Positions 1 through 64,000 of a DNA stretch of 64,000 nt are shown piece by piece. The position numbers were made by a program, and so were the translations under genes. The DNA comes from Gnetum montanum (lineage: Eukaryota > Plantae > Gnetophyta), in the NCBI GenBank assembly GCA_015680685.1, contig MNCI01003108.1, positions 238,241 to 302,240 of the forward strand, given 5' to 3'. The notes beneath the pieces are model-generated. The model saw only the letters and a program-made list of their open reading frames with translations. It made no database searches and was not told the origin of the DNA. Every line of letters starts with the position of its first letter. Within the stretch, counting starts at the first letter, position 1.

Positions 1-194
1 TACATTCCCTTTTCTTCATAACCGCCAAAGTTTTAATTGTTAAATTCACATCCCTATCATTCAAAGTGCCTCTCAAATTCATGTAATTACCCTTGGATAC
101 ATTAATTCTTGTTAATGTCCTCATTTTACACATTAATTTCAAGAAAAATCATTAAAAATTCGATCTCTTTCTGGTGTCTTCCTATAGTTGAGAC

Positions 195-319
195 GAGATA
201 TTGCGTACGCAATATCGCGTCCCATGAGATATCACGTACGCAATATCGCGTCCCATGAGATATCGCGTACGCGATGTATCGTACGCGATATCGCGTCCCC
301 TGTTCCTATAAATAGGAAC
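195..319 (+). promoter_or_regulatory. Putative internal promoter: 31-bp tandem repeats of the GATATCGCGTACGCGATATC palindrome plus TATAAATA (307-314)
   Basis: Units at 195-225, 226-256 and 257-300; same motif and same motif-then-TATA order as the LTR U3 at 3705-3836; TATA lies within the inverted repeat GTTCCTAT-AA-ATAGGAAC. Confidence 0.6.
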
Positions 320-780
320 CCCCGCCGCAACACTTAGCTTCATTTGGCATTTACGCAGGGGGAAGTTTTTGAATTTTTTCTCTGCGGCTTGCGCTTGAGT
401 GACCCTTGCTTTTTTAGCTATATCTCGCGCGTTGGTACTCCGATTTGAATTCCGTTTGAACCTGCTTGAACCCGGAGTGTTCAGTTTAGTCGTGGGGGAG
501 AGACACTTGCCGAAAAGTGCCTAACTTTTTTGAAATTTTTCGTCGCCCAACGGACATCAATTAGGGTAATTAATACTAACACTTACACAAATTGTGCCAA
601 AAATAATACACCCTTAAGTATACCGGGATATTAAAACGAATATCCACCTAAGTCATAGGACCCATCATTATAATTTTTGGGCACGATCACACAATAATAA
701 ACGATCTTAATTAAGGCAAGTAGTAAGGTATAACTTGATTTCCTAAACAACCTTACTAATGCTGGCCCGTGTGATTGCAC

Positions 781-3510
781 ATGGCCCCGAAACGCTCCTA
801 GCAGAAGAGTCCAACACAAGGTGGAGCAAAAAAACCTAGGAGAGGTCGAAGGCAAGTCCCTGTCGGACAACATAATGAACAGGAGGTGCATTCATTCAGC
901 ATCCATCAAGATGAACCTCCTACTAGACGATTCGGGCAGGCGGAAGGAGGAGCTGCTGCGCCTGAACTGGGACAACAGCTCACGTTGCCCCCGGAATGTG
1001 TTCAGACTATTCACACGGAGTCCACAATCGCTTCAGTGATTGTGGAACTCAACTTCGAATCTTTTGCAGAGTTCGCTCCTGAGGCTGTTAGGGATCACCT
1101 CAAAGGGTCTTCCTTATGGCCCGTCCTCTCTGAACAAGCTGCCTGGTACTTAGGAGAAACGTACCTATTCTGGCACAATAAGGAGTAGGGCACCACGGTA
1201 AACATTGGTGGTGTGACAGTGGATTTTTCTTCACAGGCAATTTTGGAAGTGTTAAACCTTCCGAATTCAGGCCCCTACGTTGCTCAGTTATCCACCCGAT
1301 CAGACCCTGATGTGCGAAAGGATTGGCTAGAAAGGGCTTATGGCAGAGATAAAGCTTTTGGTGAGCTAACCACGGAAGAGAGAGTTTATTTTAAAATCGG
1401 AACCTATCACCTCTTCCCCACGAAAGGTTTAAAAAGAATATCAACGTACGCGACAAGAGGATGTGCAGTGTTGATGGGAAAGGTTAATGCTAACCTTCCT
1501 CATCTATATTTGACGGAGATCCTAAGGCGATTCGAAGAACGGAAGACAGGAAAAATGGCACTCCCTTTTTCCTGTCTTATCAGAAAACTGTGTTGTCAGG
1601 CTGGGATTCGAGGATATACAAATGACGTTTTCCGAAAGGCCCAAAATGCTTCTTACGCTGAATTGTTAAAGGCGCCAGCTCCAAGAAAGAGCACTGGCGA
1701 AGAGTTGGGACCAGATGAAGAAGATGAAGAACAAATGACTGGACCTCCTGCGACTCAACTTGCAGGACCCAGTCAACCTCCAGCCACAGGTCTTAGCCAA
1801 CAACAAGAAGCAGGACCCAGTACAGGCCAGGATCAGCCGCCGCCGCAAGACTATAGACCATCAATGACCCATTTGAGGGCCATTGCTGAGACGGTTAGTT
1901 GGGGAAGTCGTGATGACGCCAATCTCTTCCGTGTCATCGATGATGCCAACCAGCCTANNNNNNNNNNNNNNNNNNNNNNNNNNNNNNNNNNNNNNNNNNN
2001 NNNNNNNNNNNNNNNNNNNNNNNNNNNNNNNNNNNNNNNNNNNNNNNNNNNNNNNNNNNNNNNNNNNNNNNNNNNNNNNNNNNNNNNNNNNNNNNNNNNN
2101 NNNNNNNNNNNNNNNNNNNNNNNNNNNNNNNNNNNNNNNNNNNNNNNNNNNNNNNNNNNNNNCGGAACCTCAATGACTCCTGCTGAACATGAGGATGTAT
2201 TGGACAGACTGCTTCAAATAGGACAAGTTTTAACGTCCCTGTTTGACATCCCCCAGGATGTAACAGCAATTCAGTCAGACCTCATTTTGACAAAGGGGAA
2301 ACTGGTCATATCCGAAGTAAGGGCTAAGGATGCTGAGGCTGAAGTGCAGAAATTACAAGAGCAGCTCATCGCCTTACAAGCAGCACAGCGGGATCCCTTG
2401 TGATTGGTTCCCGCGGACCAGTTAAACAATTTTAAAACCGAGCAACTAACCAAACTAATTGCAGAAAATAAGAAGGTGGCAGAAGAAAAGGAGACGGCCA
2501 CTTGGGATGCCTCCGCAGAAAAGGCGCAAACTCATGCGCATCTTAAGGCACTCAAGACCTTGCAAGAAGAGAATAAGCAGTTGGTTGCAGATAACCTTCG
2601 GTTGACTTCTGTGGAAAAGCAAAAGAATGTTCTCGATGAGCACTTTCATTGGCTGCGAGAACAACTCATCCGAGTCAACCAAGATGTAAGCCGTTTAGCC
2701 AGAGAAAATCGGACCCTCTCAGTGGAGGAGGTACGCGCTATTCGGCAAAAATCAGCCATCGAGATTAGTGTGTGGCAGAATGAGGCTAAACGACATGAGA
2801 AGCTGAAGGAGCACTTCCGTGACCAGGTGGGGATGTATAAACAGATCCTGGAGACAGAGATCCATATGGCCAAAGCTCAAATCAACAACATCAGTGCCTA
2901 GCACACTGATTGGGGGGCCATTGTGGACACTTATGCCTATGCCCACCAGGCGGAAATTAAGAACCAGGACCTGCAGATCCAGGACTTAACTGAATACATG
3001 GAGTTGACAAACCTTCGATGTGCCAACCTGGCCATGTTAACAGCAAGATGCCCGAGGTCAGAGCTCGAGCAGCAGGTAGCTTCCACCCACATCAAATATG
3101 AGGCAGAATTTGCAGAATGAAAGAAGTTGGCTGAAAAACTAGATGTTGCAAATTCTGAACTCGCGGTGGTAAAAGAAAGCTACCAAGGACAGAAAGATAT
3201 GGCAACCGACTTGGCTCGATGGCTAGTAGAACTTCACGAATACAAAGACAGAGCCAGAGCCTACGAAGAGGAACGACGGGTGTTCGCAGCATGGTACGTC
3301 AAAGCTAATCAGATGTTCCCGCAACTACCTTGTCCGTGGGAAGTGCCGACTCCATCAAACATCGGAGCATCAGCATGGACAGCACAAAACCCTCGGACCA
3401 AAGAGGAGAAGCTCCAGGCTATTGTTCAGTGTCATCAACCTTCAAAGCTTGGAGCATGTGACAAGGGGAAAGCACCCATGGAGGAGCCACCGCCACCAGG
3501 AACTACATGA
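781..3510 (+). pseudogene. Retrotransposon 3' accessory (env-like position) ORF, ~909 codons: basic N-terminus, putative plant transposon protein (Transposase_32-like) domain, acidic/P/Q linker, long coiled coil
   Basis: ATG at 781 (MAPKRS); ORF-track pieces 886, 1213, 2404, 2923 and 3127 share one frame, separated only by single TAG/TGA codons (CAG/CGA deamination-type). Motifs 'VNIGGVTVDFSSQAILEVLNLP' and 'LPFSCLIRKLCCQAGI'; ends EEPPPPGTT*. N gap at 1958-2162. Confidence 0.8.
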
Positions 3511-3681
3511 GTTCCACATTTTTGTAGTTGTAGCATTTTTTCTTTGTGTTGTGTCTTCCCACACTGCGGCAATTGTCCATTTCTTTTTCTAGTTAATAAT
3601 CCCATACCTATCCACTGTGTAATCACTGAAGCTTGTTCTCTTTGTAACTCGAGGACGAGTTTTTATTCAGTCATGGGGGTA

Positions 3682-4357
3682 TGATGAGACGCGGTTTGCA
3701 CAAGCCGCGATATTGCGTACGTGATATCGTAGCCGATGAGATATCGCATCCCCCGCGATATCGCGTATGCGATATCGCGTCCTTCCCTACGATATCGTGT
3801 ACGCGATATTGCAGTCCACCACCATGTCTATAAATAAGAGGCGGCTCTCCCTTATTTGGGGATCCCAGTTTTGGTGTAGCGAAGCTCTGGCAGTTTGATC
3901 CCTCTATAGTTAGAATTTTTCCCGTGTCTGCCCGCAGTGTGATGAATGTAATTGTACGGTGTCTTTATTCGAGTGTGCCGTACTTGGACACGCACATGAC
4001 CGGCAATAAAGATCGAGATTACTTCATCATTGCAGCATTCACTTAGTTTATTTANNNNNNNNNNNNNNNNNNNNNNNNNNNNNNNNNNNNNNNNNNNNNN
4101 NNNNNNNNNNNNNNNNNNNNNNNNNNNNNNNNNNNNNNNNNNNNNNNNNNNNNNNNNNNNNNNNNNNNNNNNNNNNNNNNNNNNNNNNNNNNNNNNNNNN
4201 NNNNTTTCTTACCCTTTTCCTCTTAGCTTAGCTTAGTTAGTATTATTTTCCACTGCCTTCAGGAGTAACATAGATTAGAACACATCATACACCTCATCTA
4301 GACTAAACCATACGTGACATATGCAAAACTAGTTTAGATGGGAAGACAGCGAACTAA
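3682..4357 (+). repeat. 3' LTR of element A (family A), 3' end truncated
   Basis: Starts TGATGAG after the PPT; GCGATATCGC repeats, TATAAATA ~3829, AATAAA ~4005; homology to 9669-10490 stops before the CTCATCA terminus. Confidence 0.85.
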
Positions 4358-5478
4358 CGGTTCAAAGTTAGGAGAGTATGCATTGGCCAATGGACTCATA
4401 TGATGAATGGATGGGAATAACTTCTTCAAATCAAGCTTCTTTTCTAAAGGCTCTTTTACATGTCTGTATAAGTACTAAAGCTAAGGCTATGATACCTAAG
4501 TACTAAAGCTTGGGAACTTGAAAGAATTAGGTATCATGTCTTGATGATTACATTTTAAGTACTAAAGCTAAGGCTATGTGGTTTCTTTAGAACCTTGATC
4601 ATTTTTTATCCCATTACTTATAGTTCTAGAATCTTGAATCATGTCTTCAAACCTTTATATCAACCTAAACTTGGTTTTCTTATAGACAATCATGCAGCCA
4701 TCCATGTTGTGGTTTCTACAGTAGGATAGTCTATATGGCACAAAATGAGAATTGTCATGAGAACTATTTTTCTTATATATATCTTCATATTCCAACATTT
4801 TCAAATTGGGTTGGAATTAATATAGAAATGTCCATGGTAGAACTTCTTGTAAGACATAACATCAACATTCAAATCTTATAATTTTGTAAAGATGCATGAG
4901 TATCAGTATTCATGCTAGTACAAGTCACAGGTAGACATAGCAAATGTTGCCTTTCATTAGCTAGGGATCTTATAAGTACATCTTACATTGTGACTTTTAA
5001 ACTTAGATTTTCTCCTGATTCATTCCTTATCACAAGTATCATATACCTTGTCAAGATAAGGTTAGAAAAATTTGGTTGTAACTATATATTAAGGCAAACA
5101 GTCGAAAAAATCATCCAAGCTCTTTGAATTTCACTAATATAAAGAGAAAGTAATTACAGTAGAAGAGGTTGTAGGCTTTGACATAGATGATGGCTATGAC
5201 TTGCTAATATGAACATCTAAAAGGTTGTTTCTGAATCATGTCACATCTTCAAGAGTCTAGAGCATATGCTTTGAATTCTAAGTTCATTAAGAAAAAATAT
5301 CTAGGATGTTGTCTTATCCTTAAGACAACTACAAGTATCTCTACCATCAATAATACTACTAGCCAAGTGGGGATTTACTCAATTGGAAGAATAAAATTAC
5401 CAATAGTGGTAAAACCCATTGCCATGAAGGATGTCAACACCTAGCTAGAAATATCCCTACTAGTAACTAGATCCTTAT

Positions 5479-6271
5479 TGATGAGCCACGATATCGCGTA
5501 CACGATGTCACATTCGGCACGTGATATTGCGTCTTGCCTCATCTTCTATTAATAAGAGGCGGTGCCCTTGGTTCCATATAGTTAGACTTAGAACCTTAGC
5601 CAGATTCTTGTAGTTTTGTTATTCCAGAGTTAGAATTATTTCTGTGTGCCCGCAGTAGGAGTCATAGAGTGAACAAATCTTTATTTGAGCCATTTGTACC
5701 TGAGCACAATGTTGTGTACGGTAATAAAGATGAACTTTATGATAAACCTTGCAGCATACGGATTAAGCTAATTAGTAATTAATTATTTTTTAATTCTTTC
5801 CTAGTTAATTAATATCTCTCTCAACCTTCAACCCCCTTAGTTAAATACACTCAGTACAACCACTTCGAGCATGTGTGTAGCACTTGGTAACCCAGTGACG
5901 ATTAGCGTTTGGTAATCCCAGCAGCGTTGCACTGGTTCAAGATCTGTACAGCAAGTGGGAATGGATACTAGTGTTAGGAACAATTAGAAACTAGTTAATG
6001 AATAGTTAATGTAAGTTAGCCACTTAGTTCTCTCTCCCTCTCATTTATTAGCATAAGACATAAAAAATATAAAAGCTATAAAAATCATGTACCTCAAGCT
6101 TACTTAACCATACAACCGTGACAATACAAGTAAGTTTGGAAAGACAACGATTGATTAACCCTGAGTGTTCCATTAAGGCGCATAAGCACTTAGTCCTTGA
6201 AGTTCAACTGGATCATGCGTGAAATGCTCATATTCATATGGTTGAGTTTAGGGGTACCTCACCACTCATCA
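5479..6271 (+). repeat. Solo LTR, family A, TSD CTTAT
   Basis: TGATGAG...CTCATCA termini; CTTAT at 5474-5478 and 6272-6276. Confidence 0.95.
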
Positions 6272-6949
6272 CTTATGTATACTATGTCTAACAACCCATG
6301 TCTCCTAGTGGTTCTACCACACATACTCTTACTCATTACTATGACCCTTTGGAGTTCGTAAACTAATAACACTATAGATTAAATCACTCTCTTATGTTTT
6401 TCATCCTTATCAATGCTCTCAATAGCATGCTTCAAAACTACTACCACCTATTCCACTACCTATGAAAGGTGACCTAATCCCTATGGATACCATATCCAAC
6501 AACTTGTATCACCTAGTGGCTCTACCATACTTGTCTCTACTCATCATTATTATCCTCCTAAGTAATAGAGACCTACCACTCCACATGCTAAATATCCTTC
6601 TTCTTATGCTTCTCCTCATCACCAATATCCTCAATCTCATGTTTCAAGTTCTTTGTCACTTACTCTAGCAATGCAAGGTGAAATCCCTCCTTAGCCACAA
6701 TTGTGGAACAACAAATGAGCCATGAAAATGACAACTCAAGTCATTCCAAGTGTAAGTCTTGAAAATGTTGCTTATTTAGTTTGGCTAATCCACCTAAACC
6801 TTCATAAGCATCCATGGTTATGGACCCCATACTAACAACCTTCTAGATGTCATTTGAGCCTTTAAGCCAAAGTTCCTCAAATGTGCAAATTATCATGTTA
6901 ACCCATGAAGTTATTAATTAGATAAAAGAAAAAAACCTTTCCAAAAAAA

Positions 6950-7300
6950 TGGATCTAAGCAGTCTCCTAATTTACTTGCAGATCACAAGAATGCAACATG
7001 CAAAACTTTACTAGACTTAGGTTTTAGAGCCAATTTAATTCCTTAGAGGATGTATAAAGCATGGAACCTACCACCACTCAAAAAGTACAATGTATTGCAA
7101 ACTAGTTCATCACTGTTGCTTTAGAATTAGTAGAAGACATAGTGATCACCATTAGTGATTAGTCATACCATGTAGATTTTCTAGTGATCCATGTGGATAA
7201 CTATAAAGGAAAACTCCCCATCATTATGGGAATGGCTTGGTTGAGTACAATTGATGCTAAGTTAGGAATTAGGGACCTATCCTTAAGAAGAGATTTCCAT
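6950..7300 (+). pseudogene. Athila-type aspartic protease remnant (element D)
   Basis: 'LLDLGFRANLIP', 'VDFLVIHV', 'LPIIMGMAWLSTIDAKL'. Confidence 0.8.
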
Positions 7301-7756
7301 GCATCATGTATAATGACATAGGGTGCAACTGCATGTAAAAAATATGAGTAGTTAGAAGCAAAACTACCGTAATATGTAGATCATGTGATGAATCAAAAAG
7401 TGTGTAAAAGTGTCTATACATAGCAACCCAAAACTAGGAGGTAATCTAGTGGTTGATTTCAAATAAATGCAATAATTCCATCATATGCATGAAACCACAA
7501 AAAGCCCTTACAAGTGCATACATCAATAGAATGGATGAAATAGAATAGCTCAGAAGCTAACTCTTTGATGTAAAAAATGTACAAGAAGTAGAAATGAATT
7601 GGTGAGAGTTAGAGATTTCAAAGACATTTAAACTAGAGCCTCTTGAACTAAAAAAATTATGAGAATCACTTGAATACATGTTCTTGAAGAATGGAAAACT
7701 AGTAATTATGAATGTCTAGCTTACATAATAATAAAAGTAGAAGTTGCTAATTGTGG

Positions 7757-8965
7757 TGGTCACTCATTCAATGGCATTTTGTAAGTCCATTATAAGCTTT
7801 GAACTCATGTCCTATGTTTGTAGTTCTAGAGTGTGCAATTGAGCTTATTACACCTAGGTTTGCATCATTTCCACCTATGTCACACTTCTAAGTTTGTACA
7901 TGTTTTGAGTTTTTTAGAACATTTTCAGCTTTGTTTGAGCATCCTAGGATCCTGTTGATATGTTTCTTATTATTTTAGCTTTCATCTGGTACTAGTGGTG
8001 AGAACTGTAGTTTGGGATTATGTTGACTACCTTGTGTTAGTGTAAGCACACTAACACACCTATCTATTAGGCCTACTTTGACCACTTTTCTCATAATGTG
8101 ATTCAAGCTAGCCTAGGATACATTGATAGAACTTCATTGATGCCTGGGTGATAGTGAACCTCTATCATTATCTCATAAAAACTATAAATACCTAAGATGA
8201 TCTCTCACATTCAAAAATTCATACTTAGATATTTTCATTTGTTTTTAACATATGGTTTGTGTAAAGAGCTCTTCTTCCCTTAGATAAGTTGATTTCCTTC
8301 CTATCTAGTATATATATTTTGAAACATCGCTTTCACAAGTAGAGTTAGACTCTATCAAAGTGCTACCTTGCTTACATGGTTTAGAATTATTTGGTTAAAG
8401 TAGAGTTTAGTATTTATGTGATGAATAAAGCTTATGATTTTATTTTCATTCTACCATTGATGCTTTAAACATTAAAATACTAAATATTTAATTAATTCTC
8501 ATTTTATCTAGTTATAATGATTCATCCTTATCCCAAGAGGTTATAACTATATGGCATGATGTTGGACCATTGAGGTTATGACTAAGAGCCATTTATTGAT
8601 TTTTGTCTACGGTGTTGCACCTATCCCATAATGGATTTTAACATGTGTGAGTGATTATGACCATTGCACATATTCCCATGAGAGATTGTGGTGCATGTGC
8701 TTTTCTTCTTATTTTATTCTTATATTCATAACATCCATGAAAATTATAATATATGAACTTATAAATACTCTATCCATTCCCACCATGATAACATAGATTT
8801 TCATTGTATGATATGTATTATAATCTCTTTTATATTTATTAAACACAATGATAGAAAAAAGTATTCTTGGAAATCCACTTCACATTATTTTCAAAGCTTA
8901 CTACTGGATTGCACCACATTCCATATGATATAATTTCATTTTCATAGCTCATGAGAACCCTATCA
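7757..8965 (+). repeat. 5' LTR of element B (family B)
   Basis: Colinear with 21349-22517; ends CCTATCA followed by the PBS; start decayed (+/- a few bp). Confidence 0.8.
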
Positions 8966-8985
8966 TTGGCATTATTTCCAGGGAA
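8966..8985 (+). other. Decayed tRNA-Asp-type primer binding site
   Basis: TTGGCATTATTTCCAGGGAA vs Athila consensus TTGGCGCCGTTGCCGGGGA; differences mostly transitions. Confidence 0.7.
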
Positions 8986-9668
8986 GGCATTAGTGAATTG
9001 CCTAGAAATACTTGTATATTTTTTATGTTAACATTTTTTCCAACCTAAGTATGTGTGTAGATTTTAAACACAAACAATATGGTGAAAAACACTTTAAGGC
9101 TACTAAGGATCTCTCGTGAAGGAAGTGTAAGAAAATGAAGAAGGAATTCTATGACATTTGAACACTTAGAGGATGTGATCCTACCATCGGTGATTTTGGC
9201 TTATCATCAAGATAACCAAGGGAGGTGGTGTAATGCTCATGGATGGTTCTCTAAAGGATTGACCAAGGTTGCATCATAGGATCTTAAAGATGCCTTGATT
9301 AACATTGGGCTAGAAGATGATCATGCATTCTACATAGCTCATGCACCAATGTATGATGAATATGAACTATATAAAGGAAAGAGCTCCTAAATCTAATAGT
9401 GGAAGAGGGTCATTCTACCTTTTCATTTGACTATTCAAATGAAAATGAGGATAATAAAATAAACAAGAAAGGAAAAGAGTCAATCCACCATGAATGTCCA
9501 TAATTAGAAACTTCTAATCAAAGTGTAGCTAGAAGCCATGATGATGATCTCTTCTCTAGGTTCAAGCATTTGCACTTATTCAGATCATCCAATGATGATT
9601 ATACCCCTTTGTTTAAATAGGATGATTATCATAAACTTAATGAATTTGTGCATATTCTAGAGGATCAT

Positions 9669-10490
9669 TGATGGGATGTGATATCACATGGGTCGCGATA
9701 TCGCGTCTTCCCCTGCGATATTGCGTACACGATATCACAGTCCGCTACAATGTCTATAAATAAGAAGCGGCTCTCCCTTGTTTAGGTATCTAGTTTTAGT
9801 TCCTTAGTGAAACTCTAGTAGTTTGATCCCTCCAGAGATAGAATTATTTTCCAGTGTTTGCCCACAGTGTGGTGAATGTAATTGTACGGCATCCTTTATT
9901 CGAGTGTGACGTACTTGGACACGCACATGACCGGCAATAAAGATTGATATTACTTCATCATTACAGCATTTACTTTGTTATTTATTTATTTATTTAATTA
10001 TTATTTACTGCTTTCTTAATTAGTCTCTCACCCTTATCTCCTAGTAATGTGGAATGAGTACGACTTGATTATGCGCATTTAAGTGTGACTACTTGGTAAC
10101 CTAGTGGCGTACCTAGGATCTGCGCTTGGTAATCCCAGTGGTAATCATGCATGAAGTCCAGGATGTGTATGAATGATCAAGGAATGGATGCTCATCGCAC
10201 TTAGGCTAGATTAGATTTTCTTACCCTTTCCCTCCTATCTTAGCTTAGTTAATATTACTTCCTATTGCCTTCAGGAGTAGCGGTTAGATTAGGAACACAT
10301 CATACACCTCACTCTAGACTAAACCATATGTGACAAATATAATACTAGTCCAGGTGGGAAGAAAATGAACTGTGACCTAAGGATAACTGTCTAGGTGCCA
10401 CAACTAGTCTGTTTGCGGAGTTCGATCGGATCGCGTGTGAGAACGCTCGTATTCGTATGGTTGAGTGTAGGGGTATCTCGCCACTCATCA
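9669..10490 (+). repeat. Solo LTR, family A, TSD ATCAT
   Basis: TGATGGG...CTCATCA; ATCAT at 9664-9668 and 10491-10495; closest to the element A LTR. Confidence 0.95.
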
Positions 10491-10499
10491 ATCATATTT

Positions 10500-13400
10500 G
10501 TGATAATCATATCAAATGGATAAATATAGTTCACGTTTCAACATACAATGTGTTTACTAGTGATGATCGCCAATTGCACATGCATGGATTTAACAATGCT
10601 TATTATCTACAAGGGATTGTTAATGATTGATAGAAGTTGGGGTTGTTTTCCCACACCTTCATTAAGCATGAAGAAACTTGGTATAAGTTGTTATCCTTCA
10701 AATTAATTAGAAAATGAGTAGAATTTTTACACTAAATTTCAAACCTATGTCCATATTTCAAACATCTAGAAGGAGATGATCATATGGAGGCAAGGAGCCC
10801 ATGAATCACTAGACATTGCCAAGGAGAGGTACATGAAAAATATTTTCCACTGTCTAAACCATGACTTTAGCTAAAGAAAGTAGCTCATGCATACCATCGA
10901 AGGCCTAAGGTAGGAAACAAGGGAGCACATGAACATGTATGCGATGGACCATGTACACAAAAAGTCTATGGACTAATTTAAAACACTCCTTAAGACCATT
11001 TCAAGCATGGAAAGTGAATACAAAAAGTAACAATCAACTAAGAAGTATAATCATAATCCTACATGTAGAAGGAAGTTCAAAAACATTGAAGGTACATTTA
11101 AACCTCCCACTACAATTAAGGCCTTTACACAAGATCAAGTTGAAACTAAGAAGGCCTTGAAAAACTTGGTTTACAAGATGGACTAGATGTTAGAAGCAAT
11201 GGATGATAAGGTGATTGCTATCCTTAAGGACATTGAGGGTAAGATGGTTGAAGCTACGACCAAAGTAATTGCATCACATGAATGCAAAAAGAGGCATAAA
11301 AGGGTAAATGTAAGTGATATGAGTCCCACTACTTTTAGACCAATGATATTTATCATACAAGTCACAATGTAATCTAGTCGTAAGCTTTGAAGATGATGTT
11401 AAGTGGATTGCCAAGAACACTCGTGTTTATCATTGCATTTTGAAAAAATAAAAGATATTATAATACATATGATATAAATAAAACCCTTGTTGCCATGGTG
11501 GGATATAGAGAGAATACTTATAATTTTATGTTTTATGATTTTTATGGATTATATAATTAAAATTAACAAAATGATAATAAACACACATGCATTACAATCC
11601 CTCGTGGGGGCAAGTGCATTTCTCATGTTGTAATTCCTCTTAGGGACAAATGCAACACCACACATATAATGCAATAAATGGCTCTTAGTCACAACCTTGA
11701 TGGCCCAACAACATGTTGTATAGTTATGACCTCTTTGGGCAAGGGATGAATCATTGTAGCTCAATTCAATAGAAATTAAATAAATATTTTTATTATTTTA
11801 ATATTTAAGACATTAATGATGAATGAAGGAAAATTCATGATCTTTATTCACTATACAAACACTAGATTCCACATTGACCACACAATTTCAAGGTACGTAA
11901 GTAAGGTAGCACTTTAACAGAATCTAGCCACACTTGTAAAAGTGACAACTCAAAATAAACACATAACAAGAAAAGAAATTAACTTATCTAAGGGAGCAAG
12001 AACTCTTCACACAGCCAAATACTATAAGCTCCAATAAAATAAAAGTATTTCTTATGATATATGTGAGAGCTCATCCTAGGGATTTATAGTTTATTGTGAA
12101 GTAACGAAGGAGGTTTGTTAATGCCTAGGTGTCAACGAAGGTTTGTCAACACAGCTTGAGTTGATCTCAATCCCATCATAAGCAAAGAAGACCAAACCAA
12201 ACCTGAAGAAAGGTGCATTAGCATCCCTGTGTTGATGCAAGGTGTGCATTAATGTAGTGTAGTCAGTGCACCTCCCAACCACACTTTTCACTTTGGATCT
12301 AGATGAAAGCTAGAATCTAGGGAAGCATGCTAGAAAAACCAAAGAACATTTTAATGAAGCCAAAATCATCTTAAAGAGTTAGAATCATGCACACAACCTC
12401 AAAGTATGACATAGGAGGCAAGGATTCATCTTGGAAGACCAAGAACCTGAATCAAACATGCTAAACTACAAACAGATGGCACATGAAGTACTTCTTAAAT
12501 CCAAGGCTTACAATTAACTTACAAATTACTATTTTATGCCTCATAAATAAGCTCTCATACTTTAAAAGCATTATAGAATATTTAGATGAAGCTTCCTCAT
12601 CCTCTAGTAATAAGGATCCTTACAAATGTTGCATAGATCCTGATGACTCATAATGCTGCCCAATCACGGTCCATATGATTGATGAAATATAATAATCTAG
12701 GATGACTCTAAATAGAAAATTTGTCAATAGATAAAGAAGGAGGACTCAATATCCTAGTTAATTGTACTATCCTAGAGGTCGATACGTACAACTCATACAA
12801 TAGTACCAACAACAATGGTAAACTTCAAATCCTTGAGATATTTCTCCAATAGATAGCACTTCTCACCAATCCCTACTTCCAAGGTGTCTAGGTAGGTACT
12901 TACTAATCTCCATAGATGACACCTTAATAATACCAACCAAATCTAATCAATCCTACCCACCAAGCTCCTGAACAATAATAATGAAGTCTACTTCCTAATT
13001 TCATGTAAGGTGGAATATCTAATCAATTGTAGCGAAGACAAGCTAAATTTTGTAATATTGCCTACTACACTAATCCTACTTCCACGTATGTGACTGGATA
13101 ATATTATAAAAAATTTATTGATTTGGTTATAGGAGAAAATCTAAGATTCCATGGCAAAATATTTTATTGCAAGTGCAGACATGAGTAGTGTGAGGCTAGG
13201 TCCACTACATCCTCTTCATCTTATGAAAAGGACAATAATGTATGCTAGATGGGAGTCCATGTTGAGGAGGTTCCAATAATATTCCTAAATACCATCTAAG
13301 CATAACATTCAATTCAAGAACAAGTTCCATAACCATATTTGGCAGACAACATGATGGCACCTTATGATGGTGATATCATCACCATTTCTATGTCAAAGGT

Positions 13401-13850
13401 GGCTACGTAACCTATAAAAAAACAGCAATTGTTTGAAAAAAAATTAGACCTTGATAATCCCACGTTGAAGATCCAAATTGGTGAAAAAGATCACTACCTA
13501 TCTCTTTATGACTTTGGTTTGGAAGCCAACATCATCTCATTACATTAGTACCTTAATTGGAAGCCTCCTCCTCTTAAGGGTACTAATATTTAACTAGTGC
13601 TAGAGATCAATTGTACACGTACCCCATGGAACAAGTGAATAATGTGAGAATAACATTAACGAGATGATCATACCCTATAGATTTCTAGGTGATCAAGCAA
13701 AAAAATAAGATGGGAGACTACTTCCCTATTATTATTGGAAGGGGCTAGTTGAGCACCATTGATGCCAAGTTAGTCTTCTAAGACTTTTACCTTAAAATTG
13801 GTAGGAGGGATGAGACTAGAAGAATGCACTACAAGAAGATACATTGTAAT
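10500..13850 (+). pseudogene. gag and protease remnants of element B (interrupted by solo LTR 11344-12546)
   Basis: gag-like 'DDRQLHMHGFNNAY...LFSHTF..ETWY' at ~10560-10685; protease 'LYDFGLEANIIS', 'FPIIIGRG*LSTIDAKL' at 13500-13780. Confidence 0.65.
11344..12546 (-). repeat. Family B LTR, inverted, probably solo
   Basis: Reverse-complement homology to 7757-8965 and 21349-22517 along its length; TSD not resolvable. Confidence 0.75.
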
Positions 13851-14149
13851 CCTTTTCGATCATGTAGTCACATATGGACTGTCAGTCAAGTAAGCTAGAG
13901 GAAATATTTTTCATTAAATGGAAACACCTAGAGTATCACAAAGATTATCTTTTAATTTTGAGCATGCTTAATACTTAATCTCTATGTTATACCAAGGCGT
14001 CTAGTAGGTGATAGACATGGATTAGTCATGGAGGATGAATCCTCCATGCCATGTCAAATTTTTTCTTTTATTTATGCTATTTCCATTTGTATGTTTAATA
14101 GAATTTGATTTGTTTAGTTAGAATTTTTGTACATTTTGAGATTAATAGG

Positions 14150-14932
14150 TGATGAGTGGCGAGGTACCCCTGCACTCAACCATACGAATACAAGCGTAAC
14201 ACGCATGATTCGGTCGAACTCTGCAGACTAAGTGCCTACACGCCTCATGGAACACTTAAGGTTAATTATTCATTGTCTTCCCAGACTTACTTGTATTTGT
14301 TACGGTGTATGGTTAAGTAAGTCTGAGGTATATGATTTTTATATCTTTTTATGTTTTTGTCTCCTATGCTAACAGGGTGAAGGGTAGAGAAACTAATTAC
14401 TAACTCTAACTAACGAACTAAGTCTAATTTAACCTAGCATCAACATCCATTCCCACTTACCATTCACACCATGAACCAATGCAATCGTGGTTACCAAACG
14501 CTAATCATTGCTGGGATCGCCACATGTAACGCACGTGCTCGAAGCAGTCGTACTGAGGCACTTAACTGGGAGAGAAGGGTTGAGAAAGAATTAATAACTA
14601 ATAAAGCATGTAAAAAATGAATAATAAATAACAGTAAATAAAAGTCCTAATTAGCCTATTTCATGCACTGCAAGGTTTATCCAAGAAGCTCGTCTTTATT
14701 GCCGTACACAAACTTGTGTTCAGGTACAATGTTTGCTTGAATAAAGATTCGTTCACTTTAGGACTCCTACTACGAGCACATGGAAATTAATCTATCTCTG
14801 GAGTGGAAAAACTTCCAGAGTTTTGCTACGGTCTAGGCCTAGATTAGGAAACAAGGGAGAGTCGCCTATTATTTATAGATATGACAGCGCACCGCAATAT
14901 CGCGGGGAAAGATGCGATATCATGTCCAATCA
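14150..14932 (-). repeat. Solo LTR, family A, TSD ATAGG
   Basis: Reverse complement of the family A LTR; ATAGG at 14145-14149 and 14933-14937. Confidence 0.95.
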
Positions 14933-17636
14933 ATAGGTAATCCTTATGATATTTCCTTTTCTGTTATTGTGTATGTGGAAAAACGAATTAACGTGCTTTA
15001 TGAATTCTTATCCAATAAGCTAATGGTGGATGGATGAGTTACAAATACAATGATGATGTAATGGTATGAAATAGTTTGAAAGTGGAGCCTTAATTGATGT
15101 AATATCCACATGATAGAATTTATCCACCCACTTTTCCTTTATTAATTATTGATGAATCAAACTCAAATTTAGTGGAGAAATAGGACACACATTGCAACCT
15201 ATTAAAGCTTATCCTATTGGAATTGTGGGTAGGTGGTGGGTCTACACCTTAGGTTGTGAGATCTAGAATCTTGAATGAGTGCTTGGTCATTGACAAGAAA
15301 AGGATATATCATTAAGGGTTCTTATGATCACTATATGAGTCTAATCAATGTGATTGGACCATGTGCACGTGCTACGATGCCTAAACACCCTAGTGAGAAG
15401 AGATCTATGATCTCATCGACCTATGTGTGTCATGTGATGAGGGATGAATTCTCATATTTCATGCAAGTCGAAGACTCTAGGTGATAATCTGGCACTCTAG
15501 TCATTTTAATGATTCCCATGTACTATTCAAAAATCCTCTTCTCATGAAAGAAAAAAAATATAAAAAATGAATGAAAAATAAAAAGAAAAAAAATCTATAT
15601 ATATAAGAGAAAAGAATAAAATAATATGGAAAAAGAAGAAAAAAAAAGTAATAAAACAATAACAATGATGAGAAGATGAGGTAATTAGAAGAGCATTATA
15701 GCTTCAAGCTTATTGATCTACACGAATTGGTATTCATACCACCCCAAACCAATCTTATGATTGCTCAAATTAACATCAAAATAAGTAGTTTAACTAATAC
15801 CTATGTAAACCTTTCTCATGTTCACACTATTTCCTTGATCACTTAACTTCCAAAGTGTCATATTCCAAAATAAACTCTTTTTCAATCCTACCAATGGCCA
15901 TAAAGGCCTAGAAGACTCTTTCTTAATGAACTTTGGTAATGTTAAATGAAGCTTCCACCCAAATACCAAACTCATTTGCTTCCAAGGATTAAGATCATAA
16001 CCTTTAATCCAAACTATGATCATATCTAAATCTAAAAAATTCTAATTACTTGATCATAGCTTTGTAATCATTGTTGGGACATGGTATTGGTTAGCACAGC
16101 TAGAGAAATCAATAAGAGATTCCGGATAAAGAAAAATTTAGGAAACTTGTTGTGCATACATGCACATATGGAGGAAAATGAAACTGGAATCTTAAATTCT
16201 AGATGATATGGAGCTTTTTACCTTGGTTTAGTTTTACCAATTATTAGACCTTAAAATAATCAATGGCAGATTTCATTGGTAAGTGGTAGGTGTGATCTTT
16301 TTCTTGAAAGGAAGACTTGGAGATCAATCCCTATTTTATGAATAAGTAGTAATGAAAGGATGTGACAATGGATCTCTTATGGAGTGCAGGATATGCTCAC
16401 ATGCTTTCATGAGCTAATTGAATGGTGTAGTGAAGATCTAATGATGTTGCACTTTCACCTTCTCTCTCATGTTCATCATTTTTTCTCCATTCCTTTCTTT
16501 TTACTCTATGCATTATTGTATGTGGTAGGAAGTCAATCGAGCAAAGTAGAGGACAAGATTTGGTCATCCAAGGGGATGAACTCATGTTGGGTGTTGATGT
16601 TTAATTCATTATTGGAAGTCCATGGGTGTCTCATCAAAAGGTTTCACAAGGTAAAGAAAGGTAGGTGCCTGCTAAGGAAAGAATCCACTTGTGAATCCTT
16701 GGTGGCTTACATTATAAAAGAGTGATCTTAATCTTATCTCCTAGAATGGTAGTGGTTGCATGACATAAGGCACTTGATTGGTATTCCACTAATATGAGTG
16801 TTAAATCTTCAAGCTTCAAAGTTTAATCATGACAAATCCTTCCTAATTTATCTTACTTATACCTATATTTAAATATTTGGTGTTATTTTCTCATTTCTCT
16901 AACACCTCTTTCCTAGTTGTTAATTCATTGGAATGCACAATATTGATAATATAGTTTAATTTACATGATCTTGAACATCATCTAAGGTAAGATTATAATG
17001 TTTTGGTTGTCTTTCTCTTCTTGTATCTTCTTTGGTTGATCCTTGGTGTTTTAGATGTATTTTGTCTTTTATTGTGACCCTAAAGATCATTGGAGATAAG
17101 TTGCATACACAAAAAGTGAAAATTATGATTTTCATCATTTTGGAGGATGCATTGATGCACCATGCATTAGCACAAGAATACTAGTGCACCTCCTACATTA
17201 ATGAGCCACTATAAATCGGGGGTAACCTATAAGTCATTTCTAATGCATTTTTCTTCCTATTTTTTGTTTTCCTTATCTCTGATACCATGAGTAAGCAAAA
17301 CTCTACTGAATTTTTACCATGAGATTGGATTTTATGGTTATTTTGAAAGCCTTATTCATGGTTCTTATCCTTGGTATTCTTAATATAGTTCAAGCCTAAG
17401 GCCTTATAACTTAGTCATGGGGAGAGGCATCAATCCAAGTATGTATTTAATGAACTTGGTAGTTATTTAAATATTTTGACATTACATTTTACTTACTCAT
17501 ACATGTTATGATTTTATAGTTATGATGATGTTTTCCTAAGTGTTCTTGAGGGTTATGTTTATAATTGTTTTGATGTGCATTTTTTGCAATGGTAATATAA
17601 TACATAAAGAAACTCACTTGATTTTTAGGATCTTCC

Positions 17637-20600
17637 ATAGCTCACCATGTTATGATGATTGTAATCCAAACTCCATAGACCAAGAAGGAAGGAGGTGGAA
17701 ATATATCAATCCTTTATCTATGAACTTGTGTATGAACCACCAATTTTTGAAGAGAAGGATGAAGAAGAATATAGATCACCAAATCCTGAAAAGACCTTGG
17801 AAAGACCTCCATCTAGAAGTAGATCAAAAGGTAGATTGTCATATTCTCAATCTTTGAATTGAGAATGTGCATAGTAGAAAGCTATTGAACAAGTCCCAAA
17901 GGAGCTGGCAAGTGATGATTTAGAGACTCATGATGTTTAGAAGGCTATGACTATGAATGATATATAGCAACAAAAAATCCATGAAGAAAAGGATTATCAT
18001 TAATTCCTTAAGCTTGGTCCACCTGATCTCAAGGAGTCACTAAAGTGAATAGGATTCTATGACTATGTCACCCAATCCTTTGTTTGTTACTGGCATGAAA
18101 TAGAAGAGTTCTACCTCAACCTTACAGTAGACTATACCATGTCCTTTATGAGTGGGATTCTTATGCCTATTTCAACATGGACAATTTCTAAAGTCATAGG
18201 ATTTTCAAATAAGCCAACAAATAATTAGTGGTCATGAACCTAGAAGATAGAGCCTTAGCTCAAAATGAAGATCCTTCTTGAGGTTTTTGATATGGATAAG
18301 ATAGATGTAAAGATGTCCAAACTTCCCCTAATTCATAATACCATGTACAAGATCATCACAGATAATTTCTAATACACTAAAAGACCATCGGATATCTTTT
18401 CTCGAGGGGCCAAGAGTATGATGATGATGAGAGGGAAGTATTCCATCAACATCCCTTATTTTATTTACAAGGCCTTCATTCAAAAAGTTGAAGATGTATC
18501 CTATGATAAAAAGAAGGTATATTGCTTTCCAAGGTTAATATGAAAACTCTATGAATTGGTAGACATACTCAACCATATGGAAAAGCATTCTACATTTGCA
18601 ATAATGGTGGATTAAGAGAATGTCATAGTAGTAGTCCCAAGGCAACATCCTAAGGTCATTGGAACATTACCTAGTTCGAAAGATTATATGCCTTCCATAT
18701 AGGCATCATGCATCTGGTTATTAGACTAACTTTTCATGCATCAATAAGAAGCACCCTCCATACCTTAAGCTTCATAATATACATAGGTGTTGTGGCCTAG
18801 TAAATCAACCTATTAATCACCTAGTTTTAGCATCAGGCTTGTAGTGGTTTTTGGTCTACTATACACATTGAAGGTGAGGAGTAAGCTACCACAATTCATA
18901 TCGAAGGATCATAGGATCTTAGTAAGAATCTTTTGTGCATGATGAAAGCCATTGTGGCAGGGAAAGCTATAAGGAAGGAGCAGAGAGTTAATATACATGT
19001 TAAGATGCTACTAAGAAGCATTAATATCATAATTAAGGTCCAACTTATCAAAATAGAGGCTAAGTTGGAAACAACTGATGATGGTAGAACCTTCTATCTA
19101 AGTTACATGGGAGTTAGGTAGAGGTATGAAAATTGCAAGAGTAGTTAGAAACCATCATACCGTTGGTACTAGCATCTTCCATAATCACTCTAGAGGTATG
19201 GATCTATTGGTTTTAGTATGCACTTTAGAAATTCTTACTCTACTCATTTTAAATAACTATGTTACAGTTTAGAAGTAAGACAAAGAAATGAATTTAATAA
19301 GCCCAAATTCAAAGTGATAGAAAACCATATTTACATAAGGAAATATAGTAAATACAAGTGAAAACATGAAGGCAAAGTTCAAACTTCAAGAAAATACAAA
19401 GATCAAGTGAAGCTAAAATAGATTTTTTGTAAAATAGGGACTAAATCCATGTAGTTTATATTTAAATTATTATGTCACATAAGATAAGATAGGAAATACT
19501 ATTATTTTTGCTTTTATTAAAAGATTGATGGGTAGATGTAATTAGAGAATGACCCCAATCTCTCATTTCTCTTAAATTTCTAGCCAAAGTTTTCATAAAA
19601 TAGGCATGTGCCATCATATTCTATTATGGCCCTATCATTTGGCTATAAATATGTGGGCAGATCATGTTTTTAAGTGAAGTTACTTCATAATTTATCCCAT
19701 AATACCATATCCTATTCATCCCATTATTCCATATCCTATTTATCATCTACAATCCCATTCTCAATTTCACAATTTATCTTATTACAAGTTCATCCATCCT
19801 CAACTCATAATATTCACCAATTCTCATTAATGAAAGTTGAAAATCACATTCAGTGCCACACTTGTGTTACAAATTTTAACCATCAAATCAATTCAAATTA
19901 ATTCTAAATTTTTTAAACAAGTAGTTTGTTGAAAAAATTTTCTATCAAGTATTCACTCACTCAATAACTCTCTCAAATCATAGAGATATTCATCTTCCAA
20001 AATAACAATTTCTATTTTAGATGCTAAAAAAATTTATTATAGACCCTATTTCAAGCCATATTTGAATCATTAAATAGATTGCAATTAATCTAAAATTTTA
20101 CAATCTAATAGATTACAGAATGGGCTTTCTAATAAGCTCAAGATTAGCCTAAAACACTTCTAAATTGCGAAGATATCATAATTGCAAAATTAGAAAAAAT
20201 TAGTTGTTATTAATTAGGTCACTTGCATCATCTGAAATATTGGGCTGTAAAAAATTTGCAAAAATAAAAAATATTTTTGAATCTCATTAAATCCCTATAA
20301 CATCTATAAAATTAAGTGCTTGTAATTGGAATTATTCAAGGCATGTCATGTGGGGGAAGAAGTAATGTTTTTAAAGGACTACTTGAAGAGGCAAATTCAA
20401 ATGTTAAAGCATCAATCCCAAAAATGGGAAAAATGAGTAGGATAAAGAAAATAAAGTGCTCTTTCTTTTTGAATAGGTACAAAGACTTGAGGATAAGAGT
20501 TAGATCATGGCCTAATTTTAGGACAGGTACCTTCATACAAAAAAGACAACCATGGAGATTAATTAGCTTAGAAAGATCTACTTAATTATCTAGCCAACCT

Positions 20601-21205
20601 AGGATGTCAAGGTGTGTAAATTACCCAAAATTTTAGCTCTACTTAATGAACTTGTAATGGGAGAGAGGCATAAGGTGAAGGATAAATTCAACACCTTACA
20701 TGCCATACTCTAATAGATGGCTATAAGGGAGTCAACCCTATAAGAAAAGATGGACGTTTTAGAGAACATGTGCATCCTCTGCCATGAAGCAATAGTCAAA
20801 GTCCTTAAGAGAAGAATCAAGGAGACATAAGAAGATGTACAAGTGAAGTGGAGGAGGTATTTATACATGATTAAAACTTTAACAAATAGACCACCCATTG
20901 AGCTAGAAGAAAGACTTCATTGAATAGTAGTCAAGTTGGAGGTTGTCTAGTGTGAGCTCTCACAAGCTAGGATGAATCATGAGTAGTTTCAAGTAGATGC
21001 AAAAGAATGTAGACAAGTGCTTTTACAAGAGTAGGAACTTATGCATGAGAAGAACCACTAACTCCAAGCCAAAGTGACAAATCTCGAAATGAAATTGTAG
21101 AGATTCCATATGTCTACACCAAGCACTTCCGGTTTCTTCCCTTACTAAGTAGGTACATCAAGGAGATTCTATTCTCAACCACCATCCCCTAGAACTTCTC
21201 AATAA
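17637..21205 (+). pseudogene. Divergent accessory ORF of element B (Transposase_32-like domain ~18000-18580), interrupted at ~19.1-20.7 kb
   Basis: 'FLKLGPPDLKESLK*IGFYDYVTQSFVCYWHEIEEFYLN' aligns gap-free with A 'FAEFAPEAVRDHLKGSSLWPVLSEQAAWYLGETYLFWHN'; 'INIPYF...CFPRLI*KL' ~ 'ANLPHL...PFSCLIRKL'; ends PPSPRTSQ*. Confidence 0.65.
19117..20700. mobile_element. Unassigned AT-rich insertion (possible solo LTR of another family)
   Basis: Interrupts the B accessory ORF; imperfect inverted ends (GTAGAGGTATGAAAATT ... AATTCAACACCTTACA); TATAAATA ~19645; no clear TSD. Confidence 0.35.
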
Positions 21206-21348
21206 GGTGCCTTATATTGTAATATAGTCATGGTTTGTATTTTTGTATAGTTGTAACTCCTCTTCATTAATCCTATCATGCATGTGGTCCCTATTTTATG
21301 TCTTGGGTATTAAAGCCATAGGACAAGCTTTACTTAGTTATGGAGAAA

Positions 21349-22517
21349 TGATGAGACATCCAAGGACATCTTGTAAGTTCATTGTCAGCCTTGAACTTAA
21401 GAATCATTTCACACACATTATGCTTGTAGTTTGAGTGTGTGTAGTTGAGGTTTATTCCTCCTAGTTTGCATCCTTACCTTCTCTATTATGCTTCCAAGAT
21501 TGGTGCATGTTTAGGGTACCTAGAATGTTTTTGTCTTTGCTCATGCATCCGAGAGCCCTATCAATATGCTCCATAGTGTTCTAGCTTTCATCTAGAATTG
21601 ATGATGAGAAGTGTAGTTTTGGGTGTGGGGGTCGGGGATGAGGGGTGGAGGAGGTGTCAGGGGTTTTTGGGATGGTGTTCTAACTACCCCCTGCTAGGTC
21701 TAGTTTGGCCACTTCACCCATAGTGTGATTTGGGTTGGCGTAGGCTACATTGACAAATCTTTGTTGATGCTTTAGCACTAGTGAACCTATGCCATTATCT
21801 AACAAAAATTATAAATACCTAGGATAATTTCTCTCACATAACAATTCATACTTAGACCTTTTCATTGGTTTTTAATATCTGGTTTATGTCAAGAGCTCTT
21901 CCTCCCTTAGGTAAGTTGATTTTCTACTTGTCTGATGTGTGTATTTTTAGTCATTACTTTTACAAGTGCAGATAGACTTTGTTAGAGTGCCACCTTGTTT
22001 ACGTGGCCCAAAATTGTTTGGTTAGCACAAATTTTAGTGTTTATATAGTCAATAAAGCTCATGGTTTTTTCTTTGTTCTACATTTGATGCCTTAAACATT
22101 AAAACACTAAAAATATTTAATTAATTCTTATTTCTTTAGGCTGTGATGATTCATCCTTATCTAAGAAGGTTATAATTGTATAGCATGGTGTTAGGCTATC
22201 AAAGTTGTAACAAATACTCATTTATTACTTTCCATGTGTGGTGTTACACCTATGCCATAAGGGATAGCATTGCATGCGTATTTATTCTTGTTTTATTTTT
22301 ATATTCATAAAATCCATAAAAATTATAAAATATAAAATTATAAATACTCGCTCTATTTCCCATTTTCGTAACATGGGCTTTCGTTGTATGATATGTACTA
22401 TAATCTCTTTTATATTTATTGAACACAATGATATACATGAGTATTATTAGTAATGCACTTGACATCATCTCTAAAGCTTACAATTAGATCACACCATGGC
22501 CAGTGGGACCTGTATTA
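21349..22517 (+). repeat. 3' LTR of element B
   Basis: PPT TAGTTATGGAGAAA then TGATGAG; homologous to 7757-8965. Confidence 0.8.
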
Positions 22518-25210
22518 GGTGATGAACAAATGACCAACAACCTTTGCATGGTTGTATGATAAAATAATAAGTATTGACTTGCACATATTTCAACATCAAA
22601 TCTACATGTATCTAACCATTAACCCTAAGAGATATATGCATCAAAGATTAAATCCCAAATTGAAGCAAGCAATCAATAAGAAGATGAAAAAGCTCCTTAA
22701 GACAATGTTTATCTATCTTCTAAATGATAGTGAATGGGTAAGCTCACTCTTTATCATACCAAAGAAAGGTGGTCAATGGAGGATCTGCATCAATTTTTCG
22801 TTATTGAACATGGCAACCTTCAAAGATAATTTTTTGTTGTCATTCATGAACCAAGTGTTAGATAATATTACAGGATAGAAATATTACAACTTATTAGATG
22901 GTTATAGTGGATATAATCAAATCCATATAATCCTAGAAGATCATGACAAAACCATACTTACATGTCCCTAAGGGACTTTTACACATAAAAAGATGTCTTT
23001 TACTCTTTATAATGTACCTATAACCTTCCAATACCTTATTCTTAGCATCTTCTAGTAATATATTAGCAATGATATGAAAATATTTGTAGATGACTTCTCC
23101 ACCTATGATTTTAAATTTAAGTAATCATTGAACCCCATGGAAAAAGTATTTAAGTGATGCGTAAAAACCAATTTGAAGTTCAACTGGTAGAAAAGCCATA
23201 TGATGGTCTAAGAGTGCATTGTTCTTAGGCATTGAATATAAGAAAAATAAATGGAGGTAGATCTTAAGAAGATAAGGATGATCTAAGGAATATGAAAAAA
23301 TCTAAAAATAGTGAAAGATGTCAAATCATTCCTTGGACAGATAGGCTAGTATTGAATATTTATTAAGAACTTCTCAAAAATTGCAAAATAACTAGTAAAT
23401 CTGACAAAGAAGGATGTACCATTTGAATGGACCAAAGAATGTGACAATGCATTCGAACTTCTAAAATAGAAGCTTGTGAAAACCCCAATTCTACGAGCCC
23501 CTAATTTACCTTAGTCATTCCACATTATGACAAATGCATCCAAATTCATCTTGGGAGTAGTACTTAAATAATTATATGATCAGAACATTCATATTATATT
23601 CATTGTATAAGTAGAAGTATTGTAGGTGTATAATTGAACTACACCATCATAGAAAAGGAGCTGATGATTATGGTGTATGCCTTAGAAAAATTTAGGTACT
23701 TGGATACCTAATTTTTATGCACATTGACCATAGTGTGATACAATTCCTGGTAGATAAAACAATGATTAGCTCGTGTATCAAAACATGGCCAGTTATTGTA
23801 TAACAGTTTTACATTATGAAGATAGACAAAAAGAGGATCAATAATGTAATAGCTAATCATTTATCTCAATTATAATGAGATAATAAAGTTGATAAAGAGC
23901 CACTCTTTGATCAATTTCTTAATGAAGTACTATTTAGAAAGAGAGCAATGATAACATTTGATGTAATCAAGCCATGGTATGCAAACTATATCACCTATCT
24001 AACCTTACAAGAAGTTCCTACTAAATTGGATCAATGAAGGAAATAATGGCTTTTACACTAAGTCAAGCACCATAAGGAGACAAAGGTTAAACTCTGCAAA
24101 GTGTATGTAGATGACTTGGTGTAATGATGTGATCCTGATAACAATTAGTTCAAATTTTTAAGGATGCTCATGGGAGGCCTTATGAAGACCATTATGCAGA
24201 ATGAAGAATGATCATAGAAATCCTCATGTTAGAATTTTCTAGCCAATAATCTTTAGGGATGCACATTTTTTTTTGTCAATTCCTATGAATGATGCTAACA
24301 TGATGATGGAATGACTACTAGGCTTGAGGATCCATAATAATGTTTCCAAACATTAGAATCCTTTGACTTGTGGGAAATTGACATTATAAATTCCATCATA
24401 CCCATGTTGAATGGGAAATACTACATCATTATTGCTATAGACTATGGTACTAAATGGGAAAAGGTTATAATAGTAATAGATTGCATAGTACCAACAATAG
24501 CCAAATTTTTCCATCAACAAGTTTGGTATGCCTAGGATACTTATCTCTAGTAATAAAATCCACTTTATAGATACTTCATTCAAAAAGGTGATGCAATACT
24601 TAGAGTGAAATAAAAACTTACTACACCCTACCATTCCCAATCCAATAGTTAAGCTGAGATAACAAAGAAGAAGATCACATGAATCCTTATGAGGATAATT
24701 AGCAAATATATCAAAGAGCAAAGCATAAAACTCAACGATGCCTTATGGGCTTATTACTCCACCTAGAAGCTTCCTATAGGCTACTTCTTATACAATTTAG
24801 TGTACAATAACCTTCCAAATCTTTCCATCCAAATAAAGTTACATACACTCAACATAGCCTATGAACTTGACCTCAACATCAACCTAGCACAAAAGGAATG
24901 ACTCATGAATCTTAATATGTTGGATGAAAATAGAAGAGTAGACAATACGATAAATGAAATGAAAAAAGCTTATAACAAACAACATCATAATACTAAATAA
25001 GACAATTAAAATTTTAACCTAGAGATAAGGTCCTCTACTAGAATTCCACTCGTGTACCTCAACATAAAAAATTCCAAATACTATGGGAAGGATCCTACAT
25101 TATACATTGTACCTTCAAATTAGACATCATGCAAATTTATCACCTTGATTACCCACAAAAACTTATATTAGTTAACACATAATAAGTAAAAGCATTCAAG
25201 GATCCCTAGG
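22518..25210 (+). pseudogene. Ty3/gypsy pol remnant: RT, RNase H, integrase (element D)
   Basis: 'SEWVSSLFIIPKKGGQWRICINF', 'LDGYSGYNQI', 'FVDDFS', 'SFLGQIG', 'NYTIIEKEL', 'IAIDYGTKW', 'WEGSYII'; RT-RH-IN order; many stops and frameshifts. Confidence 0.92.
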
Positions 25211-25330
25211 TAGCCATGCACTCAACTAATATCTCCACTAACGCTCAAGCCAATTTCATCTTTCATAATTTCACCTTTCAACATAGTTGTCGGAGAGATA
25301 CCCATATGGTTTAATACCTTATGATAACTT

Positions 25331-26221
25331 TGATAAATCCAATTTTCTTTTGCAAGAATGATATCCTAGATATGATATTGCATCTACAATATCCTAGCCA
25401 TCCTACATCATTGTTGATATGATGTCTCGGGAATTGTGTGACCCTATAAATACTCACACTTGGTCATACTAGCAACAACAATTTCATTCCACCCTTAGCT
25501 AGACTCTTGTAGTTTGTTTTTGTAGTTAGCAATAGTGTGAATGCCTGCAGTGTGGTGTTAAGTAGTTATATGGCATCTTTATTCTAGTAGATTATACTTC
25601 GGCATGGTTCATAAGTGGAAATAAATATCAAGATTTTTTTCCACCATTGTAGCATCCACATAGTTCTTTTATTGCACTTAGCTAATTTCTTACTTAGTTT
25701 AATTTCCATGTTCACTTTAGCTTAGTTCTTTACATTTCCAAAGCACTTTACATGTTCATTAGTAAGGCAGAATGAGTACAACTGGTTTTGAGCATTAAAT
25801 GTAATCATTTGGTAACCCAATAGTGGTTTCACTTAAGTCACTCAGTACTGAACTCATTTGGTAATTCCAATAATGGTTACATAAGCCTAAGATGTGACTG
25901 ACAAGCTAGGATTTGATGCTCATCAGCATAGGCTAGAGTAGATTTACATTCGTGTCATTACTTAGAATTAGATTTTAATCTCACTTTCACTATATTTACA
26001 ACTAGGAGTAAATTAATTGAAACAACATCAACATATCATATGCCTCACTAAGAGTTAACCATACACTTGAACTTCACTAACTCAAAGTAGGAAGACAATG
26101 ATCATGAGCCTACTATCAACTCTTAGCATACTTACATTATCAATTCACAGATTATGATCTAGTTGTGTGTTTGCACTCATGACTTGTATTGTGGAGTGTT
26201 GGGATACTCTACTACTCATCA
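25331..26221 (+). repeat. 5' LTR of element C
   Basis: TGATAAA...CTCATCA; colinear with 45973-46871. Confidence 0.9.
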
Positions 26222-26241
26222 TTAGCACCATTGTTGAGGAT
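26222..26241 (+). other. Decayed tRNA-Asp-type PBS
   Basis: TTAGCACCATTGTTGAGGAT equals TTGGCGCCGTTGCCGGGGAT with only G>A and C>T changes. Confidence 0.8.
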
Positions 26242-26749
26242 GTATCAATGTTTGCTTAATAGTTGATCTCATAGAGTTTGTTGTATCAAAACAAAAAAAT
26301 TTATTCTTTACATTCTTAATAGATCTTAATAACACACATACACACACATCTAAAGCATCAAGCATACAACATGACTTCAACACTTATGGAGAAGTTATCA
26401 TCTGCTTAAGAGACACAAAAAAGTCATGACAAGAAATATGATGACAAAGACTGAAGTGCACCTATGCAAACCAGGATTTCATACGCTCATACCGATTCAT
26501 ATTATCTTAACTTCACCTTTATCTTTCATCAAGATGAACAACTAAGGTTAAGAGATTTCCAAGGTAATGTATTTTTACCTCCTAAACATTTAGCACCATC
26601 CATGCCTAAGGAAATGTTAATGAGGTTGAACCTTGGCCATGCACAAGAAGGGTATTAGGCTACTAAATGTGGAACTTTTTGGTGTGTTAAAACATTAAGT
26701 AAAATGGAGATAAAATATGTATGTGTGGTTGTTGTGATTGTAGGACCAA

Positions 26750-26897
26750 GATGAGATGACAAAGAAAGCATTAGTGTAATTAGAAAGAGAAGGTGATGAG
26801 ATGACAAAGAAAGCATTAGTGTAATTAGAAAGAGAAGGTGATGAGATGACAAAGAAAGCATTAGTGTAATTAGAAAGAGAAGGTGATGAGATGACAA
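26750..26897 (+). repeat. 45-bp tandem repeat, 3 perfect copies plus a partial one, in the Copia 5' LTR
   Basis: GATGAGATGACAAAGAAAGCATTAGTGTAATTAGAAAGAGAAGGT at 26750, 26795 and 26840. Confidence 0.95.
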
Positions 26898-28084
26898 GGA
26901 ATGTACTACAAAAGGAGAAATTCATCCACATGGTCTCAATGGTTCATCCACCAAAGGCAAGCTTAAAGGAAAAGAATTCAAAGAAAGTGGACAAGTAGTG
27001 TTGTCATCATTGAAGCATGCAAAAGATTAATGTTGTAGACGAGGAACGATGAATTCATCATGCAAAGAAAGGTTGAAGAAAGACATCTCTAAGAAATAGT
27101 AGACGTCTTGGCATAATTGGAGGATGCATAGGTAAAGATGTCTTCAGGAAATAGTAGACGTCCTTCCTTAGGCAAAGACATATTCCATCAAGTAGAGACA
27201 TATTCACAAAATGCAAGCCAGTTTCAAAAAGATGTCTTCCATTAGATAAAGACGTCTTCCGAGAATAGAGATTTGAAAAAGACATCTTTCCCAAACAAGA
27301 ACGTCTTCCTAGAATAGAAGGAAAATATAGAAAGATGTCTCAAGCACCAAGAAGATGTCTTCCATGATCAGTAGTGACTATTCGCTTACTGTTACATAGG
27401 TTTCAAGATGGATTTGAAAACATGATAACTATGAGAAGACACCATATGCATTGAAAAGTGTGCATGCTTATGTGTAATCATTCTATAATCATTTTGTCAA
27501 TCATTGTGATATGTGTTGCTCTTCATTATATCATCATTTGTACACTATAAAGTGTGCTATACCTCAAAGTGTAAGGATTAGCAAACTAAGTTGCATTTAT
27601 CCCTTGTAATTATTCTCCTTTGTTGCCTTGTGGGGTTGATGTGCTTCTTGCAGGAAGGCATCTTGCTTGAGCTTGTTAGGACTCTACAAGACTGAGTGAT
27701 TAGTGTTGCAGCACAACACTTCAGAGTAGAGCTCAATATTGTAAAGATTATGGAAGCCTAGAAACCACATTTCAAGCTTGATGAAACCTTACAAGGTTGA
27801 GTGGTTGATGTTGCATCATAACACTCCAAAGTAGGGCTTGAAGATTATATAGGTTGTGGATCCTTCAAACCACATTTGAAAGCAACAAAGTTTGAAGGTT
27901 TGCTTGCAATCTACCCTTTGAGTGTTGACTACCCAAGTTGGGAAACCACACTAATTTTGTATGTGTGCTTTAATTCATAAAGTTTTAATTTGCAAAACTT
28001 ATTCATCCCTCCCTTCTAAGTTCAACAATCCACAAGTGGTATCAGAGCTTGGTACTCTTCTTTGTCATCATCAACTTCAAGAGT

Positions 28085-29150
28085 GAACATTGGAGGGAAC
28101 ATCTTACACAAAGCCACCCACCCATGTTCAATGGATTCAACTTTGCCTATTAGAAAGCAAGAATGCAAGGTTTCTTTAAATTCATGGAGTTTGAAGTGTG
28201 GGAGTCAATCCTTGAAGGCTAAGATCTGCATATCGATAGCTCCATCAGCATCATCAAGCCTTGAAAAAAATGGAAACAAGAGGAAAAGGATAAGTTTATG
28301 TTTGATTCAAAAGCTAAAAATTGTTCATATTGTGCATTCAATAAATTTGAATTTAATAGAATAGCATGATGTAAAATGGCCAAAGAAATTTGGCAAACTT
28401 TAGAAGCTACTTATGAAGGAACATCTATTGTTAAGCAATTAGAATTGTTAGTTTTACAAAGTGAATATGATAAACTCAAAATGAGAGAAGGTGAGAAAAT
28501 AAAAGATCATTTCTCTAGAGCTAATGATCTTGTTGTAGCTATTAGAGGAACAGGTAAAGATTTTCTTGAAAGTGATGTCATCGTCAAGATTACCAAAGCT
28601 CTACAATTAGAGTTTAGACCAAAGGTCACAACCATGGAGGAGTTTAGAAATTTCTCAACCTTAAAATTTGAAGAGCTTCAAAGTGTTCTCATTGCTTATG
28701 AAATGAATCTCATAAGTGAAGAAGCAATCCTAGAAAGACCTATTACTCTGAAGATTGCCTCTAAGGAGAAGGAGTTCAATGAACATGATGAGGGTAGCGA
28801 AGATGAGATGACCCTTCTCTCAAGAAAGCTACAACGATTGCTAATAAGAAGTAACAAGGAAACATCAAAACAAAGACTCAATTTGTTAAAAGGTAGAGAA
28901 AGAGGTAGAAATTTTTAAAATTCTAACTTAGATTTCTATTCTATATAATGTTGGGATTGTGGAGGAAAAGGCCATATAGCCTTTGAATGTCCTAGTGATA
29001 GGAATGTACAACCAAGGAATAGAACCAATGATGAGGAACTAAAAAAGACCAACTTTTATACAAGTTGGGATGATGGTGAGCAAAGTGAGGAAGAAGTATG
29101 TAACTCTTTCAAGGATTCACATCTCATATGCATGGTGCTTATAAATGAAA
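28085..29150 (+). pseudogene. Copia (SIRE-like) gag with UBN2-like region and CCHC zinc knuckle
   Basis: 'KPPTPMFNGFNFAY*KARM', 'AKEIWQTLEATYEGTSIVK', 'FRPKVTTMEE', 'CWDCGGKGHIAFEC' (~28948-28990). Confidence 0.88.
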
Positions 29151-32100
29151 GTTCTTGACATATAACTAAATAAGATGGTAAGTGTGACAAGAGGTATAGT
29201 GAATTTAAAGAAGAAATTTTTCTTTTACATCATTTGATTATGAACGCTAAGAAACTAGTACTTTCTAAGCTAGATGCTATTCATGCTAAAATGATAGAAG
29301 GGATCTTAGACATAAAAGTTGAGACTCACCAATTAACCTCTTTTAATAAGGATTGCGGTAAAGTTCAAGAAGAGGAGACTCTTGAAAAATAGCCAAGGAA
29401 TTTAGAGGAAGTAACACACAAAAATTCAAGCTCAAGCTCAAGCATAATAAGGTTTGATAATTTTGATCATCAAGATAATACCTTGTTTGTTTGTAAAAAT
29501 TGTGGATGTAAGTAGACTCTTAACTATACTCATGATGATCAAAACAAGTTTAACGCTTGGTCTTGTCAAAAAGGCTTTGGTAAGGAAATTGTTCAAGTAC
29601 CAATTAGTGAGAATGAAGAGAAGTGATGAATTGAAGATGATGCAATAAGTGATCAAAGGTTCTATCGTAAAAAGCATGAACAAATAGAGACATTACACAT
29701 ATAATCTAATGAGAGAGAACCAAAGGATGAGGTGGTACTTCATGATAGGGGACCTCATCTCAAACTTCATTAATCTTCTCTTCTCCTCTACAAGCAACGT
29801 AAGTCAAGGTAAGCTTCCATCTCTTTGCTTACTAGTTAATACGGTATTTGAAGTCCAAAATTATTTTTCTTGAAAAATGGTGGAATAATTATTTAGAGCA
29901 TCCCTTACATTCAATTTTGAGCTTGACATAATTGGTTCTATGAACATATGTGTGTAGCTCTTATTTTGATTTCCTTTGGATCATTATCTTATTTTTTTTG
30001 TCATGTTTAATCTAAACTTATTGTGACGATCTACTTCTAAGCTCATGCCCTTTGGGATATTTTTTCTATTTATGAAATAAAACACATTTGTGAAAAATCC
30101 TATCAATATTACTAATTGGAGATCTTAGTCTCCACATTTGAGCTTAATGTTGACCTACAGTTGTAGTGTGTTTGTGATTTATAACAATTGTACATTAATA
30201 GCCCAAGATAAGTAGCACATGTGTCGGGGGAGCCTATTCCTCATTATCCATCACCATGTTAGAGATCACCAATGTAGGAGTAATCTTTGGAGACTTCAAC
30301 CAAGAGACATTGAAATAACAAAATATTCCAAAATGAGCAAGATAAGGACACCAAGAGGTATTTTTTCTTTTAAGAGGATGGCTAAGTCTTAAATTTGTGA
30401 TCTCCTTTGGCATGATTATCATTTCATTTTTGAAAATTAATTTTATTTGTGGCATTGTCTTATACAAAAAGAAAAATATGCATGTTTCTTTCATGACTTC
30501 CATATCCTTTGTGTTGATGTATTCCACATTTCTTGTTGAATATAAATATACAAGTTCTAATGATATATTTATTTCAATTAAATAGGTTGCTTGATATACA
30601 CTTAGTTTTTAACATCAAATTATGTGTTGTTGGTTTTTTTTTATTAGTTGTAGATCCTTATTTTGAACTGATAAGAGTAAGTCTTAATGTATCATCAGCC
30701 CACATATTTGATATTCAAGCATAAGTTGAAGTAAGAAGTAAATATATCTTTATGAAAGAATGCAAATAGTGATATTATTCCTTACAACAATATGAGCAAG
30801 CACATGATGATTTTAATTATGGGAAAGTATCCACAATTTGATTAAAACATCTTTTGAATAGTTTGCCTTGAGATGTACTTCCTAGCTCAAGAATTTAAAA
30901 TATGGCATGTTTGATCTCACATTGTAAAGATGTATTTCCCTTATCATATAAGATATGCCCTAATCTTTTGCTGATGTTTTTAAAAGGACAAAGAATATTT
31001 TAGCATTAAAAACACTATGCACTATAAACTACTAATGATTTATTTGAGACAAGTTACTTGATCTTCAAGACTTATAGTTCACTTCAAGCTTTAAGTTTGA
31101 GTATCAGTTGGAAAGGCTTGGATTAGTTCTTGATAAATTCAGGATAACTCCTCATGGAACTTCGTGCTAAAAAATGTATGCTCTTTAATTAATATTGTTG
31201 CCTTCTAAATGCTTTTTTTTTTGGATTCTAACATGATTGTTGATTATGCTTATTTTATACTATGCATTTATGATGACTCTTTTTCCACTTTATGTGCCTT
31301 ATCCTTTGTTTCTATTCAAATAGGGGGAGAGTAGTGTGGTTATATTTGTATGATTACTAACCTATTTTCTTAAGTTTTGAACATCATCAAAAAGGGGGAG
31401 ATTGTGGACCTTTTAGTGTGTCAAAATGTTAAGTAAAATGAAGACAATAGATGTATGTGTGGTTGTTGTGGTTGTAGGACCCAAATGAGATGACAAGGAA
31501 TGCATTGGTGTAATCAAAAAGGGAAAGTGATGAGATGAAAAGGAACACACTAGTGTAATCAAAAGGAGAAAGTAATCCACATGGTCTCAAGGGTTCATCC
31601 ACAAAAGGCAAGCTTAAAGGCAAAGAATTCAAAGAATGTGGATAAGTAGAGTTGTCATTATTGAAGCATGTGAAAGATCAAGGTTGTGGACAAGGAACGA
31701 TGAATTCATCATGTAAAGAAAGGTTGAAGAAAGACATCTCTGAGAAATAGTAGACGTCTTGGTAAGATTGGTAGATGTACAGGCAAAGACATCTTCAAGA
31801 AATAGTAGACATCTTTCCTCAGGCAAAGATGTCTTCCATCAAGTAAAGACATCTTCACAGAATGCAAGCCAGTTTCAGAAAGATGTCTTCCATTAGACAA
31901 AGATGTCTTTCAAGAATAGAGATTTCAGAAAGATGTCTTTCCCAAACAAAGGTGTCTTTCCAAAATAGAAGGCAAATATAGAAAGACAACTCAGGCATGA
32001 AGAAGACATTTTCCATGACCATTAGTGATCGTTCACTAGCCATTACATGAATTTCAAGATGGTTTTGGAAACATGATAGCTATAAGAAGACATCATATGC

Positions 32101-32689
32101 ATTGGAAACTCTACAAGCTTATGTGTAGTCATTGTACAATCATTTTGTTAATCATTGTGATCTTTGTTGCTCTTCATTGTATCTTCATTTGTACACTATA
32201 AAGTGTGTTGTACCTCAAAGTGTAAGGATCAGCAAACTAAGTTTCATTTATCCTTTGTAATTGTTCTCCTTTATTTTCCTACGGGGTTGATGTGCTTCTT
32301 GTAGGAAGGCATCTTGCTTGAGCTTGTCGAGATCCTACAAGATTAAGTAATTAGTGTTGTAGCACAACATTCTGAAGTGGAGCTCAAAATTATAAAGATT
32401 GTGGAAGCCTAGAAACCACATTCCAAGCCTAATGAAACCTTGTGGGGTTGAGTGGTTGGTGTTGCAACACAACACTCTGTATTAGGGCTTGAAGATTGTA
32501 TAGGGTGGGGATCCTTCAAATAATATTTAAGAGCAACAAAGTCTAAAGGTGTGCTTGCTATCTACCATCCAAGTGTGGACTACCCAAGTTGGGGAGCCAC
32601 ATTAATTTTATGTGTGTAATTTAATTCATAAAGTTTAAATTTTGGGAACTTATTCATCCACCCCCCTTCTAAGTTCAAAGATCCACACT

Positions 32690-35085
32690 AAACACATGAC
32701 CAGGCCATATCAATCCACAAAAGTACAAGTGAGAAGTGATGTTCTCATGAAGACAAGACATGAAAACAACAAAGGAAGAGGAGTCAACTACCATGTTGTC
32801 CTAGAGGAAATGAATGATGATGCATTCTTAATGGAGAAACTCCACCAAATTCATGAATCCCATTCATAGACACCTATCATTCATCAAGAGGAACTTGGCA
32901 AGGTACAATTGCATTAAATCCTTGCAAAGACACTAAGAAGAGGTGCAGAGGAATCTAAACATAGGTGAAGCTCAAGGCCTACAGCTATTGTGGAACCACA
33001 ATGGGATGAATCACTAAGTCACAGTAGGAGAATCAACCAACATTGTTCTCCAACTGCTTCCTCTTCCTCCTCATGATCATCAACAGAATCCAAAGAAGGG
33101 AACAAAGAACTAGAGATTACAATAAGGAAAGATGAAGGGATCATAAGAAACATGAATATAGCATAAGGTATCTTGATGAAGAAGAAGAAGAAGAGTAGGA
33201 ACAATGAAGAGATAGGATTAGACATGAAGAGAGAGAGCACTATGTGCACTAAAGGGGACACCACTACAATAGAGCTTACAAACTTGATGATCATGAAGAA
33301 CCCCTACTGGCCACTCGTAATATGATTAATATCAGAGAAGTAATATATATCCTAACTAGGCATGTAAGGGATAGTTGCATCAAGTAACTGGACATGAATA
33401 ACATTTCCAAATTTAAGGGTGGATAGAATGCTAATCCACAATACCATCTTCAAGCATTCCATGATGCTTGTGCCATTCAAAATATTGAAAATATTGGCAA
33501 AAATTAAAGTTGCTCTCTAGAATACTCATTAAGAAGGCAAAGAGCTGGTATAGATTCTTAGAATCAAAGTTAATTTGAAGATGGAGTACCATGTTAGAAC
33601 TTTTTAATGACAAGTATCAAACTTACTCAAGAGTGTCTACTTTGAGAAAACAAATCCAAGGATGGAAGTAAGGGACATATCAATCCCTTAATGCAACAAT
33701 GGGCAAATATTATTCTCTATTGCATAAATGCCAAGGCCATGGATTTTCACAAAGGGAACAACTAAAGCATATCATTGATGGGTTAATAAACAAGACTAGA
33801 AAAATCCTTGGGGTCTATGCCTAATGAAGATTATCAAAAATAAAAACCCATCAAATTCAAAGATTGATAGACAATGTGGTAAAAGAGGAAGGATAATTAA
33901 AGAAAAGAGAGTCACCTGAAGAGTATAATCAAGATCTATCGATAAGGAAACAAGATTTTAGAATGTGTGGCAAATAAGAAGATGTCATTCAAAAGAAGAC
34001 TCTACCAATTTAGAAAACGGTCAATGATATAACAATGAAGGTAGAGAAAATGTGGAACTCAGTGGATGAGAAATTCGCTACAACTCTCAAGATAGTAGAA
34101 GAAAAGACTAAATAAAAGCTAAATAAAGGCAAGGATAAAAAGAACAGAAGAGATAAAAGATAATAGATGAGAAAATTACAAGCATAAAGAAAAAGTTGCT
34201 ACAATTGAGGAATGTACAAACTCCAAGTCAAAAGAAAAGGAAGGATGTTCAGTGTGCAAATAAGGGATGTTGCCCTATTATGGCCCACTTGCAAGAGTCT
34301 AGGGCATATGTACTTAATCTGATATTCATCAAGACACCCCCAGGATGGTTACCTTAGCCATAGGGTAATCTTAGAAAACCCTTCCAACCATCATACTATC
34401 TAAGCGAAGCCTATCTTCATCCACAAGAGTAATACCAGTAGTAGTGGTAACAACCACAAGCATGGGGAACCAAATCCATATAAGCAACCAAATCCTTATG
34501 GATATTATGTTCAACATCCAATCTAATTATTATCCATTAGAGTGTTATAGGTTCACTATTCCAAGGATGGATCCTAATCCTTACATACATCAACCAACAA
34601 TTGGTTCATCAATCCAACCACCCAATTCTCTACCACCAGTGCCACCAACGATTATGCAATGGAAATTGCCAACACAACCACAACAAAAGAATGCTACTAA
34701 AGTAGTAAACACATAGGAGGAAGTCATCATGAATGAACCCTAGTCCAAGAAACACCCATTCTTCCGAATAAGTATAGAAAGGGTTCAAAGGATGGGAACT
34801 TCATCTACATCAATTGCATCTACACATACTGTTCAAGGGAACACAAGGCTTCTACATTCGACCAATCCAAATATGACTACCATCATGCTCACTCAAACTA
34901 TCATGCATTGGAGTAAGGTATGAGTGCTTTCCCAAAAGAGAATAGATCCAGGAAGTCCATTAATATATCTCAAAATAGTAGGACATAAACCATGCAAAGC
35001 TTTATTAGATTTTAGATTAGGAGTAAATCTAATTTCACAAGATATGTATAGAGCCTAAAATATTTCTCCACTAAAGAACAACAAT
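32690..35085 (+). pseudogene. gag and N-terminal half of the protease of element C
   Basis: 'YHLQAFHDACAIQN' (~33443), 'MAHLQESRAY' (34279, shared with D 5238), protease 'ALLDFRLGVNLIS' (~35000). Confidence 0.75.
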
Positions 35086-38000
35086 TTTTTATGGAAGAAT
35101 TGAGCAATTGAACATTTTGGAAGATGTAGAGGTTGTCTGAAGGATCTATAATCATGGATGATGCTTAGATTATAAAGATTTGATGTTTAAAGATCATAAA
35201 GAAGGAATCTTAGAAAAGAAGGTTTATTAGATGTATTTGAGATGAAGTGTCGTAAAAAATATGGTCAAGTATAAGACTTAAGAAAGTAATCATTGATTAT
35301 TAAAGTGTCTTGGAGGAACAAGATGATGTGGAATTAGTTGTCAAGTATAAGATACAAAAGTTATACAAGTGGGACCTCCCCAAAGATGGCTTCAACCCTT
35401 AGTGTCATTGTATAACCATACATATAAGTGTCCATAGACACTTAGGGAGTTGAATGAACATACCTGTCTTGTGGAACACACATGTTAGTATCATCAAGTT
35501 GAAAAAATAACATTATATTATACAAAACCATAAAATTATGATAAAATATACCAGTGAGGTAAACTGAGATAAGAAGGGATTGTAGAAATTGAGATGTGAG
35601 GTATCTTACCATAGGAATAATGGATTTTTATGTGATATATGGTTAAAGTAATCATTAGCCTTTCTATCGAAGATCCAACCCAAGTTCATACCACTTACCA
35701 ATGACATCACATTGTATCATCCCAAAACTAGCAACCATAAGACTACCACTACTAAAAGAAGTATTACCACTTGGTAATGTTGTTCAAGGAAGGAGTTTAT
35801 TAATAACACACTTTATTTTTGAGATTTCTAAGAGGCTACCTACCTTCAGGCATGGGCAATATGTTTTTCTAGTGAGAACTCTAGAAATTTTATTCTATGC
35901 ATTTATTATATTTATACTGTGTCAACCTTACTAGAGGACTATCTTCAAGCATGGGTAACATATCTTTCCAATGATATGGTAAGGTAACATTTATTATAAT
36001 CATACTTCCATTTTTCATTAGAACTCAAGATAATAATACAATCTTAACAGCAAGATAAGACTACTAGTAGTAGTCTTTGAGAATCCACAAATCCTGTTGA
36101 TGTCATGCCCTTTTCATTTCCACTTGGTTCTTCTCTTTTCTACCCAATCATAATGATCACAAGTTTATTTTAGTTTTATTATGGAAAGAATATCATTATG
36201 ACCATGGTACAAACCTCTTATTACTAGAAATGAGTGGATGGATGATGAGGTCTCACTATATATTGAATCAGTCCTTCATGATTTGATAATATAGGATAAT
36301 CTTCATCTTATTGGGCCTACATCTTACTTTATTCCTTTGCACTTTATTGGACAAATCAACAAAAATATGTACCAAAAAAATAACGAAAATGATAGAAAAT
36401 GATAAAAAATGGAAAAATAGAGAAAGAATTTAAAAGATATCAAAGAATAACAAATGATTAAGAAATGGAAAAGTATAAAAAATGAAAAGACATCAAAGAA
36501 TGTAAAAATGTAATAAGAAAAGAAAAATATTCAATACAGTGCCTAAGTGTTACATGGGACACCTCCATGACTATTATTAGAAATAGTCAACCAAAAGATA
36601 GAATGGGTTGAGGATAGTTTAGTGAGCTACGTAGAATCCACAGAGGAGTTGGGATGTTCATAGTATGGTTTGACTTGTTGAATATTGACTAGAATAAATT
36701 TGTGTGAGCTAGCCCGATGGTAAATTTGCATGGTGCCTGTGGGGTATGTTTCATGGATGATCTAGAAACCTTCCCATAAGGTTTGGAACTTAGCCTTCTA
36801 TGGTACATGATTGGGATTATAATATAGAACTTTATCACCTGATTAGATTGATACTTACTGTATGCATGCGTCATGCCTACATTTGGAGTATTTCTGATGT
36901 ATTTCATTTCTCATCAAGGGTACAAGTTTATCTTCCTCTAAAAGGTTAATGTTCATGAGATAATCTTTCTAAGCTAAGCTTAGGTCTAAGTTAACTTTAC
37001 TAGCAACAGCTAAGGTTTCTAGCTCTACTTAGATTGGTAGTGTGGAAAATTTTCCATAGACTAGCTCATGGGACAAGTATCCATTGGAAAATTTCCATGT
37101 GGTCTTATATGCCTATAGATCATCATTCAATTTAGTGCTCTGATCCTTTCTAAATCAACTAACTATTCTAGTTGGCATTCTTGTGATTTCCTCATTAGTC
37201 ACTTTTGCATAACCATTTTCTTTGGGGTGGTATTTTGTAGTTAGTTTGTAATTCACCCTAAGTTGTTGCATTAACTTTTTAAATGTAGCTCCTGTGAAAT
37301 GTGTTCCATTGTCAAATATGAGCATACATGGTACTCCAAACCTATTTACCACATGTTGTTGAAAGAATTTAGTAGTTGTTTTGGCTAGGCAATCCTTGAC
37401 TATAGTTTCTTCTACCCATTTGATACAATAATCAATTGTTACTATAATATATGCTTTCCCATTAGATATCAATGTGATGGGCCCCATAAAGTTAATTCCC
37501 AAGATGTTAAATCCCTCTAGTGGCTACATCCATTGTTTTGGCTTTTCATGTCGAGTTGTTATTCCTCCATCATGTTGACATCTTTCACAAGACTGGGTGA
37601 AGTTGTATGTGTCCCAAAATATGGTAGTCTAGAAGTAGCTTGCCATCATCAATGTCAGTGCTATTGTGTGCCTTGCGTAATGACCACCACATTGTTCTTC
37701 ATGTGCATCTTATAGAATTCTTTATTGGTTCTCTTCTGGAATACATCATCTCACTAATCCATCAGCATAGATCTTGTAAAGATTTTCATTGATTTCCATA
37801 TATCGCTTCACTTTATGGAGGAACTACTCTTTTTGTTTCCTATTCCACTCAACAAGAAGTTCTTGTGTGATAAGATAAGTCATGTAGTTAGTAATCCATG
37901 ACTTCTCTATTGAGTTGGCAACCATTGTTTTCTTTGTGAACAAATTCTCATCAAGAAACTAGTCTAATAATGATTCTTCTTGCTCCTGTGGTTTCCATCT

Positions 38001-39092
38001 TAGCATTGACAAGTGAATTGTGACATTGTCTATTCATTTTTTGTCGATCATAGTGATGTTAAACTCTTGTAGTATTATGGGTCATCTTATCACCCTTGGA
38101 CTCACCACTATTATATTCATCAAAAATCTTATTACACTACGATCCATGTTGAGAGTGTCTAAACTTTTCCAGTACATACACCATGACCATAAGCTCCTTC
38201 TTCGAGGTGTTCTAGTTGAGTTCTACTTTGATGATGCTTCGACTATGATAGTGTATGTAGTATGGCCTCTTTTGATCATCAAGTTGAGTCAATACTACAT
38301 CCATTGCATAATTTGAAGCATCTATCATAATTTGAAAGGGCTTAGGCTAATTTGGAGCTTGAAGGATTGGTGTTTCAATTTGCTTATGTTTTAGTGTCTT
38401 AAATGTCTTCTCAAATTATTCTGTCCATTAGAATGATGTATCTTTCTTTGATAATTCTACTATCATTTTTGTTATTTTTTAAAGACTTTTCGATGGATCT
38501 TCTATAATATCCTATATGGCCCAAGAATGATTGGACATCCTTAATGATTTTTGGCCTCTAGGAAATATTTTAAATGATTCTTACCTAATCTAGATCTACA
38601 TCTATTGCTTTTTGTGATGTCCTATGTCCTAGAAAAATCTCACCTTGGACCATTAAATGGCTCTTTTTCCAATTGAGCTTCAAACTGGTTTCAAGACATC
38701 TTTTCAATATTTGCTGCAGTTAGTCCAATGTCTGCTTAAAATCTAGTGCATAAATAGAAAAATCATCCATAAATACCTCTACACCATTACCAATATGTTT
38801 TTGGAAAATACTCAGTACTAGTCTTTGAAAAGTAGTGGGCGCATTACACAAGCCAAACAACATTTGCTTGCAGGCAAATGTCCTCCAGGAATTGGTGAAT
38901 GTGACCCTCTCTTAATTTTTCGATGCAATGTGGATTTGGTTATACCCACTATACCCATCAAGAAAACTATAGTACTAATGTCCTACTATGATATTGACTA
39001 TCTGGTCAACAAATGGTAGAGGAAAATGGTCCTTGAATGTTGCTAAATTCAATAACCAAAAATCAATGAAGACCCTCCACTTGTCACCTTTC

Positions 39093-42000
39093 TGTTGGCG
39101 ACCGTTTGGGATGTGACCGCCAACGAGTGTCCTCGAACAGGATTTAGGTGCTTGCTGGTCTCTGGCAACACCAAGGCCCAGATACCTCCAAATAGACTCA
39201 GTAGTTAATGTGAGTATGTGTGTGTGCTGTTGCAGCTTGCGGTTGTGAAAAATGAAACGATTGCGTTGTGTATAAACTACAAATGACTTATTAATAAGAG
39301 ATTCAGCCAACTTTACCAAGTACCGTGAGTAGTTGAGAGTTTCTATTTTGTTCAATTGTCTAGTCTACGCGGTCCTTATAATACCTACTTGTAACAAATA
39401 AAATTNNNNNNNNNNNNNNNNNNNNNNNNNNNNNNNNNNNNNNNNNNNNNNNNNNNNNNNNNNNNNNNNNNNNNNNNNNNNNNNNNNNNNNNNNNNNNNN
39501 NNNNNNNNNNNNNNNNNNNNNNNNNNNNNNNNNNNNNNNNNNNNNNNNNNNNNNNNNNNNNNNNNNNNNNNNNNNNNNNNNNNNNNNNNNNNNNNNNNNN
39601 NNNNNNNNNNNNNNNNNNNNNNNNNNNNNNNNNNNNNNNNNNNNNNNNNNNNNNNNNNNNNNNNNNNNNNNNNNNNNNNNNNNNNNNNNNNNNNNNNNNN
39701 NNNNNNNNNNNNNNNNNNNNNNNNNNNNNNNNNNNNNNNNNNNNNNNNNNNNNNNNNNNNNNNNNNNNNNNNNNNNNNNNNNNNNNNNNNNNNNNNNNNN
39801 NNNNNNNNNNNNNNNNNNNNNNNNNNNNNNNNNNNNNNNNNNNNNNNNNNNNNNNNNNNNNNNNNNNNNNNNNNNNNNNNNNNNNNNNNNNNNNNNNNNN
39901 NNNNNNNNNNNNNNNNNNNNNNNNNNNNNNNNNNNNNNNNNNNNNNNNNNNNNNNNNNNNNNNNNNNNNNNNNNNNNNNNNNNNNNNNNNNNNNNNNNNN
40001 NNNNNNNNNNNNNNNNNNNNNNNNNNNNNNNNNNNNNNNNNNNNNNNNNNNNNNNNNNNNNNNNNNNNNNNNNNNNNNNNNNNNNNNNNNNNNNNNNNNN
40101 NNNNNNNNNNNNNNNNNNNNNNNNNNNNNNNNNNNNNNNNNNNNNNNNNNNNNNNNNNNNNNNNNNNNNNNNNNNNNNNNNNNNNNNNNNNNNNNNNNNN
40201 NNNNNNNNNNNNNNNNNNNNNNNNNNNNNNNNNNNNNNNNNNNNNNNNNNNNNNNNNNNNNNNNNNNNNNNNNNNNNNNNNNNNNNCAAGTGTCTTCATG
40301 GTAATCAAAATTAAAATTAGTTACAAATATCATAGTTGTAACTATCATAGGAAGTTACAACTTCCATAAGAACAAAAGGGATAATAGCCAACTATCCCCT
40401 TTATATAGGATGTTACACAAATATCCCATAACTTTCTTTTCCTTTTTAAATCATAAAATATTTTCTTTAAATCATAGTAATAGAGATAGTAACCATGGAG
40501 TTGTTGCATACATGGATAGATAAAATATATGCGTATGTAGGTATAGCCAAATGCATAAGTGGAGTTGCAATGCCACGTTTTCAGCATAAGGTAGATGTCA
40601 TGTAAAGCACCGCTGGTTGCATACATTAGTGACTCTTGGCTTACCCAACACATGGTCCAATTGTTGTTGCAATAACATGAAATCACAAGAGCCATCACTA
40701 CCGTAGCTACTCCTGCCATGAAACACCAGAGAGGTGCACGCTTACGTCCATTGTTTGGTACTGTCGTTTCTATCAGGTACATTACATAGTTGTAGTGTCA
40801 CCAGTGTTGTTTCCATGAGTGAAGTCACTGCCCTAGCATATGAAGCTAGGGATCACACGGTGGAAGGTGGAACCCTTGTAATGCAGAGGCTTCCCACTTC
40901 GACTAGTGCCCTTCTTGCCTGTACACAGCACACAAAAGTTCTCTGCCATCCTTGGAACCACATCCTTGTAAACCTCCATCACAACACGCCCGGCAGGGAC
41001 ACCATCAATCTCGAGGTCAAAGAAAACAGTCAGGCTCTTCATTCTGTCTCGATCAGATCACGTACAAAAATAGAAATCGTCAAAGATCGACAAACCCTAG
41101 TACTTCTGCAAAATCCACTGATGCCTGCAAATCAGCTGCTATCTCACCATTTCTGCAAACTAACGAAGAACCAAAGAATGAACCGTGGCTGAAACAGTAA
41201 TGTTGAAAATCAGTATTGCAGGACCTCCTGGTAGAGCAGCATTCTTCTGGCTTGTTCACCTCCATCAGATTGCCAACGGCAGCTCAACAAAACCCTTGGC
41301 CGTCGTGAAATTCATCCACAGCAACTTCTTTATTCTTAGTTTTCCAAAACCGTGATTCTACTTCAAAGGCATCCTTAATTTTAGAATCTGATCCATAAGA
41401 ATTGATACTAGTGGTCGTAGTAATTCACGTGTTGTACCTGGAAACAGTAAAAATAGGCCTCCAAAGTTTGAATCACAGGCATTATTTGCCATAATTTCCT
41501 CCTGGGGATGGGCCTTGTTGACATCATCTAGTTTATTTGTTGTCTGTTTCCCTTTAACAGCTTACTGATCAACATATTGCCTAAACTTTTCCATTCTTTG
41601 ACAAGTTCGTATTTCTTTTGAAATTCTTTCCAAATTATTTTAGGCAGAGTGCAGATACCTTCAACAAATATGGGCAGCCTAAAACACTGTTTTCTACCAC
41701 CTTTCCCTAAGGATAGCTCTTGCTCATTCTTTATCAGTATCCAAATGATCAATTCTTGAAAGTATTTCTAACAATAAAGAATTCCTTGCTTGTCAATTCA
41801 TTCACCATTGGCACATTATCTCTTGCAATCTTCTATTCACTGTCTTTCATATGTGCATCATTATTTCCACCAATAATGTGGTCTCCCAGATATGCATGCC
41901 TTTCCTCCTTAAGGGCTCCATGCAAGGAATTCTTTAGTTGATGATGTAGACAACCAATGATGTTGCTTTGAGGACAATACTCTAGTATACCTAATCCACC

Positions 42001-42316
42001 TCACAGCATGTTCCAAATGAGAGTTAGACAAACCTCTGGAATATCCACAAAAGAGATGGGCACGTAAAAGTTCCAACCTAGTGAATTTTGAGAAGCAAAA
42101 TCATATGCTTGTTTCCCATGCTAAGTATCAGTCTAATTGATAATCCAGAGAATTAAAATTAGGGAGAATAAATGCAGCCCATCTCATCCAATCTTTTTTA
42201 GCGAGTGACAGGAATCAATACCTTCATCTTGCCATTTCAATAGTTCTATTGAAATATTTTGAAGGTTTCAATCATCAAATATCTTTGTTCCATGAAATGG
42301 CCAAAATGTGCCAACA
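39093..42316 (-). mobile_element. 3.2-kb LTR-like insertion (probable long solo LTR) with TGTTGGC...GCCAACA ends, TSD CTTTC/CTTTG
   Basis: Removing it restores the RT motif VIVPKKGDKWR; 7-bp inverted termini; AATAAA on the minus strand at ~39290; contains an ~880-nt N gap. Confidence 0.8.
40796..41042 (-). pseudogene. Cyclophilin (cytosolic CypA/ROC-type peptidyl-prolyl isomerase) 5' fragment
   Basis: [80 protein letters not shown]; has the divergent RSGKPLH loop; the Q of MCQGGDF is TAG; homology ends before the C-terminal half. Confidence 0.93.
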
Positions 42317-43944
42317 CTTTGTTTGGAACAATGACTAAGAGACTAACCCATTCACTATCTGCGGTCAAATAGAGGAATCCTACCTTTAATAGCTTTTCCA
42401 ATTCCTATATTACTACTTCTTTGAGCTTACGATTCAATCTTCTTTGAGGCTGGCAATGTGGTTTGACAGCTGGATCTGTATAAATTTAGTGTTGACATAT
42501 ACATGGGTTGATGCCTGTTATTCCATTATAGGACCATGTGAATGTTATTAGCCATTTATTCATCACTTCCAATAATCTTTTCTTTTGTTATTTATCAATG
42601 TTGGTGTTAATGATTACTAGTTTTTTATTATTCAGAAAAGCATATACTAGTACCTCTAGTAGGGCTTTTAACTCTAACATTTCTTGTTCAAATTTGTATG
42701 GTATCTCTAACTATTCCCACTCAATGTCTTCTTCTTAATGTAAATGCACATAGGGGTGTTTCCTCCTTAACTATTCTAACTTATTGGTTTCTTCAACATA
42801 AGCATGTATGATTTGATTGGTTAATTCCATATATATTTTAGATTCTGTCTCTTTATCGTTAATCTGCGTCTAGGTGCCTTCTTGTTTGGTAGCTGCCACA
42901 TACAAACATTGCTACACACACATTTCTTCTACACATTGATTGCATGATGTATTAATTTCTTATTTTATAGCCTATATTTTTTTTCACGCAATTACACCCA
43001 TTATCACTATATGTTATACAAGAAACTTGGCATCTTTGTATAATTCCAACTTCATCTTCCTTGAAAATTTTCAAGGACAAGTCTCTAATTCCTAGCTTAG
43101 CATCCATAGTGCTAAGCCATGCTCTTCCCATGATTATAGGAAACTCTCCCTTGTTTTTCCCCATGTGTATTACTAAGAAGTAAAAAGGGTAAGACCAGCC
43201 ACATATGGTGGTGATGAAATCATCCACTTTTCTAAGTGGAATAGTGATTGACTAGTCTACAAGGTCTAATCAGATATTGCTCAAAAATCAAAATTTTTTA
43301 GCCATGATGTTGCATCTACTATGTTGCATCACCTACGATGTCAAAGCTATGATGTTGCATCTCCGATGTTGTGGTCATAAAAATCTATATATACATAGTG
43401 AGCTAGAAACATTTTTCATTCTACCATTTCATAGTATGGGGAGTTCATGTAGTTTTTCTGAGCTCTGACACTTGAACTTTCAAACACCATAACTTCCTCA
43501 CCACAACCTTGATTTGCATGATTCTTGAACCCAGTTGAACTTGGAGTGCTTAACTTAGTTGTGGGGGGGGGGGGGGGGGGNGATAATGAGGGTTGAGCCA
43601 AAATTTTCTAATACCATGAGATAATATTAAGGGTAAGTATAAGAATAAATAAGAATATTTTAATCAACTAAGAAAATAAAAGCTAATAGACTTAACCGAT
43701 TCTCCTAACCAACCATTCAATGTTATAATAAACAAGAAAATGAAAAATGTGAAAGGTCATAACAATCAAAGATATAACAATTAAGCATTTCTTTTTGAAT
43801 TTCTCTAACTCTATAATCATAATAAGGGTCATAACTAATAATAAAGATAGAAATTAGATTAAACCAAGGATCCGAGAAAGGATTATGAGCTATTAGAAAC
43901 ATATTTAAAATCCTTTGATAACCTTAAATTCTTAATGATTGTAA

Positions 43945-45758
43945 ATGGCTCCTAAAAGGCCTACCACAAAAGGACACAAGCATTAGGTTCTACACCTGCA
44001 AGTAACATGCCAACAATAAAATAGTAGCAATAAGTAGGACTTGATGGGTCAACACCTACTGGTGATAAACCTGAATAGTAAGCTCCACCACCACAACAAG
44101 ATTATCGACCTTTAATGAGTCACCAACAATAAATTGTAGAAACCATTAGCTGGGGAATAAGGGAATGTTTTGCTCAATAGAAAGTAAGAGACAACTTTGT
44201 AAGCTCTATGATCTCCATAGCACCTACTAGTGGGCAAGTATCTTTGCAGGTAGGAGAAGATGATGAATAGACACAACAAATCTCAGGGAATGCTTCATCA
44301 TTCTAGGTAATGTTAGAAACCAAGGAAGGTGCCACAATAGTGTTCATGCAACACCAAGATACAACAAGAGTAGTAGAACATATCAAAGAATCTTTTAATG
44401 TTCCTATTGTGCCACCTGTAGATATTTTTGAAGCTAGAGATGTTCAAATGTTAATGATCCTAATAGAGTATGAGGATGTCCTTGACATACTGCTGTAGAC
44501 GAGCCAAGTTATGCATAATCTCTTCGATATCACCTGTGGTATCACTATAATGCAATCTAATTTCATAGTCGCAAAAGAAAAGTTGGTCATGGAAGAAATA
44601 AGGGTAGAGCATGTAGAGAATGAGGTGCAGAGGCTACAAGGAGTTAGTAGCTTTAAGAGCAGAGAAAAGAGACCCTGCACAATATGTAGCCCTGAACTAG
44701 CTAGAAGCTTCCATAAATGATCAGGTTAGGTAGTCAATCATAAAAAATATTTAGGTTGAGATGGAGAATGAGAAGGGTGTGTGGAACACATTTATGGCTG
44801 AATCCCAAACACATGCACATGCCAAAGCCATCACTACCTTGGAAGAAGAGAATAAAAGCTTGCTATTAAAAACACAAGGTTGATAGACATTGAGAAGGAA
44901 AAGAATGTTCTTGAGTAAAGTATTTATCAGTTGCAAGAATACTTAATCTGCCTAAACTAGGATATGAACAAATTGGCCCAAGAGAAAAGAACCTTGTCAA
45001 TGGAAGAAGTTCATGCATTTTGCCAAAAGTCAGCAATTGAAATAAGCGTGTGGAAAAATGAGGTCAAGAGGCATGAGAATCTCCAGATGGGTATATAAAA
45101 CTAGATCAATCAGAAGGAGATCCAGATGGTGAAGGCCAAGATCAACTCCATTACATAAACACCAAATTATTAGCCCATTCTAAATAGCCTTGACCATGTT
45201 CACTTTGCCGAAGTGAAAAATAAAAACCTACAGATAGAAAATTTAACAAAATACATAGGGTTAGCCAACATTTGATATGCTAACCTGGCCATGTTAATAA
45301 TAGGTAGGCTAAGAAATGAGCTTAAGCAATAGGTAGCTATAGTATATGTTATGTATGAAATGGACTTTGTAGATCAAAAGGACACCTAACAGAAATTACA
45401 TGTGGAAATATTTGTGTTAGAAATTATTAAGGCTAGCTACTAGGAATAGAAAGTGATTGTAGCAAACTTGACATGCCATATGACAAACTATTAAGAACAT
45501 AGAAAGGTGGCCATAGCTTTTGAAGAGGAGAGAAGGCAATTTGTGGCTTGGTACGTGAAAGCTAACAAGATGTTCTCACAACTACCATGCTCATGGGATA
45601 TACCAATGTCATCCAACATCATCAAATTTTCATGGATAGTACATCATCCCTAATCAAAATAAGAAAAGCTTTAGGTGGTCCTAAACAAATATCAATTCCA
45701 AGAGCCTAATGATAAGGAAATGAATCGAATGGAGGAGCCTCCATCACCTGGAACATAA
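43945..45758 (+). pseudogene. Accessory ORF of element C (internal deletion of the Transposase_32-like domain)
   Basis: Starts MAPKRP; 'ETISWG', 'EYEDVLD', 'QKSAIEISVW', 'AWYVKANKMFSQLPCSW'; ends EEPPSPGT*; clearly homologous to 781-3510. Confidence 0.85.
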
Positions 45759-45972
45759 AGGCCACATTGAGCTATTTTGTTTTGTTTTGTTTTGTCTTAT
45801 TATTTTCAACTATGTTAATTTTGTAAAAACACTGCTCGAAACATAATGCAACATTTAAAGTCATGTATATAGTTAGTCATGTCAAGTTTGAGTCTACCTC
45901 CCAATTTTATAAGGAACTTTATTCTCATTTTATTTTAAATTGAGGATGAGTTTCCAATTAATCATGAGGGTA

Positions 45973-46871
45973 TGATAAATTCAATTTTTTTGCAAGCACA
46001 ATATTGTAGATCTGATATTGCATCTATGATAACGTAGCTACGATATCATAGATCATCCTATTTCATTGTTGGTGCAATGTCTTAGAAGCTATGAAGCCTT
46101 ATAAATACTAGCACATGGTTGTACCAGTAACAACAATTTCATTCCACCCCTCGCTAGACTCTTACAATTTGTTTTTGTAGTTAGTGATAGAGTGAATTCC
46201 CGCATTGTGGTATTAAGCAATTGTACGGTATCTTTATTCGTGTGGATTGTACTTGGACATAATTCATGAGCGGAAATAAAGATTGAGATTATTTTCCACC
46301 ATTACAGCATCCACTTAGTTCTTTTATTACACTTAGCTAATTTCTTACTTAGTTTAATTTCCATATTTACTTTAGCTTAATTCTTTACATTTTCAAAGCA
46401 CTTTACTTTACATGTTCATTAGTAAGGCAAAATGTGTATGACTAATTTCGAGCATTAAGTGTAAATGTTTAGTAACCTAGTAGTGGCTTCACTTGATTTA
46501 CTTGGTAGTGAACTCACTTGGTAATCCCAATAATAGTTACATGAGCCCAAGATGTGATTGGCAAGCTAGGACTAGATGCTCATTGCCATAGGCTAGAGTA
46601 GATTTACATTCCTGTCATTACTTAAACTTAAATTTTAATTTCACTTTCATTATGTTTACATATTGAACCTAACAACATTAACATATCATATGTCTTACTA
46701 AGAGTTAACCATACACTTGAACTTCACTATCTCAAATTGGGAAGATAAAAATCATGAACCTACCATCAACTCTTAGCATACTTACATTATCCATCGACGA
46801 ATTACAATCTGGTCATGCACATGCACTCGTGACTTGTATGGTGGAGTGTTTGGATACCCTACCACTCATTA
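45973..46871 (+). repeat. 3' LTR of element C
   Basis: PPT AATCATGAGGGTA then TGATAAA; ends CTCATTA followed by the TSD. Confidence 0.9.
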
Positions 46872-48888
46872 AACTTTTTTTGTACTTTTTTGTTTTACAA
46901 TGTTTTTTTAATTTTTCTTTTCTTATAAAATTTCCTTTTTTGAAGTCTTTTTGTTATTCATGTTGTATGTTTTATGCTTGAAGTTTTATGTTTTATATTT
47001 TTTATCAATAAATATTTTCACTTTAATGTAAAAAGCAAGTTTATTTTTTTGGTTATTTCTTATGCTATTAAGATATTGGGTAAATAATTATGTAAAGTAG
47101 TGAGATCATATCATCCATCCCTTTGGTCTCTATGAATAAGATACTTTCTTCATGAAAGTAATATGGTTATTCTCACATGAAAACTAAAATTAACTTATGA
47201 TTACGATTCTTTGATGAAAGGGGGAAGGATCAATAGAGAATAGAAAATGGTGTGACATCAAGAAGACTTGTTGATTACTTGTACTTCATTTATGGTTCTT
47301 ACTACTCCATGTAGATATATCATTGCTTGTGTTTTGATTTTGATGGAAGGATATTATCTAATAAAGTTGTTATCTTACTATGTCACTAGAAAGACATGTT
47401 ACCCATGCGTGAATGTTTTATGTTACCCACACCTGAAGGTAGGCTACTTCCAAGAATCTTAAGGTCTTTTGGACTAGTTCCATCATGTGACTGGAGAGAC
47501 ATGTTATCCAAGCCTAAAGGTGCATCACTAATGGGATTAGTATTTGTCTATGGGACTAGAAAGACATTCATCCATACTTGAATGCATCCCTCTAACGAAT
47601 GACCAAGAGTTCTCAAACTTAATGTTTTAATTAATTAATTATTTTCTTTTACTGAGTGATGGTGTTTTCATATGGTTGTGGTTACTCTCATGGTGGTAAG
47701 TTCAAGATGATACAATGCAATGTCACTGGCAAAGAAATGGACTCTTTCTAAAACTTGAATAGATAGGTATGATGGTCATCTTAATCACAATTATCATAAG
47801 AACCTGTTATGGACATGAAAAGGTATCTCATGTTCAAATCTCTACAATTCCTTCTCATTCCATTATTCACCTCACTACTATATGTGATTATATACCTAAT
47901 GATCTTATTTAGTATAATGTAGGATCTTGATAACAAGAAGTTGTATGGCTATAGAACATTGGATTAATTGACATTCAATCTTCAACATGCTCATGGACAT
48001 CTTGTGAAATGGTTATACAAGAGTATTTAGGATAAAAGCTTACTTTAGAGAGAACCCACTTGTATAAATTTTGGACATCTAATCTATGCACCACCTCCAT
48101 ATGCCCAAATCATCAAAGCACAACTTCATGAATTAATTGCATCATTACTTTAGCTCAATCTCTTTGTAAACCTCTTATTTAACATCCCAACTCTCAAGAA
48201 TTATGCTTTAATCATATATCAAATTACTATCAATGCTTGATCATACTATTTTCATGTCTAAACACTTCCTATTACTCTTGTTTGACCCCAAGTTTGCTTT
48301 GAAATTCACAAAAATTAGGCTAGAAATCAAAAGAAAATCTTCAATGCAACTACCTATGTCAACATAGCTTCATTGACACATCAATGTTGAAGAGATCATA
48401 AAAACCTATAAATAGCCATGGAAGGTTAAAAATTTTTGTCATTTTTCTCATTCTATGAAGGGAGTTTTTATTATTCTAAAACTCTAGAAACTTTTAAGTA
48501 TGATATCTCACACACCAGGCACTCAATTCACATTATTTGAAAAACTATGACTTTCCAGAGTCAAGCTCTATGTTGTGGAAACTAGAAAGCTACAATTTTT
48601 TATACTTTTAAATGCTTAATTTTTTAACTGATATAATTAATCAAAAATAATAATTAAAATATTGATAATTTAATAATAAAATAACTTCCTTAGAACCTCG
48701 AAAATAACATTGATAATTTAATAATAAAATAGTTACCTTAGGATTTCTAGAACAATAAGATGTAATAACTTAGGATTGTTAGTATCAAATTTTTTAAAAT
48801 CAAGACAAAAGCCAAGGACAATCAAGGGGAATAATGCCTAATATATAAGTAATTAAAGACTAATGGCCAATATTTTTTGTGAATATAG

Positions 48889-51609
48889 ATAACATCTAGA
48901 AAAGATCTGCAAGTAAGAGGTTCATCTCAAATGAGGGAAAAGCAACCAAAAGGAGGATGTGGATAGGAATAAGAGCAACCATAAGGTGAAGCAAAGGCCA
49001 TGCATACAATTGAGTTCCTCACGAAAGAGATTGAAGTGAAATATGTCCAGTGAATATGAATAAAAAACACTGAACAGTTTATGCAAGATGAAGTACTTAG
49101 ACTAAGGCTAGTATGGAGATCACATTCATAGAGGCTTTTCTAGAAAAGATTCAAGCAAAGAAAATTCAAAGCTCCATCTTGCAAGAGTTAGAATTTGGAT
49201 CCTTCCTAGGGTTTTGAATGTTACCAATATGATCCACCATTTCCACTAATGGAGAGTGATACCTTGGTGAAACTTATGTCTTTTGAAATAATCGTCAAGG
49301 AGATGCCACCATGAAATTTAAGGACATCACAATCTCTTACTTAATGGAGGCTATCATGGAAGCCTTGGAACTTCCTAACATGGAGACCAAACTAGCAAAG
49401 ATATCCACATAGTCTAATGTTGCGAGTAAGAAAGAGTGGACCCATAGATGTTATGGAGTAAACTAAAAGAACTATAGTGCACTTAACCAAGTGGAATGAG
49501 TTTACTTAAATATTGTAGTATGCAACCTGAATCCCATAGTATACCCAAGCAAAGTCACATCCTTCTCTACCAAAGCCTATGCTACATTTAGTAGGAATTT
49601 CTATTCAACTTGCACTAACTCATCTTCCTCAAAATAGAGAAACACTTTAAATAAAATAAGAAGAGTAGGAAGACACTACCTTTTCTATGCTTAATTAGAA
49701 AACTCTGCAAAAGAGGAAGGATAATCTGCTACTCAAATAACATCCTTAGAAGAGCCATTATAACATCATGGTAGGAGATAATGAAGGAGAAGCCACCTTT
49801 GTAGCTTTAGGACGATGGACCACTCCCATGAGCCAAGGTAAATCATGTGTATGAGAAATATTGAGACAGTTAAGGAAACAATACTAAGTACTTGGTGGCA
49901 AATCTATGGACTATTCCATTATAATGAATCATTAAAATAAAGTTTCCTAAGCTCTACACTAGTAGTAGAATGATTTTTCGAATCTATTCTCTACATGCAA
50001 AAGTTAGGCCACTATTCAAGTTAACCCTATTGTAAGGGGAGTTGTAATATTTATACCATCTAAACAAATGCCAAATTTTTTGGATAATGTTACAGCTTTC
50101 TCTATGATGCTTGAGTAAATGGAAGGTATGAAAATGGTGATCATCCAACACAAAGAGTGGGAAATAGCTTTAAAGATGATGACAAATCACATAAGAGAAG
50201 CACTAAAGGTTTCTACAACACCTATTCCATACTTTGTTGCTATGGTCAACATTCAAATATCTACAAGAACCAATTCTAGGGGTACAACTATACCATAGCA
50301 TGAGGAAGTGTTGGACAAACTAGAGGGCATTATGCTCATAATTCTAGATTTATTTTACATTCCAAAACATATCACATCCTATTCTACCTTGATCAAGATA
50401 AGGGAAAAGATCATAATTATCAAAACAAAACTTCAGAAAGCTACAACATTGAATCCACAATTAGTAGCTAAAGTTACATAACTCAAAGCTTTCTTGTCTA
50501 ATCTTACTATTCTCCAAGTAGGCATGACAAGTGATGAGACATTTGAACAACTTAAAATCAAACAATAGTAGATGAAGATGAAAAAAGAGATGGTCACTTG
50601 GAATGCATCCTTAATAGAGGTGATATTGAATGGTGCAAAAAAGGACCTTTCTAGGTGTGCAAGGAGAATAAATATTTGGAAAAAGAAAATCATTGATTAC
50701 TTAAGATTGAAAAGCAAAAGAAATAATTTGAGTACCTTAACTAACAACAAGAGAAATTGGTAAAAGTCAATGTAGACATGCAAAGATTAGCAACTGAAAA
50801 TAGAAATCTCTTAATGGAGAAAGTACATAAAATAAGGTAGAAATTGGTAATTGAGATATTCACCTAGAAAAATTGAGATCATAAAGTATGAAAAATTCAA
50901 GAATTATTATAGGGAATAGGTTGGCATATAGAAGGAGATCAACAAAAAAGAAATTCAATTAGTCAAATCCAAAGTCAATGAAGCCCTCTAGCAACTTCAA
51001 GACAATGCATTGCAACCCATCGTTGATGGACTAAATGCATATAACAAAGCTAAAATCCATATGAAGAAGCTAAAAATTGAAGACATGATGAAGTATATGG
51101 AGTTAGCCAATCTCTAGTAAGCTTATCTAGCAATGTTGACTATTGGAAAGCCTAGATCTAAATGGAAAAGTTTGTGCTTATTATACGAAAATGAGTATAA
51201 GCTCCATAAGAAGGCATGCCAAAAACTAGAAGTATCTAACACAAAGCTTAAGATTCTTAAGAAATAATTTAAAGATCAAAGAATAGTAATTAAGAAGTTG
51301 GTTAAGAGAATTAGTAACTACCAAGAGCTATGAAACATAATAAAGGCATTGGACATTGAACGCAAATAATTTGCTGCCTGGGTTATCAATGCTTATGAAA
51401 TGTTTCATATCTTGTCTTGTCCTTGGGAAGTGTCAACCACTACAACTCTAGGAAAATCAACATACACAATAAATGATTCTAGGACTAAGAAGGAAAATAT
51501 GAGAGCCTTGATTAATGCATTTCAACTGAGATCAGTAATAGCAGGATAGCCACACTATGCACCAAAGTAGCAGAAGCCATAAGAGTCACCACCACCTAGA
51601 ACAACTTAA
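48889..51609 (+). pseudogene. Accessory ORF of element D (heavily decayed)
   Basis: Decayed start ATA ACA TCT AGA AAA; 'YLGETYVF*NN', 'EALELPN', 'LPFLCLIRKLCKRGRI', 'LSCPWEV'; ends SPPPRTT*; about the same length as the A copy. Confidence 0.8.
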
Positions 51610-51828
51610 GACAAATGTCTCAAATCATTCTTTTATACACACTAGTATAAGCCAAATTTGTAATGTATTCAACTTTGATTTACCAAAAATTGTAAACACT
51701 TGAACTAATTTTATAATGTAACACTTCAGTCAATCAATCAACTAGTCCAATCACTCCCATAATTTTCTAACCAACTTCATTCCAGTTTTGTTAACTCAAG
51801 GATGAGTTTTTAGTCAATCTTGGAAGTA

Positions 51829-52666
51829 TGATAAATGTCAATTTTTGTAAGTCAAGTCAATACAACAACATCAACATATGCATTATTTTATTAACACATC
51901 AACATTAATACAAGTTTAATAAATGCCTATATAAATGCACACATCCATCACATTTATGGTACCATTCGATTAGTAATATAGTAAAAAATTTTCAATTTCT
52001 TTTCATGAAAGTTTGTATTAGTCACTGATTACCTACAACATGAATCAAGTAGATTATACAAAATTTTATTTGAGTGATCATATACCTAAACACATTTTCA
52101 TGGTGACGATCAAACTAAGATTCATTTTCTTCATTATAGCACTTGGCTTATTTTTATAATTTCTTGAATTACAATTTATTGTAATTAATTCTCTAAGTTC
52201 AACACTTCATTAATTATTTTACTTTCATTACACTTAATCAAAATCACATAAGTATATTAACTTCAAGCATAAAAACATTAATGTTAGGTAATCTCAGCAG
52301 TATACCACTTGGTACACCTAGTAGTAGACACTTGGTAACCTAGCAACATTGATCTATGTTTAGGATGTGTACAACTAGTTGGGAACAAATGCTTCATGTT
52401 TAGGCTAGATCAAATTTATTTTGTACAGTTATGTTAATTAGTTAATAATTTTAGTATTTTAAGAATAATACTTTGATCATATGTCTCAATCATACTTAAC
52501 CATATAAATTAAGTGCAGACAAGTGTTATTGAATATAGCAACCAAAAATCTAATGCTTAGCTATCTAGACATGTATACTAGTCTCACTTCATAAAATTCA
52601 ACTAGATTATGCATGGATACCTGTAACTTGTTTGGTTGGATGTAGAGTCTACTTTATTGCTCAATA
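51829..52666 (+). repeat. 3' LTR of element D (family A-related, decayed)
   Basis: Follows GGATGAGTTTT...TGGAAGTA; TATAAAT ~51929; CTTGGTAACC repeats; 3' end approximate. Confidence 0.75.
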
Positions 52667-54722
52667 ATTTTTAACATTCTACAAGGTGCAAGCATCATGG
52701 AAGGCTTGCAAATGATGTCATGGATGTGTGATAGTCTCTTTTGAATTTAAGGATATTATTCATATCTAGTCTCTTAATGTGACTATCCTTTTGATGCCTA
52801 GTTGGAATGTGAAAAGCCTTTCTAATGTTGATTGTACTTTACATAGCCATCAAAGATTTTTCATAGTCATTCGATTTATCATAATCTTTGTCATCACCAT
52901 GATCCCTTCTATGCTCTCTACAATGCCTTCTATCATGTCTATGATCATGATCACTATCTCTATCTTTGTCTTGATCTTCATATTTATCTCAATTTTTGTT
53001 TTTTCCAAGTTGTTTATCATGGTTTCCTTCTCCATCTCTACTAAGTTGCCTATCTTGACCCTTATGTATGGTTCCTATTCCTTGTCTATGTTCATCTTTG
53101 TTAGAGCTTAAGGATGAGGATGATGAAGAGGATGGAGAACAAGGAAATCCATGCAAACTTGATCTTCTTTCTTGATCCTTCTGATTGTCTCTTCTTTGCC
53201 TACTAGAGGTCATCCTTATGTTAACTCTTGTTCTTCCTCTTCTTTGGTTACTTGTCAAGGTAGAGCATAGCCATGGATTGCTTGTTTCTTCAATGTTGAA
53301 TATAGAAGAATTTTGGTGATTGAACCTTCTTGATTGATAATCAATGTCCTCCTTCTTTGATTCAGACATTAATGGAAGGGTAGTGTGCTTACCCTTAGCA
53401 ATTTCATGATAAGCTTCCATCAAATAATCTTATCTAGCTTAGGCTTCTATGGGCTTGTATGATCTAGACATTTCATTAAGCACTTTGTATTCATCTACAA
53501 TAACTTCTAGTCTAATCTTCATTAATGTAGTGATGAGCATTGATGGAGCTACCCTATCAAGTAGCAACATAATGTTACCTTGTAGGTCTTTCCATTGTAG
53601 TTGTTCATCTTACTAGGAAAAAAAGTTAAATTATAAACAATATGAATCCAGATGATGGTAAATAACCTTCACTTAGTAGGGCACATCATTATCATCATTT
53701 CTATGATCCTATCATTACCCCTTGTAATGTTATTAGTGTGTAGAAAATTAAACCTATGAGAAGAAGATATATTAAATTAATGTGTTTGTAACTTATTAAT
53801 ATATGAATATATTCAAAAGATAAATCATTAAGCTTTTAACATCAATAATGTATGATATCAACTAATCTAGAACACTAGCACCCTCCTTAGCAATGACACC
53901 AATGACAAGTAGCTCAATAGATCCTATGCCTAATCATACAATGCATAAGAGCTACAAATCTACAAACAAAGCTATATTGGTGTCTAGATAGTTAATAATT
54001 GATCATGGGTCATTGTTTTTCCACTTGGACTAGTTGTGATTCTAAGCATATGGTTTAGTTGAAGGTGATGCATATGATCATGATATTTTTCAATATATTT
54101 AACTAACAATAGTAAAATAATGAAGTAATTAATCTAACAAGCCATAAAGTACATGTTAATTTAGCCTAAAAACAATGAGCATTCATTATTGATTTGTTGT
54201 ACATATCCTAAACTCACATGATTGCTACTAGGTAATCAAATGTTCACTACTAAGCATACCAAGTGATAACACTACTAGGATTACCAAATGATAACATGTT
54301 TATGCTTGAAATTAGGCGTACTCATCCTCCATATTACTAATACACATAGGAATATAAAGTATTATGTTAAGTACATGGAAAAGTAAAGTACAATGAAAGT
54401 AAATTATAAGAAAGGAAATATTATGCTAGGTTAGAATGATGTAATGAAGGGAATTAATCTTAACATTATTTCCATCATGAATTGTGTTCATATACAGGCT
54501 ACTAATAAGACTTCAAATAATTAACTTATTTCTTGTTAAAGGAACTTATTAACTGCTACTTAAATTCATGAAAATAAACTAATAAAGTCTCTCTATCTAC
54601 TACATTAATGATGCATTGAATGTAGTAGATGATTGTATTTATAAGCATTAATTGTAACTACAACTTTGCATTTGAGATGTCACATCTATGATGTTGCAAC
54701 GCACCAAAAAAACTATTCATCA
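52667..54722 (-). mobile_element. Element E: 5' LTR (53903-54722), PBS (53883-53902) and gag start of another Athila-like element
   Basis: Minus strand LTR TGATGAA...GTCA, then TTGGTGTCATTGCTAAGGAG (decayed Asp PBS); gag with D/R/H-rich repeats and 'HHLQAFHDAC' at ~52700. Confidence 0.8.
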
Positions 54723-55169
54723 TCAGTGTTAGAGAAATTCTTCTAAATTATCATGTTTACTAAATGTCTTAGGATGTATAGTCATTCTTTTGGGTTTTGA
54801 CGTACAACCTCTTTGAAAATGTAGGATATAATTGACATGCTTTAAAAAAGAATTTCAAACTACATTGCCTTTTACAATATGTTGGGGGTGTGTTGAATCC
54901 CTAAAACTAAATATAGTACAAATAAAAAGATTCAGAGTACAAAAGAAAAGCCAAGAAGAAACTTGTACAATAACAAAGAAAGAGAGGAGAAATTTCAAAA
55001 CAATAAGAAAGAAAGGCCCAATGGTTTTTGGGATGCCTTTATAGGTTTTCATTTTTGCAACTAGTCCTAGAAAACCTTCCCTTTATGATAGGAAAAGGAT
55101 CAAACCTTGCCCTTGTTTAGAAGCACCCAAATGAGTTATCAATTCATACTAAAGGCATTCTTTAAATGA

Positions 55170-58100
55170 AAAATATAAAACAAAAAAGAAAAATATTTAG
55201 AAGTTTAGCTAAAGCATCAACTATTGAATAATGTCACCTTGAACTAATAATGGGATAAAATTAGCTAGAGAATCTCTGTGAAAAACCACATTACATTGAG
55301 ACTTCTAGATGACATAAGAATAAGAGGACTAAAGCAACACCAACAATAAGGTAGAAATTCTTGAAGTTGAGCAACGCCACCAAATAAAACTTCATCCAAT
55401 CCTAGTTGAAAACCATATAAATACTTGCTACACCAAGTCCAAGATTATGAGCATGGGGATAAGGAAAAAAATAATAGGTGAACGTATCTTCCATGTTGTA
55501 GATAGAAGATCCAAGGTCATGAACACTCAAATAAGAGTATCAAATACCCATAGGAAAATAGTGAAGAATCAAATACCATAGAAAATGTCTAATTTTTGAA
55601 GAACTAGGGGAATTCCATATCTTCTAAATTGATTACTTCCATACCTAAACATTATGATTAACCTTCCAAAGATAATTGAATCTTGGTCAAATATTAGTAT
55701 TAGAACTAATAAGAATATACATAATCTTAGACTAATATGAAAAGATATGATGGTCATTAATCTAAGAAAAATCAAGCAAACCATTATGAGAATCTTGAAT
55801 AGCTACACTTTTGTTCAAACTAACCAAAGGATAAAAAAAAGTAGACTTTTTAGAAATATTAATACCATAAATACTTTGACACTCATATTAAATAATCCAG
55901 TGATTATTTATGTGAATAGATGAAAAAGGAGGACATGCCAAGCTTATACCATGTGCTACAAAGATGTGGACACTTAATAGCCTATGGTTCATTGTTAATG
56001 GGAAGCCACCAAGAAGAAATCTTATTAAACATAGAGGTAGAAATAGTATTATTGAAGTTCTAAAACTGACTCATAAAACTACAAATATTCCAAATATGCT
56101 TAATGAAAATGGAACCTAAAATAGTAATACCTTTTGGAAAAAGGATCTAATTCAACAAATGAATATCTTTCCAATAATCACTACCTTCAGGTTTACCTAT
56201 ATGAATGCACTTACGAAAAAGAAACTTCCAAGGATCTCTATCAGATAAGCATTTAACCACCCACTTGACACATAAAACAATACCCGACTTATAACAATTT
56301 AGCAATCTTAATCCTTCATCCTCTTTGTGACAAGTACAAATGTTCTAGGCAGCACAACAAAATCTTTTTTTAAAATGGCTACTACTCCAAAGAAAATTTC
56401 TTATAAGCTAATCAATGTGACGATAAGTAAAAAAATTTGGAGCCCAACAAGAAGAATAATACACATGAATATCTTGGATGATATGCTTATAAACAATAAA
56501 TTTACCATCCATTGAAAGCTTCTTCTCCTTCCACTTGATAAGTCTTTTTTCAATTTTCTTCACTATAACATCCCATAAAGTTTTTGAATATTCAACAAAG
56601 AAAAAATGAATGCCTAACAATTTGAAAACATTAGGCTTTTCTTAAAAATGTCAAGATATAGACAAAGCCCATTCTTAAACCTCCTTATTGCAATAGATAA
56701 AAGATTTGAACTAATTAATATGAGAGCCTGAGAGCCTACAATATTGATAAACACGATAAAAAAGATGACCTACAATAGCTTTGTTATTTTTTATCATAAA
56801 AAAAATTCATTTGCCAAATGCATATTCAATAAAGTAGGAACATTATTATGAATGAAGATGCCTTATAGAAAATTCTATTCATGGTCCTTTTGAATAACAC
56901 AATATGAAAAATATACAATAATGATGAAGAGATAAGGAGCAAGAGGGCAACCTTGCCTAACTGAACACTCAAGCTTAAAACTATTAGTAATGCCAACATT
57001 AGTAGTCACAAGTGCATTAGCATTTGCAAAGAGAATTTTCCTCACCCTAATAATATTTTCATTCAAACCATATTTGTGATGATAGATAATAAAAGACTAC
57101 CATTCAATTCTATCATATGATTTAGCATCATCAAGCTTTAGAAAAGTAATCTCTTGATCGAAATCCTCAACCCAATGCATATTGTCTCAAGCCACAATAA
57201 TATTGTCTAGAATATATCTACCTTTGACAAAGCCAATTTGCATTGGGGTAATTAATTCAGGAATAATTGATTTTAATCTTTTAGCAAGATATTTAGTCAA
57301 AATTTTATAAATAGAATTTAGAAGAGTAATAGAATGTCAATTACCAATGTGAGAACTATTATTGATGAGTCCCGAAATCGAACCCTCAATATCGAATCCT
57401 CGATATCGGATACGCGATATCAGAGATGCCGAAGTGATATCGAACATGCAATGTCAAAACCTATCTCATTGCCTATAAATAAGAGACAAGGGCACTTGGT
57501 TTGGCATTAGTTTTTTAGTCCCTTAGTCGAATTCTTACAGTTTTTCTATTCCAGAGTTAGAATTATTTCTGAGTGCCTGCAGTCAGAGTCATAGAGTGAA
57601 TGGATCTTTATTCGAGCATTATGTACCTGAGCATACCTTGTGTCTAGAAATAAAGATGAACTTTTTGATAAACCATGCAACATTCAGAATAGCTTAATTA
57701 TTGCATTTCATTTTATTTGATGCTTTCAATAGTTACTTAATGCTATTTCATAGAATTATTAATTGTCAATTACCAATGAATTAGCACACTCAGCATGACC
57801 ACTTCAAGCATACGTGGAACACTTGGTAACCCAGTAACGACTAGCATTTGGTAATCCCAATAGTGTTACACTAGTTTAGGATGTGTCCAAAAAGTGGGAA
57901 CGGATGCTGGTGTTAGGACTAGTTAGAAGATAGTTAATTAATTAAATCAAATTAGCTATTAAATTACCTCATTTCTCTCTTTTGAGCATCAAGAACATAA
58001 ACATAAAATAATAAGAATCACATACCTCAAGTTTACTTAACCATACAATTATGCCTTACAAGTAAGCTTGGGAAGACAACCATTGCATAACTCATCCTTG

Positions 58101-60760
58101 TTTTGCGTAGGTGCATAAGCACTTAATCCTTGGAGTTCAACTAGATCACACGTGAACACTCGTATTCATATAGTTGGGCGTAGGGGTACCTCACCGCTCA
58201 TCAATTACCTTCCTTGGGAATAAGTCTAATGACTCCTTTATTTAGCTCTTAACTAAGAAAACATTGTTCAATGGCTTTTACAAAAATATAATAAAGGTCC
58301 ATACTAACAACATCCCAATGGTTTTTAAAAAACACAATGGGAATTCCATCAAAACCTAGAGCTTTATCATTGTCCAAGCTAAACATGGCATCTTTAATTT
58401 TAGTAAGATAGATATCTTGAGCAAGAAGATCATTGTGATTGCTATGAACAATATTAGATAAATGATCACAATTAGAGAGAAAATCCTCATGATTACAAGC
58501 CTCTAAGATAAAAATAAATTGAAAATATGTTTCAAGAAAACCATTAACAATATGAGGATCTAAACTAATTTGACCAACAACTTCCATGAAGTCAAGAATA
58601 GGCAAATTACCTTTACCTTTTAAGAATTTAAAAAATTCATTGCATGGTTCTCCCTCAATTTCAACTAATTAATATGACTCTTGGGGAGAGCACTCTTAGC
58701 ATTATGCATATCCCATTTTGTTTGACTGAGAAAACACAAGCAAGTCATTGTTAAAGATTAACATTAAAAGGATCATGATGTAATGTTAATATGTTGAATT
58801 TCATCACAAATTTTTTTCTCAATCTCACTTTATCTTTTGACATATTGCTTACCTAACTAGTGAGCAAAATTATGAACATAACATATAGCACGCAATCACC
58901 AATCAATCTAACCTAATTTATCAAGGGATCTCATTTCTGCATTCCATAAAGATGTCAAAATACCTTTTCCAAAGAAGTAAGATATAAAGATGCATTCATA
59001 TGGAAAAGAGCATAACGTTAAACTGGAGATTTAATACCAAATTCTAAATTAAGAGAAATTAGAAAATAGCTTGAAAGAGTTACATCTTTATGAATAACAA
59101 CCTTTTCATCATAAAATTATGAAGAATAATTAGAAAAATAAAATTAGTTAAGTCTTTTAGAAATTTGATTGTCACCTTTTTGAAGGTTAGACCAAGTAAA
59201 CTAATCATCATGATGAATATTTGAACCAATAGCATCAGATAAACAAAATTAGTCCTTAAAATTACACCAAATGGAGAACTCATGGCTTGCAAGTTGAGAA
59301 GAAACTTCACCAATTTTATCATAAGAATTCTCAGTCATTAAAATCACCTCCAAAAAGGTAAGGAATGTTAGGCAATCTTTGAAAAAGAAATTTTCATACA
59401 ATAGTTCTACCTATAGAAGTAGTAGGAGCATAAATATTACAAATACCAGAAGGACCCAAAGCACCTTGTAGAATAACCCAAACTACAAAGTTATCACTAC
59501 CATGAGAGATAATTTTTTTAGACACAATATTATTGATAATGAAAGATGCACCACCTTGACCAATATTATGATTAGTAAATAATATTGTAGAGTTGTGAAG
59601 AATGCTACTACCTGCCATGACTATATTTGTATTAGAAATGTTAATCTCTTGAAGAAGAATAAAATTGGAAACTAAAAGTCGTGTATGAAGAAAAGCACTG
59701 ACAAATTTTATCCAGAGTCTATTAATAAGACCACGGACATTCCATAAAAAAAGGCCTCACCTTGTCAGTAGAATTAACATTATCAAAAGAAATTATCTCT
59801 ATTTCTTGGCCAATAGTAGTAAATGAATTATTTATAATTAAAAAATCCTGAGCATGATGACCATTCTGAAGATTTGATATATATTTGCCAATAGATAGAC
59901 TATCTGAATGTTTTTTATTATGAAGAACCATTTGAAATCCATCTAAATCAACAATAGGATTCTGTGAAACCTTAATACCATATACTTGTTTCTCTTTAGT
60001 CATTAAAGAATTTTTTAAAATTAAATTTCTTGAAACCTTACATGAAGAAACATTTTTAGTAGGATCCTTAACATTAGTAGAAGAAACTTTAAAACCATTG
60101 GCTATAGCTTATTGCTGACATGCTTACATTGCCTCTTTCTATAGCATAAGAGAACATGCATCAAACATATGACCCTCTCAATGACAATAATGACATGACT
60201 TTGGAAGACTATAATAGAAAAACTTCTGCATGTAATCAATTATGCCAGTATGTAGAAGAATTTCTAGCTTAAGTGAATCAAGATCTAATCATATAACGAG
60301 TCCTACAAAAACCACTAGCTGTAACTAGGGTTTCAAAGTACTTGATCAACCCAATACAAGGGATAGTATCCCTTTCAACATTTTCAAAAATTAAAAGAAG
60401 ATTAAGCAATTCAACAAAATAAGAAACTTTTCAAAATTTAGGAGATGGTAGGTTAAAAGTGGGAGTCCACTTTCGAACAATCAATAAAGCATGATAATGA
60501 TTAAAAATACCAACATTAAGAGCCTTAAAGACCATCATCAAATCAACAAATTCTACTAGCAAGAATGAGTTAGACAAATAGTAAACATGAATAGCATCCA
60601 AAACTTGATCTTTCCAAACCTAATTCAAATGATTAAAAAACTAGATGAATGAGTTAAATAACCAAAAATTTGCCCAAAAAATACCTTCTAGAATTTTCCT
60701 AAGGAATAGATTCATATAAATCATTAAGCAATTTGTAGAATGACAAAGAAGTAGCAGTTT
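55170..60760 (-). mobile_element. L1-clade LINE remnant: ORF1 (DUF4283-like plus CCHC knuckle) and ORF2 (APE endonuclease, RT)
   Basis: ORF1 'LIVRKWTPTFN', 'CHYCH*EGHMFDAC'; ORF2 'ILLQEIN', 'GICNIYAP', 'GGDFN', 'KALGFDGIP..FFKNHWDVV', 'ITLLNSIYKILTK', 'VRQGCPLAPYLF'. Confidence 0.92.
57363..58203 (+). repeat. Solo LTR, family A, inserted in the LINE RT; TSD ATTAT/ATTAC
   Basis: TGATGAG...CTCATCA; flanks 57358-57362 and 58204-58208. Confidence 0.93.
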
Positions 60761-61006
60761 CGTGTGAAGGAACACTTATTGAATCTGGTGGCATTGCACG
60801 TAGTTAAAAAATCACTGCTTTCAACTACCAACAATTTGTGAAGTCTTCGAAATGCTGAAACACCAAAGCAAAAGCTTCACAAATCCTTTGGAAAACCACA
60901 GCAATGTTATCAATCACAGTAGCCAAAACCCTGAAAGTTTAAAACCAAAGTAACGTCATCTATGCAAAATGCTTCAATGCTTCTAAGATTGCAAAAACTA
61001 GAGCTA

Positions 61007-61650
61007 TGATGAATCATGGTTTGTCAAGTGCTGATATCAGATCCTTATTAACTAGGTGCTAATATCAGACCCCTATTTTTAGACCCCTGATGTCTGATGA
61101 GTCCTGATATCAGACCCCCGATATCACACCTGCAATACTGTGTATGCGATATCGCGGCCTAGCAATGTGAGCCTATAAATACACAATGGGGCGCATGAGA
61201 AAGAAGCAGTTTTCAATAGTCAGTTTAGTGTTAGAGTAGCATACCTAGGATCTACGCTTGGCAATCCTAGTAGCATACCTAGGATCTACGCTTGGCAATC
61301 CTAGTAGTAGTCATGCATGAGGTCCAAGATGTGTATGGATGATTAAGGAATGGATGCTCATTACACTTAGGCTAGCTTAGATTCTCTCTCCCTTTTCCTC
61401 CTAGCTTAATTAAAGTTATTTTCCATTGCCTCCAAGAGTAGCACTAGGTTAGAAACCACATCATACACCTCACTCTGGACTAAACCATACGTGACAAAGA
61501 AAATACTAGTCGAGGTGGGAAGACAAAAAACTATGATCAACAAGTAACTATCTAGATATCACAACTAGTCCATCTATGGAGTTTGACTGAATTGTGCGTG
61601 AAACACTCATATTCGTATGGTTGAGTGTAGGGGTACCTCGTCACTCATCA
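61007..61650 (+). repeat. Solo LTR, family A, TSD AGCTA, with internal deletion and a 34-bp tandem duplication (61235-61302)
   Basis: TGATGAA...CTCATCA; AGCTA on both sides; R-region hairpin missing. Confidence 0.93.
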
Positions 61651-61804
61651 AGCTACAACCAAAATGGTTGTAGAAACCACTTAGAACTACCTCAGTCAAT
61701 TTTGAGGTAAATCCCTCAAGGCATAGCACAATGACATCAAGTAAAGAAGAAGAAGTAATCAAATGTAACTGCAAACACAACCACAGCTTGAAACCCTAGC
61801 TATG

Positions 61805-64000
61805 AGATGAGCACCAAGGTACCCCTACACTCAACCATACGAATACGAACGTTTTACGCACAATCCAGTCGAATTCCAAGGACTAAGTGCTTATGCACCC
61901 TTGTGGAACAAGGACACATTGGTTGATCATTGTCTTCCCAAGCTTACCTGTATGTCACAATTGTATGGTTAAGTAAGCTTGAGGCATATGACTTTTATAG
62001 CTTTTATATTTTTATGTCTTGCACTAGTAGGGAAGGAGAGAGGTAACTAAGTGACTAATTTAACTTAACTACTCATTAACTAAGTTCTAACTAATCCTAA
62101 CACCAGCATCCATTCCCACTTGCTGTACACATCCTGAACCAATGCAACACTGCTAGGATTACCAAACGCTAATCGTACTGGGTTACTAAGCGTTACACGC
62201 ATGCTCGAAGTGGTCGTGCTTGTGTAATTTAACGATTTGCTTAATTGATCAACATGAATTGCTGTGCTAATAACAGAAACGTAAAGTGCATAAAATAAAA
62301 TAAAATAAAATAAATGCATAAGAAAATAAAATAAAAGAAATGTGTAAGAAAAAAAATCTCAAGTCCTGCAAGGATGAATCAAAGAGCTCATCTTTATTGC
62401 CATACACAAAGTGTGCTTAGGTACACAATGCTCAAATAAAGATCCATCCACACTTAGACCTCTTACTGGATGCACTTGGAAAATACTCTAACTTTCAAAC
62501 AGACTATAAGAGTTTCGCTACTTGACTGCTAAAAGACTTCTTTTCAATTGTGTACCTGGGCACTGTATTTATAGGCTTAGGAGCAGCTACTCTAATAATT
62601 AGAGTAACCGCTCTAATAATTAGAATAACTACTAAAGTAACCACTAGAGTAACCACTCTAATAATTAAAGTAACTACTAGAGTAACTGCTCTCATCATAC
62701 CCCCACGACTGAATAAAAATGTGTCCTTGAGTTCCTTACAAAATATTGGGAAGGTATGGGATTATTGACTAATTGACAACTGACAGTGGAATGGGATGAT
62801 GGACTCAACATGCCCAGTGAATGAATCAATAAGCATATTACAACATTAGTGTTCATGACCACTGTGGTGAACACTCATACATAAATGACATCTAAGCCTT
62901 TATTTAGCAGCTTGAAGAGAAAAAGAGAGAGAGAGAGAAGATGGAGCGTGTTGCCACCAATGCTGAGATTGCACCTTCCATTGTTTATCCATAGCCATGC
63001 CACCAAACTTGCTCCTTTCGTAAATGCTCTAGTTTTGGTCCATCATAAGTGCTTCTTCCAAGCCTAGTCCATTATTTGTATGATCGCCATATGCACAGAC
63101 AACATAGTCACAAATGAGCAAGGATAGATAATCAACAATGTAGTTGATACCTTGCGCTGATATGAAGTGCATTGGCTGAGTTATGGTTATGGAAGAGACT
63201 AGTTCGAAGATTTATCACTGGCAACTACCCAAGGTGTAGGGGTTAGGCAATTAGTAAAATGGAAAAAATTGAAAAACTTGTGTATTTCATGGTTAAGATA
63301 ACTTAGAAGAATTCATCCCAAATCCAAACTCAAACCAACCACATTCAGTGACCTCACATCAATACACTTGGCCAATCCATCCTCTTGAGGCAACAAGAAT
63401 GCTTCCACAAAGAGTGACCACCATCCCAAGGAGAGTGAGATGGAGAAGTAGGAAGTGACAAAGGGCCTTAATTAGAGAGAACCTTCAGGCATGCGTAACA
63501 TGTCTTTCCAGTGCCATAACTAGCACTTGTAGCCCATATTACTTTATTATGTCTAAGGGGTGTGCTTTGAATTCTCACCTTTTTCTCTCTCTTTTTTATG
63601 TTTATGCATGAGAACCACACCATGCAAATACTTATTTTTATTCACTCAGCTTCCTAATATTTGAACAATGTCAAAATGGCAGAAAACCCAAGAAAAAGCA
63701 TCCAAACGCCCAAGAGAATGGCCAGCACCAATGCATTGAATCCCCTTAAAGTCACACCCTTTTCATCCTTTGAGTCTTTCCTTGGTTTGAAAAATACCCA
63801 GCCACCAATTCATTAACAAGTTTACTTAGAAAAAGGGGACTGTACAGTTCCAAGCCAAAGGAGACCATAGGGTTGTATGGATAAGTGGACGATGTGGACT
63901 CATTGCCTGTTTTACCAAAAAAACCATACCTTAATATTAGCATCATAATTCAAAGGTAAAAACCAAACATTAGCAATCAATATGATTCAATCCACTATCA
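61805..64000 (-). mobile_element. Element F: 3' LTR (61805-62697), PPT (62698-62712) and 3' internal region of a family A element
   Basis: Minus strand reads TTTTATTCAGTCGTGGGGGTA-TGATGAG, matching element A's PPT/LTR junction; R/U5 homologous to 5479-6271. Confidence 0.85.

What the first reader, a model, noticed from the sequence alone, without database searches (positions are those of the whole stretch)
195..3510. Accessory gene built as its own transcription unit inside Athila-like elements (four copies)
Seen: between pol and the 3' LTR, elements A (781), B (17637), C (43945) and D (48889) carry homologous ORFs. A and C start MAPKR, D has a decayed equivalent, and all end in a PP(P/S)P(G/R)T-type tail 140-220 bp before the LTR. 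Each is preceded by a TATA box (307, ~17210, ~43386, ~48407) and by splice signals. The protein is a basic NLS-like N-terminus, a plant-transposon-protein-like domain, an acidic linker and ~400 aa of coiled coil, with no transmembrane segment in the A copy. Established: Athila elements have an 'env-like' ORF at this position. Inference: this is not an envelope but a separately expressed nuclear factor, for example an anti-silencing or chromatin protein, kept even in element B that lost RT.
Basis: partly seen in the sequence, partly recalled or inferred. Interest (0 to 1): 0.8.

Follow-up and report, generated by a model that had tools for sequence, protein, structure and literature searches.

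The report
Athila extra gene with LTR-matched promoter
Four old, broken plant jumping genes of the Athila type carry an extra gene that likely has its own promoter, whose repeated DNA motifs match each element's own terminal repeat; such extra genes are known, and the idea that the protein would bind these motifs to switch its element on is untested.

Summary
Real, but largely a known kind. Elements A-D are decayed Athila-like retrotransposons with a sense extra ORF ending in a proline-rich tail 143-219 bp before the 3' LTR. Copy A (781-3510) has five stops and a 205-N gap. It encodes a basic N-terminus, Pfam Transposase_32 (E 1.4e-10), an acidic linker and ~375 helical residues, with no membrane segment. 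C lacks the domain; B is homologous only in it. Between copies the ORF was constrained as strongly as pol (pN/pS 0.40-0.53 vs 0.34-0.46).

New here: the DNA just upstream of each internal TATA best matches the U3 motif array of its own LTR family (rank 1 of ~170 loci for A, C, D; weaker for B). RNA reads show sense transcription of sister copies, but no start pile-up and no splice joint.

An internal 'ENV ORF promoter' (Athila6A), NLS-bearing Transposase_32 proteins (sunflower) and palindromes shared by LTR and env-upstream DNA (Sireviruses) are published. Anti-silencing or trans-activation is inference only. The scan noted similar self-promoted accessory genes in other genomes, not this one.

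The parts
187..305 (+). A: CpG-rich array of palindromic GATATCGCGTACGCGATATC-like motifs, colinear with U3 of A's own 3' LTR
   Evidence: score 104, z 11.9; rank 1 of 168; CpG o/e 2.31 vs 0.28 window-wide
306..313 (+). A: internal TATA box, aligned with the LTR TATA at 3828 and with the internal TATAs of B, C, D
486..498 (+). A: polypurine-tract-like block 180 nt after the TATA; also in B (17411) and C (43555)
   Evidence: (6 matches, 0.16 expected by chance)
566..780 (+). A: predicted 5'-UTR intron (GT donor at 566, branch-like CTAAT at 756, degenerate acceptor before the ATG); splicing not seen in reads
781..3510 (+). A: decayed accessory ORF, 909 codons, 5 internal stops, N run 1958-2162
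1189..1608 (+). A: Transposase_32 (PF20167) domain, aa137-276
   Evidence: E 1.4e-10, 41.7 bits (curated cut-off 45)
2185..3315 (+). A: long helical, heptad-like region (aa469-845), conserved in C and D
   Evidence: pN/pS
3667..4356 (+). A: PPT and 3' LTR (starts 3682; TATA 3828; poly(A) site about 4026; match to relatives ends at 4356)
7754..8964 (+). B: 5' LTR followed by a decayed PBS (74% identical to the 3' LTR)
17079..17423 (+). B: internal promoter-like region (motifs like B-family LTR U3, TATA 17209, PPT-like block 17411)
   Evidence: weaker than A, C, D
17662..21205 (+). B: decayed accessory ORF; Transposase_32-like part, ~1.2 kb interruption (about 19130-20330, by eye), helical part ending PPSPRTSQ
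21349..22496 (+). B: 3' LTR
22760..24961 (+). D: pol remnant (RT, RH, INT)
25331..26219 (+). C: 5' LTR followed by a decayed PBS (83% identical to the 3' LTR)
43255..43634 (+). C: internal promoter-like region (motif array matching C's LTRs, TATA 43385, PPT-like block 43555, GT donor 43633)
43945..45758 (+). C: decayed accessory ORF lacking the Transposase_32 domain
45973..46869 (+). C: 3' LTR
48276..48413 (+). D: internal promoter-like region matching U3 of D's 3' LTR; TATA 48406
48889..51609 (+). D: decayed accessory ORF with both domains; 3' LTR starts 51829

Best explanation
This is the decayed 3' accessory ('env-like') gene of Athila-like retrotransposons, likely transcribed from an internal promoter that mirrors the element's own LTR promoter, and its soluble protein is predicted to be a nuclear oligomer that would bind the family-specific motifs at both promoters to keep the element active. 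Shown: the ORF, its position, its domains, the lack of a membrane segment, pol-like purifying selection, and the match of each internal motif array to its own LTR family. Inferred, about 0.75: a transcript starts about 30 nt after the internal TATA, loses a 5'-UTR intron and ends at the poly(A) site of the 3' LTR. Inferred, about 0.65: the protein is nuclear (basic N-terminus) and multimerises through the long helices. Inferred, about 0.3: the Transposase_32 domain reads the palindromes, making a feedback loop like foamy-virus Tas or VANC.
For: Constraint: A vs C pN/pS 0.40 (CI 0.35-0.46, 423 codons), A vs D 0.51 and 0.53, against pol RT 0.34 and RH-INT 0.46; third positions diverge most. Promoter match: own internal promoter ranks 1 of 168-177 non-LTR loci for 4 of 7 LTR queries (A, both C LTRs, D). 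In the reverse scan over 214-227 loci the top hit is the element's own LTR, or an LTR related to it, in 7 of 8 runs. In A the similarity is colinear up to and including the TATA and stops after it. The motifs differ between families: A's internal array shares 38 8-mers with A's LTR and 2, 2 and 0 with the C and D LTRs. TATA and a PPT-like block align across copies. RNA: in the strand-biased run X21 the 953-1632 part of the ORF is covered in the same orientation as the polyadenylated LTR RNA (26-146 vs 3-11). Sister-copy reads differ from A at the degenerate acceptor site (11 of 13 reads in X24, 21 of 23 in X21, 5 of 5 in X22). Precedents: Athila6A 'ENV ORF promoter' (PMC4977677); PF20167 protein with NLS (PMC11728184); Athila domain and VANC modelled as coiled-coil pentamers (PMC13547354).
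Against: No splice joint 566-780 and no pile-up of starts near 340 among 231, 374 and 77 reads of three RNA runs; the reads that cross 780 are unspliced. Upstream of the ATG, X21 coverage leans to the antisense orientation. B is weak: its own LTRs rank the promoter 2 and 44, and one B-family query missed it. C's array also matches A-type LTRs (score 38 vs 46). C lacks the domain proposed to bind DNA yet keeps matched motifs. No fold or sequence link to VANC, MAIN or any DNA-binding protein was obtained. pS is saturated (0.74-0.78), so the ratios describe old lineage divergence, not young copies. The alignment scoring was my own and chosen after seeing the motifs.
Confidence: 0.45

Rival explanations
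1. Same internal promoter, but the shared motifs are read by host transcription factors so that both promoters fire together; the protein has a non-DNA-binding job (particle scaffold, nuclear import of the cDNA, or tethering to chromatin for integration).
For: Sirevirus repeated motifs resembled host stress-factor sites (PMC2829016 section 9). About 40% of the protein is helical rod, and C keeps the rod but not the globular domain. Modelled accessory TE proteins had many host contacts (PMC13547354).
Against: The motifs differ sharply between families of one genome, which fits a co-evolving private reader better than a conserved host factor (inference).
Confidence: 0.3
2. Classical env-like expression: the ORF is translated from an RNA spliced from the 5' LTR transcript; the internal array is a by-product copied from U3 by template switching or gene conversion.
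For: [quoted passage not shown] Reads cover 1-305, upstream of the TATA. No start pile-up was seen.
Against: TATA and spacing are kept in four lineages whose synonymous sites are saturated; a local donor follows the TATA in A and C; Athila6A has an annotated internal promoter. Reads on 187-305 are largely LTR cross-mapping (loose ends).
Confidence: 0.15
3. A's upstream block is a decayed 5' LTR of a small non-autonomous element (LTR-ORF-LTR), not an internal promoter.
For: 72% match to A's 3' LTR U3; A's pol is not in the window.
Against: After the TATA it does not resemble LTR R/U5 but matches C's internal block (442-498 vs 43511-43567, 72%), and C has a true 5' LTR with PBS 17 kb upstream.
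Confidence: 0.05
4. A membrane envelope protein for cell-to-cell spread.
For: Position between pol and the 3' LTR; some plant env-like proteins have membrane segments (PMC7264820).
Against: No hydrophobic 19-mer above 1.42 in any piece of the four copies; basic, non-signal N-terminus. The 68 codons under A's N run could not be read.
Confidence: 0.03

Closest known systems
Athila6A 'ENV' ORF with its internal promoter (Arabidopsis; PMC4977677, passages; 3' TSI transcripts in bioRxiv 2021.05.30.446350, passages)
   Same: Sense ORF between pol and the 3' LTR with its own promoter; extra PPT in the same region is reported for Athila4 and Calypso (PMC2829016).
   Different: The passages read do not describe an LTR-matched motif array; the protein here is about 900 aa with a ~375-aa helical rod that found no database relative.
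Sunflower Athila 14 3' aORF(+) (PMC11728184, passages)
   Same: Transposase_32 (PF20167) domain, predicted NLS, same position and orientation.
   Different: 487 aa there; no promoter analysis in the passages read.
Sirevirus repeated motifs (Ty1/copia; PMC2829016, passages and section 9)
   Same: Element-specific palindromes clustered before the LTR TATA and again upstream of the env-like gene, forming CpG islands; internal promoter proposed.
   Different: Other superfamily and other core motif; no internal promoter was identified there, whereas here a TATA follows the array at the same register as in the LTR.
Maize Grande gene23 and Retand TRP28 ORFs (PMC7264820 parts 1-2 of 3; PMC11963269, passages)
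   Same: [quoted passage not shown]
   Different: Antisense, Tat/Retand lineage, Transposase_28 domain.
VANC anti-silencing proteins (PMC12844716 and PMC13547354, passages) and foamy-virus Tas (PMC4929722, abstract)
   Same: Works-like models: a self-encoded factor that binds repeated motifs of its own element; Tas binds both the LTR and the internal promoter.
   Different: No sequence or structural link was shown here; analogy only.

Membership tests
Athila clade (Ty3/gypsy, OTA) | gag-AP-RT-RH-INT order between LTRs | tested here: met
   Retrotrans_gag, RVT_1, Integrase_H2C2 and rve in C, RVT_1 in D; order RT-RH-INT. A's pol is outside the window; B has no RT.
Athila clade (Ty3/gypsy, OTA) | RT placed in the Athila clade by phylogeny | not tested
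   No reference RT set on hand; the RT motifs look Athila-like from recall only.
Athila clade (Ty3/gypsy, OTA) | No additional RNase H (which defines Tat; PMC6317226) | tested here: inconclusive
   No RNase H family hit at E 0.01, but the native RH was not hit either; about 255 codons between RT end and integrase leave little room.
Athila clade (Ty3/gypsy, OTA) | PBS for tRNA-Asp (recalled) | tested here: inconclusive
   Decayed PBS-like words follow the 5' LTRs of C (26220) and B (about 8965); judged by eye against recall.
Athila 3' extra ORF (eORF-3'F) | Sense ORF between pol and the 3' LTR | tested here: met
   C and D; B after integrase remnants.
Athila 3' extra ORF (eORF-3'F) | Transposase_32 / Athila ORF-1 domain | tested here: met
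   A: PF20167, E 1.4e-10, just under the curated cut-off. D and B by homology to A; no direct Pfam hit in them; absent from C.
Retroviral-type envelope protein | Transmembrane segment | tested here: not met
   Maximum KD19 1.10 in A, 1.42 over all pieces; 68 codons of A unreadable.
VANC-like anti-silencing factor | VANC/MAIN-type fold | tested here: inconclusive
   Single-sequence model pLDDT 38.6, no Foldseek match, no PDB sequence match, no PMD hit in Pfam.
VANC-like anti-silencing factor | Repeated, family-specific motifs in non-coding parts of the element | tested here: met
VANC-like anti-silencing factor | Sequence-specific binding and loss of methylation in trans | not testable with these tools
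   Needs binding and methylation assays.
Independent transcription unit | Transcript start just downstream of the internal TATA and a spliced 5' UTR | tested here: inconclusive
   No start pile-up or joint in short RNA reads from mixed, mostly 85-95% alike copies.

The most novel reading that the evidence does not exclude
Athila elements run a foamy-virus-like two-promoter circuit: an internal promoter and the LTR promoter carry the same family-specific palindromes, which co-evolve because the element's own Transposase_32/coiled-coil protein binds them and activates or un-silences both. The long-mysterious plant 'env' would be a private trans-activator, and each family's target motif could be read from the LTR/internal-promoter match.
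Probability: 0.25. Interest if true: 0.8.

Novelty: new variant of a known kind. Interest (0 to 1): 0.42.

Why it matters
The function of the Athila 'env-like' gene is a long-standing open question, and Athila elements dominate many plant centromeres and pericentromeres. The gene, its internal promoter and its nuclear prediction are not new. What this window adds is a testable handle: in four diverged families the DNA before the internal TATA tracks the family's own LTR motifs, which names a candidate target sequence for the protein and extends to Ty3/gypsy a pattern published for Sireviruses.

Tried and rejected
No genome is held for this window, so no genome-wide copy survey or young-copy dN/dS. 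Three protein searches found no relative at E 0.001 (C-terminal part, longer and near lengths; aa60-305); these need shared words, and one search also missed the known Transposase_32 family, so they are weak evidence of novelty. The HMMER search of representatives never ran (queue full, 10 tries), and no language-model look-alike search of the helical part was obtained, so its relatives remain open. Single-sequence fold of the globular domain was uninformative; PDB sequence search gave only E > 0.3. Run search: no RNA holder listed; raw-read runs were laid instead. Joints from 272-297 to 3756-3768 are cross-mapping between the two motif arrays, not splicing. Rejected: LTR 9670-10490 as B's 5' LTR (solo LTR with 5-bp duplication); my first reading that B ends at 18770 (corrected); TATA count as evidence. 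Wright and Voytas 2002 was not held. Searches gave no paper on LTR-matched motif arrays at Athila internal promoters; subscription papers and supplements were not seen.

Full report
Setting. The window is a nest of old LTR retrotransposons, 35% GC and CpG-depleted (o/e 0.28). No genome is held. The run search listed 24 runs; 8 DNA runs under 4 organism labels hold half or more of the words of 2164-4050, so the family is shared by related species. I did not identify the host.

Element map. A: only the 3' part is in the window; ORF 781-3510, PPT, LTR from 3682. B: LTRs about 7754-8964 and 21349-22496 (74% alike), gag/protease and integrase remnants, no RT, three inserted LTR pieces. C: LTRs 25331-26219 and 45973-46869 (83% alike), PBS-like word, gag on the + strand, pol on the - strand inside an inverted block of about 35350-43262. 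D: pol at 22760-24961, interrupted by C, continuing to an ORF at 48889-51609 and an LTR from 51829. RT and PBS look Athila-like from recall; no tree was built, so 'Athila-like' is the right label.

The ORF. A reads 909 codons in one frame with stops at codons 7, 136, 541, 707 and 780 and an N run at 1958-2162. Pfam on 5 pieces gave one clear hit: Transposase_32 at A aa137-276, E 1.4e-10, 41.7 bits against a cut-off of 45. The first 60 residues are 18% K/R, aa301-360 are acidic and Pro/Gly-rich, aa469-840 have 2% P/G. A single-sequence model of aa469-909 is almost all long helices (mean pLDDT 58). No 19-residue window is hydrophobic enough for a membrane segment: 1.10 in A, at most 1.42 in 7 pieces of the four copies. 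tblastn of A finds C (39% over 448 aa, E 5e-77) and D (29%, E 7e-40; globular domain E 1e-22) and not B. C has about 48 codons where A has 352, so it lacks the domain. B matches A's domain pairwise (E 3e-7), is then interrupted by about 1.2 kb, and ends in a helical part with the same kind of tail but no detectable homology. Stop-to-LTR gaps are 171, 143, 214 and 219 bp.

Selection. Pairwise, A vs C over 423 codons gives identity 0.61/0.74/0.45 by codon position and pN/pS 0.40 (CI 0.35-0.46). A vs D gives 0.51 (helical part, 411 codons) and 0.53 (domain, 214 codons). Pol of C vs D gives 0.34 (RT, 197 codons) and 0.46 (RH-INT, 506 codons, inflated by a frameshifted stretch). The two shifted frames give 0.67 and 1.30. 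So both parts of the protein were conserved about as strongly as pol while the families diverged. Synonymous sites are saturated, and these copies have since decayed neutrally.

The promoter. TATA-like words are near chance in number, but four of them align at the same place before the four ORFs. A PPT-like block follows 170-202 nt later in A, B and C (6 matches window-wide against 0.16 expected; three are these, two are LTR-adjacent PPTs at 3667 and 62700, one at 14022 is unexplained). A and C have a GT donor next; neither has a canonical acceptor before the ATG. Comparing 4 internal regions with 11 TATA-upstream regions, the best score was each time with the element's own LTR: A 104 (z 11.9), C 46 (z 6; A-type LTRs 38), D 44 (z 5.8), B 36 (z 5.4). 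Scanning 4,530 non-LTR windows, collapsed to 168-177 loci, with 7 LTR queries ranked the own internal promoter 1, 1, 1, 1 (A, C 5', C 3', D), 2 and 44 (B 5', B 3'), and missed it with a B-family solo LTR query. The reverse scan under two scorings put on top: A's LTR twice; C's 3' LTR, then a related LTR at about 54676 with C's 5' LTR second; an unrelated locus at 28151 just ahead of D's LTR, then D's LTR; and the B-family solo LTR twice. The match is strong for A, good for C and D, modest for B. The scoring was mine, set after seeing the motifs, and LTRs were masked by hand.

RNA. Three raw RNA runs and one contig set were laid on 1-4054. Reads come from sister copies: 14 of 2018, 11 of 2767 and 32 of 1871 are 99% alike or more. 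A poly(A) tail follows 4026 (113 reads in X22), which fixes the sense orientation; in X21 positions 953-1632 are covered mainly in that orientation, 409-816 mainly in the other. In the oligo-dT run depth is 4 over 545-680 and 26-53 over 953-1904, which fits splicing or simply lower conservation. Most reads differ from A at the acceptor site, in keeping with a family acceptor that A has lost. A second lay on 180-1100 at 80% (231, 374, 77 reads, 34 contigs) showed no 566-780 joint and no pile-up of starts near 340. Transcription of the family is shown; the internal start and the splice are not.

What is known. Athila6A has an annotated 'ENV ORF promoter' (PMC4977677, passages), while PMC7197481 (passages) describes ORF2 mRNA as spliced from the full-length RNA and polysome-bound. 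A sunflower Athila 3' ORF has PF20167 and a predicted NLS (PMC11728184, passages). Grande gene23 is a nuclear protein with its own promoter (PMC7264820, parts 1-2 of 3), and a regulatory role was proposed for Retand TRP28 (PMC11963269, passages). Sireviruses carry element-specific palindromes both before the LTR TATA and upstream of env, and lack the internal copies when env is absent (PMC2829016, passages and section 9); the same paper notes an extra PPT in Athila4 and Calypso. An anti-silencing role for LTR-element ORFs has been raised as a question (PMC12844716, passages), and Athila and VANC domains were modelled as coiled-coil pentamers (PMC13547354, passages and section 10). Foamy-virus Tas binds both the LTR and the internal promoter (PMC4929722, abstract). 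PMC6317226, PMC1142308, PMC3817159 and bioRxiv 2021.05.30.446350 were read as passages. No supplements were read. Eight searches gave no report of LTR-matched arrays at Athila internal promoters.

Verdict. The gene is real, not an envelope, and belongs to a known class; its own promoter is likely and has precedent. The family-by-family match between internal promoter and LTR is the new, testable point. The protein's role at those motifs is an inference with about one chance in three to four. Novelty: new variant of a known kind; interest 0.42.

Noticed in passing
window 35350-43262: C's pol (protease-adjacent DNA, RT, RH, INT and post-pol non-coding DNA) is inverted inside the element; the breakpoints are away from the N run at 39406-40286, so it is a real inversion or a mis-assembly.
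   Followed up: partly
window 486-498, 17411-17423, 43555-43567: A PPT-like block sits in the predicted 5' UTR of the accessory gene; it may be the extra internal PPT reported for Athila4/Calypso.
   Followed up: partly
window 14022-14034: A further PPT-like word just after B's protease region, near where RT is missing.
   Followed up: no
window 9670-10490 and 14148-14921: Solo LTRs of the A-like family with clean 5-bp target duplications.
   Followed up: yes
window 26668-32687: An LTR element of another type (LTRs about 84% alike, different PBS) nested just after C's PBS.
   Followed up: no
window about 19130-20330: AT-rich DNA with its own TATA-like word (19643) interrupts B's ORF; no homolog elsewhere in the window.
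   Followed up: no
window 4005-4026: AATAAA followed by a poly(A) site used by sister copies; marks the R/U5 border of the A-family LTR.
   Followed up: partly
window 62567-62733 (- strand): An LTR with the A-type PPT context but a different U3 repeat, showing that U3 motif arrays turn over quickly.
   Followed up: no

Follow-up and report, generated by a model that had tools for sequence, protein, structure and literature searches.

Sireviruses carry element-specific, palindromic repeated motifs in their LTRs before the TATA box and again before env (Bousios et al. 2010, PMC2829016). The same report suggested an internal promoter, though its authors could not identify one (PMC2829016), and hairpins and siRNA hotspots were added to the description of these motifs in 2016 (PMC4728375). 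For Athila6A of Arabidopsis, a promoter and an intron of the ENV ORF are annotated (Panda et al. 2016, PMC4977677), and ATHILA env mRNA has been described as spliced from full-length RNA (PMC7197481). In sunflower, a Transposase_32 domain is reported in an Athila 3′ ORF, and PF20167 was called related to Athila ORF1, PF03078 (PMC11728184). The function and expression of plant env-like or accessory ORFs have been a long-open question. Palindromes in the LTR and before env are known from Sireviruses and an ENV promoter from Athila6A; what is new in the locus described here is that a probable Athila element, of Gypsy, shows this layout together with an unambiguous TATA box and concerted change. 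In a literature search covering mainly openly accessible main texts, we came across no account of a motif common to the U3 and an internal promoter in Athila.

The window analyzed, a 64-kb stretch, is AT-rich, CpG-depleted repeat DNA (CpG o/e 0.28) made up of nested LTR retrotransposons, as in a plant genome. Three related elements, A, C and E, were compared (Table 1). Element A (1-4356) is far less decayed (CpG o/e 0.80). A and E show only their 3′ halves, and the pol of A lies outside the window; C is a full element with paired TG..CA LTRs (82.8% identical over 879 columns), a 5-bp TSD (AACTT), PBS, PPT and gag. The gag match in C is weak (Retrotrans_gag, PF03732, gypsy-type, E 1e-4), and in three frames of C 33200-36300 only gag matched. 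Element E, the third homolog, was newly found by tblastn through its accessory ORF remains (E 7e-40, 1e-22). The accessory ORF of A combines a basic N-terminus, a Transposase_32 domain and a long coiled-coil-like half; its coiled coil and NLS were assessed by eye. PF20167 (Transposase_32) matched residues 138-276 with E 5.5e-10 and 39.9 bits, under the 45-bit curated cut-off. A thus has a sense extra ORF between pol and the 3′ LTR with an Athila-ORF1-related domain, at this sub-cut-off score. The decayed 18-mer after the 5′ LTR of C is PBS-like and may be of the Athila type (tRNA-Asp). From ORF domain and PBS, the element group is probably Athila (Gypsy).

Table 1 Features of elements A, C and E in the 64-kb window.
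Feature	Position	Strand	Remarks
Internal palindrome array, A	189..298	+	14-bp unit; 31-bp tandem period
TATA box of inferred internal promoter, A	307..314	+	TATAAATA; aligns with C and E TATA boxes
Inferred 5′ leader exon, A	335..565	+	Homologous to C and E leaders; start site approximate, inferred
Predicted leader intron, A	566..780	+	GT donor at 566, 215 nt; canonical acceptor directly before ATG in most family copies
Decayed sense accessory (env-like) ORF, A	781..3510	+	909 codons, 5 internal stops, N gap
Polypurine tract (PPT) before 3′ LTR, A	3673..3681	+	Same tract precedes LTR at 62696 (-)
3′ LTR, A	3682..4356	+	N gap 4055-4204; sister-LTR homology stops near 4356
U3 palindrome array, A	3707..3812	+	TATA at 3829
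5′ LTR, C	25331..26221	+	Decayed U3 array; PBS-like 18-mer then follows
Internal array, C	43305..43393	+	4 decayed cores at -81, -50, -36, -22; TATA-like box 43386
Decayed accessory ORF, C	43945..45760	+	Shortened internally; 42% identity to A in C-terminal half
3′ LTR, C	45973..46871	+	U3 array about 45998-46049; TATA at 46100
Internal array, E	48354..48414	+	Decayed alternative core (CG-T-CG-A-CG type) at -50, -36, -28; TATA 48407
Decayed accessory ORF remains, E	49116..51606	+	C-terminal half 33% identical to A
3′ LTR, E	51829..52665	+	End approximate; U3: 4 alternative-core matches at 51869-51910

Further repeats lie between the LTRs of C. A second LTR element, Copia-like by eye, is nested shortly after the PBS (26670-32687; LTR pair ~84% identical), and a nested gypsy pol occupies about 37000-42000 (-), with an integrase match (rve, E 4e-8) at 37155-37520 and RT-like motifs by eye. 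Inside that pol region, near 40.3-41.2 kb, the translation contains a cyclophilin-like stretch; a Pfam scan of 40345-40794 in one guessed frame found nothing.

The initial annotation had described a 24-nt palindrome arrayed upstream of a TATA box in A and again in the U3 of A, and both arrays were recovered. Allowing ≤4 mismatches, four 24-mer matches lie in the internal array (at 195, 226, 257 and 271) and three in the U3 (at 3707, 3755 and 3789). Nine matches were counted in the whole window and none in any of 30 dinucleotide shuffles; A alone has seven, against 0 in 200/200 shuffles; the matches in the arrays of A are not due to chance. While the 24-mer with its central GTAC is real, the true unit is a 14-bp CpG-rich palindrome, ACGCGATATCGCGT, and GTAC is merely the junction of two such units. 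TRF returned this 14-bp unit ×7.0 at 193-296 and a 31-bp unit ×2.5 at 195-272, the 31-bp tandem duplication being younger than the 14-bp unit; positions 189-224 form a near-perfect palindrome of 36 bp. With 3-4 CpG per unit, CpG o/e of the internal array reaches 2.5 versus 0.21 in the window beyond A. The array ends 12 nt before the TATA box, whose sequence starts at both 307 and 3829. In other family copies, the upstream flank is joined to an array with fewer units (three contig joints in X1 and one 4-read joint in X21). The decayed variant noted earlier in C was likewise present in both places (43305-43372 and about 45998-46049).

Array, TATA box and leader form a promoter-like module that occupies an aligned slot in A, C and E, as the proposal of an internal promoter would have it. 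The TATA boxes of the three internal sites align with each other, and the leaders are homologous (A-C z 8.8, A-E z 3.5, C-E z 4.6). The accompanying statement that no other LTR homology surrounds the array held for A: downstream, 316-780 showed no similarity to its own LTR (z 0.4) or to the sister LTR at 9670 (z 0.0), and upstream, 1-188 gave p>0.19 against all five LTR stretches compared. In C, the 60 nt after the internal TATA weakly resemble C's own LTRs (p 0.03-0.04). Among 15 leader-versus-LTR comparisons, one gave p 0.015 (A leader versus the 5′ LTR of C) and one p 0.050, both between elements. Since the three leaders are homologous, the TATA boxes align and the flanks in A lack LTR homology, the slot predates the divergence of A, C and E; the internal promoter may have originated long ago from a duplicated U3.

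In A, a leader of about 470 nt separates the TATA box from the ATG (781). The GT donor context at 566 is present also in C, and no splice donor aligned with that of A was found in E. A canonical acceptor directly 5′ of the ATG accounts for 95% of X5 contig depth, 11/13 X24 reads and 23/27 X21 reads. Such splice-signal-like sequences are conserved in family copies. The depth of family contigs is greatest at 438-577 and 718-777, so leader and acceptor region are the parts that most copies have in common. The leaders of A and C also contain a G-rich, PPT-like tract (A 485-495, C 43563-43582), located where the stretch of highest A-C conservation ends.

It seems somewhat probable that 189-780 is an internal Pol II promoter of the accessory ORF, built on the 14-bp CpG palindrome of the U3 and kept in step with it by copying and selection. 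The promoter of the accessory ORF and the element's own U3 would then answer the same, probably host, activator. Transcription would start at about 335-345 in A, and the 215-nt leader intron would be spliced out, joining the exon to the ATG. Template switching by reverse transcriptase, or gene conversion, would copy the arrays, and the CpG-rich units would act as a methylation-sensitive switch that turns on genomic RNA and accessory mRNA together. Selection on a promoter is suggested by the fixed TATA spacing (21-28 nt from array end to TATA in 3/3 internal sites, and likewise in LTRs) and by a leader conserved across proteins only 33-42% identical. Several points weigh against this reading: the comparison comprises three elements from one window, E is weak and lacks an aligned donor, and the acceptor could instead serve splicing from the LTR leader, as in the ATHILA env mRNA model published in PMC7197481.

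Do internal motifs follow those of the U3 across subfamilies, as had been predicted? For this comparison (n=3 elements, A, C and E, all from one window), the 120 nt before each TATA were taken as the array region and scored by local alignment. The internal array of A scored 103 against its own U3 versus 42/35 (C) and 29 (E), that of C 53/56 against its own U3s versus 45 (A) and 31 (E), and that of E 48 versus 26/43 (C) and 17 (A). Within this set, the top-scoring U3 for an internal array was thus in 3/3 cases that of its own element, bearing the prediction out by local score. Across 1032 window tiles, the best match of the A internal array was its own U3 and the two best of C were its own two U3s. 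For E, the tile of its own U3 tied for second behind one non-LTR tile, with two non-LTR tiles scoring at least as high, and E is the weakest case for tracking. By transition-blind 12-mers, the internal array of C showed no distinct preference for its own U3 (26 and 12 versus 23 for the U3 of A and 30 for the LTR at ~61 kb).

A decay-tolerant count separated two cores, of the CG-A-NN-T-CG and CG-T-CG-A-CG types. Core I was counted three times in the internal array and six times in the U3 of A; four times in the internal array, once in the 5′ U3 and three times in the 3′ U3 of C; and one and two times in E. Core II, defined post hoc after inspection of E, occurred three times in the internal array and four times in the U3 of E, and otherwise once in the 5′ U3 of C, with 0 in both arrays of A and in the internal array and 3′ U3 of C. 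Tiles with ≥3 cores numbered six (core I) and four (core II) of 482, the arrays themselves included. Two transversions per unit set the core of E apart from that of A and C, in the internal array and the U3 alike, so the difference does not stem from deamination. As units of C and E sit at identical offsets (-50 and -36), orthologous units appear to have changed core, with the U3 changing along. These sequence comparisons support concerted change of internal and U3 arrays across A, C and E (n=3).

A simpler cause of concerted change than a shared factor, and one missing from the initial annotation, may be copying between internal array and U3. Of the four occurrences of the variant GAGATATYRC in the 64-kb window, three lie in the internal array of A and one in its U3; together with the collinear alignment of internal and U3 arrays up to the TATA box in A and E, its confinement to these two arrays of A points to an exchange by copying. 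An exact inverted match of 23 nt shared by the two arrays was discarded as proof of copying, resting as it does on two CpG decays.

Further LTRs in the window belong to A-related subfamilies (5479-6271, 9669-10490, 14150-14932 (-), 57363-58203 and about 61030-61650); all five contain 2-5 core-I units, of which the final one lies 25-27 nt upstream of the TATA. At about 53890-54722 (-), a C-like 5′ LTR is followed by PBS-like sequence; among the window tiles, the U3 of this LTR ranks third for the internal array of C. A 3′ LTR at 61806-62696 (-) shares PPT and start with A and has an unrelated U3 palindrome array: GGTTACT/AGTAACC repeats at 62590-62690, with background scores against all three internal arrays. 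The internal promoter of this minus-strand element would fall off the window. Subfamilies with such differing palindromes (A/C, E and a fourth in the LTR at 62.6 kb) can separate models of a host factor, a self-encoded factor and copying.

Four RNA runs (X21-X24) were examined, with 450, 821 and 141 reads on 1-1957 and 81, 158 and 9 on 318-900. Nearly all reads had <95% identity and therefore stem from other copies. At this low depth, and with reads mostly from other copies, the four runs contained neither spliced joints nor a start cluster near the internal TATA, which may weigh against an internal promoter. Most reads at 199-330 derive from the LTR U3 of related copies, judging by the PPT/LTR-start or LTR-TATA sequence in their loose ends, and reads there were not counted as array expression. 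Loose ends at 395, 774 and 1471 in X21 were rejected as start sites; they lie beside partly matching genomic bases and resemble a template-switch oligo. Other observations were a 7-molecule start at 422 in the leader of A, a strand bias in X21 that flips between leader and ORF, and, at 781, a mixed loose end in seven X24 reads (agreement 0.68), which could reflect divergent introns or another upstream exon.

Rather than a host activator, the accessory protein itself might be the shared factor. As a nuclear activator or anti-silencer, it would bind the palindrome of its own subfamily in both LTR and internal promoter, with protein and motif co-evolving in a Tas- or VANC-like manner. By analogy this is conceivable, and we consider it unlikely. 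Motifs match within a subfamily and differ between subfamilies, as do VANC targets, which are tandem repeats varying between related TEs (PMC5735166). The basic N-terminus and Transposase_32 domain of the protein would also suit such a role, nuclear localization has been predicted for a sunflower Athila ORF that carries the domain (PMC11728184), and the Tas protein of bovine foamy virus binds both LTR and internal promoter (PMC4929722). Yet copying alone explains the tracking, and descent by itself accounts for both motif change and protein distance (42% identity A-C, 33% A-E). A Pfam search of the accessory protein returned no DNA-binding family and no PMD match that would indicate a VANC/MAIN-like domain, and a PDB sequence search gave 0 matches at E≤1. 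An AlphaFold model from a 5-row alignment had a pLDDT of 37.6 and was unusable for fold comparison. Searches for relatives yielded 0 loci for the exact palindrome in viral contigs, and 0 confirmed relatives among 168 (single ORF-piece query) and 597 (alignment A2 query) pattern matches in metagenome contigs. The accessory protein had 0 matches among 7994 near-length candidates and two short fragments among 383 shorter ones, the same two appearing in a cluster-representative search. If true, a self-binding loop would give a plant retrotransposon a feedback switch like that of foamy-virus Tas.

Could the arrays be a structural by-product, hairpin-prone palindromes copied during reverse transcription with no regulatory role, and the accessory mRNA be spliced from the LTR? 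Both arrays of A fold strongly (z -7.35 internal, -7.34 U3) and have the private variant in common, palindrome regions of Sireviruses are indel hotspots (PMC4728375), and the acceptor before the ATG is conserved. The decayed arrays of C and E folded no better than shuffles (z 0.82, -1.54). A mere by-product is hard to reconcile with the distance to the TATA box, held at 3/3 internal sites as in LTRs, and with a TATA box and leader kept across elements of such divergent proteins, and we judge this explanation quite unlikely.

The initial annotation had also offered host SBP/SPL proteins, binding GTAC in both promoters, as the shared factor. GTAC is the SPL binding core, and CGTAC is present in the arrays of A (GTAC four and two times); SPL may bind subfamily A alone. 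As the common factor, SPL is very improbable: none of the five C and E regions contains GTAC, nor do 5/7 other LTR U3 regions examined, and the C junctions AGCT/ATCT/AGAT are not derivable from GTAC by transitions. Hardly credible, finally, is an LTR fragment inserted by chance into A, for although the array and U3 of A are collinear through the TATA and the outer arm of the array resembles the first LTR bases, neither flank has LTR homology and the orthologous slot in C and E is filled with their own motif types, an orthology by which chance insertion, the origin that the initial annotation had named as refuting its proposal, is largely refuted.

The internal-promoter reading can be set beside several known systems. 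As proposed for A, foamy viruses have a promoter in the LTR and a second one ahead of the accessory genes (PMC4929722, PMC8670036); there, the virus's own protein was shown to bind both, whereas our comparison concerns sequence only and claims no homology. VANC of VANDAL elements recognizes subfamily-specific, non-coding tandem motifs in a TE with an accessory gene (PMC5735166), an arrangement resembling that of the elements here. VANDALs are DNA transposons, however, VANC is described as MAIN-like in structure (PMC13547354), no such match having been found for the accessory protein here in Pfam and PDB sequence searches, and the motifs here are TATA-proximal, unlike VANC targets. Maize Grande gene23 and Retand elements are reported to have a 3′ accessory gene with its own promoter, as proposed for A (PMC7264820, PMC11963269), but their ORFs are antisense, carry a TRP28 (PF04195) domain and belong to the Tat/Retand lineage. 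Athila6A likewise belongs to Gypsy, and its 3′ accessory ORF lies in sense orientation and is annotated with an intron and an internal promoter; a motif common to the U3 is not described in the available text of that report (PMC4977677).

The layout itself works like the repeated-motif (RM) system of Sireviruses, but the element is not a Sirevirus. Palindromic, CG-rich, element-specific motifs in several copies before the LTR TATA and the env-like gene are found in both (before env in 77/79 Sirevirus linker copies). Sireviruses, in contrast, are Ty1/copia SIRE elements of another superfamily, and the elements here have a gypsy-type gag (PF03732) and a PF20167 accessory ORF; Sirevirus RMs, as described, have a CGG-CCG core that is absent here. 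Relative to that description, the elements here further differ in a TATA at fixed spacing after the internal array in all three elements and in units repeated head to tail every 14 bp, no more than 120 nt from the TATA. A two-promoter, one-motif layout in Gypsy, as in the Copia Sireviruses, suggests convergent design.

What the first reader, a model, noticed from the sequence alone, without database searches (positions are those of the whole stretch)
3929..4037. Covarying ~110-nt hairpin in the LTR R region that pairs the AATAAA signal
Seen: TGCCCGCAG...TTGCAGCA closes a long stem in which TCTTTATT pairs with AATAAAGA in most family A LTRs (3929, 5647, 9859, ~14670-14780 rc, ~46200, 57574, ~62365-62475 rc). 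The arms differ between subfamilies yet stay complementary: TGATGAA.GTAAT/ATTAC.TTCATCA versus GTCATAGAGT/ACTTTATGAT. Apical stems also covary (TTGT/GCACAA region, CAAAC..TTGT/ACAAGTTTG, TATGT/GCATA, GTGT/GCAC) around a conserved ACCTGA/ACTTGG loop. Inference: a selected RNA structure analogous to the HIV-1 polyA hairpin (suppressing 5'-LTR polyadenylation), or a protein-binding or small-RNA precursor element. I know of no description of it for this family.
Basis: partly seen in the sequence, partly recalled or inferred. Interest (0 to 1): 0.72.

Follow-up and report, generated by a model that had tools for sequence, protein, structure and literature searches.

The report
Retrotransposon poly(A) hairpin with kissing partner
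In a plant-type jumping gene, the signal for ending and tailing the RNA lies in a predicted stem whose pairing is kept while its letters change, RNA reads show tails added inside that stem, and its loop is predicted to pair with a distant site; it likely mutes the first copy of the signal, as in HIV-1, but that role is untested.

Summary
The hairpin is real. Eight LTR copies in the window (three subfamilies, about 50-60% identical between subfamilies) share one fold: consensus -13.9 kcal/mol against -0.7 in column shuffles (0/200), with 10 two-sided pairs against about 1, and only -4.0 on the antisense strand. Single copies are weak (z -2.9 to +0.2). Public RNA reads place a poly(A) site 16-19 nt after the AATAAA (232 and 295 tailed reads in two runs). 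That site lies inside the 3' arm, so the hairpin spans the R/U5 border rather than lying wholly in R. New here: the conserved 8-nt loop is complementary to a U5 7-mer 236-293 nt downstream (44/49 cells paired, 3 compensated pairs, best of 831 windows; loop-fixed shuffles 0/500, unguided search 84/500). This resembles the Ty1 kissing loops. The element is an Athila-like Ty3/gypsy LTR. Best reading: a selected RNA structure that likely damps polyadenylation at the 5' LTR, as the HIV-1 polyA hairpin does, and likely forms a leader kissing contact for dimerisation or packaging. Function is untested and only 8-10 copies were available. My paper searches found no description for Athila. New variant of a known kind.

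The parts
3929..4037 (+). R/U5 hairpin, copy 1 (subfamily A1), in a 3' LTR that starts at 3682 and runs into an N gap at 4055
3962..3969 (+). U-rich arm (TCTTTATT) that pairs with the poly(A) signal
   Evidence: helix 3, 97.5% of cells paired
3982..3989 (+). 8-nt apical loop; positions 2-8 complementary to a U5 7-mer in the 7 complete copies (this copy's own U5 site is not available because of the N gap at 4055-4204)
4005..4010 (+). AATAAA poly(A) signal, 175-181 nt after the TATA box in all 8 copies
4026..4029 (+). inferred poly(A) site of copy 1, by position relative to AATAAA
   Evidence: inferred; X22 depth falls 403 to 47 between bins 4002-4027 and 4028-4053, which divergence could also explain
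3829..3836 (+). TATA box of the LTR (U3)
   Evidence: sequence
3669..3681 (+). polypurine tract before the LTR start TGATGAG at 3682
1189..1956 (+). extra ORF upstream of the 3' LTR, PF20167 Transposase_32 (E 1.9e-10, 41.3 bits, under the curated cut-off of 45)
14676..14679 (-). mapped poly(A) site, 16-19 nt after AATAAA (14700-14695), inside the 3' arm of the hairpin of copy 14779-14666
   Evidence: poly(T) loose ends before 14676 in 232 of 870 (X22) and 295 of 974 (X23) laid reads
14666..14779 (-). hairpin copy, subfamily B, solo LTR 14150-14932 with TSD CCTAT
5647..5757 (+). hairpin copy, subfamily B, solo LTR 5479-6271 with TSD CTTAT
9859..9967 (+). hairpin copy, subfamily A1, solo LTR 9669-10490 with TSD ATCAT
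25542..25653 (+). hairpin copy, subfamily A2, in a 5' LTR 25322-26221 followed by a decayed PBS-like stretch
46197..46308 (+). hairpin copy, subfamily A2, in a 3' LTR 45973-46871 after a PPT; 84% identical to the 25542 LTR
57574..57682 (+). hairpin copy, subfamily B, solo LTR 57363-58203
62364..62474 (-). hairpin copy, subfamily B, 3' LTR 61805-62697 after a PPT
10156..10162 (+). U5 7-mer complementary to the apical loop (copy 9859; 7/7 paired). Others: 5935-5941+, 25885-25891+, 46545-46551+, 57874-57880+, 14470-14476-, 62133-62139-
6095..6138 (+). second covarying hairpin in U5 (shown for the 5647 copy; present in all 7 complete copies)
26222..26239 (+). decayed primer-binding-site-like stretch after the 5' LTR; tRNA-Asp type by recall, not by a call
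   Evidence: assignment recalled
52027..52146 (+). decayed extra copy; loop 52084-52091 pairs 7/7 with U5 52358-52364; no longer folds into the hairpin
54431..54550 (-). decayed extra copy; loop 54493-54486 pairs 6/7 with U5 54213-54207; no longer folds into the hairpin

Best explanation
This is a conserved, sense-strand RNA hairpin predicted at the R/U5 border of an Athila-like retrotransposon LTR; it pairs the element's used poly(A) signal, holds the mapped cleavage site in its 3' arm, and likely damps polyadenylation at the 5' LTR while its loop likely pairs with a U5 site to help fold the leader for dimerisation or packaging. Shown: covariation of the stems, sense-strand transcription of family members, a poly(A) site 16-19 nt after AATAAA inside the stem, and loop-U5 complementarity with three compensated pairs. 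Inferred mechanism: plant cleavage factors prefer an unpaired signal and cleavage site, so a stem costing about 2-5 kcal/mol to open would weaken the site. At the promoter-proximal 5' copy this would be enough to let the polymerase read on; at the 3' copy, upstream U3 or internal sequence would tip the balance, as in HIV-1. Cleavage removes the base of the stem and all of U5, so the basal helix and the same-molecule loop-U5 contact would exist only in uncleaved RNA, that is in the 5' leader of the genomic RNA.
For: Consensus fold -13.94 vs -0.71+-1.04, 0/200 shuffles; two-sided pairs 10 vs 1.04, 0/200; antisense only -4.04 with 2 such pairs (31/200). In 120-column windows along 7 whole LTRs, 5 of 25 windows beat all 100 shuffles: 3 on this hairpin and 2 on a second U5 hairpin. 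Poly(A) tails at 14676 in 232/870 and 295/974 laid reads; depth 341 to 22 and 399 to 10 across the site; about 461:25 and 554:14 strand bias at the signal. Opening cost of AATAAA 1.6-5.1 kcal/mol in the 8 copies vs median 0.48, 90th percentile 2.54, for 138 other AATAAA in the window. TATA-to-AATAAA spacing 175-181 nt in 8/8. Loop-U5 helix 44/49 cells, 3 two-sided pairs, best of 831 windows and top-ranked in an all-against-all scan; loop-fixed shuffles 0/500; 13/14 cells pair in two copies not used to find it. Of 17 family variants listed in 14660-14782, 9 fall on unpaired bases, 7 keep a pair, 1 breaks one. PAS and cleavage sites tend to be single-stranded in Arabidopsis nuclear RNA (PMC7784297, passages). 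The HIV-1 hairpin masks AAUAAA and represses 5' polyadenylation (PMC2645353, passages). Ty1 uses complementary 7-nt loop motifs (PMC5454406, abstract and section 3.4).
Against: No direct evidence of 5' versus 3' discrimination: predicted opening cost is the same within 0.2 kcal/mol in the 5' and 3' contexts for 7 of 8 copies at 37 C, so the switch must come from something not modelled. The signal is clearly used in vivo although paired. The cleavage-site region is predicted mostly unpaired in 3 of 4 subfamily-B copies (pU 0.6-0.8). The AATAAA helix shows no two-sided change. Only 8 copies in 3 subfamilies, so few independent events; the shuffles keep each column's pattern but are not a tree-based test. 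An unguided whole-LTR search finds a helix as good as the loop-U5 one in 84/500 shuffles; I found it by eye first; all three compensations are double transitions, which deamination favours. The small U5 stem that should present the partner is not significant as a consensus (215/500), and the partner has pU at least 0.7 in only 4 of 7 copies. Cross-subfamily arm duplexes are only modestly weaker than cognate ones (whole -22.0 vs -25.1; lower -10.4 vs -13.5; apical -6.2 vs -7.0, unconstrained register). The bulk library X24 is unstranded and shows no drop at the site (241, 235, 164), which fits read-through but equally intronic, antisense or DNA background.
Confidence: 0.5

Rival explanations
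1. The hairpin is selected mainly as a packaging, dimerisation or priming element of the 5' leader (a scaffold that presents the 8-nt loop to its U5 partner or to Gag). AATAAA is paired only because it has to sit in R, and 5' polyadenylation is prevented by promoter proximity or splicing factors instead.
For: Covariation is strongest in the apical stem (6 of 9 pairs with a two-sided change) and in the loop-U5 helix. U5 holds further conserved helices. The HIV-1 polyA hairpin is itself a packaging determinant (PMC3203606, passages). Ty1 loop motifs act in dimerisation and packaging (PMC5454406).
Against: It does not by itself explain why the U-rich arm facing AATAAA is nearly invariant in all 8 copies, or why the stem extends over the cleavage site. 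It is not exclusive of the best explanation.
Confidence: 0.27
2. The hairpin serves minus-strand transfer: the loop in the 3' R copy pairs with the cDNA or with 5' U5 to bring the RNA ends together, as proposed for the Copia element Tto1.
For: The loop lies in R and survives cleavage (truncated folds -17.5 to -24.6 kcal/mol), so a 3'-R loop could pair with the 5' U5 partner. A loop-kissing transfer model exists for Tto1 (PMC3061985, passages; a prediction in that paper).
Against: cDNA-RNA kissing needs no conserved loop sequence. The basal helix uses U5 bases absent at the RNA 3' end, and the antisense strand folds far worse.
Confidence: 0.1
3. The inverted repeat is neutral: it arose once and is kept complementary by template-switch or hairpin repair in DNA, and the apparent compensation comes from shared ancestry and deamination.
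For: Few lineages; single-copy z-scores near zero in 5 of 8 copies; compensations are mostly transitions; the two most decayed copies no longer fold.
Against: Strong sense preference (-13.9 vs -4.0); a G-U pair kept in 8/8 copies (columns 69/97); internal loops at fixed places; fixed TATA-to-signal spacing; the poly(A) site lies in the stem; DNA repair of a local palindrome cannot explain a partner 240-290 nt away.
Confidence: 0.08
4. The stem is a small-RNA precursor or an ENE-like poly(A)-protecting element.
For: It is a long fold-back next to the poly(A) tail; ENE motifs occur in plant LTR elements (PMC12501189, passages).
Against: No Rfam match on the hairpin. The internal loops are not U-rich on both strands. 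The longest unbroken helix is about 10 bp.
Confidence: 0.05

Closest known systems
HIV-1/SIV polyA hairpin (R/U5)
   Same: Hairpin in the repeated region that takes in AAUAAA, present at both RNA ends and truncated by polyadenylation at the 3' end (PMC2645353, passages); here the cleavage site is mapped in the 3' arm.
   Different: No sequence homology or Rfam match. About 110 nt with three stacked helices; AAUAAA fully in a stem, with a separate 8-nt loop (in HIV-1 the signal lies partly in the loop: recalled). Host is a plant-type genome, where only about 10% of Arabidopsis genes have AAUAAA (PMC7784297). Repression of the 5' site is shown for HIV-1, untested here.
Ty1 SL1a-SL3a kissing loops (yeast Copia-type element)
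   Same: Two complementary 7-nt motifs about 270 nt apart in the 5' terminal RNA, one at a hairpin apex near the 5' end (PMC5454406, abstract and section 3.4).
   Different: Other superfamily. Here the first loop tops the poly(A)-signal hairpin and the partner is in U5; the partner's own stem is weakly supported; evidence is natural covariation, not mutagenesis.
Tto1 R-region loop (tobacco Copia)
   Same: A single-stranded loop on a hairpin in the R region of a plant LTR element (PMC3061985, passages).
   Different: Predicted by folding of one element, proposed for cDNA-RNA kissing in strand transfer; the passages I read report no covariation and no link to a masked AAUAAA.
Athila clade of the OTA Ty3/gypsy superclade
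   Same: 5-bp TSD, extra ORF before the 3' LTR, large non-coding regions (PMC6317226, passages); gag remnant downstream of the 5' LTR.
   Different: No RT linked to these LTRs was found, so clade membership is not proven. No such LTR structure turned up for Athila in my searches.

Membership tests
polyA-hairpin type (HIV-1/SIV) | Stem-loop that takes in the used AAUAAA | tested here: met
   (helix 3); signal used
polyA-hairpin type (HIV-1/SIV) | Cleavage site inside the hairpin, 3' copy truncated on polyadenylation | tested here: met
   (site 14676-14679 in hairpin 14779-14666)
polyA-hairpin type (HIV-1/SIV) | Structure kept by compensatory change | tested here: met
   8 copies, not a tree-based test
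polyA-hairpin type (HIV-1/SIV) | Represses polyadenylation at the 5' LTR | not testable with these tools
   needs reporters or long reads; X24 read-through is ambiguous
polyA-hairpin type (HIV-1/SIV) | U3 upstream enhancer that rescues the 3' site | not tested
   folding alone shows no 5'/3' difference in 7 of 8 copies
polyA-hairpin type (HIV-1/SIV) | Homology to the lentiviral element or any Rfam family | tested here: not met
   so an analogue, not a member
Ty1-type kissing loops | Two complementary ~7-nt motifs in the 5' terminal RNA | tested here: met
Ty1-type kissing loops | Both motifs at hairpin apices | tested here: inconclusive
   R loop yes; U5 partner pU at least 0.7 in 4 of 7 copies, consensus stem 215/500
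Ty1-type kissing loops | Intermolecular contact needed for dimerisation or packaging | not testable with these tools
   bench test needed
Athila (OTA Ty3/gypsy) | 5-bp target-site duplication | tested here: met
   3 solo LTRs exact (CTTAT, ATCAT, CCTAT), a fourth with one mismatch
Athila (OTA Ty3/gypsy) | Extra ORF between pol and the 3' LTR | tested here: met
   PF20167 at 1189-1956 ahead of PPT and LTR; under the curated cut-off; not the Athila ORF-1 family named in PMC6317226
Athila (OTA Ty3/gypsy) | Non-Met tRNA primer site (Asp by recall) | tested here: inconclusive
   decayed stretch at 26222-26239; the match to tRNA-Asp is recalled, not computed
Athila (OTA Ty3/gypsy) | RT/RH/INT phylogeny and absence of the extra RNase H | not tested
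   the only RT-RH-INT hits between the 25542 and 46197 LTRs are on the opposite strand and cannot be tied to these LTRs
ENE (poly(A) triplex element) | U-rich internal loop on both strands | tested here: not met
   alignment and structure; definition from PMC12501189
miRNA precursor | Long near-perfect duplex with a discrete small-RNA pair | tested here: inconclusive
   no Rfam hit on the hairpin, helices short; no small-RNA data laid

The most novel reading that the evidence does not exclude
A plant Gypsy lineage has independently evolved one RNA element that joins the HIV-1 polyA-hairpin switch and the Ty1-type kissing loop: the U5 partner locks the hairpin in the uncleaved 5' leader, so that read-through, dimerisation and packaging are coupled, and the subfamily-specific loop and partner letters act as a code that keeps subfamilies' RNAs apart.
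Probability: 0.22. Interest if true: 0.8.

Novelty: new variant of a known kind. Interest (0 to 1): 0.6.

Why it matters
Every LTR element with its poly(A) signal in R must ignore that signal at the 5' end. The answer is known for HIV-1, but I found none for plant Gypsy elements in my searches, and the main LTR-structure survey could not model plant Gypsy LTRs (PMC3601003, abstract). This family supplies a defined ~110-nt element, a mapped poly(A) site and a 7-bp long-range helix, so the question becomes testable with short reporter fragments. The family is very abundant (66,566 contigs of one DNA run lay on 755 bases) and its LTRs are used as RNA ends, so the element would also bear on how such insertions cut host transcripts short.

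Tried and rejected
No whole genome was held, so the copy set is the window's own. Pattern scans for more copies: metagenomes 2 hits, both bacterial coding DNA on reading; viral contigs 0; prokaryote genomes 1 hit in a Bacteroidales MAG with no real likeness to the window. Rfam: none at gathering score in 64 kb; 4 weak matches in 3684-6300, none on a hairpin copy. Homologue search for the extra ORF: 724 candidates, none at E<=0.001, so the host was not placed; 'plant' is inferred from PF20167 and the element's anatomy. The look-up of sequencing runs listed no holder on record as RNA; the RNA evidence comes from laid raw-read runs. The unconstrained cross-arm duplex test was weak. The small U5 stem around the partner is not significant (that script stopped with an error on a last, hairpin-less copy). 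No transcription start could be mapped: no begin/end places were listed. Earlier-findings look-ups gave nothing on this family; one search gave three notes on other genomes that I did not use. PMC103811 (Das 1999) is not held and is cited only through PMC2645353. An HIV-1 polyA-loop/matrix pseudoknot is recalled only; one search did not show it, and I do not rely on it. No supplements were opened; those of PMC6317226 may hold LTR or PBS data that bear on the clade call.

Full report
Setting. The window is AT-rich (about 33% GC outside the first 4 kb), packed with retroelement remains, and has no whole genome behind it. The finding lies in an LTR that begins TGATGAG at 3682 after a polypurine tract (3669-3681) and runs into an N gap at 4055. 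An ORF upstream matches PF20167, a plant transposon domain (E 1.9e-10, under the curated cut-off). Related LTRs are 780-900 bp and run TGAT...ATCA; three solo copies have exact 5-bp target duplications and a fourth has one mismatch. The copy at 25322-26221 is followed by a decayed primer-site-like stretch (tRNA-Asp type by recall) and further on by a weak gag remnant (E 1.8e-4). This anatomy fits the Athila branch of OTA Ty3/gypsy elements (PMC6317226, passages), but no RT could be tied to these LTRs, so I call them Athila-like. 'Plant' is inferred.

Observation. The quoted arms are at the quoted places. There are eight good copies, one more than listed, in three subfamilies: A1 (3929, 9859), A2 (25542, 46197) and B (5647, 14778rc, 57574, 62473rc). 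From the TATA box on, identity between subfamilies is 50-59% (7 complete LTRs). Alone the copies fold unevenly: z = -1.89, -0.06, -0.90, -0.13, -2.86, -0.80, -0.33 and +0.19, as expected of insertions that have decayed since landing. Together they give one structure: -13.94 kcal/mol, 37 pairs in four helices around an 8-nt loop. Column shuffles that keep gap pattern and conservation class give -0.71+-1.04 (0/200), and 1.04 well-supported two-sided pairs against 10 (0/200). The antisense strand gives -4.04 and 2 such pairs (31/200). Subfamily A alone (7 vs 2.6 pairs, 1/200) and B alone (6 vs 2.2, 4/200) also pass, though B's consensus takes a partly different register, and with one copy per subfamily the antisense fold passes too. 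88.1% of 294 cells pair, against 33-49% for slid partners. The AATAAA helix is nearly invariant and says nothing by covariation; the apical stem has 6 of 9 pairs with two-sided change. One lower-stem pair runs A-U (3929), G-U (9859), G-C (25542, 46197), read. Along the whole LTR, 5 of 25 windows beat all 100 shuffles: three on this hairpin, two on a second U5 hairpin. None of these nulls is tree-based, and eight copies hold few independent events.

Transcription and the poly(A) site. Of 24 listed runs, four raw RNA runs with the same species label as the best DNA holder were available; I laid all four, and one DNA run, in two calls. On 3300-4054 at 82% likeness, X21 and X22 show strong strand bias over the hairpin (X22, 403 vs 3.4 at 4002-4027), and reads also cover the PPT-LTR junction, so some RNA enters the LTR from the internal region. 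The reads come from many family members, mostly under 95% alike, not from this locus. On the subfamily-B copy 14570-14830, 232 of 870 (X22) and 295 of 974 (X23) laid reads end in a poly(T) run before 14676, plus 39 and 46 before 14686. That is poly(A) on the LTR sense strand; depth falls from 341 to 22 and from 399 to 10. The genome has only three A's there, and no T run appears among the six loose-end rows shown for the DNA run (272 rows not shown). The site is 16-19 nt after AATAAA (14700-14695), inside the 3' arm of the hairpin (14779-14666). That these are 3'-tag libraries is my inference from the mates. The bulk oligo-dT run X24 is unstranded and does not drop at the site (241, 235, 164), tracking the DNA profile; this fits read-through but also background. 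So the segment is transcribed, the paired AATAAA is a used signal, and the hairpin straddles R/U5. Of 17 variants listed within 14660-14782 (40 of 90 rows shown in all), 9 are at unpaired bases, 7 keep a pair and 1 breaks one. In copy 3929 one listed variant keeps its pair and one breaks a pair of that copy's MFE at a place that is bulged in copy 9859.

A partner for the loop. Asking what the conserved loop might pair with, I saw a complementary 7-mer in U5, 236-293 nt downstream. Against all 831 windows of the 7-LTR alignment it ranks first, 44/49 cells with 3 two-sided pairs; the next has 39/49. The pairs switch C-G/U-A/U-G, G-C/A-U and A-U/G-C/G-U between subfamilies. With the loop fixed, 0/500 shuffles give such a partner. 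An unguided search of all 356,590 helices finds one as good in 84/500 shuffles, so the result rests on the prior that the loop is special. Two decayed copies found afterwards pair 7/7 and 6/7, where 2 of 519 and 7 of 526 downstream 7-mers do as well; these copies no longer fold into the hairpin, and deamination could have made some of their A-U pairs. The partner sits in a loop (pU at least 0.7) in 4 of 7 single folds, but that stem is not significant as a consensus (215/500): kissing loop or pseudoknot is open. I put the helix being real at about 0.7.

Mechanism. Opening AATAAA costs 1.6-5.1 kcal/mol in the eight copies, against a median of 0.48 and a 90th percentile of 2.54 for 138 other AATAAA in the window; the TATA-to-signal distance is 175-181 nt in all eight. 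In Arabidopsis nuclear RNA, signals and cleavage sites tend to be single-stranded (PMC7784297, passages). In HIV-1 a hairpin masks AAUAAA with a stability balanced for 5' repression and 3' use, helped by a U3 enhancer, promoter proximity and U1 (PMC2645353, passages). I infer the same logic here. Folding alone does not separate the 5' and 3' contexts in 7 of 8 copies, so the deciding factor is unknown. Cleavage removes the basal helix (cost 0.9-8.8 kcal/mol) and the U5 partner, so these are features of uncleaved RNA, which points to the 5' leader. Ty1 offers the parallel for the loop: complementary 7-nt motifs whose paired change partly restores transposition, proposed to start dimerisation (PMC5454406, abstract and section 3.4). 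The HIV-1 hairpin is also a packaging signal (PMC3203606, passages), so both roles may hold. Confidence: selected RNA structure about 0.9; damping of 5' polyadenylation as part of its job about 0.5.

Known and new. No Rfam family matches the hairpin, so it is an analogue, not a member, of the lentiviral element. The LTR survey PMC3601003 (passages) links conservation in long R regions to stem-loops but could not model plant Gypsy LTRs. Tto1 has a predicted R loop for strand transfer (PMC3061985, passages). Evade has an ENE upstream of its LTR (PMC12501189, passages), whose U-rich internal loop is absent here. Searches for an Athila or plant LTR hairpin over the poly(A) signal, or for Athila kissing loops, listed nothing describing it (listings seen, open-access library only). 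Verdict: new variant of a known kind, interest 0.6. The structure and the poly(A) site are well supported; the regulatory role and the kissing contact are testable predictions from 8-10 copies.

Noticed in passing
window 6095-6138 (+) and matching places in the other 6 complete LTRs: A second U5 hairpin with clear compensation between copies (arms differ among subfamilies yet pair), followed by a conserved purine-rich motif; 4 two-sided pairs vs 0.03-0.11 expected, 0/100 shuffles in two windows.
   Followed up: partly
U5, alignment columns 394-399 with 546-551 of the 7-LTR alignment (about 5855 and 5965 in the 5647 copy): A further long-range helix (43/49 cells over 7 columns, 3 two-sided pairs) that would close a U5 domain holding the loop's partner and repeated TTGGTAA motifs.
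   Followed up: partly
window 191-320 (+): The internal region ahead of the extra ORF has the same GATATCGCG-type repeats as U3, followed by a TATA box: possibly an internal promoter copied from, or shared with, the LTR.
   Followed up: no
window about 61105-61651 (+): An LTR copy of subfamily A type that lacks the whole hairpin segment but keeps the U5 partner site (about 61322-61328); it lies tail to tail with the 62473 copy.
   Followed up: partly
window 25322-46871: The 25542 and 46197 LTRs (84% identical) are probably the two ends of one element interrupted by nested insertions, among them a Copia element with LTRs at 26841-28034 and 31485-32687 and an opposite-strand Gypsy RT-RH-INT remnant; flanking 5-mers do not match.
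   Followed up: partly
window about 40800-41030 (-): A cyclophilin fragment (PF00160, E 1.2e-11) sits among retroelement remnants next to the N gap; possibly a captured or processed gene piece.
   Followed up: no

What the first reader, a model, noticed from the sequence alone, without database searches (positions are those of the whole stretch)
39093..42316. LTR-like element carrying a captured host cyclophilin fragment
Seen: an insertion with TGTTGGC/GCCAACA ends and a 5-bp TSD contains the first ~82 codons of a cytosolic cyclophilin plus apparent 5'-UTR (telo-box AAACCCTAG at 41092), oriented like the element's AATAAA. No gag/pol, PBS or PPT is visible outside the N gap. Inference: a long solo LTR whose U3 acquired a host gene piece, so every copy would spread it and might produce siRNAs against the host gene. 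Established: cyclophilin A binds retroviral capsid, which makes the cargo intriguing, but this copy is truncated and has a stop. Flanking degenerate frames (40345-40782, 41080-42050) may be further captured pieces.
Basis: partly seen in the sequence, partly recalled or inferred. Interest (0 to 1): 0.7.

Follow-up and report, generated by a model that had tools for sequence, protein, structure and literature searches.

The report
Jumping-gene end packed with mRNA scraps
A very abundant plant mobile element carries, likely inside its terminal repeat, a string of short broken pieces of host genes (the front half of cyclophilin, a bit of pyrophosphatase and others); the cyclophilin piece recurs in other copies and was likely picked up from host mRNA by a copying slip, so it is one passenger among several rather than a special cargo.

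Summary
The insertion is real: 39093-42316, TG..CA ends, 5-bp target duplication (4 of 5 match), inside a dead Gypsy RT whose empty site is seen in other copies. The cyclophilin piece is real (PF00160, E 8e-13). Host cyclophilin mRNA fits exactly 40799-41140; molecules start at 41139-41140, so the piece begins at the mRNA 5' end and stops after codon 81. It is not unique to this copy: at two diagnostic sites one DNA contig carries the donor letter and the rest, roughly tens of copies, carry the window's. New here: it is one of several scraps. A 38-nt soluble pyrophosphatase piece (41307-41344) abuts a 51-nt piece of another mRNA, and three more stretches match RNA. Best reading: a solo LTR whose U3 gathered abundant mRNA scraps by template switching. 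LTR status and the RNA route are inferred: no full element, PBS, PPT or crossed intron was seen. The capsid idea has no support; siRNA was untestable. The scan noted the same kind of U3 mosaic elsewhere in this genome (e1-10606059).

The parts
39088..39092 (.). left target-site copy CTTTC
   Evidence: 5-bp length fixed by empty-site joints
39093..39405 (-). conserved end of the element (likely U5 end of an LTR), ends in CA on the minus strand; very high copy
   Evidence: summed depth 0.16-1.4 million; 125-166 contigs leave at 39093 into unlike flanks, agreement 0.37-0.40
39406..40286 (.). assembly gap, 881 N; contigs run on into it from 39405 with a shared sequence
   Evidence: 50-72 contigs per run, agreement 0.73-0.83
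40287..40432 (-). likely LTR promoter and start of R: only TATA-like site of the element at 40407
   Evidence: summed depth 10,000-42,000
40664..40720 (.). probable further host-RNA piece, donor unnamed, limits approximate
   Evidence: RNA depth about 16 in bin 40664-40704; 6 listed sites where all RNA reads differ from nearly all DNA contigs
40799..41042 (-). captured cyclophilin coding piece, codons 1-81, stop at codon 70 in this copy
   Evidence: 476 RNA reads leave at 40799 and go on as cyclophilin; 63 of 81 residues identical to P0088
41043..41140 (-). captured cyclophilin 5' UTR up to the mRNA 5' end, with the telo-box motif at 41092
   Evidence: 140 molecule starts or ends at 41139-41140 (36+38+29+37)
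41197..41258 (.). probable further host-RNA piece, donor unnamed, limits approximate
   Evidence: RNA depth about 11 in bin 41197-41237; 3 listed sites where RNA differs from nearly all DNA contigs
41259..41309 (-). 51-nt piece of a second host mRNA; read by eye on the minus strand it resembles a UFD1-family motif (recalled, not confirmed by a tool)
   Evidence: 54 and 43 RNA reads leave at the two edges; two searches gave no confirmation
41307..41344 (-). 38-nt piece of a soluble inorganic pyrophosphatase mRNA, overlapping the neighbouring piece by 3 nt
   Evidence: 63-77 and 64 RNA reads leave at the edges in two studies; 31 of 38 nt match L001, PF00719 E 1.7e-55; 0 of 2000 random 38-mers reach this
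41361..41524 (.). probable further host-RNA piece or pieces, donor unnamed
   Evidence: RNA depth about 22-32; 7 listed sites where RNA differs from nearly all DNA contigs; no protein match
41525..42265 (-). subfamily backbone of the presumed U3, CpG-poor, no identified gene
   Evidence: summed depth 1,100-10,900 over 41561-42265; CpG o/e 0.10 for 41700-42316
42266..42316 (-). conserved tip, begins TGTTGGC on the minus strand
   Evidence: bin depth 23,000-119,000 against 870-3,700 in the next bin
42317..42321 (.). right target-site copy CTTTG
37155..39092 (-). host Gypsy pol downstream of the insertion (RT, RNase H, integrase remnants; broken by stops and shifts)
   Evidence: PF00078 E 2.7e-14, PF17919 E 3.5e-21; PF00665 E 4.3e-8

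Best explanation
This is a real insertion of a very high-copy plant repeat, likely a solo LTR, whose variable middle (likely U3) holds a chain of short broken host-gene pieces, cyclophilin among them, likely captured from co-packaged mRNA by reverse-transcriptase template switching and then multiplied with one subfamily. Shown: ends, target duplication, empty site, the limits of three pieces, the cyclophilin piece starting at the mRNA 5' end, many copies sharing non-donor letters, decay by C-to-T change. Inferred: during minus-strand synthesis over U3 the enzyme entered cyclophilin mRNA at codon 81-82, ran to the cap, and had to jump back to an element RNA that already carried the other scraps; U3 is then copied into both LTRs, and recombination between LTRs left this solo copy. 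The cargo would be a neutral sample of abundant mRNAs, making no protein.
For: TG..CA, 5-bp TSD, no long inverted repeat (34 of 500 shuffles reach the terminal alignment score). Conserved tips with a variable interior and a TATA box downstream of the cargo. Piece starts at the mRNA 5' end; one contig (X1 record 5, 457 nt) holds 41143-41289 and then 310 unlike letters where cyclophilin would be. At 40821 and 40969 all X20 reads carry a letter found in 1 contig of depth about 7 out of 465 and 732 (X1), and 0 of 61 and 3.65 of 87 (X9): ratios 63, 102, 16, 23, an overcount but many copies. X9 lists 4 distinct contigs over 40891-41049 and 2 joints linking the coding piece to 41148-41150; X1 record 4 bridges 41140. 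Pyrophosphatase and neighbour pieces overlap by 3 nt. Cyclophilin and pyrophosphatase, and by eye the third piece, are sense to the TATA strand. 66 of 91 RNA-versus-window differences are A>G or T>C against 13 the other way. Template switching with microsimilarity and multi-gene chimeras is described in PMC5131818 (passages).
Against: No full element, second LTR, PBS, PPT, gag or pol was seen, and no genome is held; only this one copy lies in the window. No piece was shown to cross an intron; plant cytosolic cyclophilins are often intronless (recalled), so DNA-level capture is not excluded, and Pack-MULEs also favour 5' exons (10.1101/777037, passages). No listed contig bridges the 40799 junction with 31 letters on both sides (16 of 2064 pieces shown), so its sharing rests on flat depth (403 to 424 in X1; 69 to 95 in X9). 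The left end is about 5 times deeper than the right tip after scaling. One TATA-like site is thin support for orientation. Three of the six RNA-matched stretches have no named donor and could come from an expressed element copy.
Confidence: 0.6

Rival explanations
1. Same solo LTR, but the scraps were copied in at the DNA level (break repair with filler from gene DNA), as proposed for Pack-type elements.
For: Short multi-gene pieces, a 5' piece, and 3-nt overlaps also fit repair synthesis; Pack-MULEs most often take 5' exons and Helitrons often hold several pieces. No intron crossing shown.
Against: The cyclophilin piece ends within about 3 nt of the mRNA 5' end on the evidence of RNA ends and one cargo-free contig; named donors are abundant mRNAs; a retroelement offers an RNA route.
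Confidence: 0.15
2. Not a solo LTR but a non-autonomous element of another build: a Ginger-like or other DNA transposon with short termini, or a deleted retroelement whose mosaic is internal sequence and whose second LTR is collapsed in the gap.
For: Abundant ends with a heterogeneous interior is also the Pack-type pattern; GingerRoot has LTR-like termini and carries gene fragments (PMC6839031); the gap hides at least 881 nt.
Against: TSD is 5 bp, not 6 (GingerRoot, Ginger2) or 4 (Ginger1); no 100-150 bp TIR; no second copy of either end in the visible sequence; no transposase match; no strong Helitron-type hairpin end inside (8 weak candidates, best -5.8 kcal/mol).
Confidence: 0.17
3. The cyclophilin piece was kept for its function: a capsid-binding factor, or a decoy that makes silencing of the element costly through siRNA cross-talk.
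For: It amplified to many copies and is present in 4 of 4 DNA runs laid, from four species labels; capture-linked siRNA conflict is described in maize and a conifer.
Against: 81 of about 172 codons, a stop in this copy, position upstream of the TATA box, at most 6 of 2959 poly(A) reads are 95% or more like this copy, donor strongly expressed; a small minority of the family carries it; unrelated scraps sit beside it. 'Cyclophilin' does not occur in a 2025 review of host factors of plant LTR elements (PMC12786077, term search).
Confidence: 0.05
4. Artefact or one-off: mis-scaffolded gap, or a secondary retrocopy in this copy only.
For: TSD has one mismatch; no listed contig spans the gap.
Against: The RT match resumes at the left edge, empty-site joints match both edges in 4 of 4 runs, one X9 contig links 40446 to 39176 (depth 49.7), and many contigs share non-donor letters in the piece.
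Confidence: 0.03

Closest known systems
LTR-mediated retroposition (Tan et al. 2016, PMC5131818; passages read), including maize Bs1
   Same: Partial mRNA copies, several parent genes, short overlaps at junctions, further amplification with shared switch points.
   Different: There the retrocopies replace internal ORFs between two LTRs and Bs1 has 1-5 copies; here the pieces appear to lie inside the LTR upstream of the TATA box, are as short as 38-51 nt, and recur in roughly tens of copies.
Gene-fragment capture by gymnosperm TEs (Bao et al. 2026, PMC13477047; abstract and section 12 read)
   Same: Fragment capture by Gypsy and Copia elements is very common, with a preference for first and second exons.
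   Different: Only 13.68% of carrier TEs hold two or more fragments; the section read does not place fragments in U3. Its supplements were not read and may.
Cassandra TRIMs (5S rRNA in LTRs; search listing and abstract starts only) and BARE-2 (Wis-2 sequence in the LTR; PMC13317346 passages)
   Same: Foreign sequence fixed inside the LTR; for BARE-2 by abnormal template switching.
   Different: One conserved insert with promoter use, not a variable chain of protein-coding mRNA scraps; no Rfam match here.
Pack-MULEs, Helitrons and Sireviruses with captured exons (Muyle et al., 10.1101/777037; passages)
   Same: Mosaic of fragments from unlinked genes; possible siRNA cross-talk.
   Different: No long TIR or Helitron ends here; only 3% of Sireviruses carried fragments and most captures were in a single element.
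GingerRoot (Cerbin et al. 2019, PMC6839031; part 1 of 7 and passages)
   Same: Integrase-type ends, gene fragments, gene-poor sites.
   Different: 6-bp TSD, 100-150 bp TIR and a DDE transposase, none found here.

Membership tests
Solo LTR of an LTR retrotransposon | TG..CA termini with short inverted repeat | tested here: met
   7-bp TGTTGGC/GCCAACA; true terminus at 39093
Solo LTR of an LTR retrotransposon | 4-6 bp target-site duplication | tested here: met
   5 bp, 4 of 5 identical; empty-site skip 3229 = 3224 + 5
Solo LTR of an LTR retrotransposon | U3-R-U5 order with promoter and poly(A) signal | tested here: inconclusive
   One TATA-like site at 40407 minus; no AATAAA downstream in visible sequence; gap hides the rest
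Solo LTR of an LTR retrotransposon | Same sequence found as both LTRs of full elements with PBS, PPT, gag-pol | not testable with these tools
   No genome held; no second copy in the window; contigs too short
LTR-mediated retrocopy | Partial mRNA copy fused to element sequence | tested here: met
   RNA limits 40799-41140, 41259-41309, 41307-41344
LTR-mediated retrocopy | Loss of introns | not testable with these tools
   Donor gene structures not available; no piece shown to cross an exon junction
LTR-mediated retrocopy | Microsimilarity at junctions | tested here: inconclusive
   3-nt overlap at 41307-41309; other junctions lack the pre-capture sequence
LTR-mediated retrocopy | Secondary amplification with shared junctions | tested here: met
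   Shared non-donor letters at 40821 and 40969; contigs bridging 41140; 3' junction by flat depth only
GingerRoot / Ginger | 6-bp (or 4-bp) TSD | tested here: not met
   5 bp
GingerRoot / Ginger | 100-150 bp TIR | tested here: not met
   Only 7 bp exact; 17-bp imperfect match reached by 34 of 500 shuffles
Pack-MULE | Long TIR and 8-11 bp TSD (recalled) | tested here: not met
   no MULE Pfam hit
Helitron | No TSD; 3' hairpin plus CTRR end (recalled) | tested here: not met
   TSD present; only weak internal hairpins
Functional cyclophilin (PF00160) | Complete domain in an open, expressed frame | tested here: not met
   Profile positions 1-64 of 159; stop at codon 70; at most 6 of 2959 reads close to this copy

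The most novel reading that the evidence does not exclude
A dominant plant LTR family has a cargo slot in U3 that works as a running tape of the host transcriptome: each round of reverse transcription can add a 40-340 nt scrap of an abundant mRNA, U3 copying fixes it in both LTRs, and lineages with different chains spread across related species. The chains would date and order capture events and give thousands of donor genes a built-in siRNA link to the element.
Probability: 0.35. Interest if true: 0.65.

Novelty: new variant of a known kind. Interest (0 to 1): 0.42.

Why it matters
Gene capture by LTR elements is known, but mostly as internal cargo in few copies. Serial capture inside U3 of a very high-copy family would be inherited by both LTRs and by every solo LTR, and would give a large natural data set for two open questions: which cellular RNAs get packaged and copied by plant retroelements, and whether captured pieces draw silencing onto donor genes. 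The cyclophilin-capsid link that made the finding attractive does not hold up.

Tried and rejected
No whole genome is held, so genome-wide BLAST was impossible. A by-eye resemblance of an upstream frame to a MULE transposase motif was not confirmed: no Pfam hit and 1 weak hit, E 2e-4, to a repetitive unrelated protein among 1.84 billion. 13 stop-free frames and 12 short frames gave no Pfam family at its cut-off; two of the short frames meant for the 51-nt piece were in the wrong frame, so that piece was scanned only within a long frame. The stop-free frame over 41361-41561 had 0 of 34 candidates at E 10; the Atlas gave no result. PDB search with the 24-residue pyrophosphatase-bearing stretch gave only a chance hit; motif searches in papers found nothing useful. 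No tRNA, tandem repeat or Rfam match in the element. No RNA holder was listed by the run index. No near-identical truncated cyclophilin among 77 hits of similar length (best 71%). Whether other copies share the codon-70 stop was not visible (116 rows not shown). Literature: searches listed no paper describing a cyclophilin piece or a chain of mRNA scraps in a plant U3; listings only, most subscription journals are missing, supplements were not read.

Full report
Observation. The window is AT-rich nested retroelement DNA. TGTTGGC starts at 39093 and GCCAACA ends at 42316, with CTTTC and CTTTG outside and an 881-nt gap at 39406-40286. The left flank on the minus strand is a broken Gypsy RT and RNase H (PF00078 E 2.7e-14, PF17919 E 3.5e-21); the right flank gave no Pfam hit in 3 of 3 frames but reads by eye as the start of the same RT. 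Contigs of other Gypsy copies join 39092 to 42322 in all 4 DNA runs laid (1, 6, 4, 3 contigs). The skip is 3229, the element 3224, so the target duplication is 5 bp and both edges are right. At 39093, 125-166 contigs per run leave into unlike flanks (agreement 0.37-0.40), as expected for a true end. One X9 contig links 40446 to 39176, tying both sides of the gap to one family. Mis-scaffolding is unlikely.

The cyclophilin piece. The frame from 41042 downward matches PF00160 positions 1-64 of 159, plant cyclophilins in PDB (E 8.9e-36) and P0088 at 63 of 81 residues; codon 70 is a stop. In poly(A) run X20, reads cover 40799-41140 at depth about 1,000-1,570 over the coding part; 476 reads leave at 40799 and continue as cyclophilin (by eye GESIYGEKF), and 140 molecule ends fall at 41139-41140. 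The captured piece is thus 342 nt: the whole 98-nt 5' UTR and 81 codons. One X1 contig (record 5) carries 41143-41289 and then 310 unlike letters, so the upstream sequence exists without cyclophilin and the boundary sits at the mRNA start; this rests on one contig.

Is it in other copies? Yes. Nine runs under five coded species labels hold 29-50% of the sampled words. At 40821 and 40969 every X20 read differs from the window, but in DNA only one contig of depth about 7 does, out of 465 and 732 (X1); in X9, 0 of 61 and 3.65 of 87. Ratios are 63, 102, 16 and 23 (for X9 at 40821 the donor depth was borrowed from 40969). Summed contig depth overcounts, so I read this as tens. Independently, X9 lists 4 distinct contigs over 40891-41049 and X1 lists 3 over 40941-41095, one of each probably the donor; X1 record 4 bridges 41140; two X9 contigs join the coding piece to 41148-41150 with most of the UTR missing. 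For the 40799 junction no listed contig bridges (16 of 2064 pieces shown), but depth is flat across it (403 to 424; 69 to 95). It is a minority cargo: bin depth 64-706 against 0.4-1.4 million at 39164-39304, 10,000-42,000 at the TATA region and 23,000-119,000 at the right tip.

More cargo. RNA of two studies matches 41307-41344 and leaves at both edges (63-77 and 64 reads). A pattern scan of metagenome contigs gave 1 locus, L001, encoding a soluble pyrophosphatase (PF00719 E 1.7e-55); the 38 nt match it at 31 positions, which 0 of 2000 random window 38-mers reach (maximum 25), and the loose ends read by eye as the flanking residues of that protein (IRRFFEDY, LPAA). A second mRNA matches 41259-41309 (54 and 43 reads) and overlaps the first by 3 nt; by eye it resembles a UFD1-family motif, recalled and unconfirmed. 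Three more stretches (about 40664-40720, 41197-41258, 41361-41524) have RNA depth 11-32 with letters rare in DNA; their donors are unnamed and an expressed element copy is possible. Contigs diverge at 41206 and 41403, so other copies differ in content.

State of this copy. 66 of 91 RNA-versus-window differences are A>G or T>C and 13 the reverse, the pattern of cytosine deamination in methylated DNA. Of 2959 reads laid, 1 is 99% and 5 are 95-99% like the window. The copy is dead cargo and the donor is not visibly silenced in this sample.

What the element is. TG..CA, 5-bp TSD, no long TIR, no second copy of either end, conserved tips around a variable interior and one TATA-like site downstream of the cargo fit a solo LTR on the minus strand with cargo in U3. 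This is inferred: no full element could be sought. GingerRoot, Pack-MULE and Helitron fail on TSD, TIR or ends.

Mechanism. Minus-strand synthesis crosses U3 right after the first jump (established; outlined in PMC13317346). A switch onto co-packaged cyclophilin mRNA at codon 81-82, run-off at the cap and a forced jump back would give a sense piece ending at the mRNA 5' end, as seen. Repeated switches explain the chain; U3 duplication and later transposition explain the shared copies. Tan et al. describe partial, multi-gene chimeras with microsimilarity. DNA-level filler capture remains open until an intron is shown to be missing.

Comparison and novelty. Capture by LTR elements is common in rice, sorghum, maize and gymnosperms (PMC3726574 passages). 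Foreign inserts within LTRs are known (Cassandra, BARE-2), and LTRs over 3 kb exist (PMC3485330 passages, with no LTR cargo in the passages shown). A chain of mRNA scraps inside U3 was not seen in six searches. I reached the mosaic reading; the scan's note e1-10606059, seen, reports the same kind of U3 cassette elsewhere in this genome. It is unchecked, and a look-up by the left-end sequence found no match, so it may or may not be the same family.

Verdict. Observation confirmed; interpretation partly supported; new variant of a known kind; interest 0.42.

Noticed in passing
window 39087-39092, loose ends at 39093: Across many unlike flanks, the majority letters next to the terminus end alike in all 4 runs (ATGTAA then G or T), suggesting a target-site preference or a common neighbouring sequence.
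   Followed up: no
window 40446 to 39176, run X9: A contig of depth 49.7 goes back from just upstream of the TATA box to near the left end, suggesting a tandem array of the promoter-to-end unit in that species.
   Followed up: no
window 39093-39124: The terminal 32 nt fold into a hairpin that includes the terminus (-6.6 kcal/mol, DNA parameters, no shuffle control).
   Followed up: partly
window 41031-41150, run X9: Two copies lack most of the cyclophilin UTR; a short ATG-containing repeat near 41143-41150 and at the start codon may have guided the deletion.
   Followed up: partly
window 41344, run X9: One DNA contig runs 12 letters further along the pyrophosphatase mRNA than this copy; if the donor has an intron there, it would prove capture from spliced RNA.
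   Followed up: no
window 1189-1956 and 2404-3510: Accessory ORF with Transposase_32 match (PF20167, E 1.9e-10, below cut-off) followed by coiled-coil-like frames with no Pfam hit.
   Followed up: partly
window 28370-28915, repeats 26674-28034 and 31408-32687: Copia gag (PF14223, E 7.3e-15) between two 84% identical direct repeats of about 1.2 kb: an old Copia element.
   Followed up: partly
window 58249-60108: Minus-strand frames that read by eye like LINE endonuclease and RT pieces; no Pfam hit for the 2 tested.
   Followed up: partly
window 192-299, 3704-3817, 5485, 9712, 57383, 61115: A palindromic CGATATCG-rich repeat in 13 copies within another LTR-like family present several times in both orientations.
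   Followed up: no
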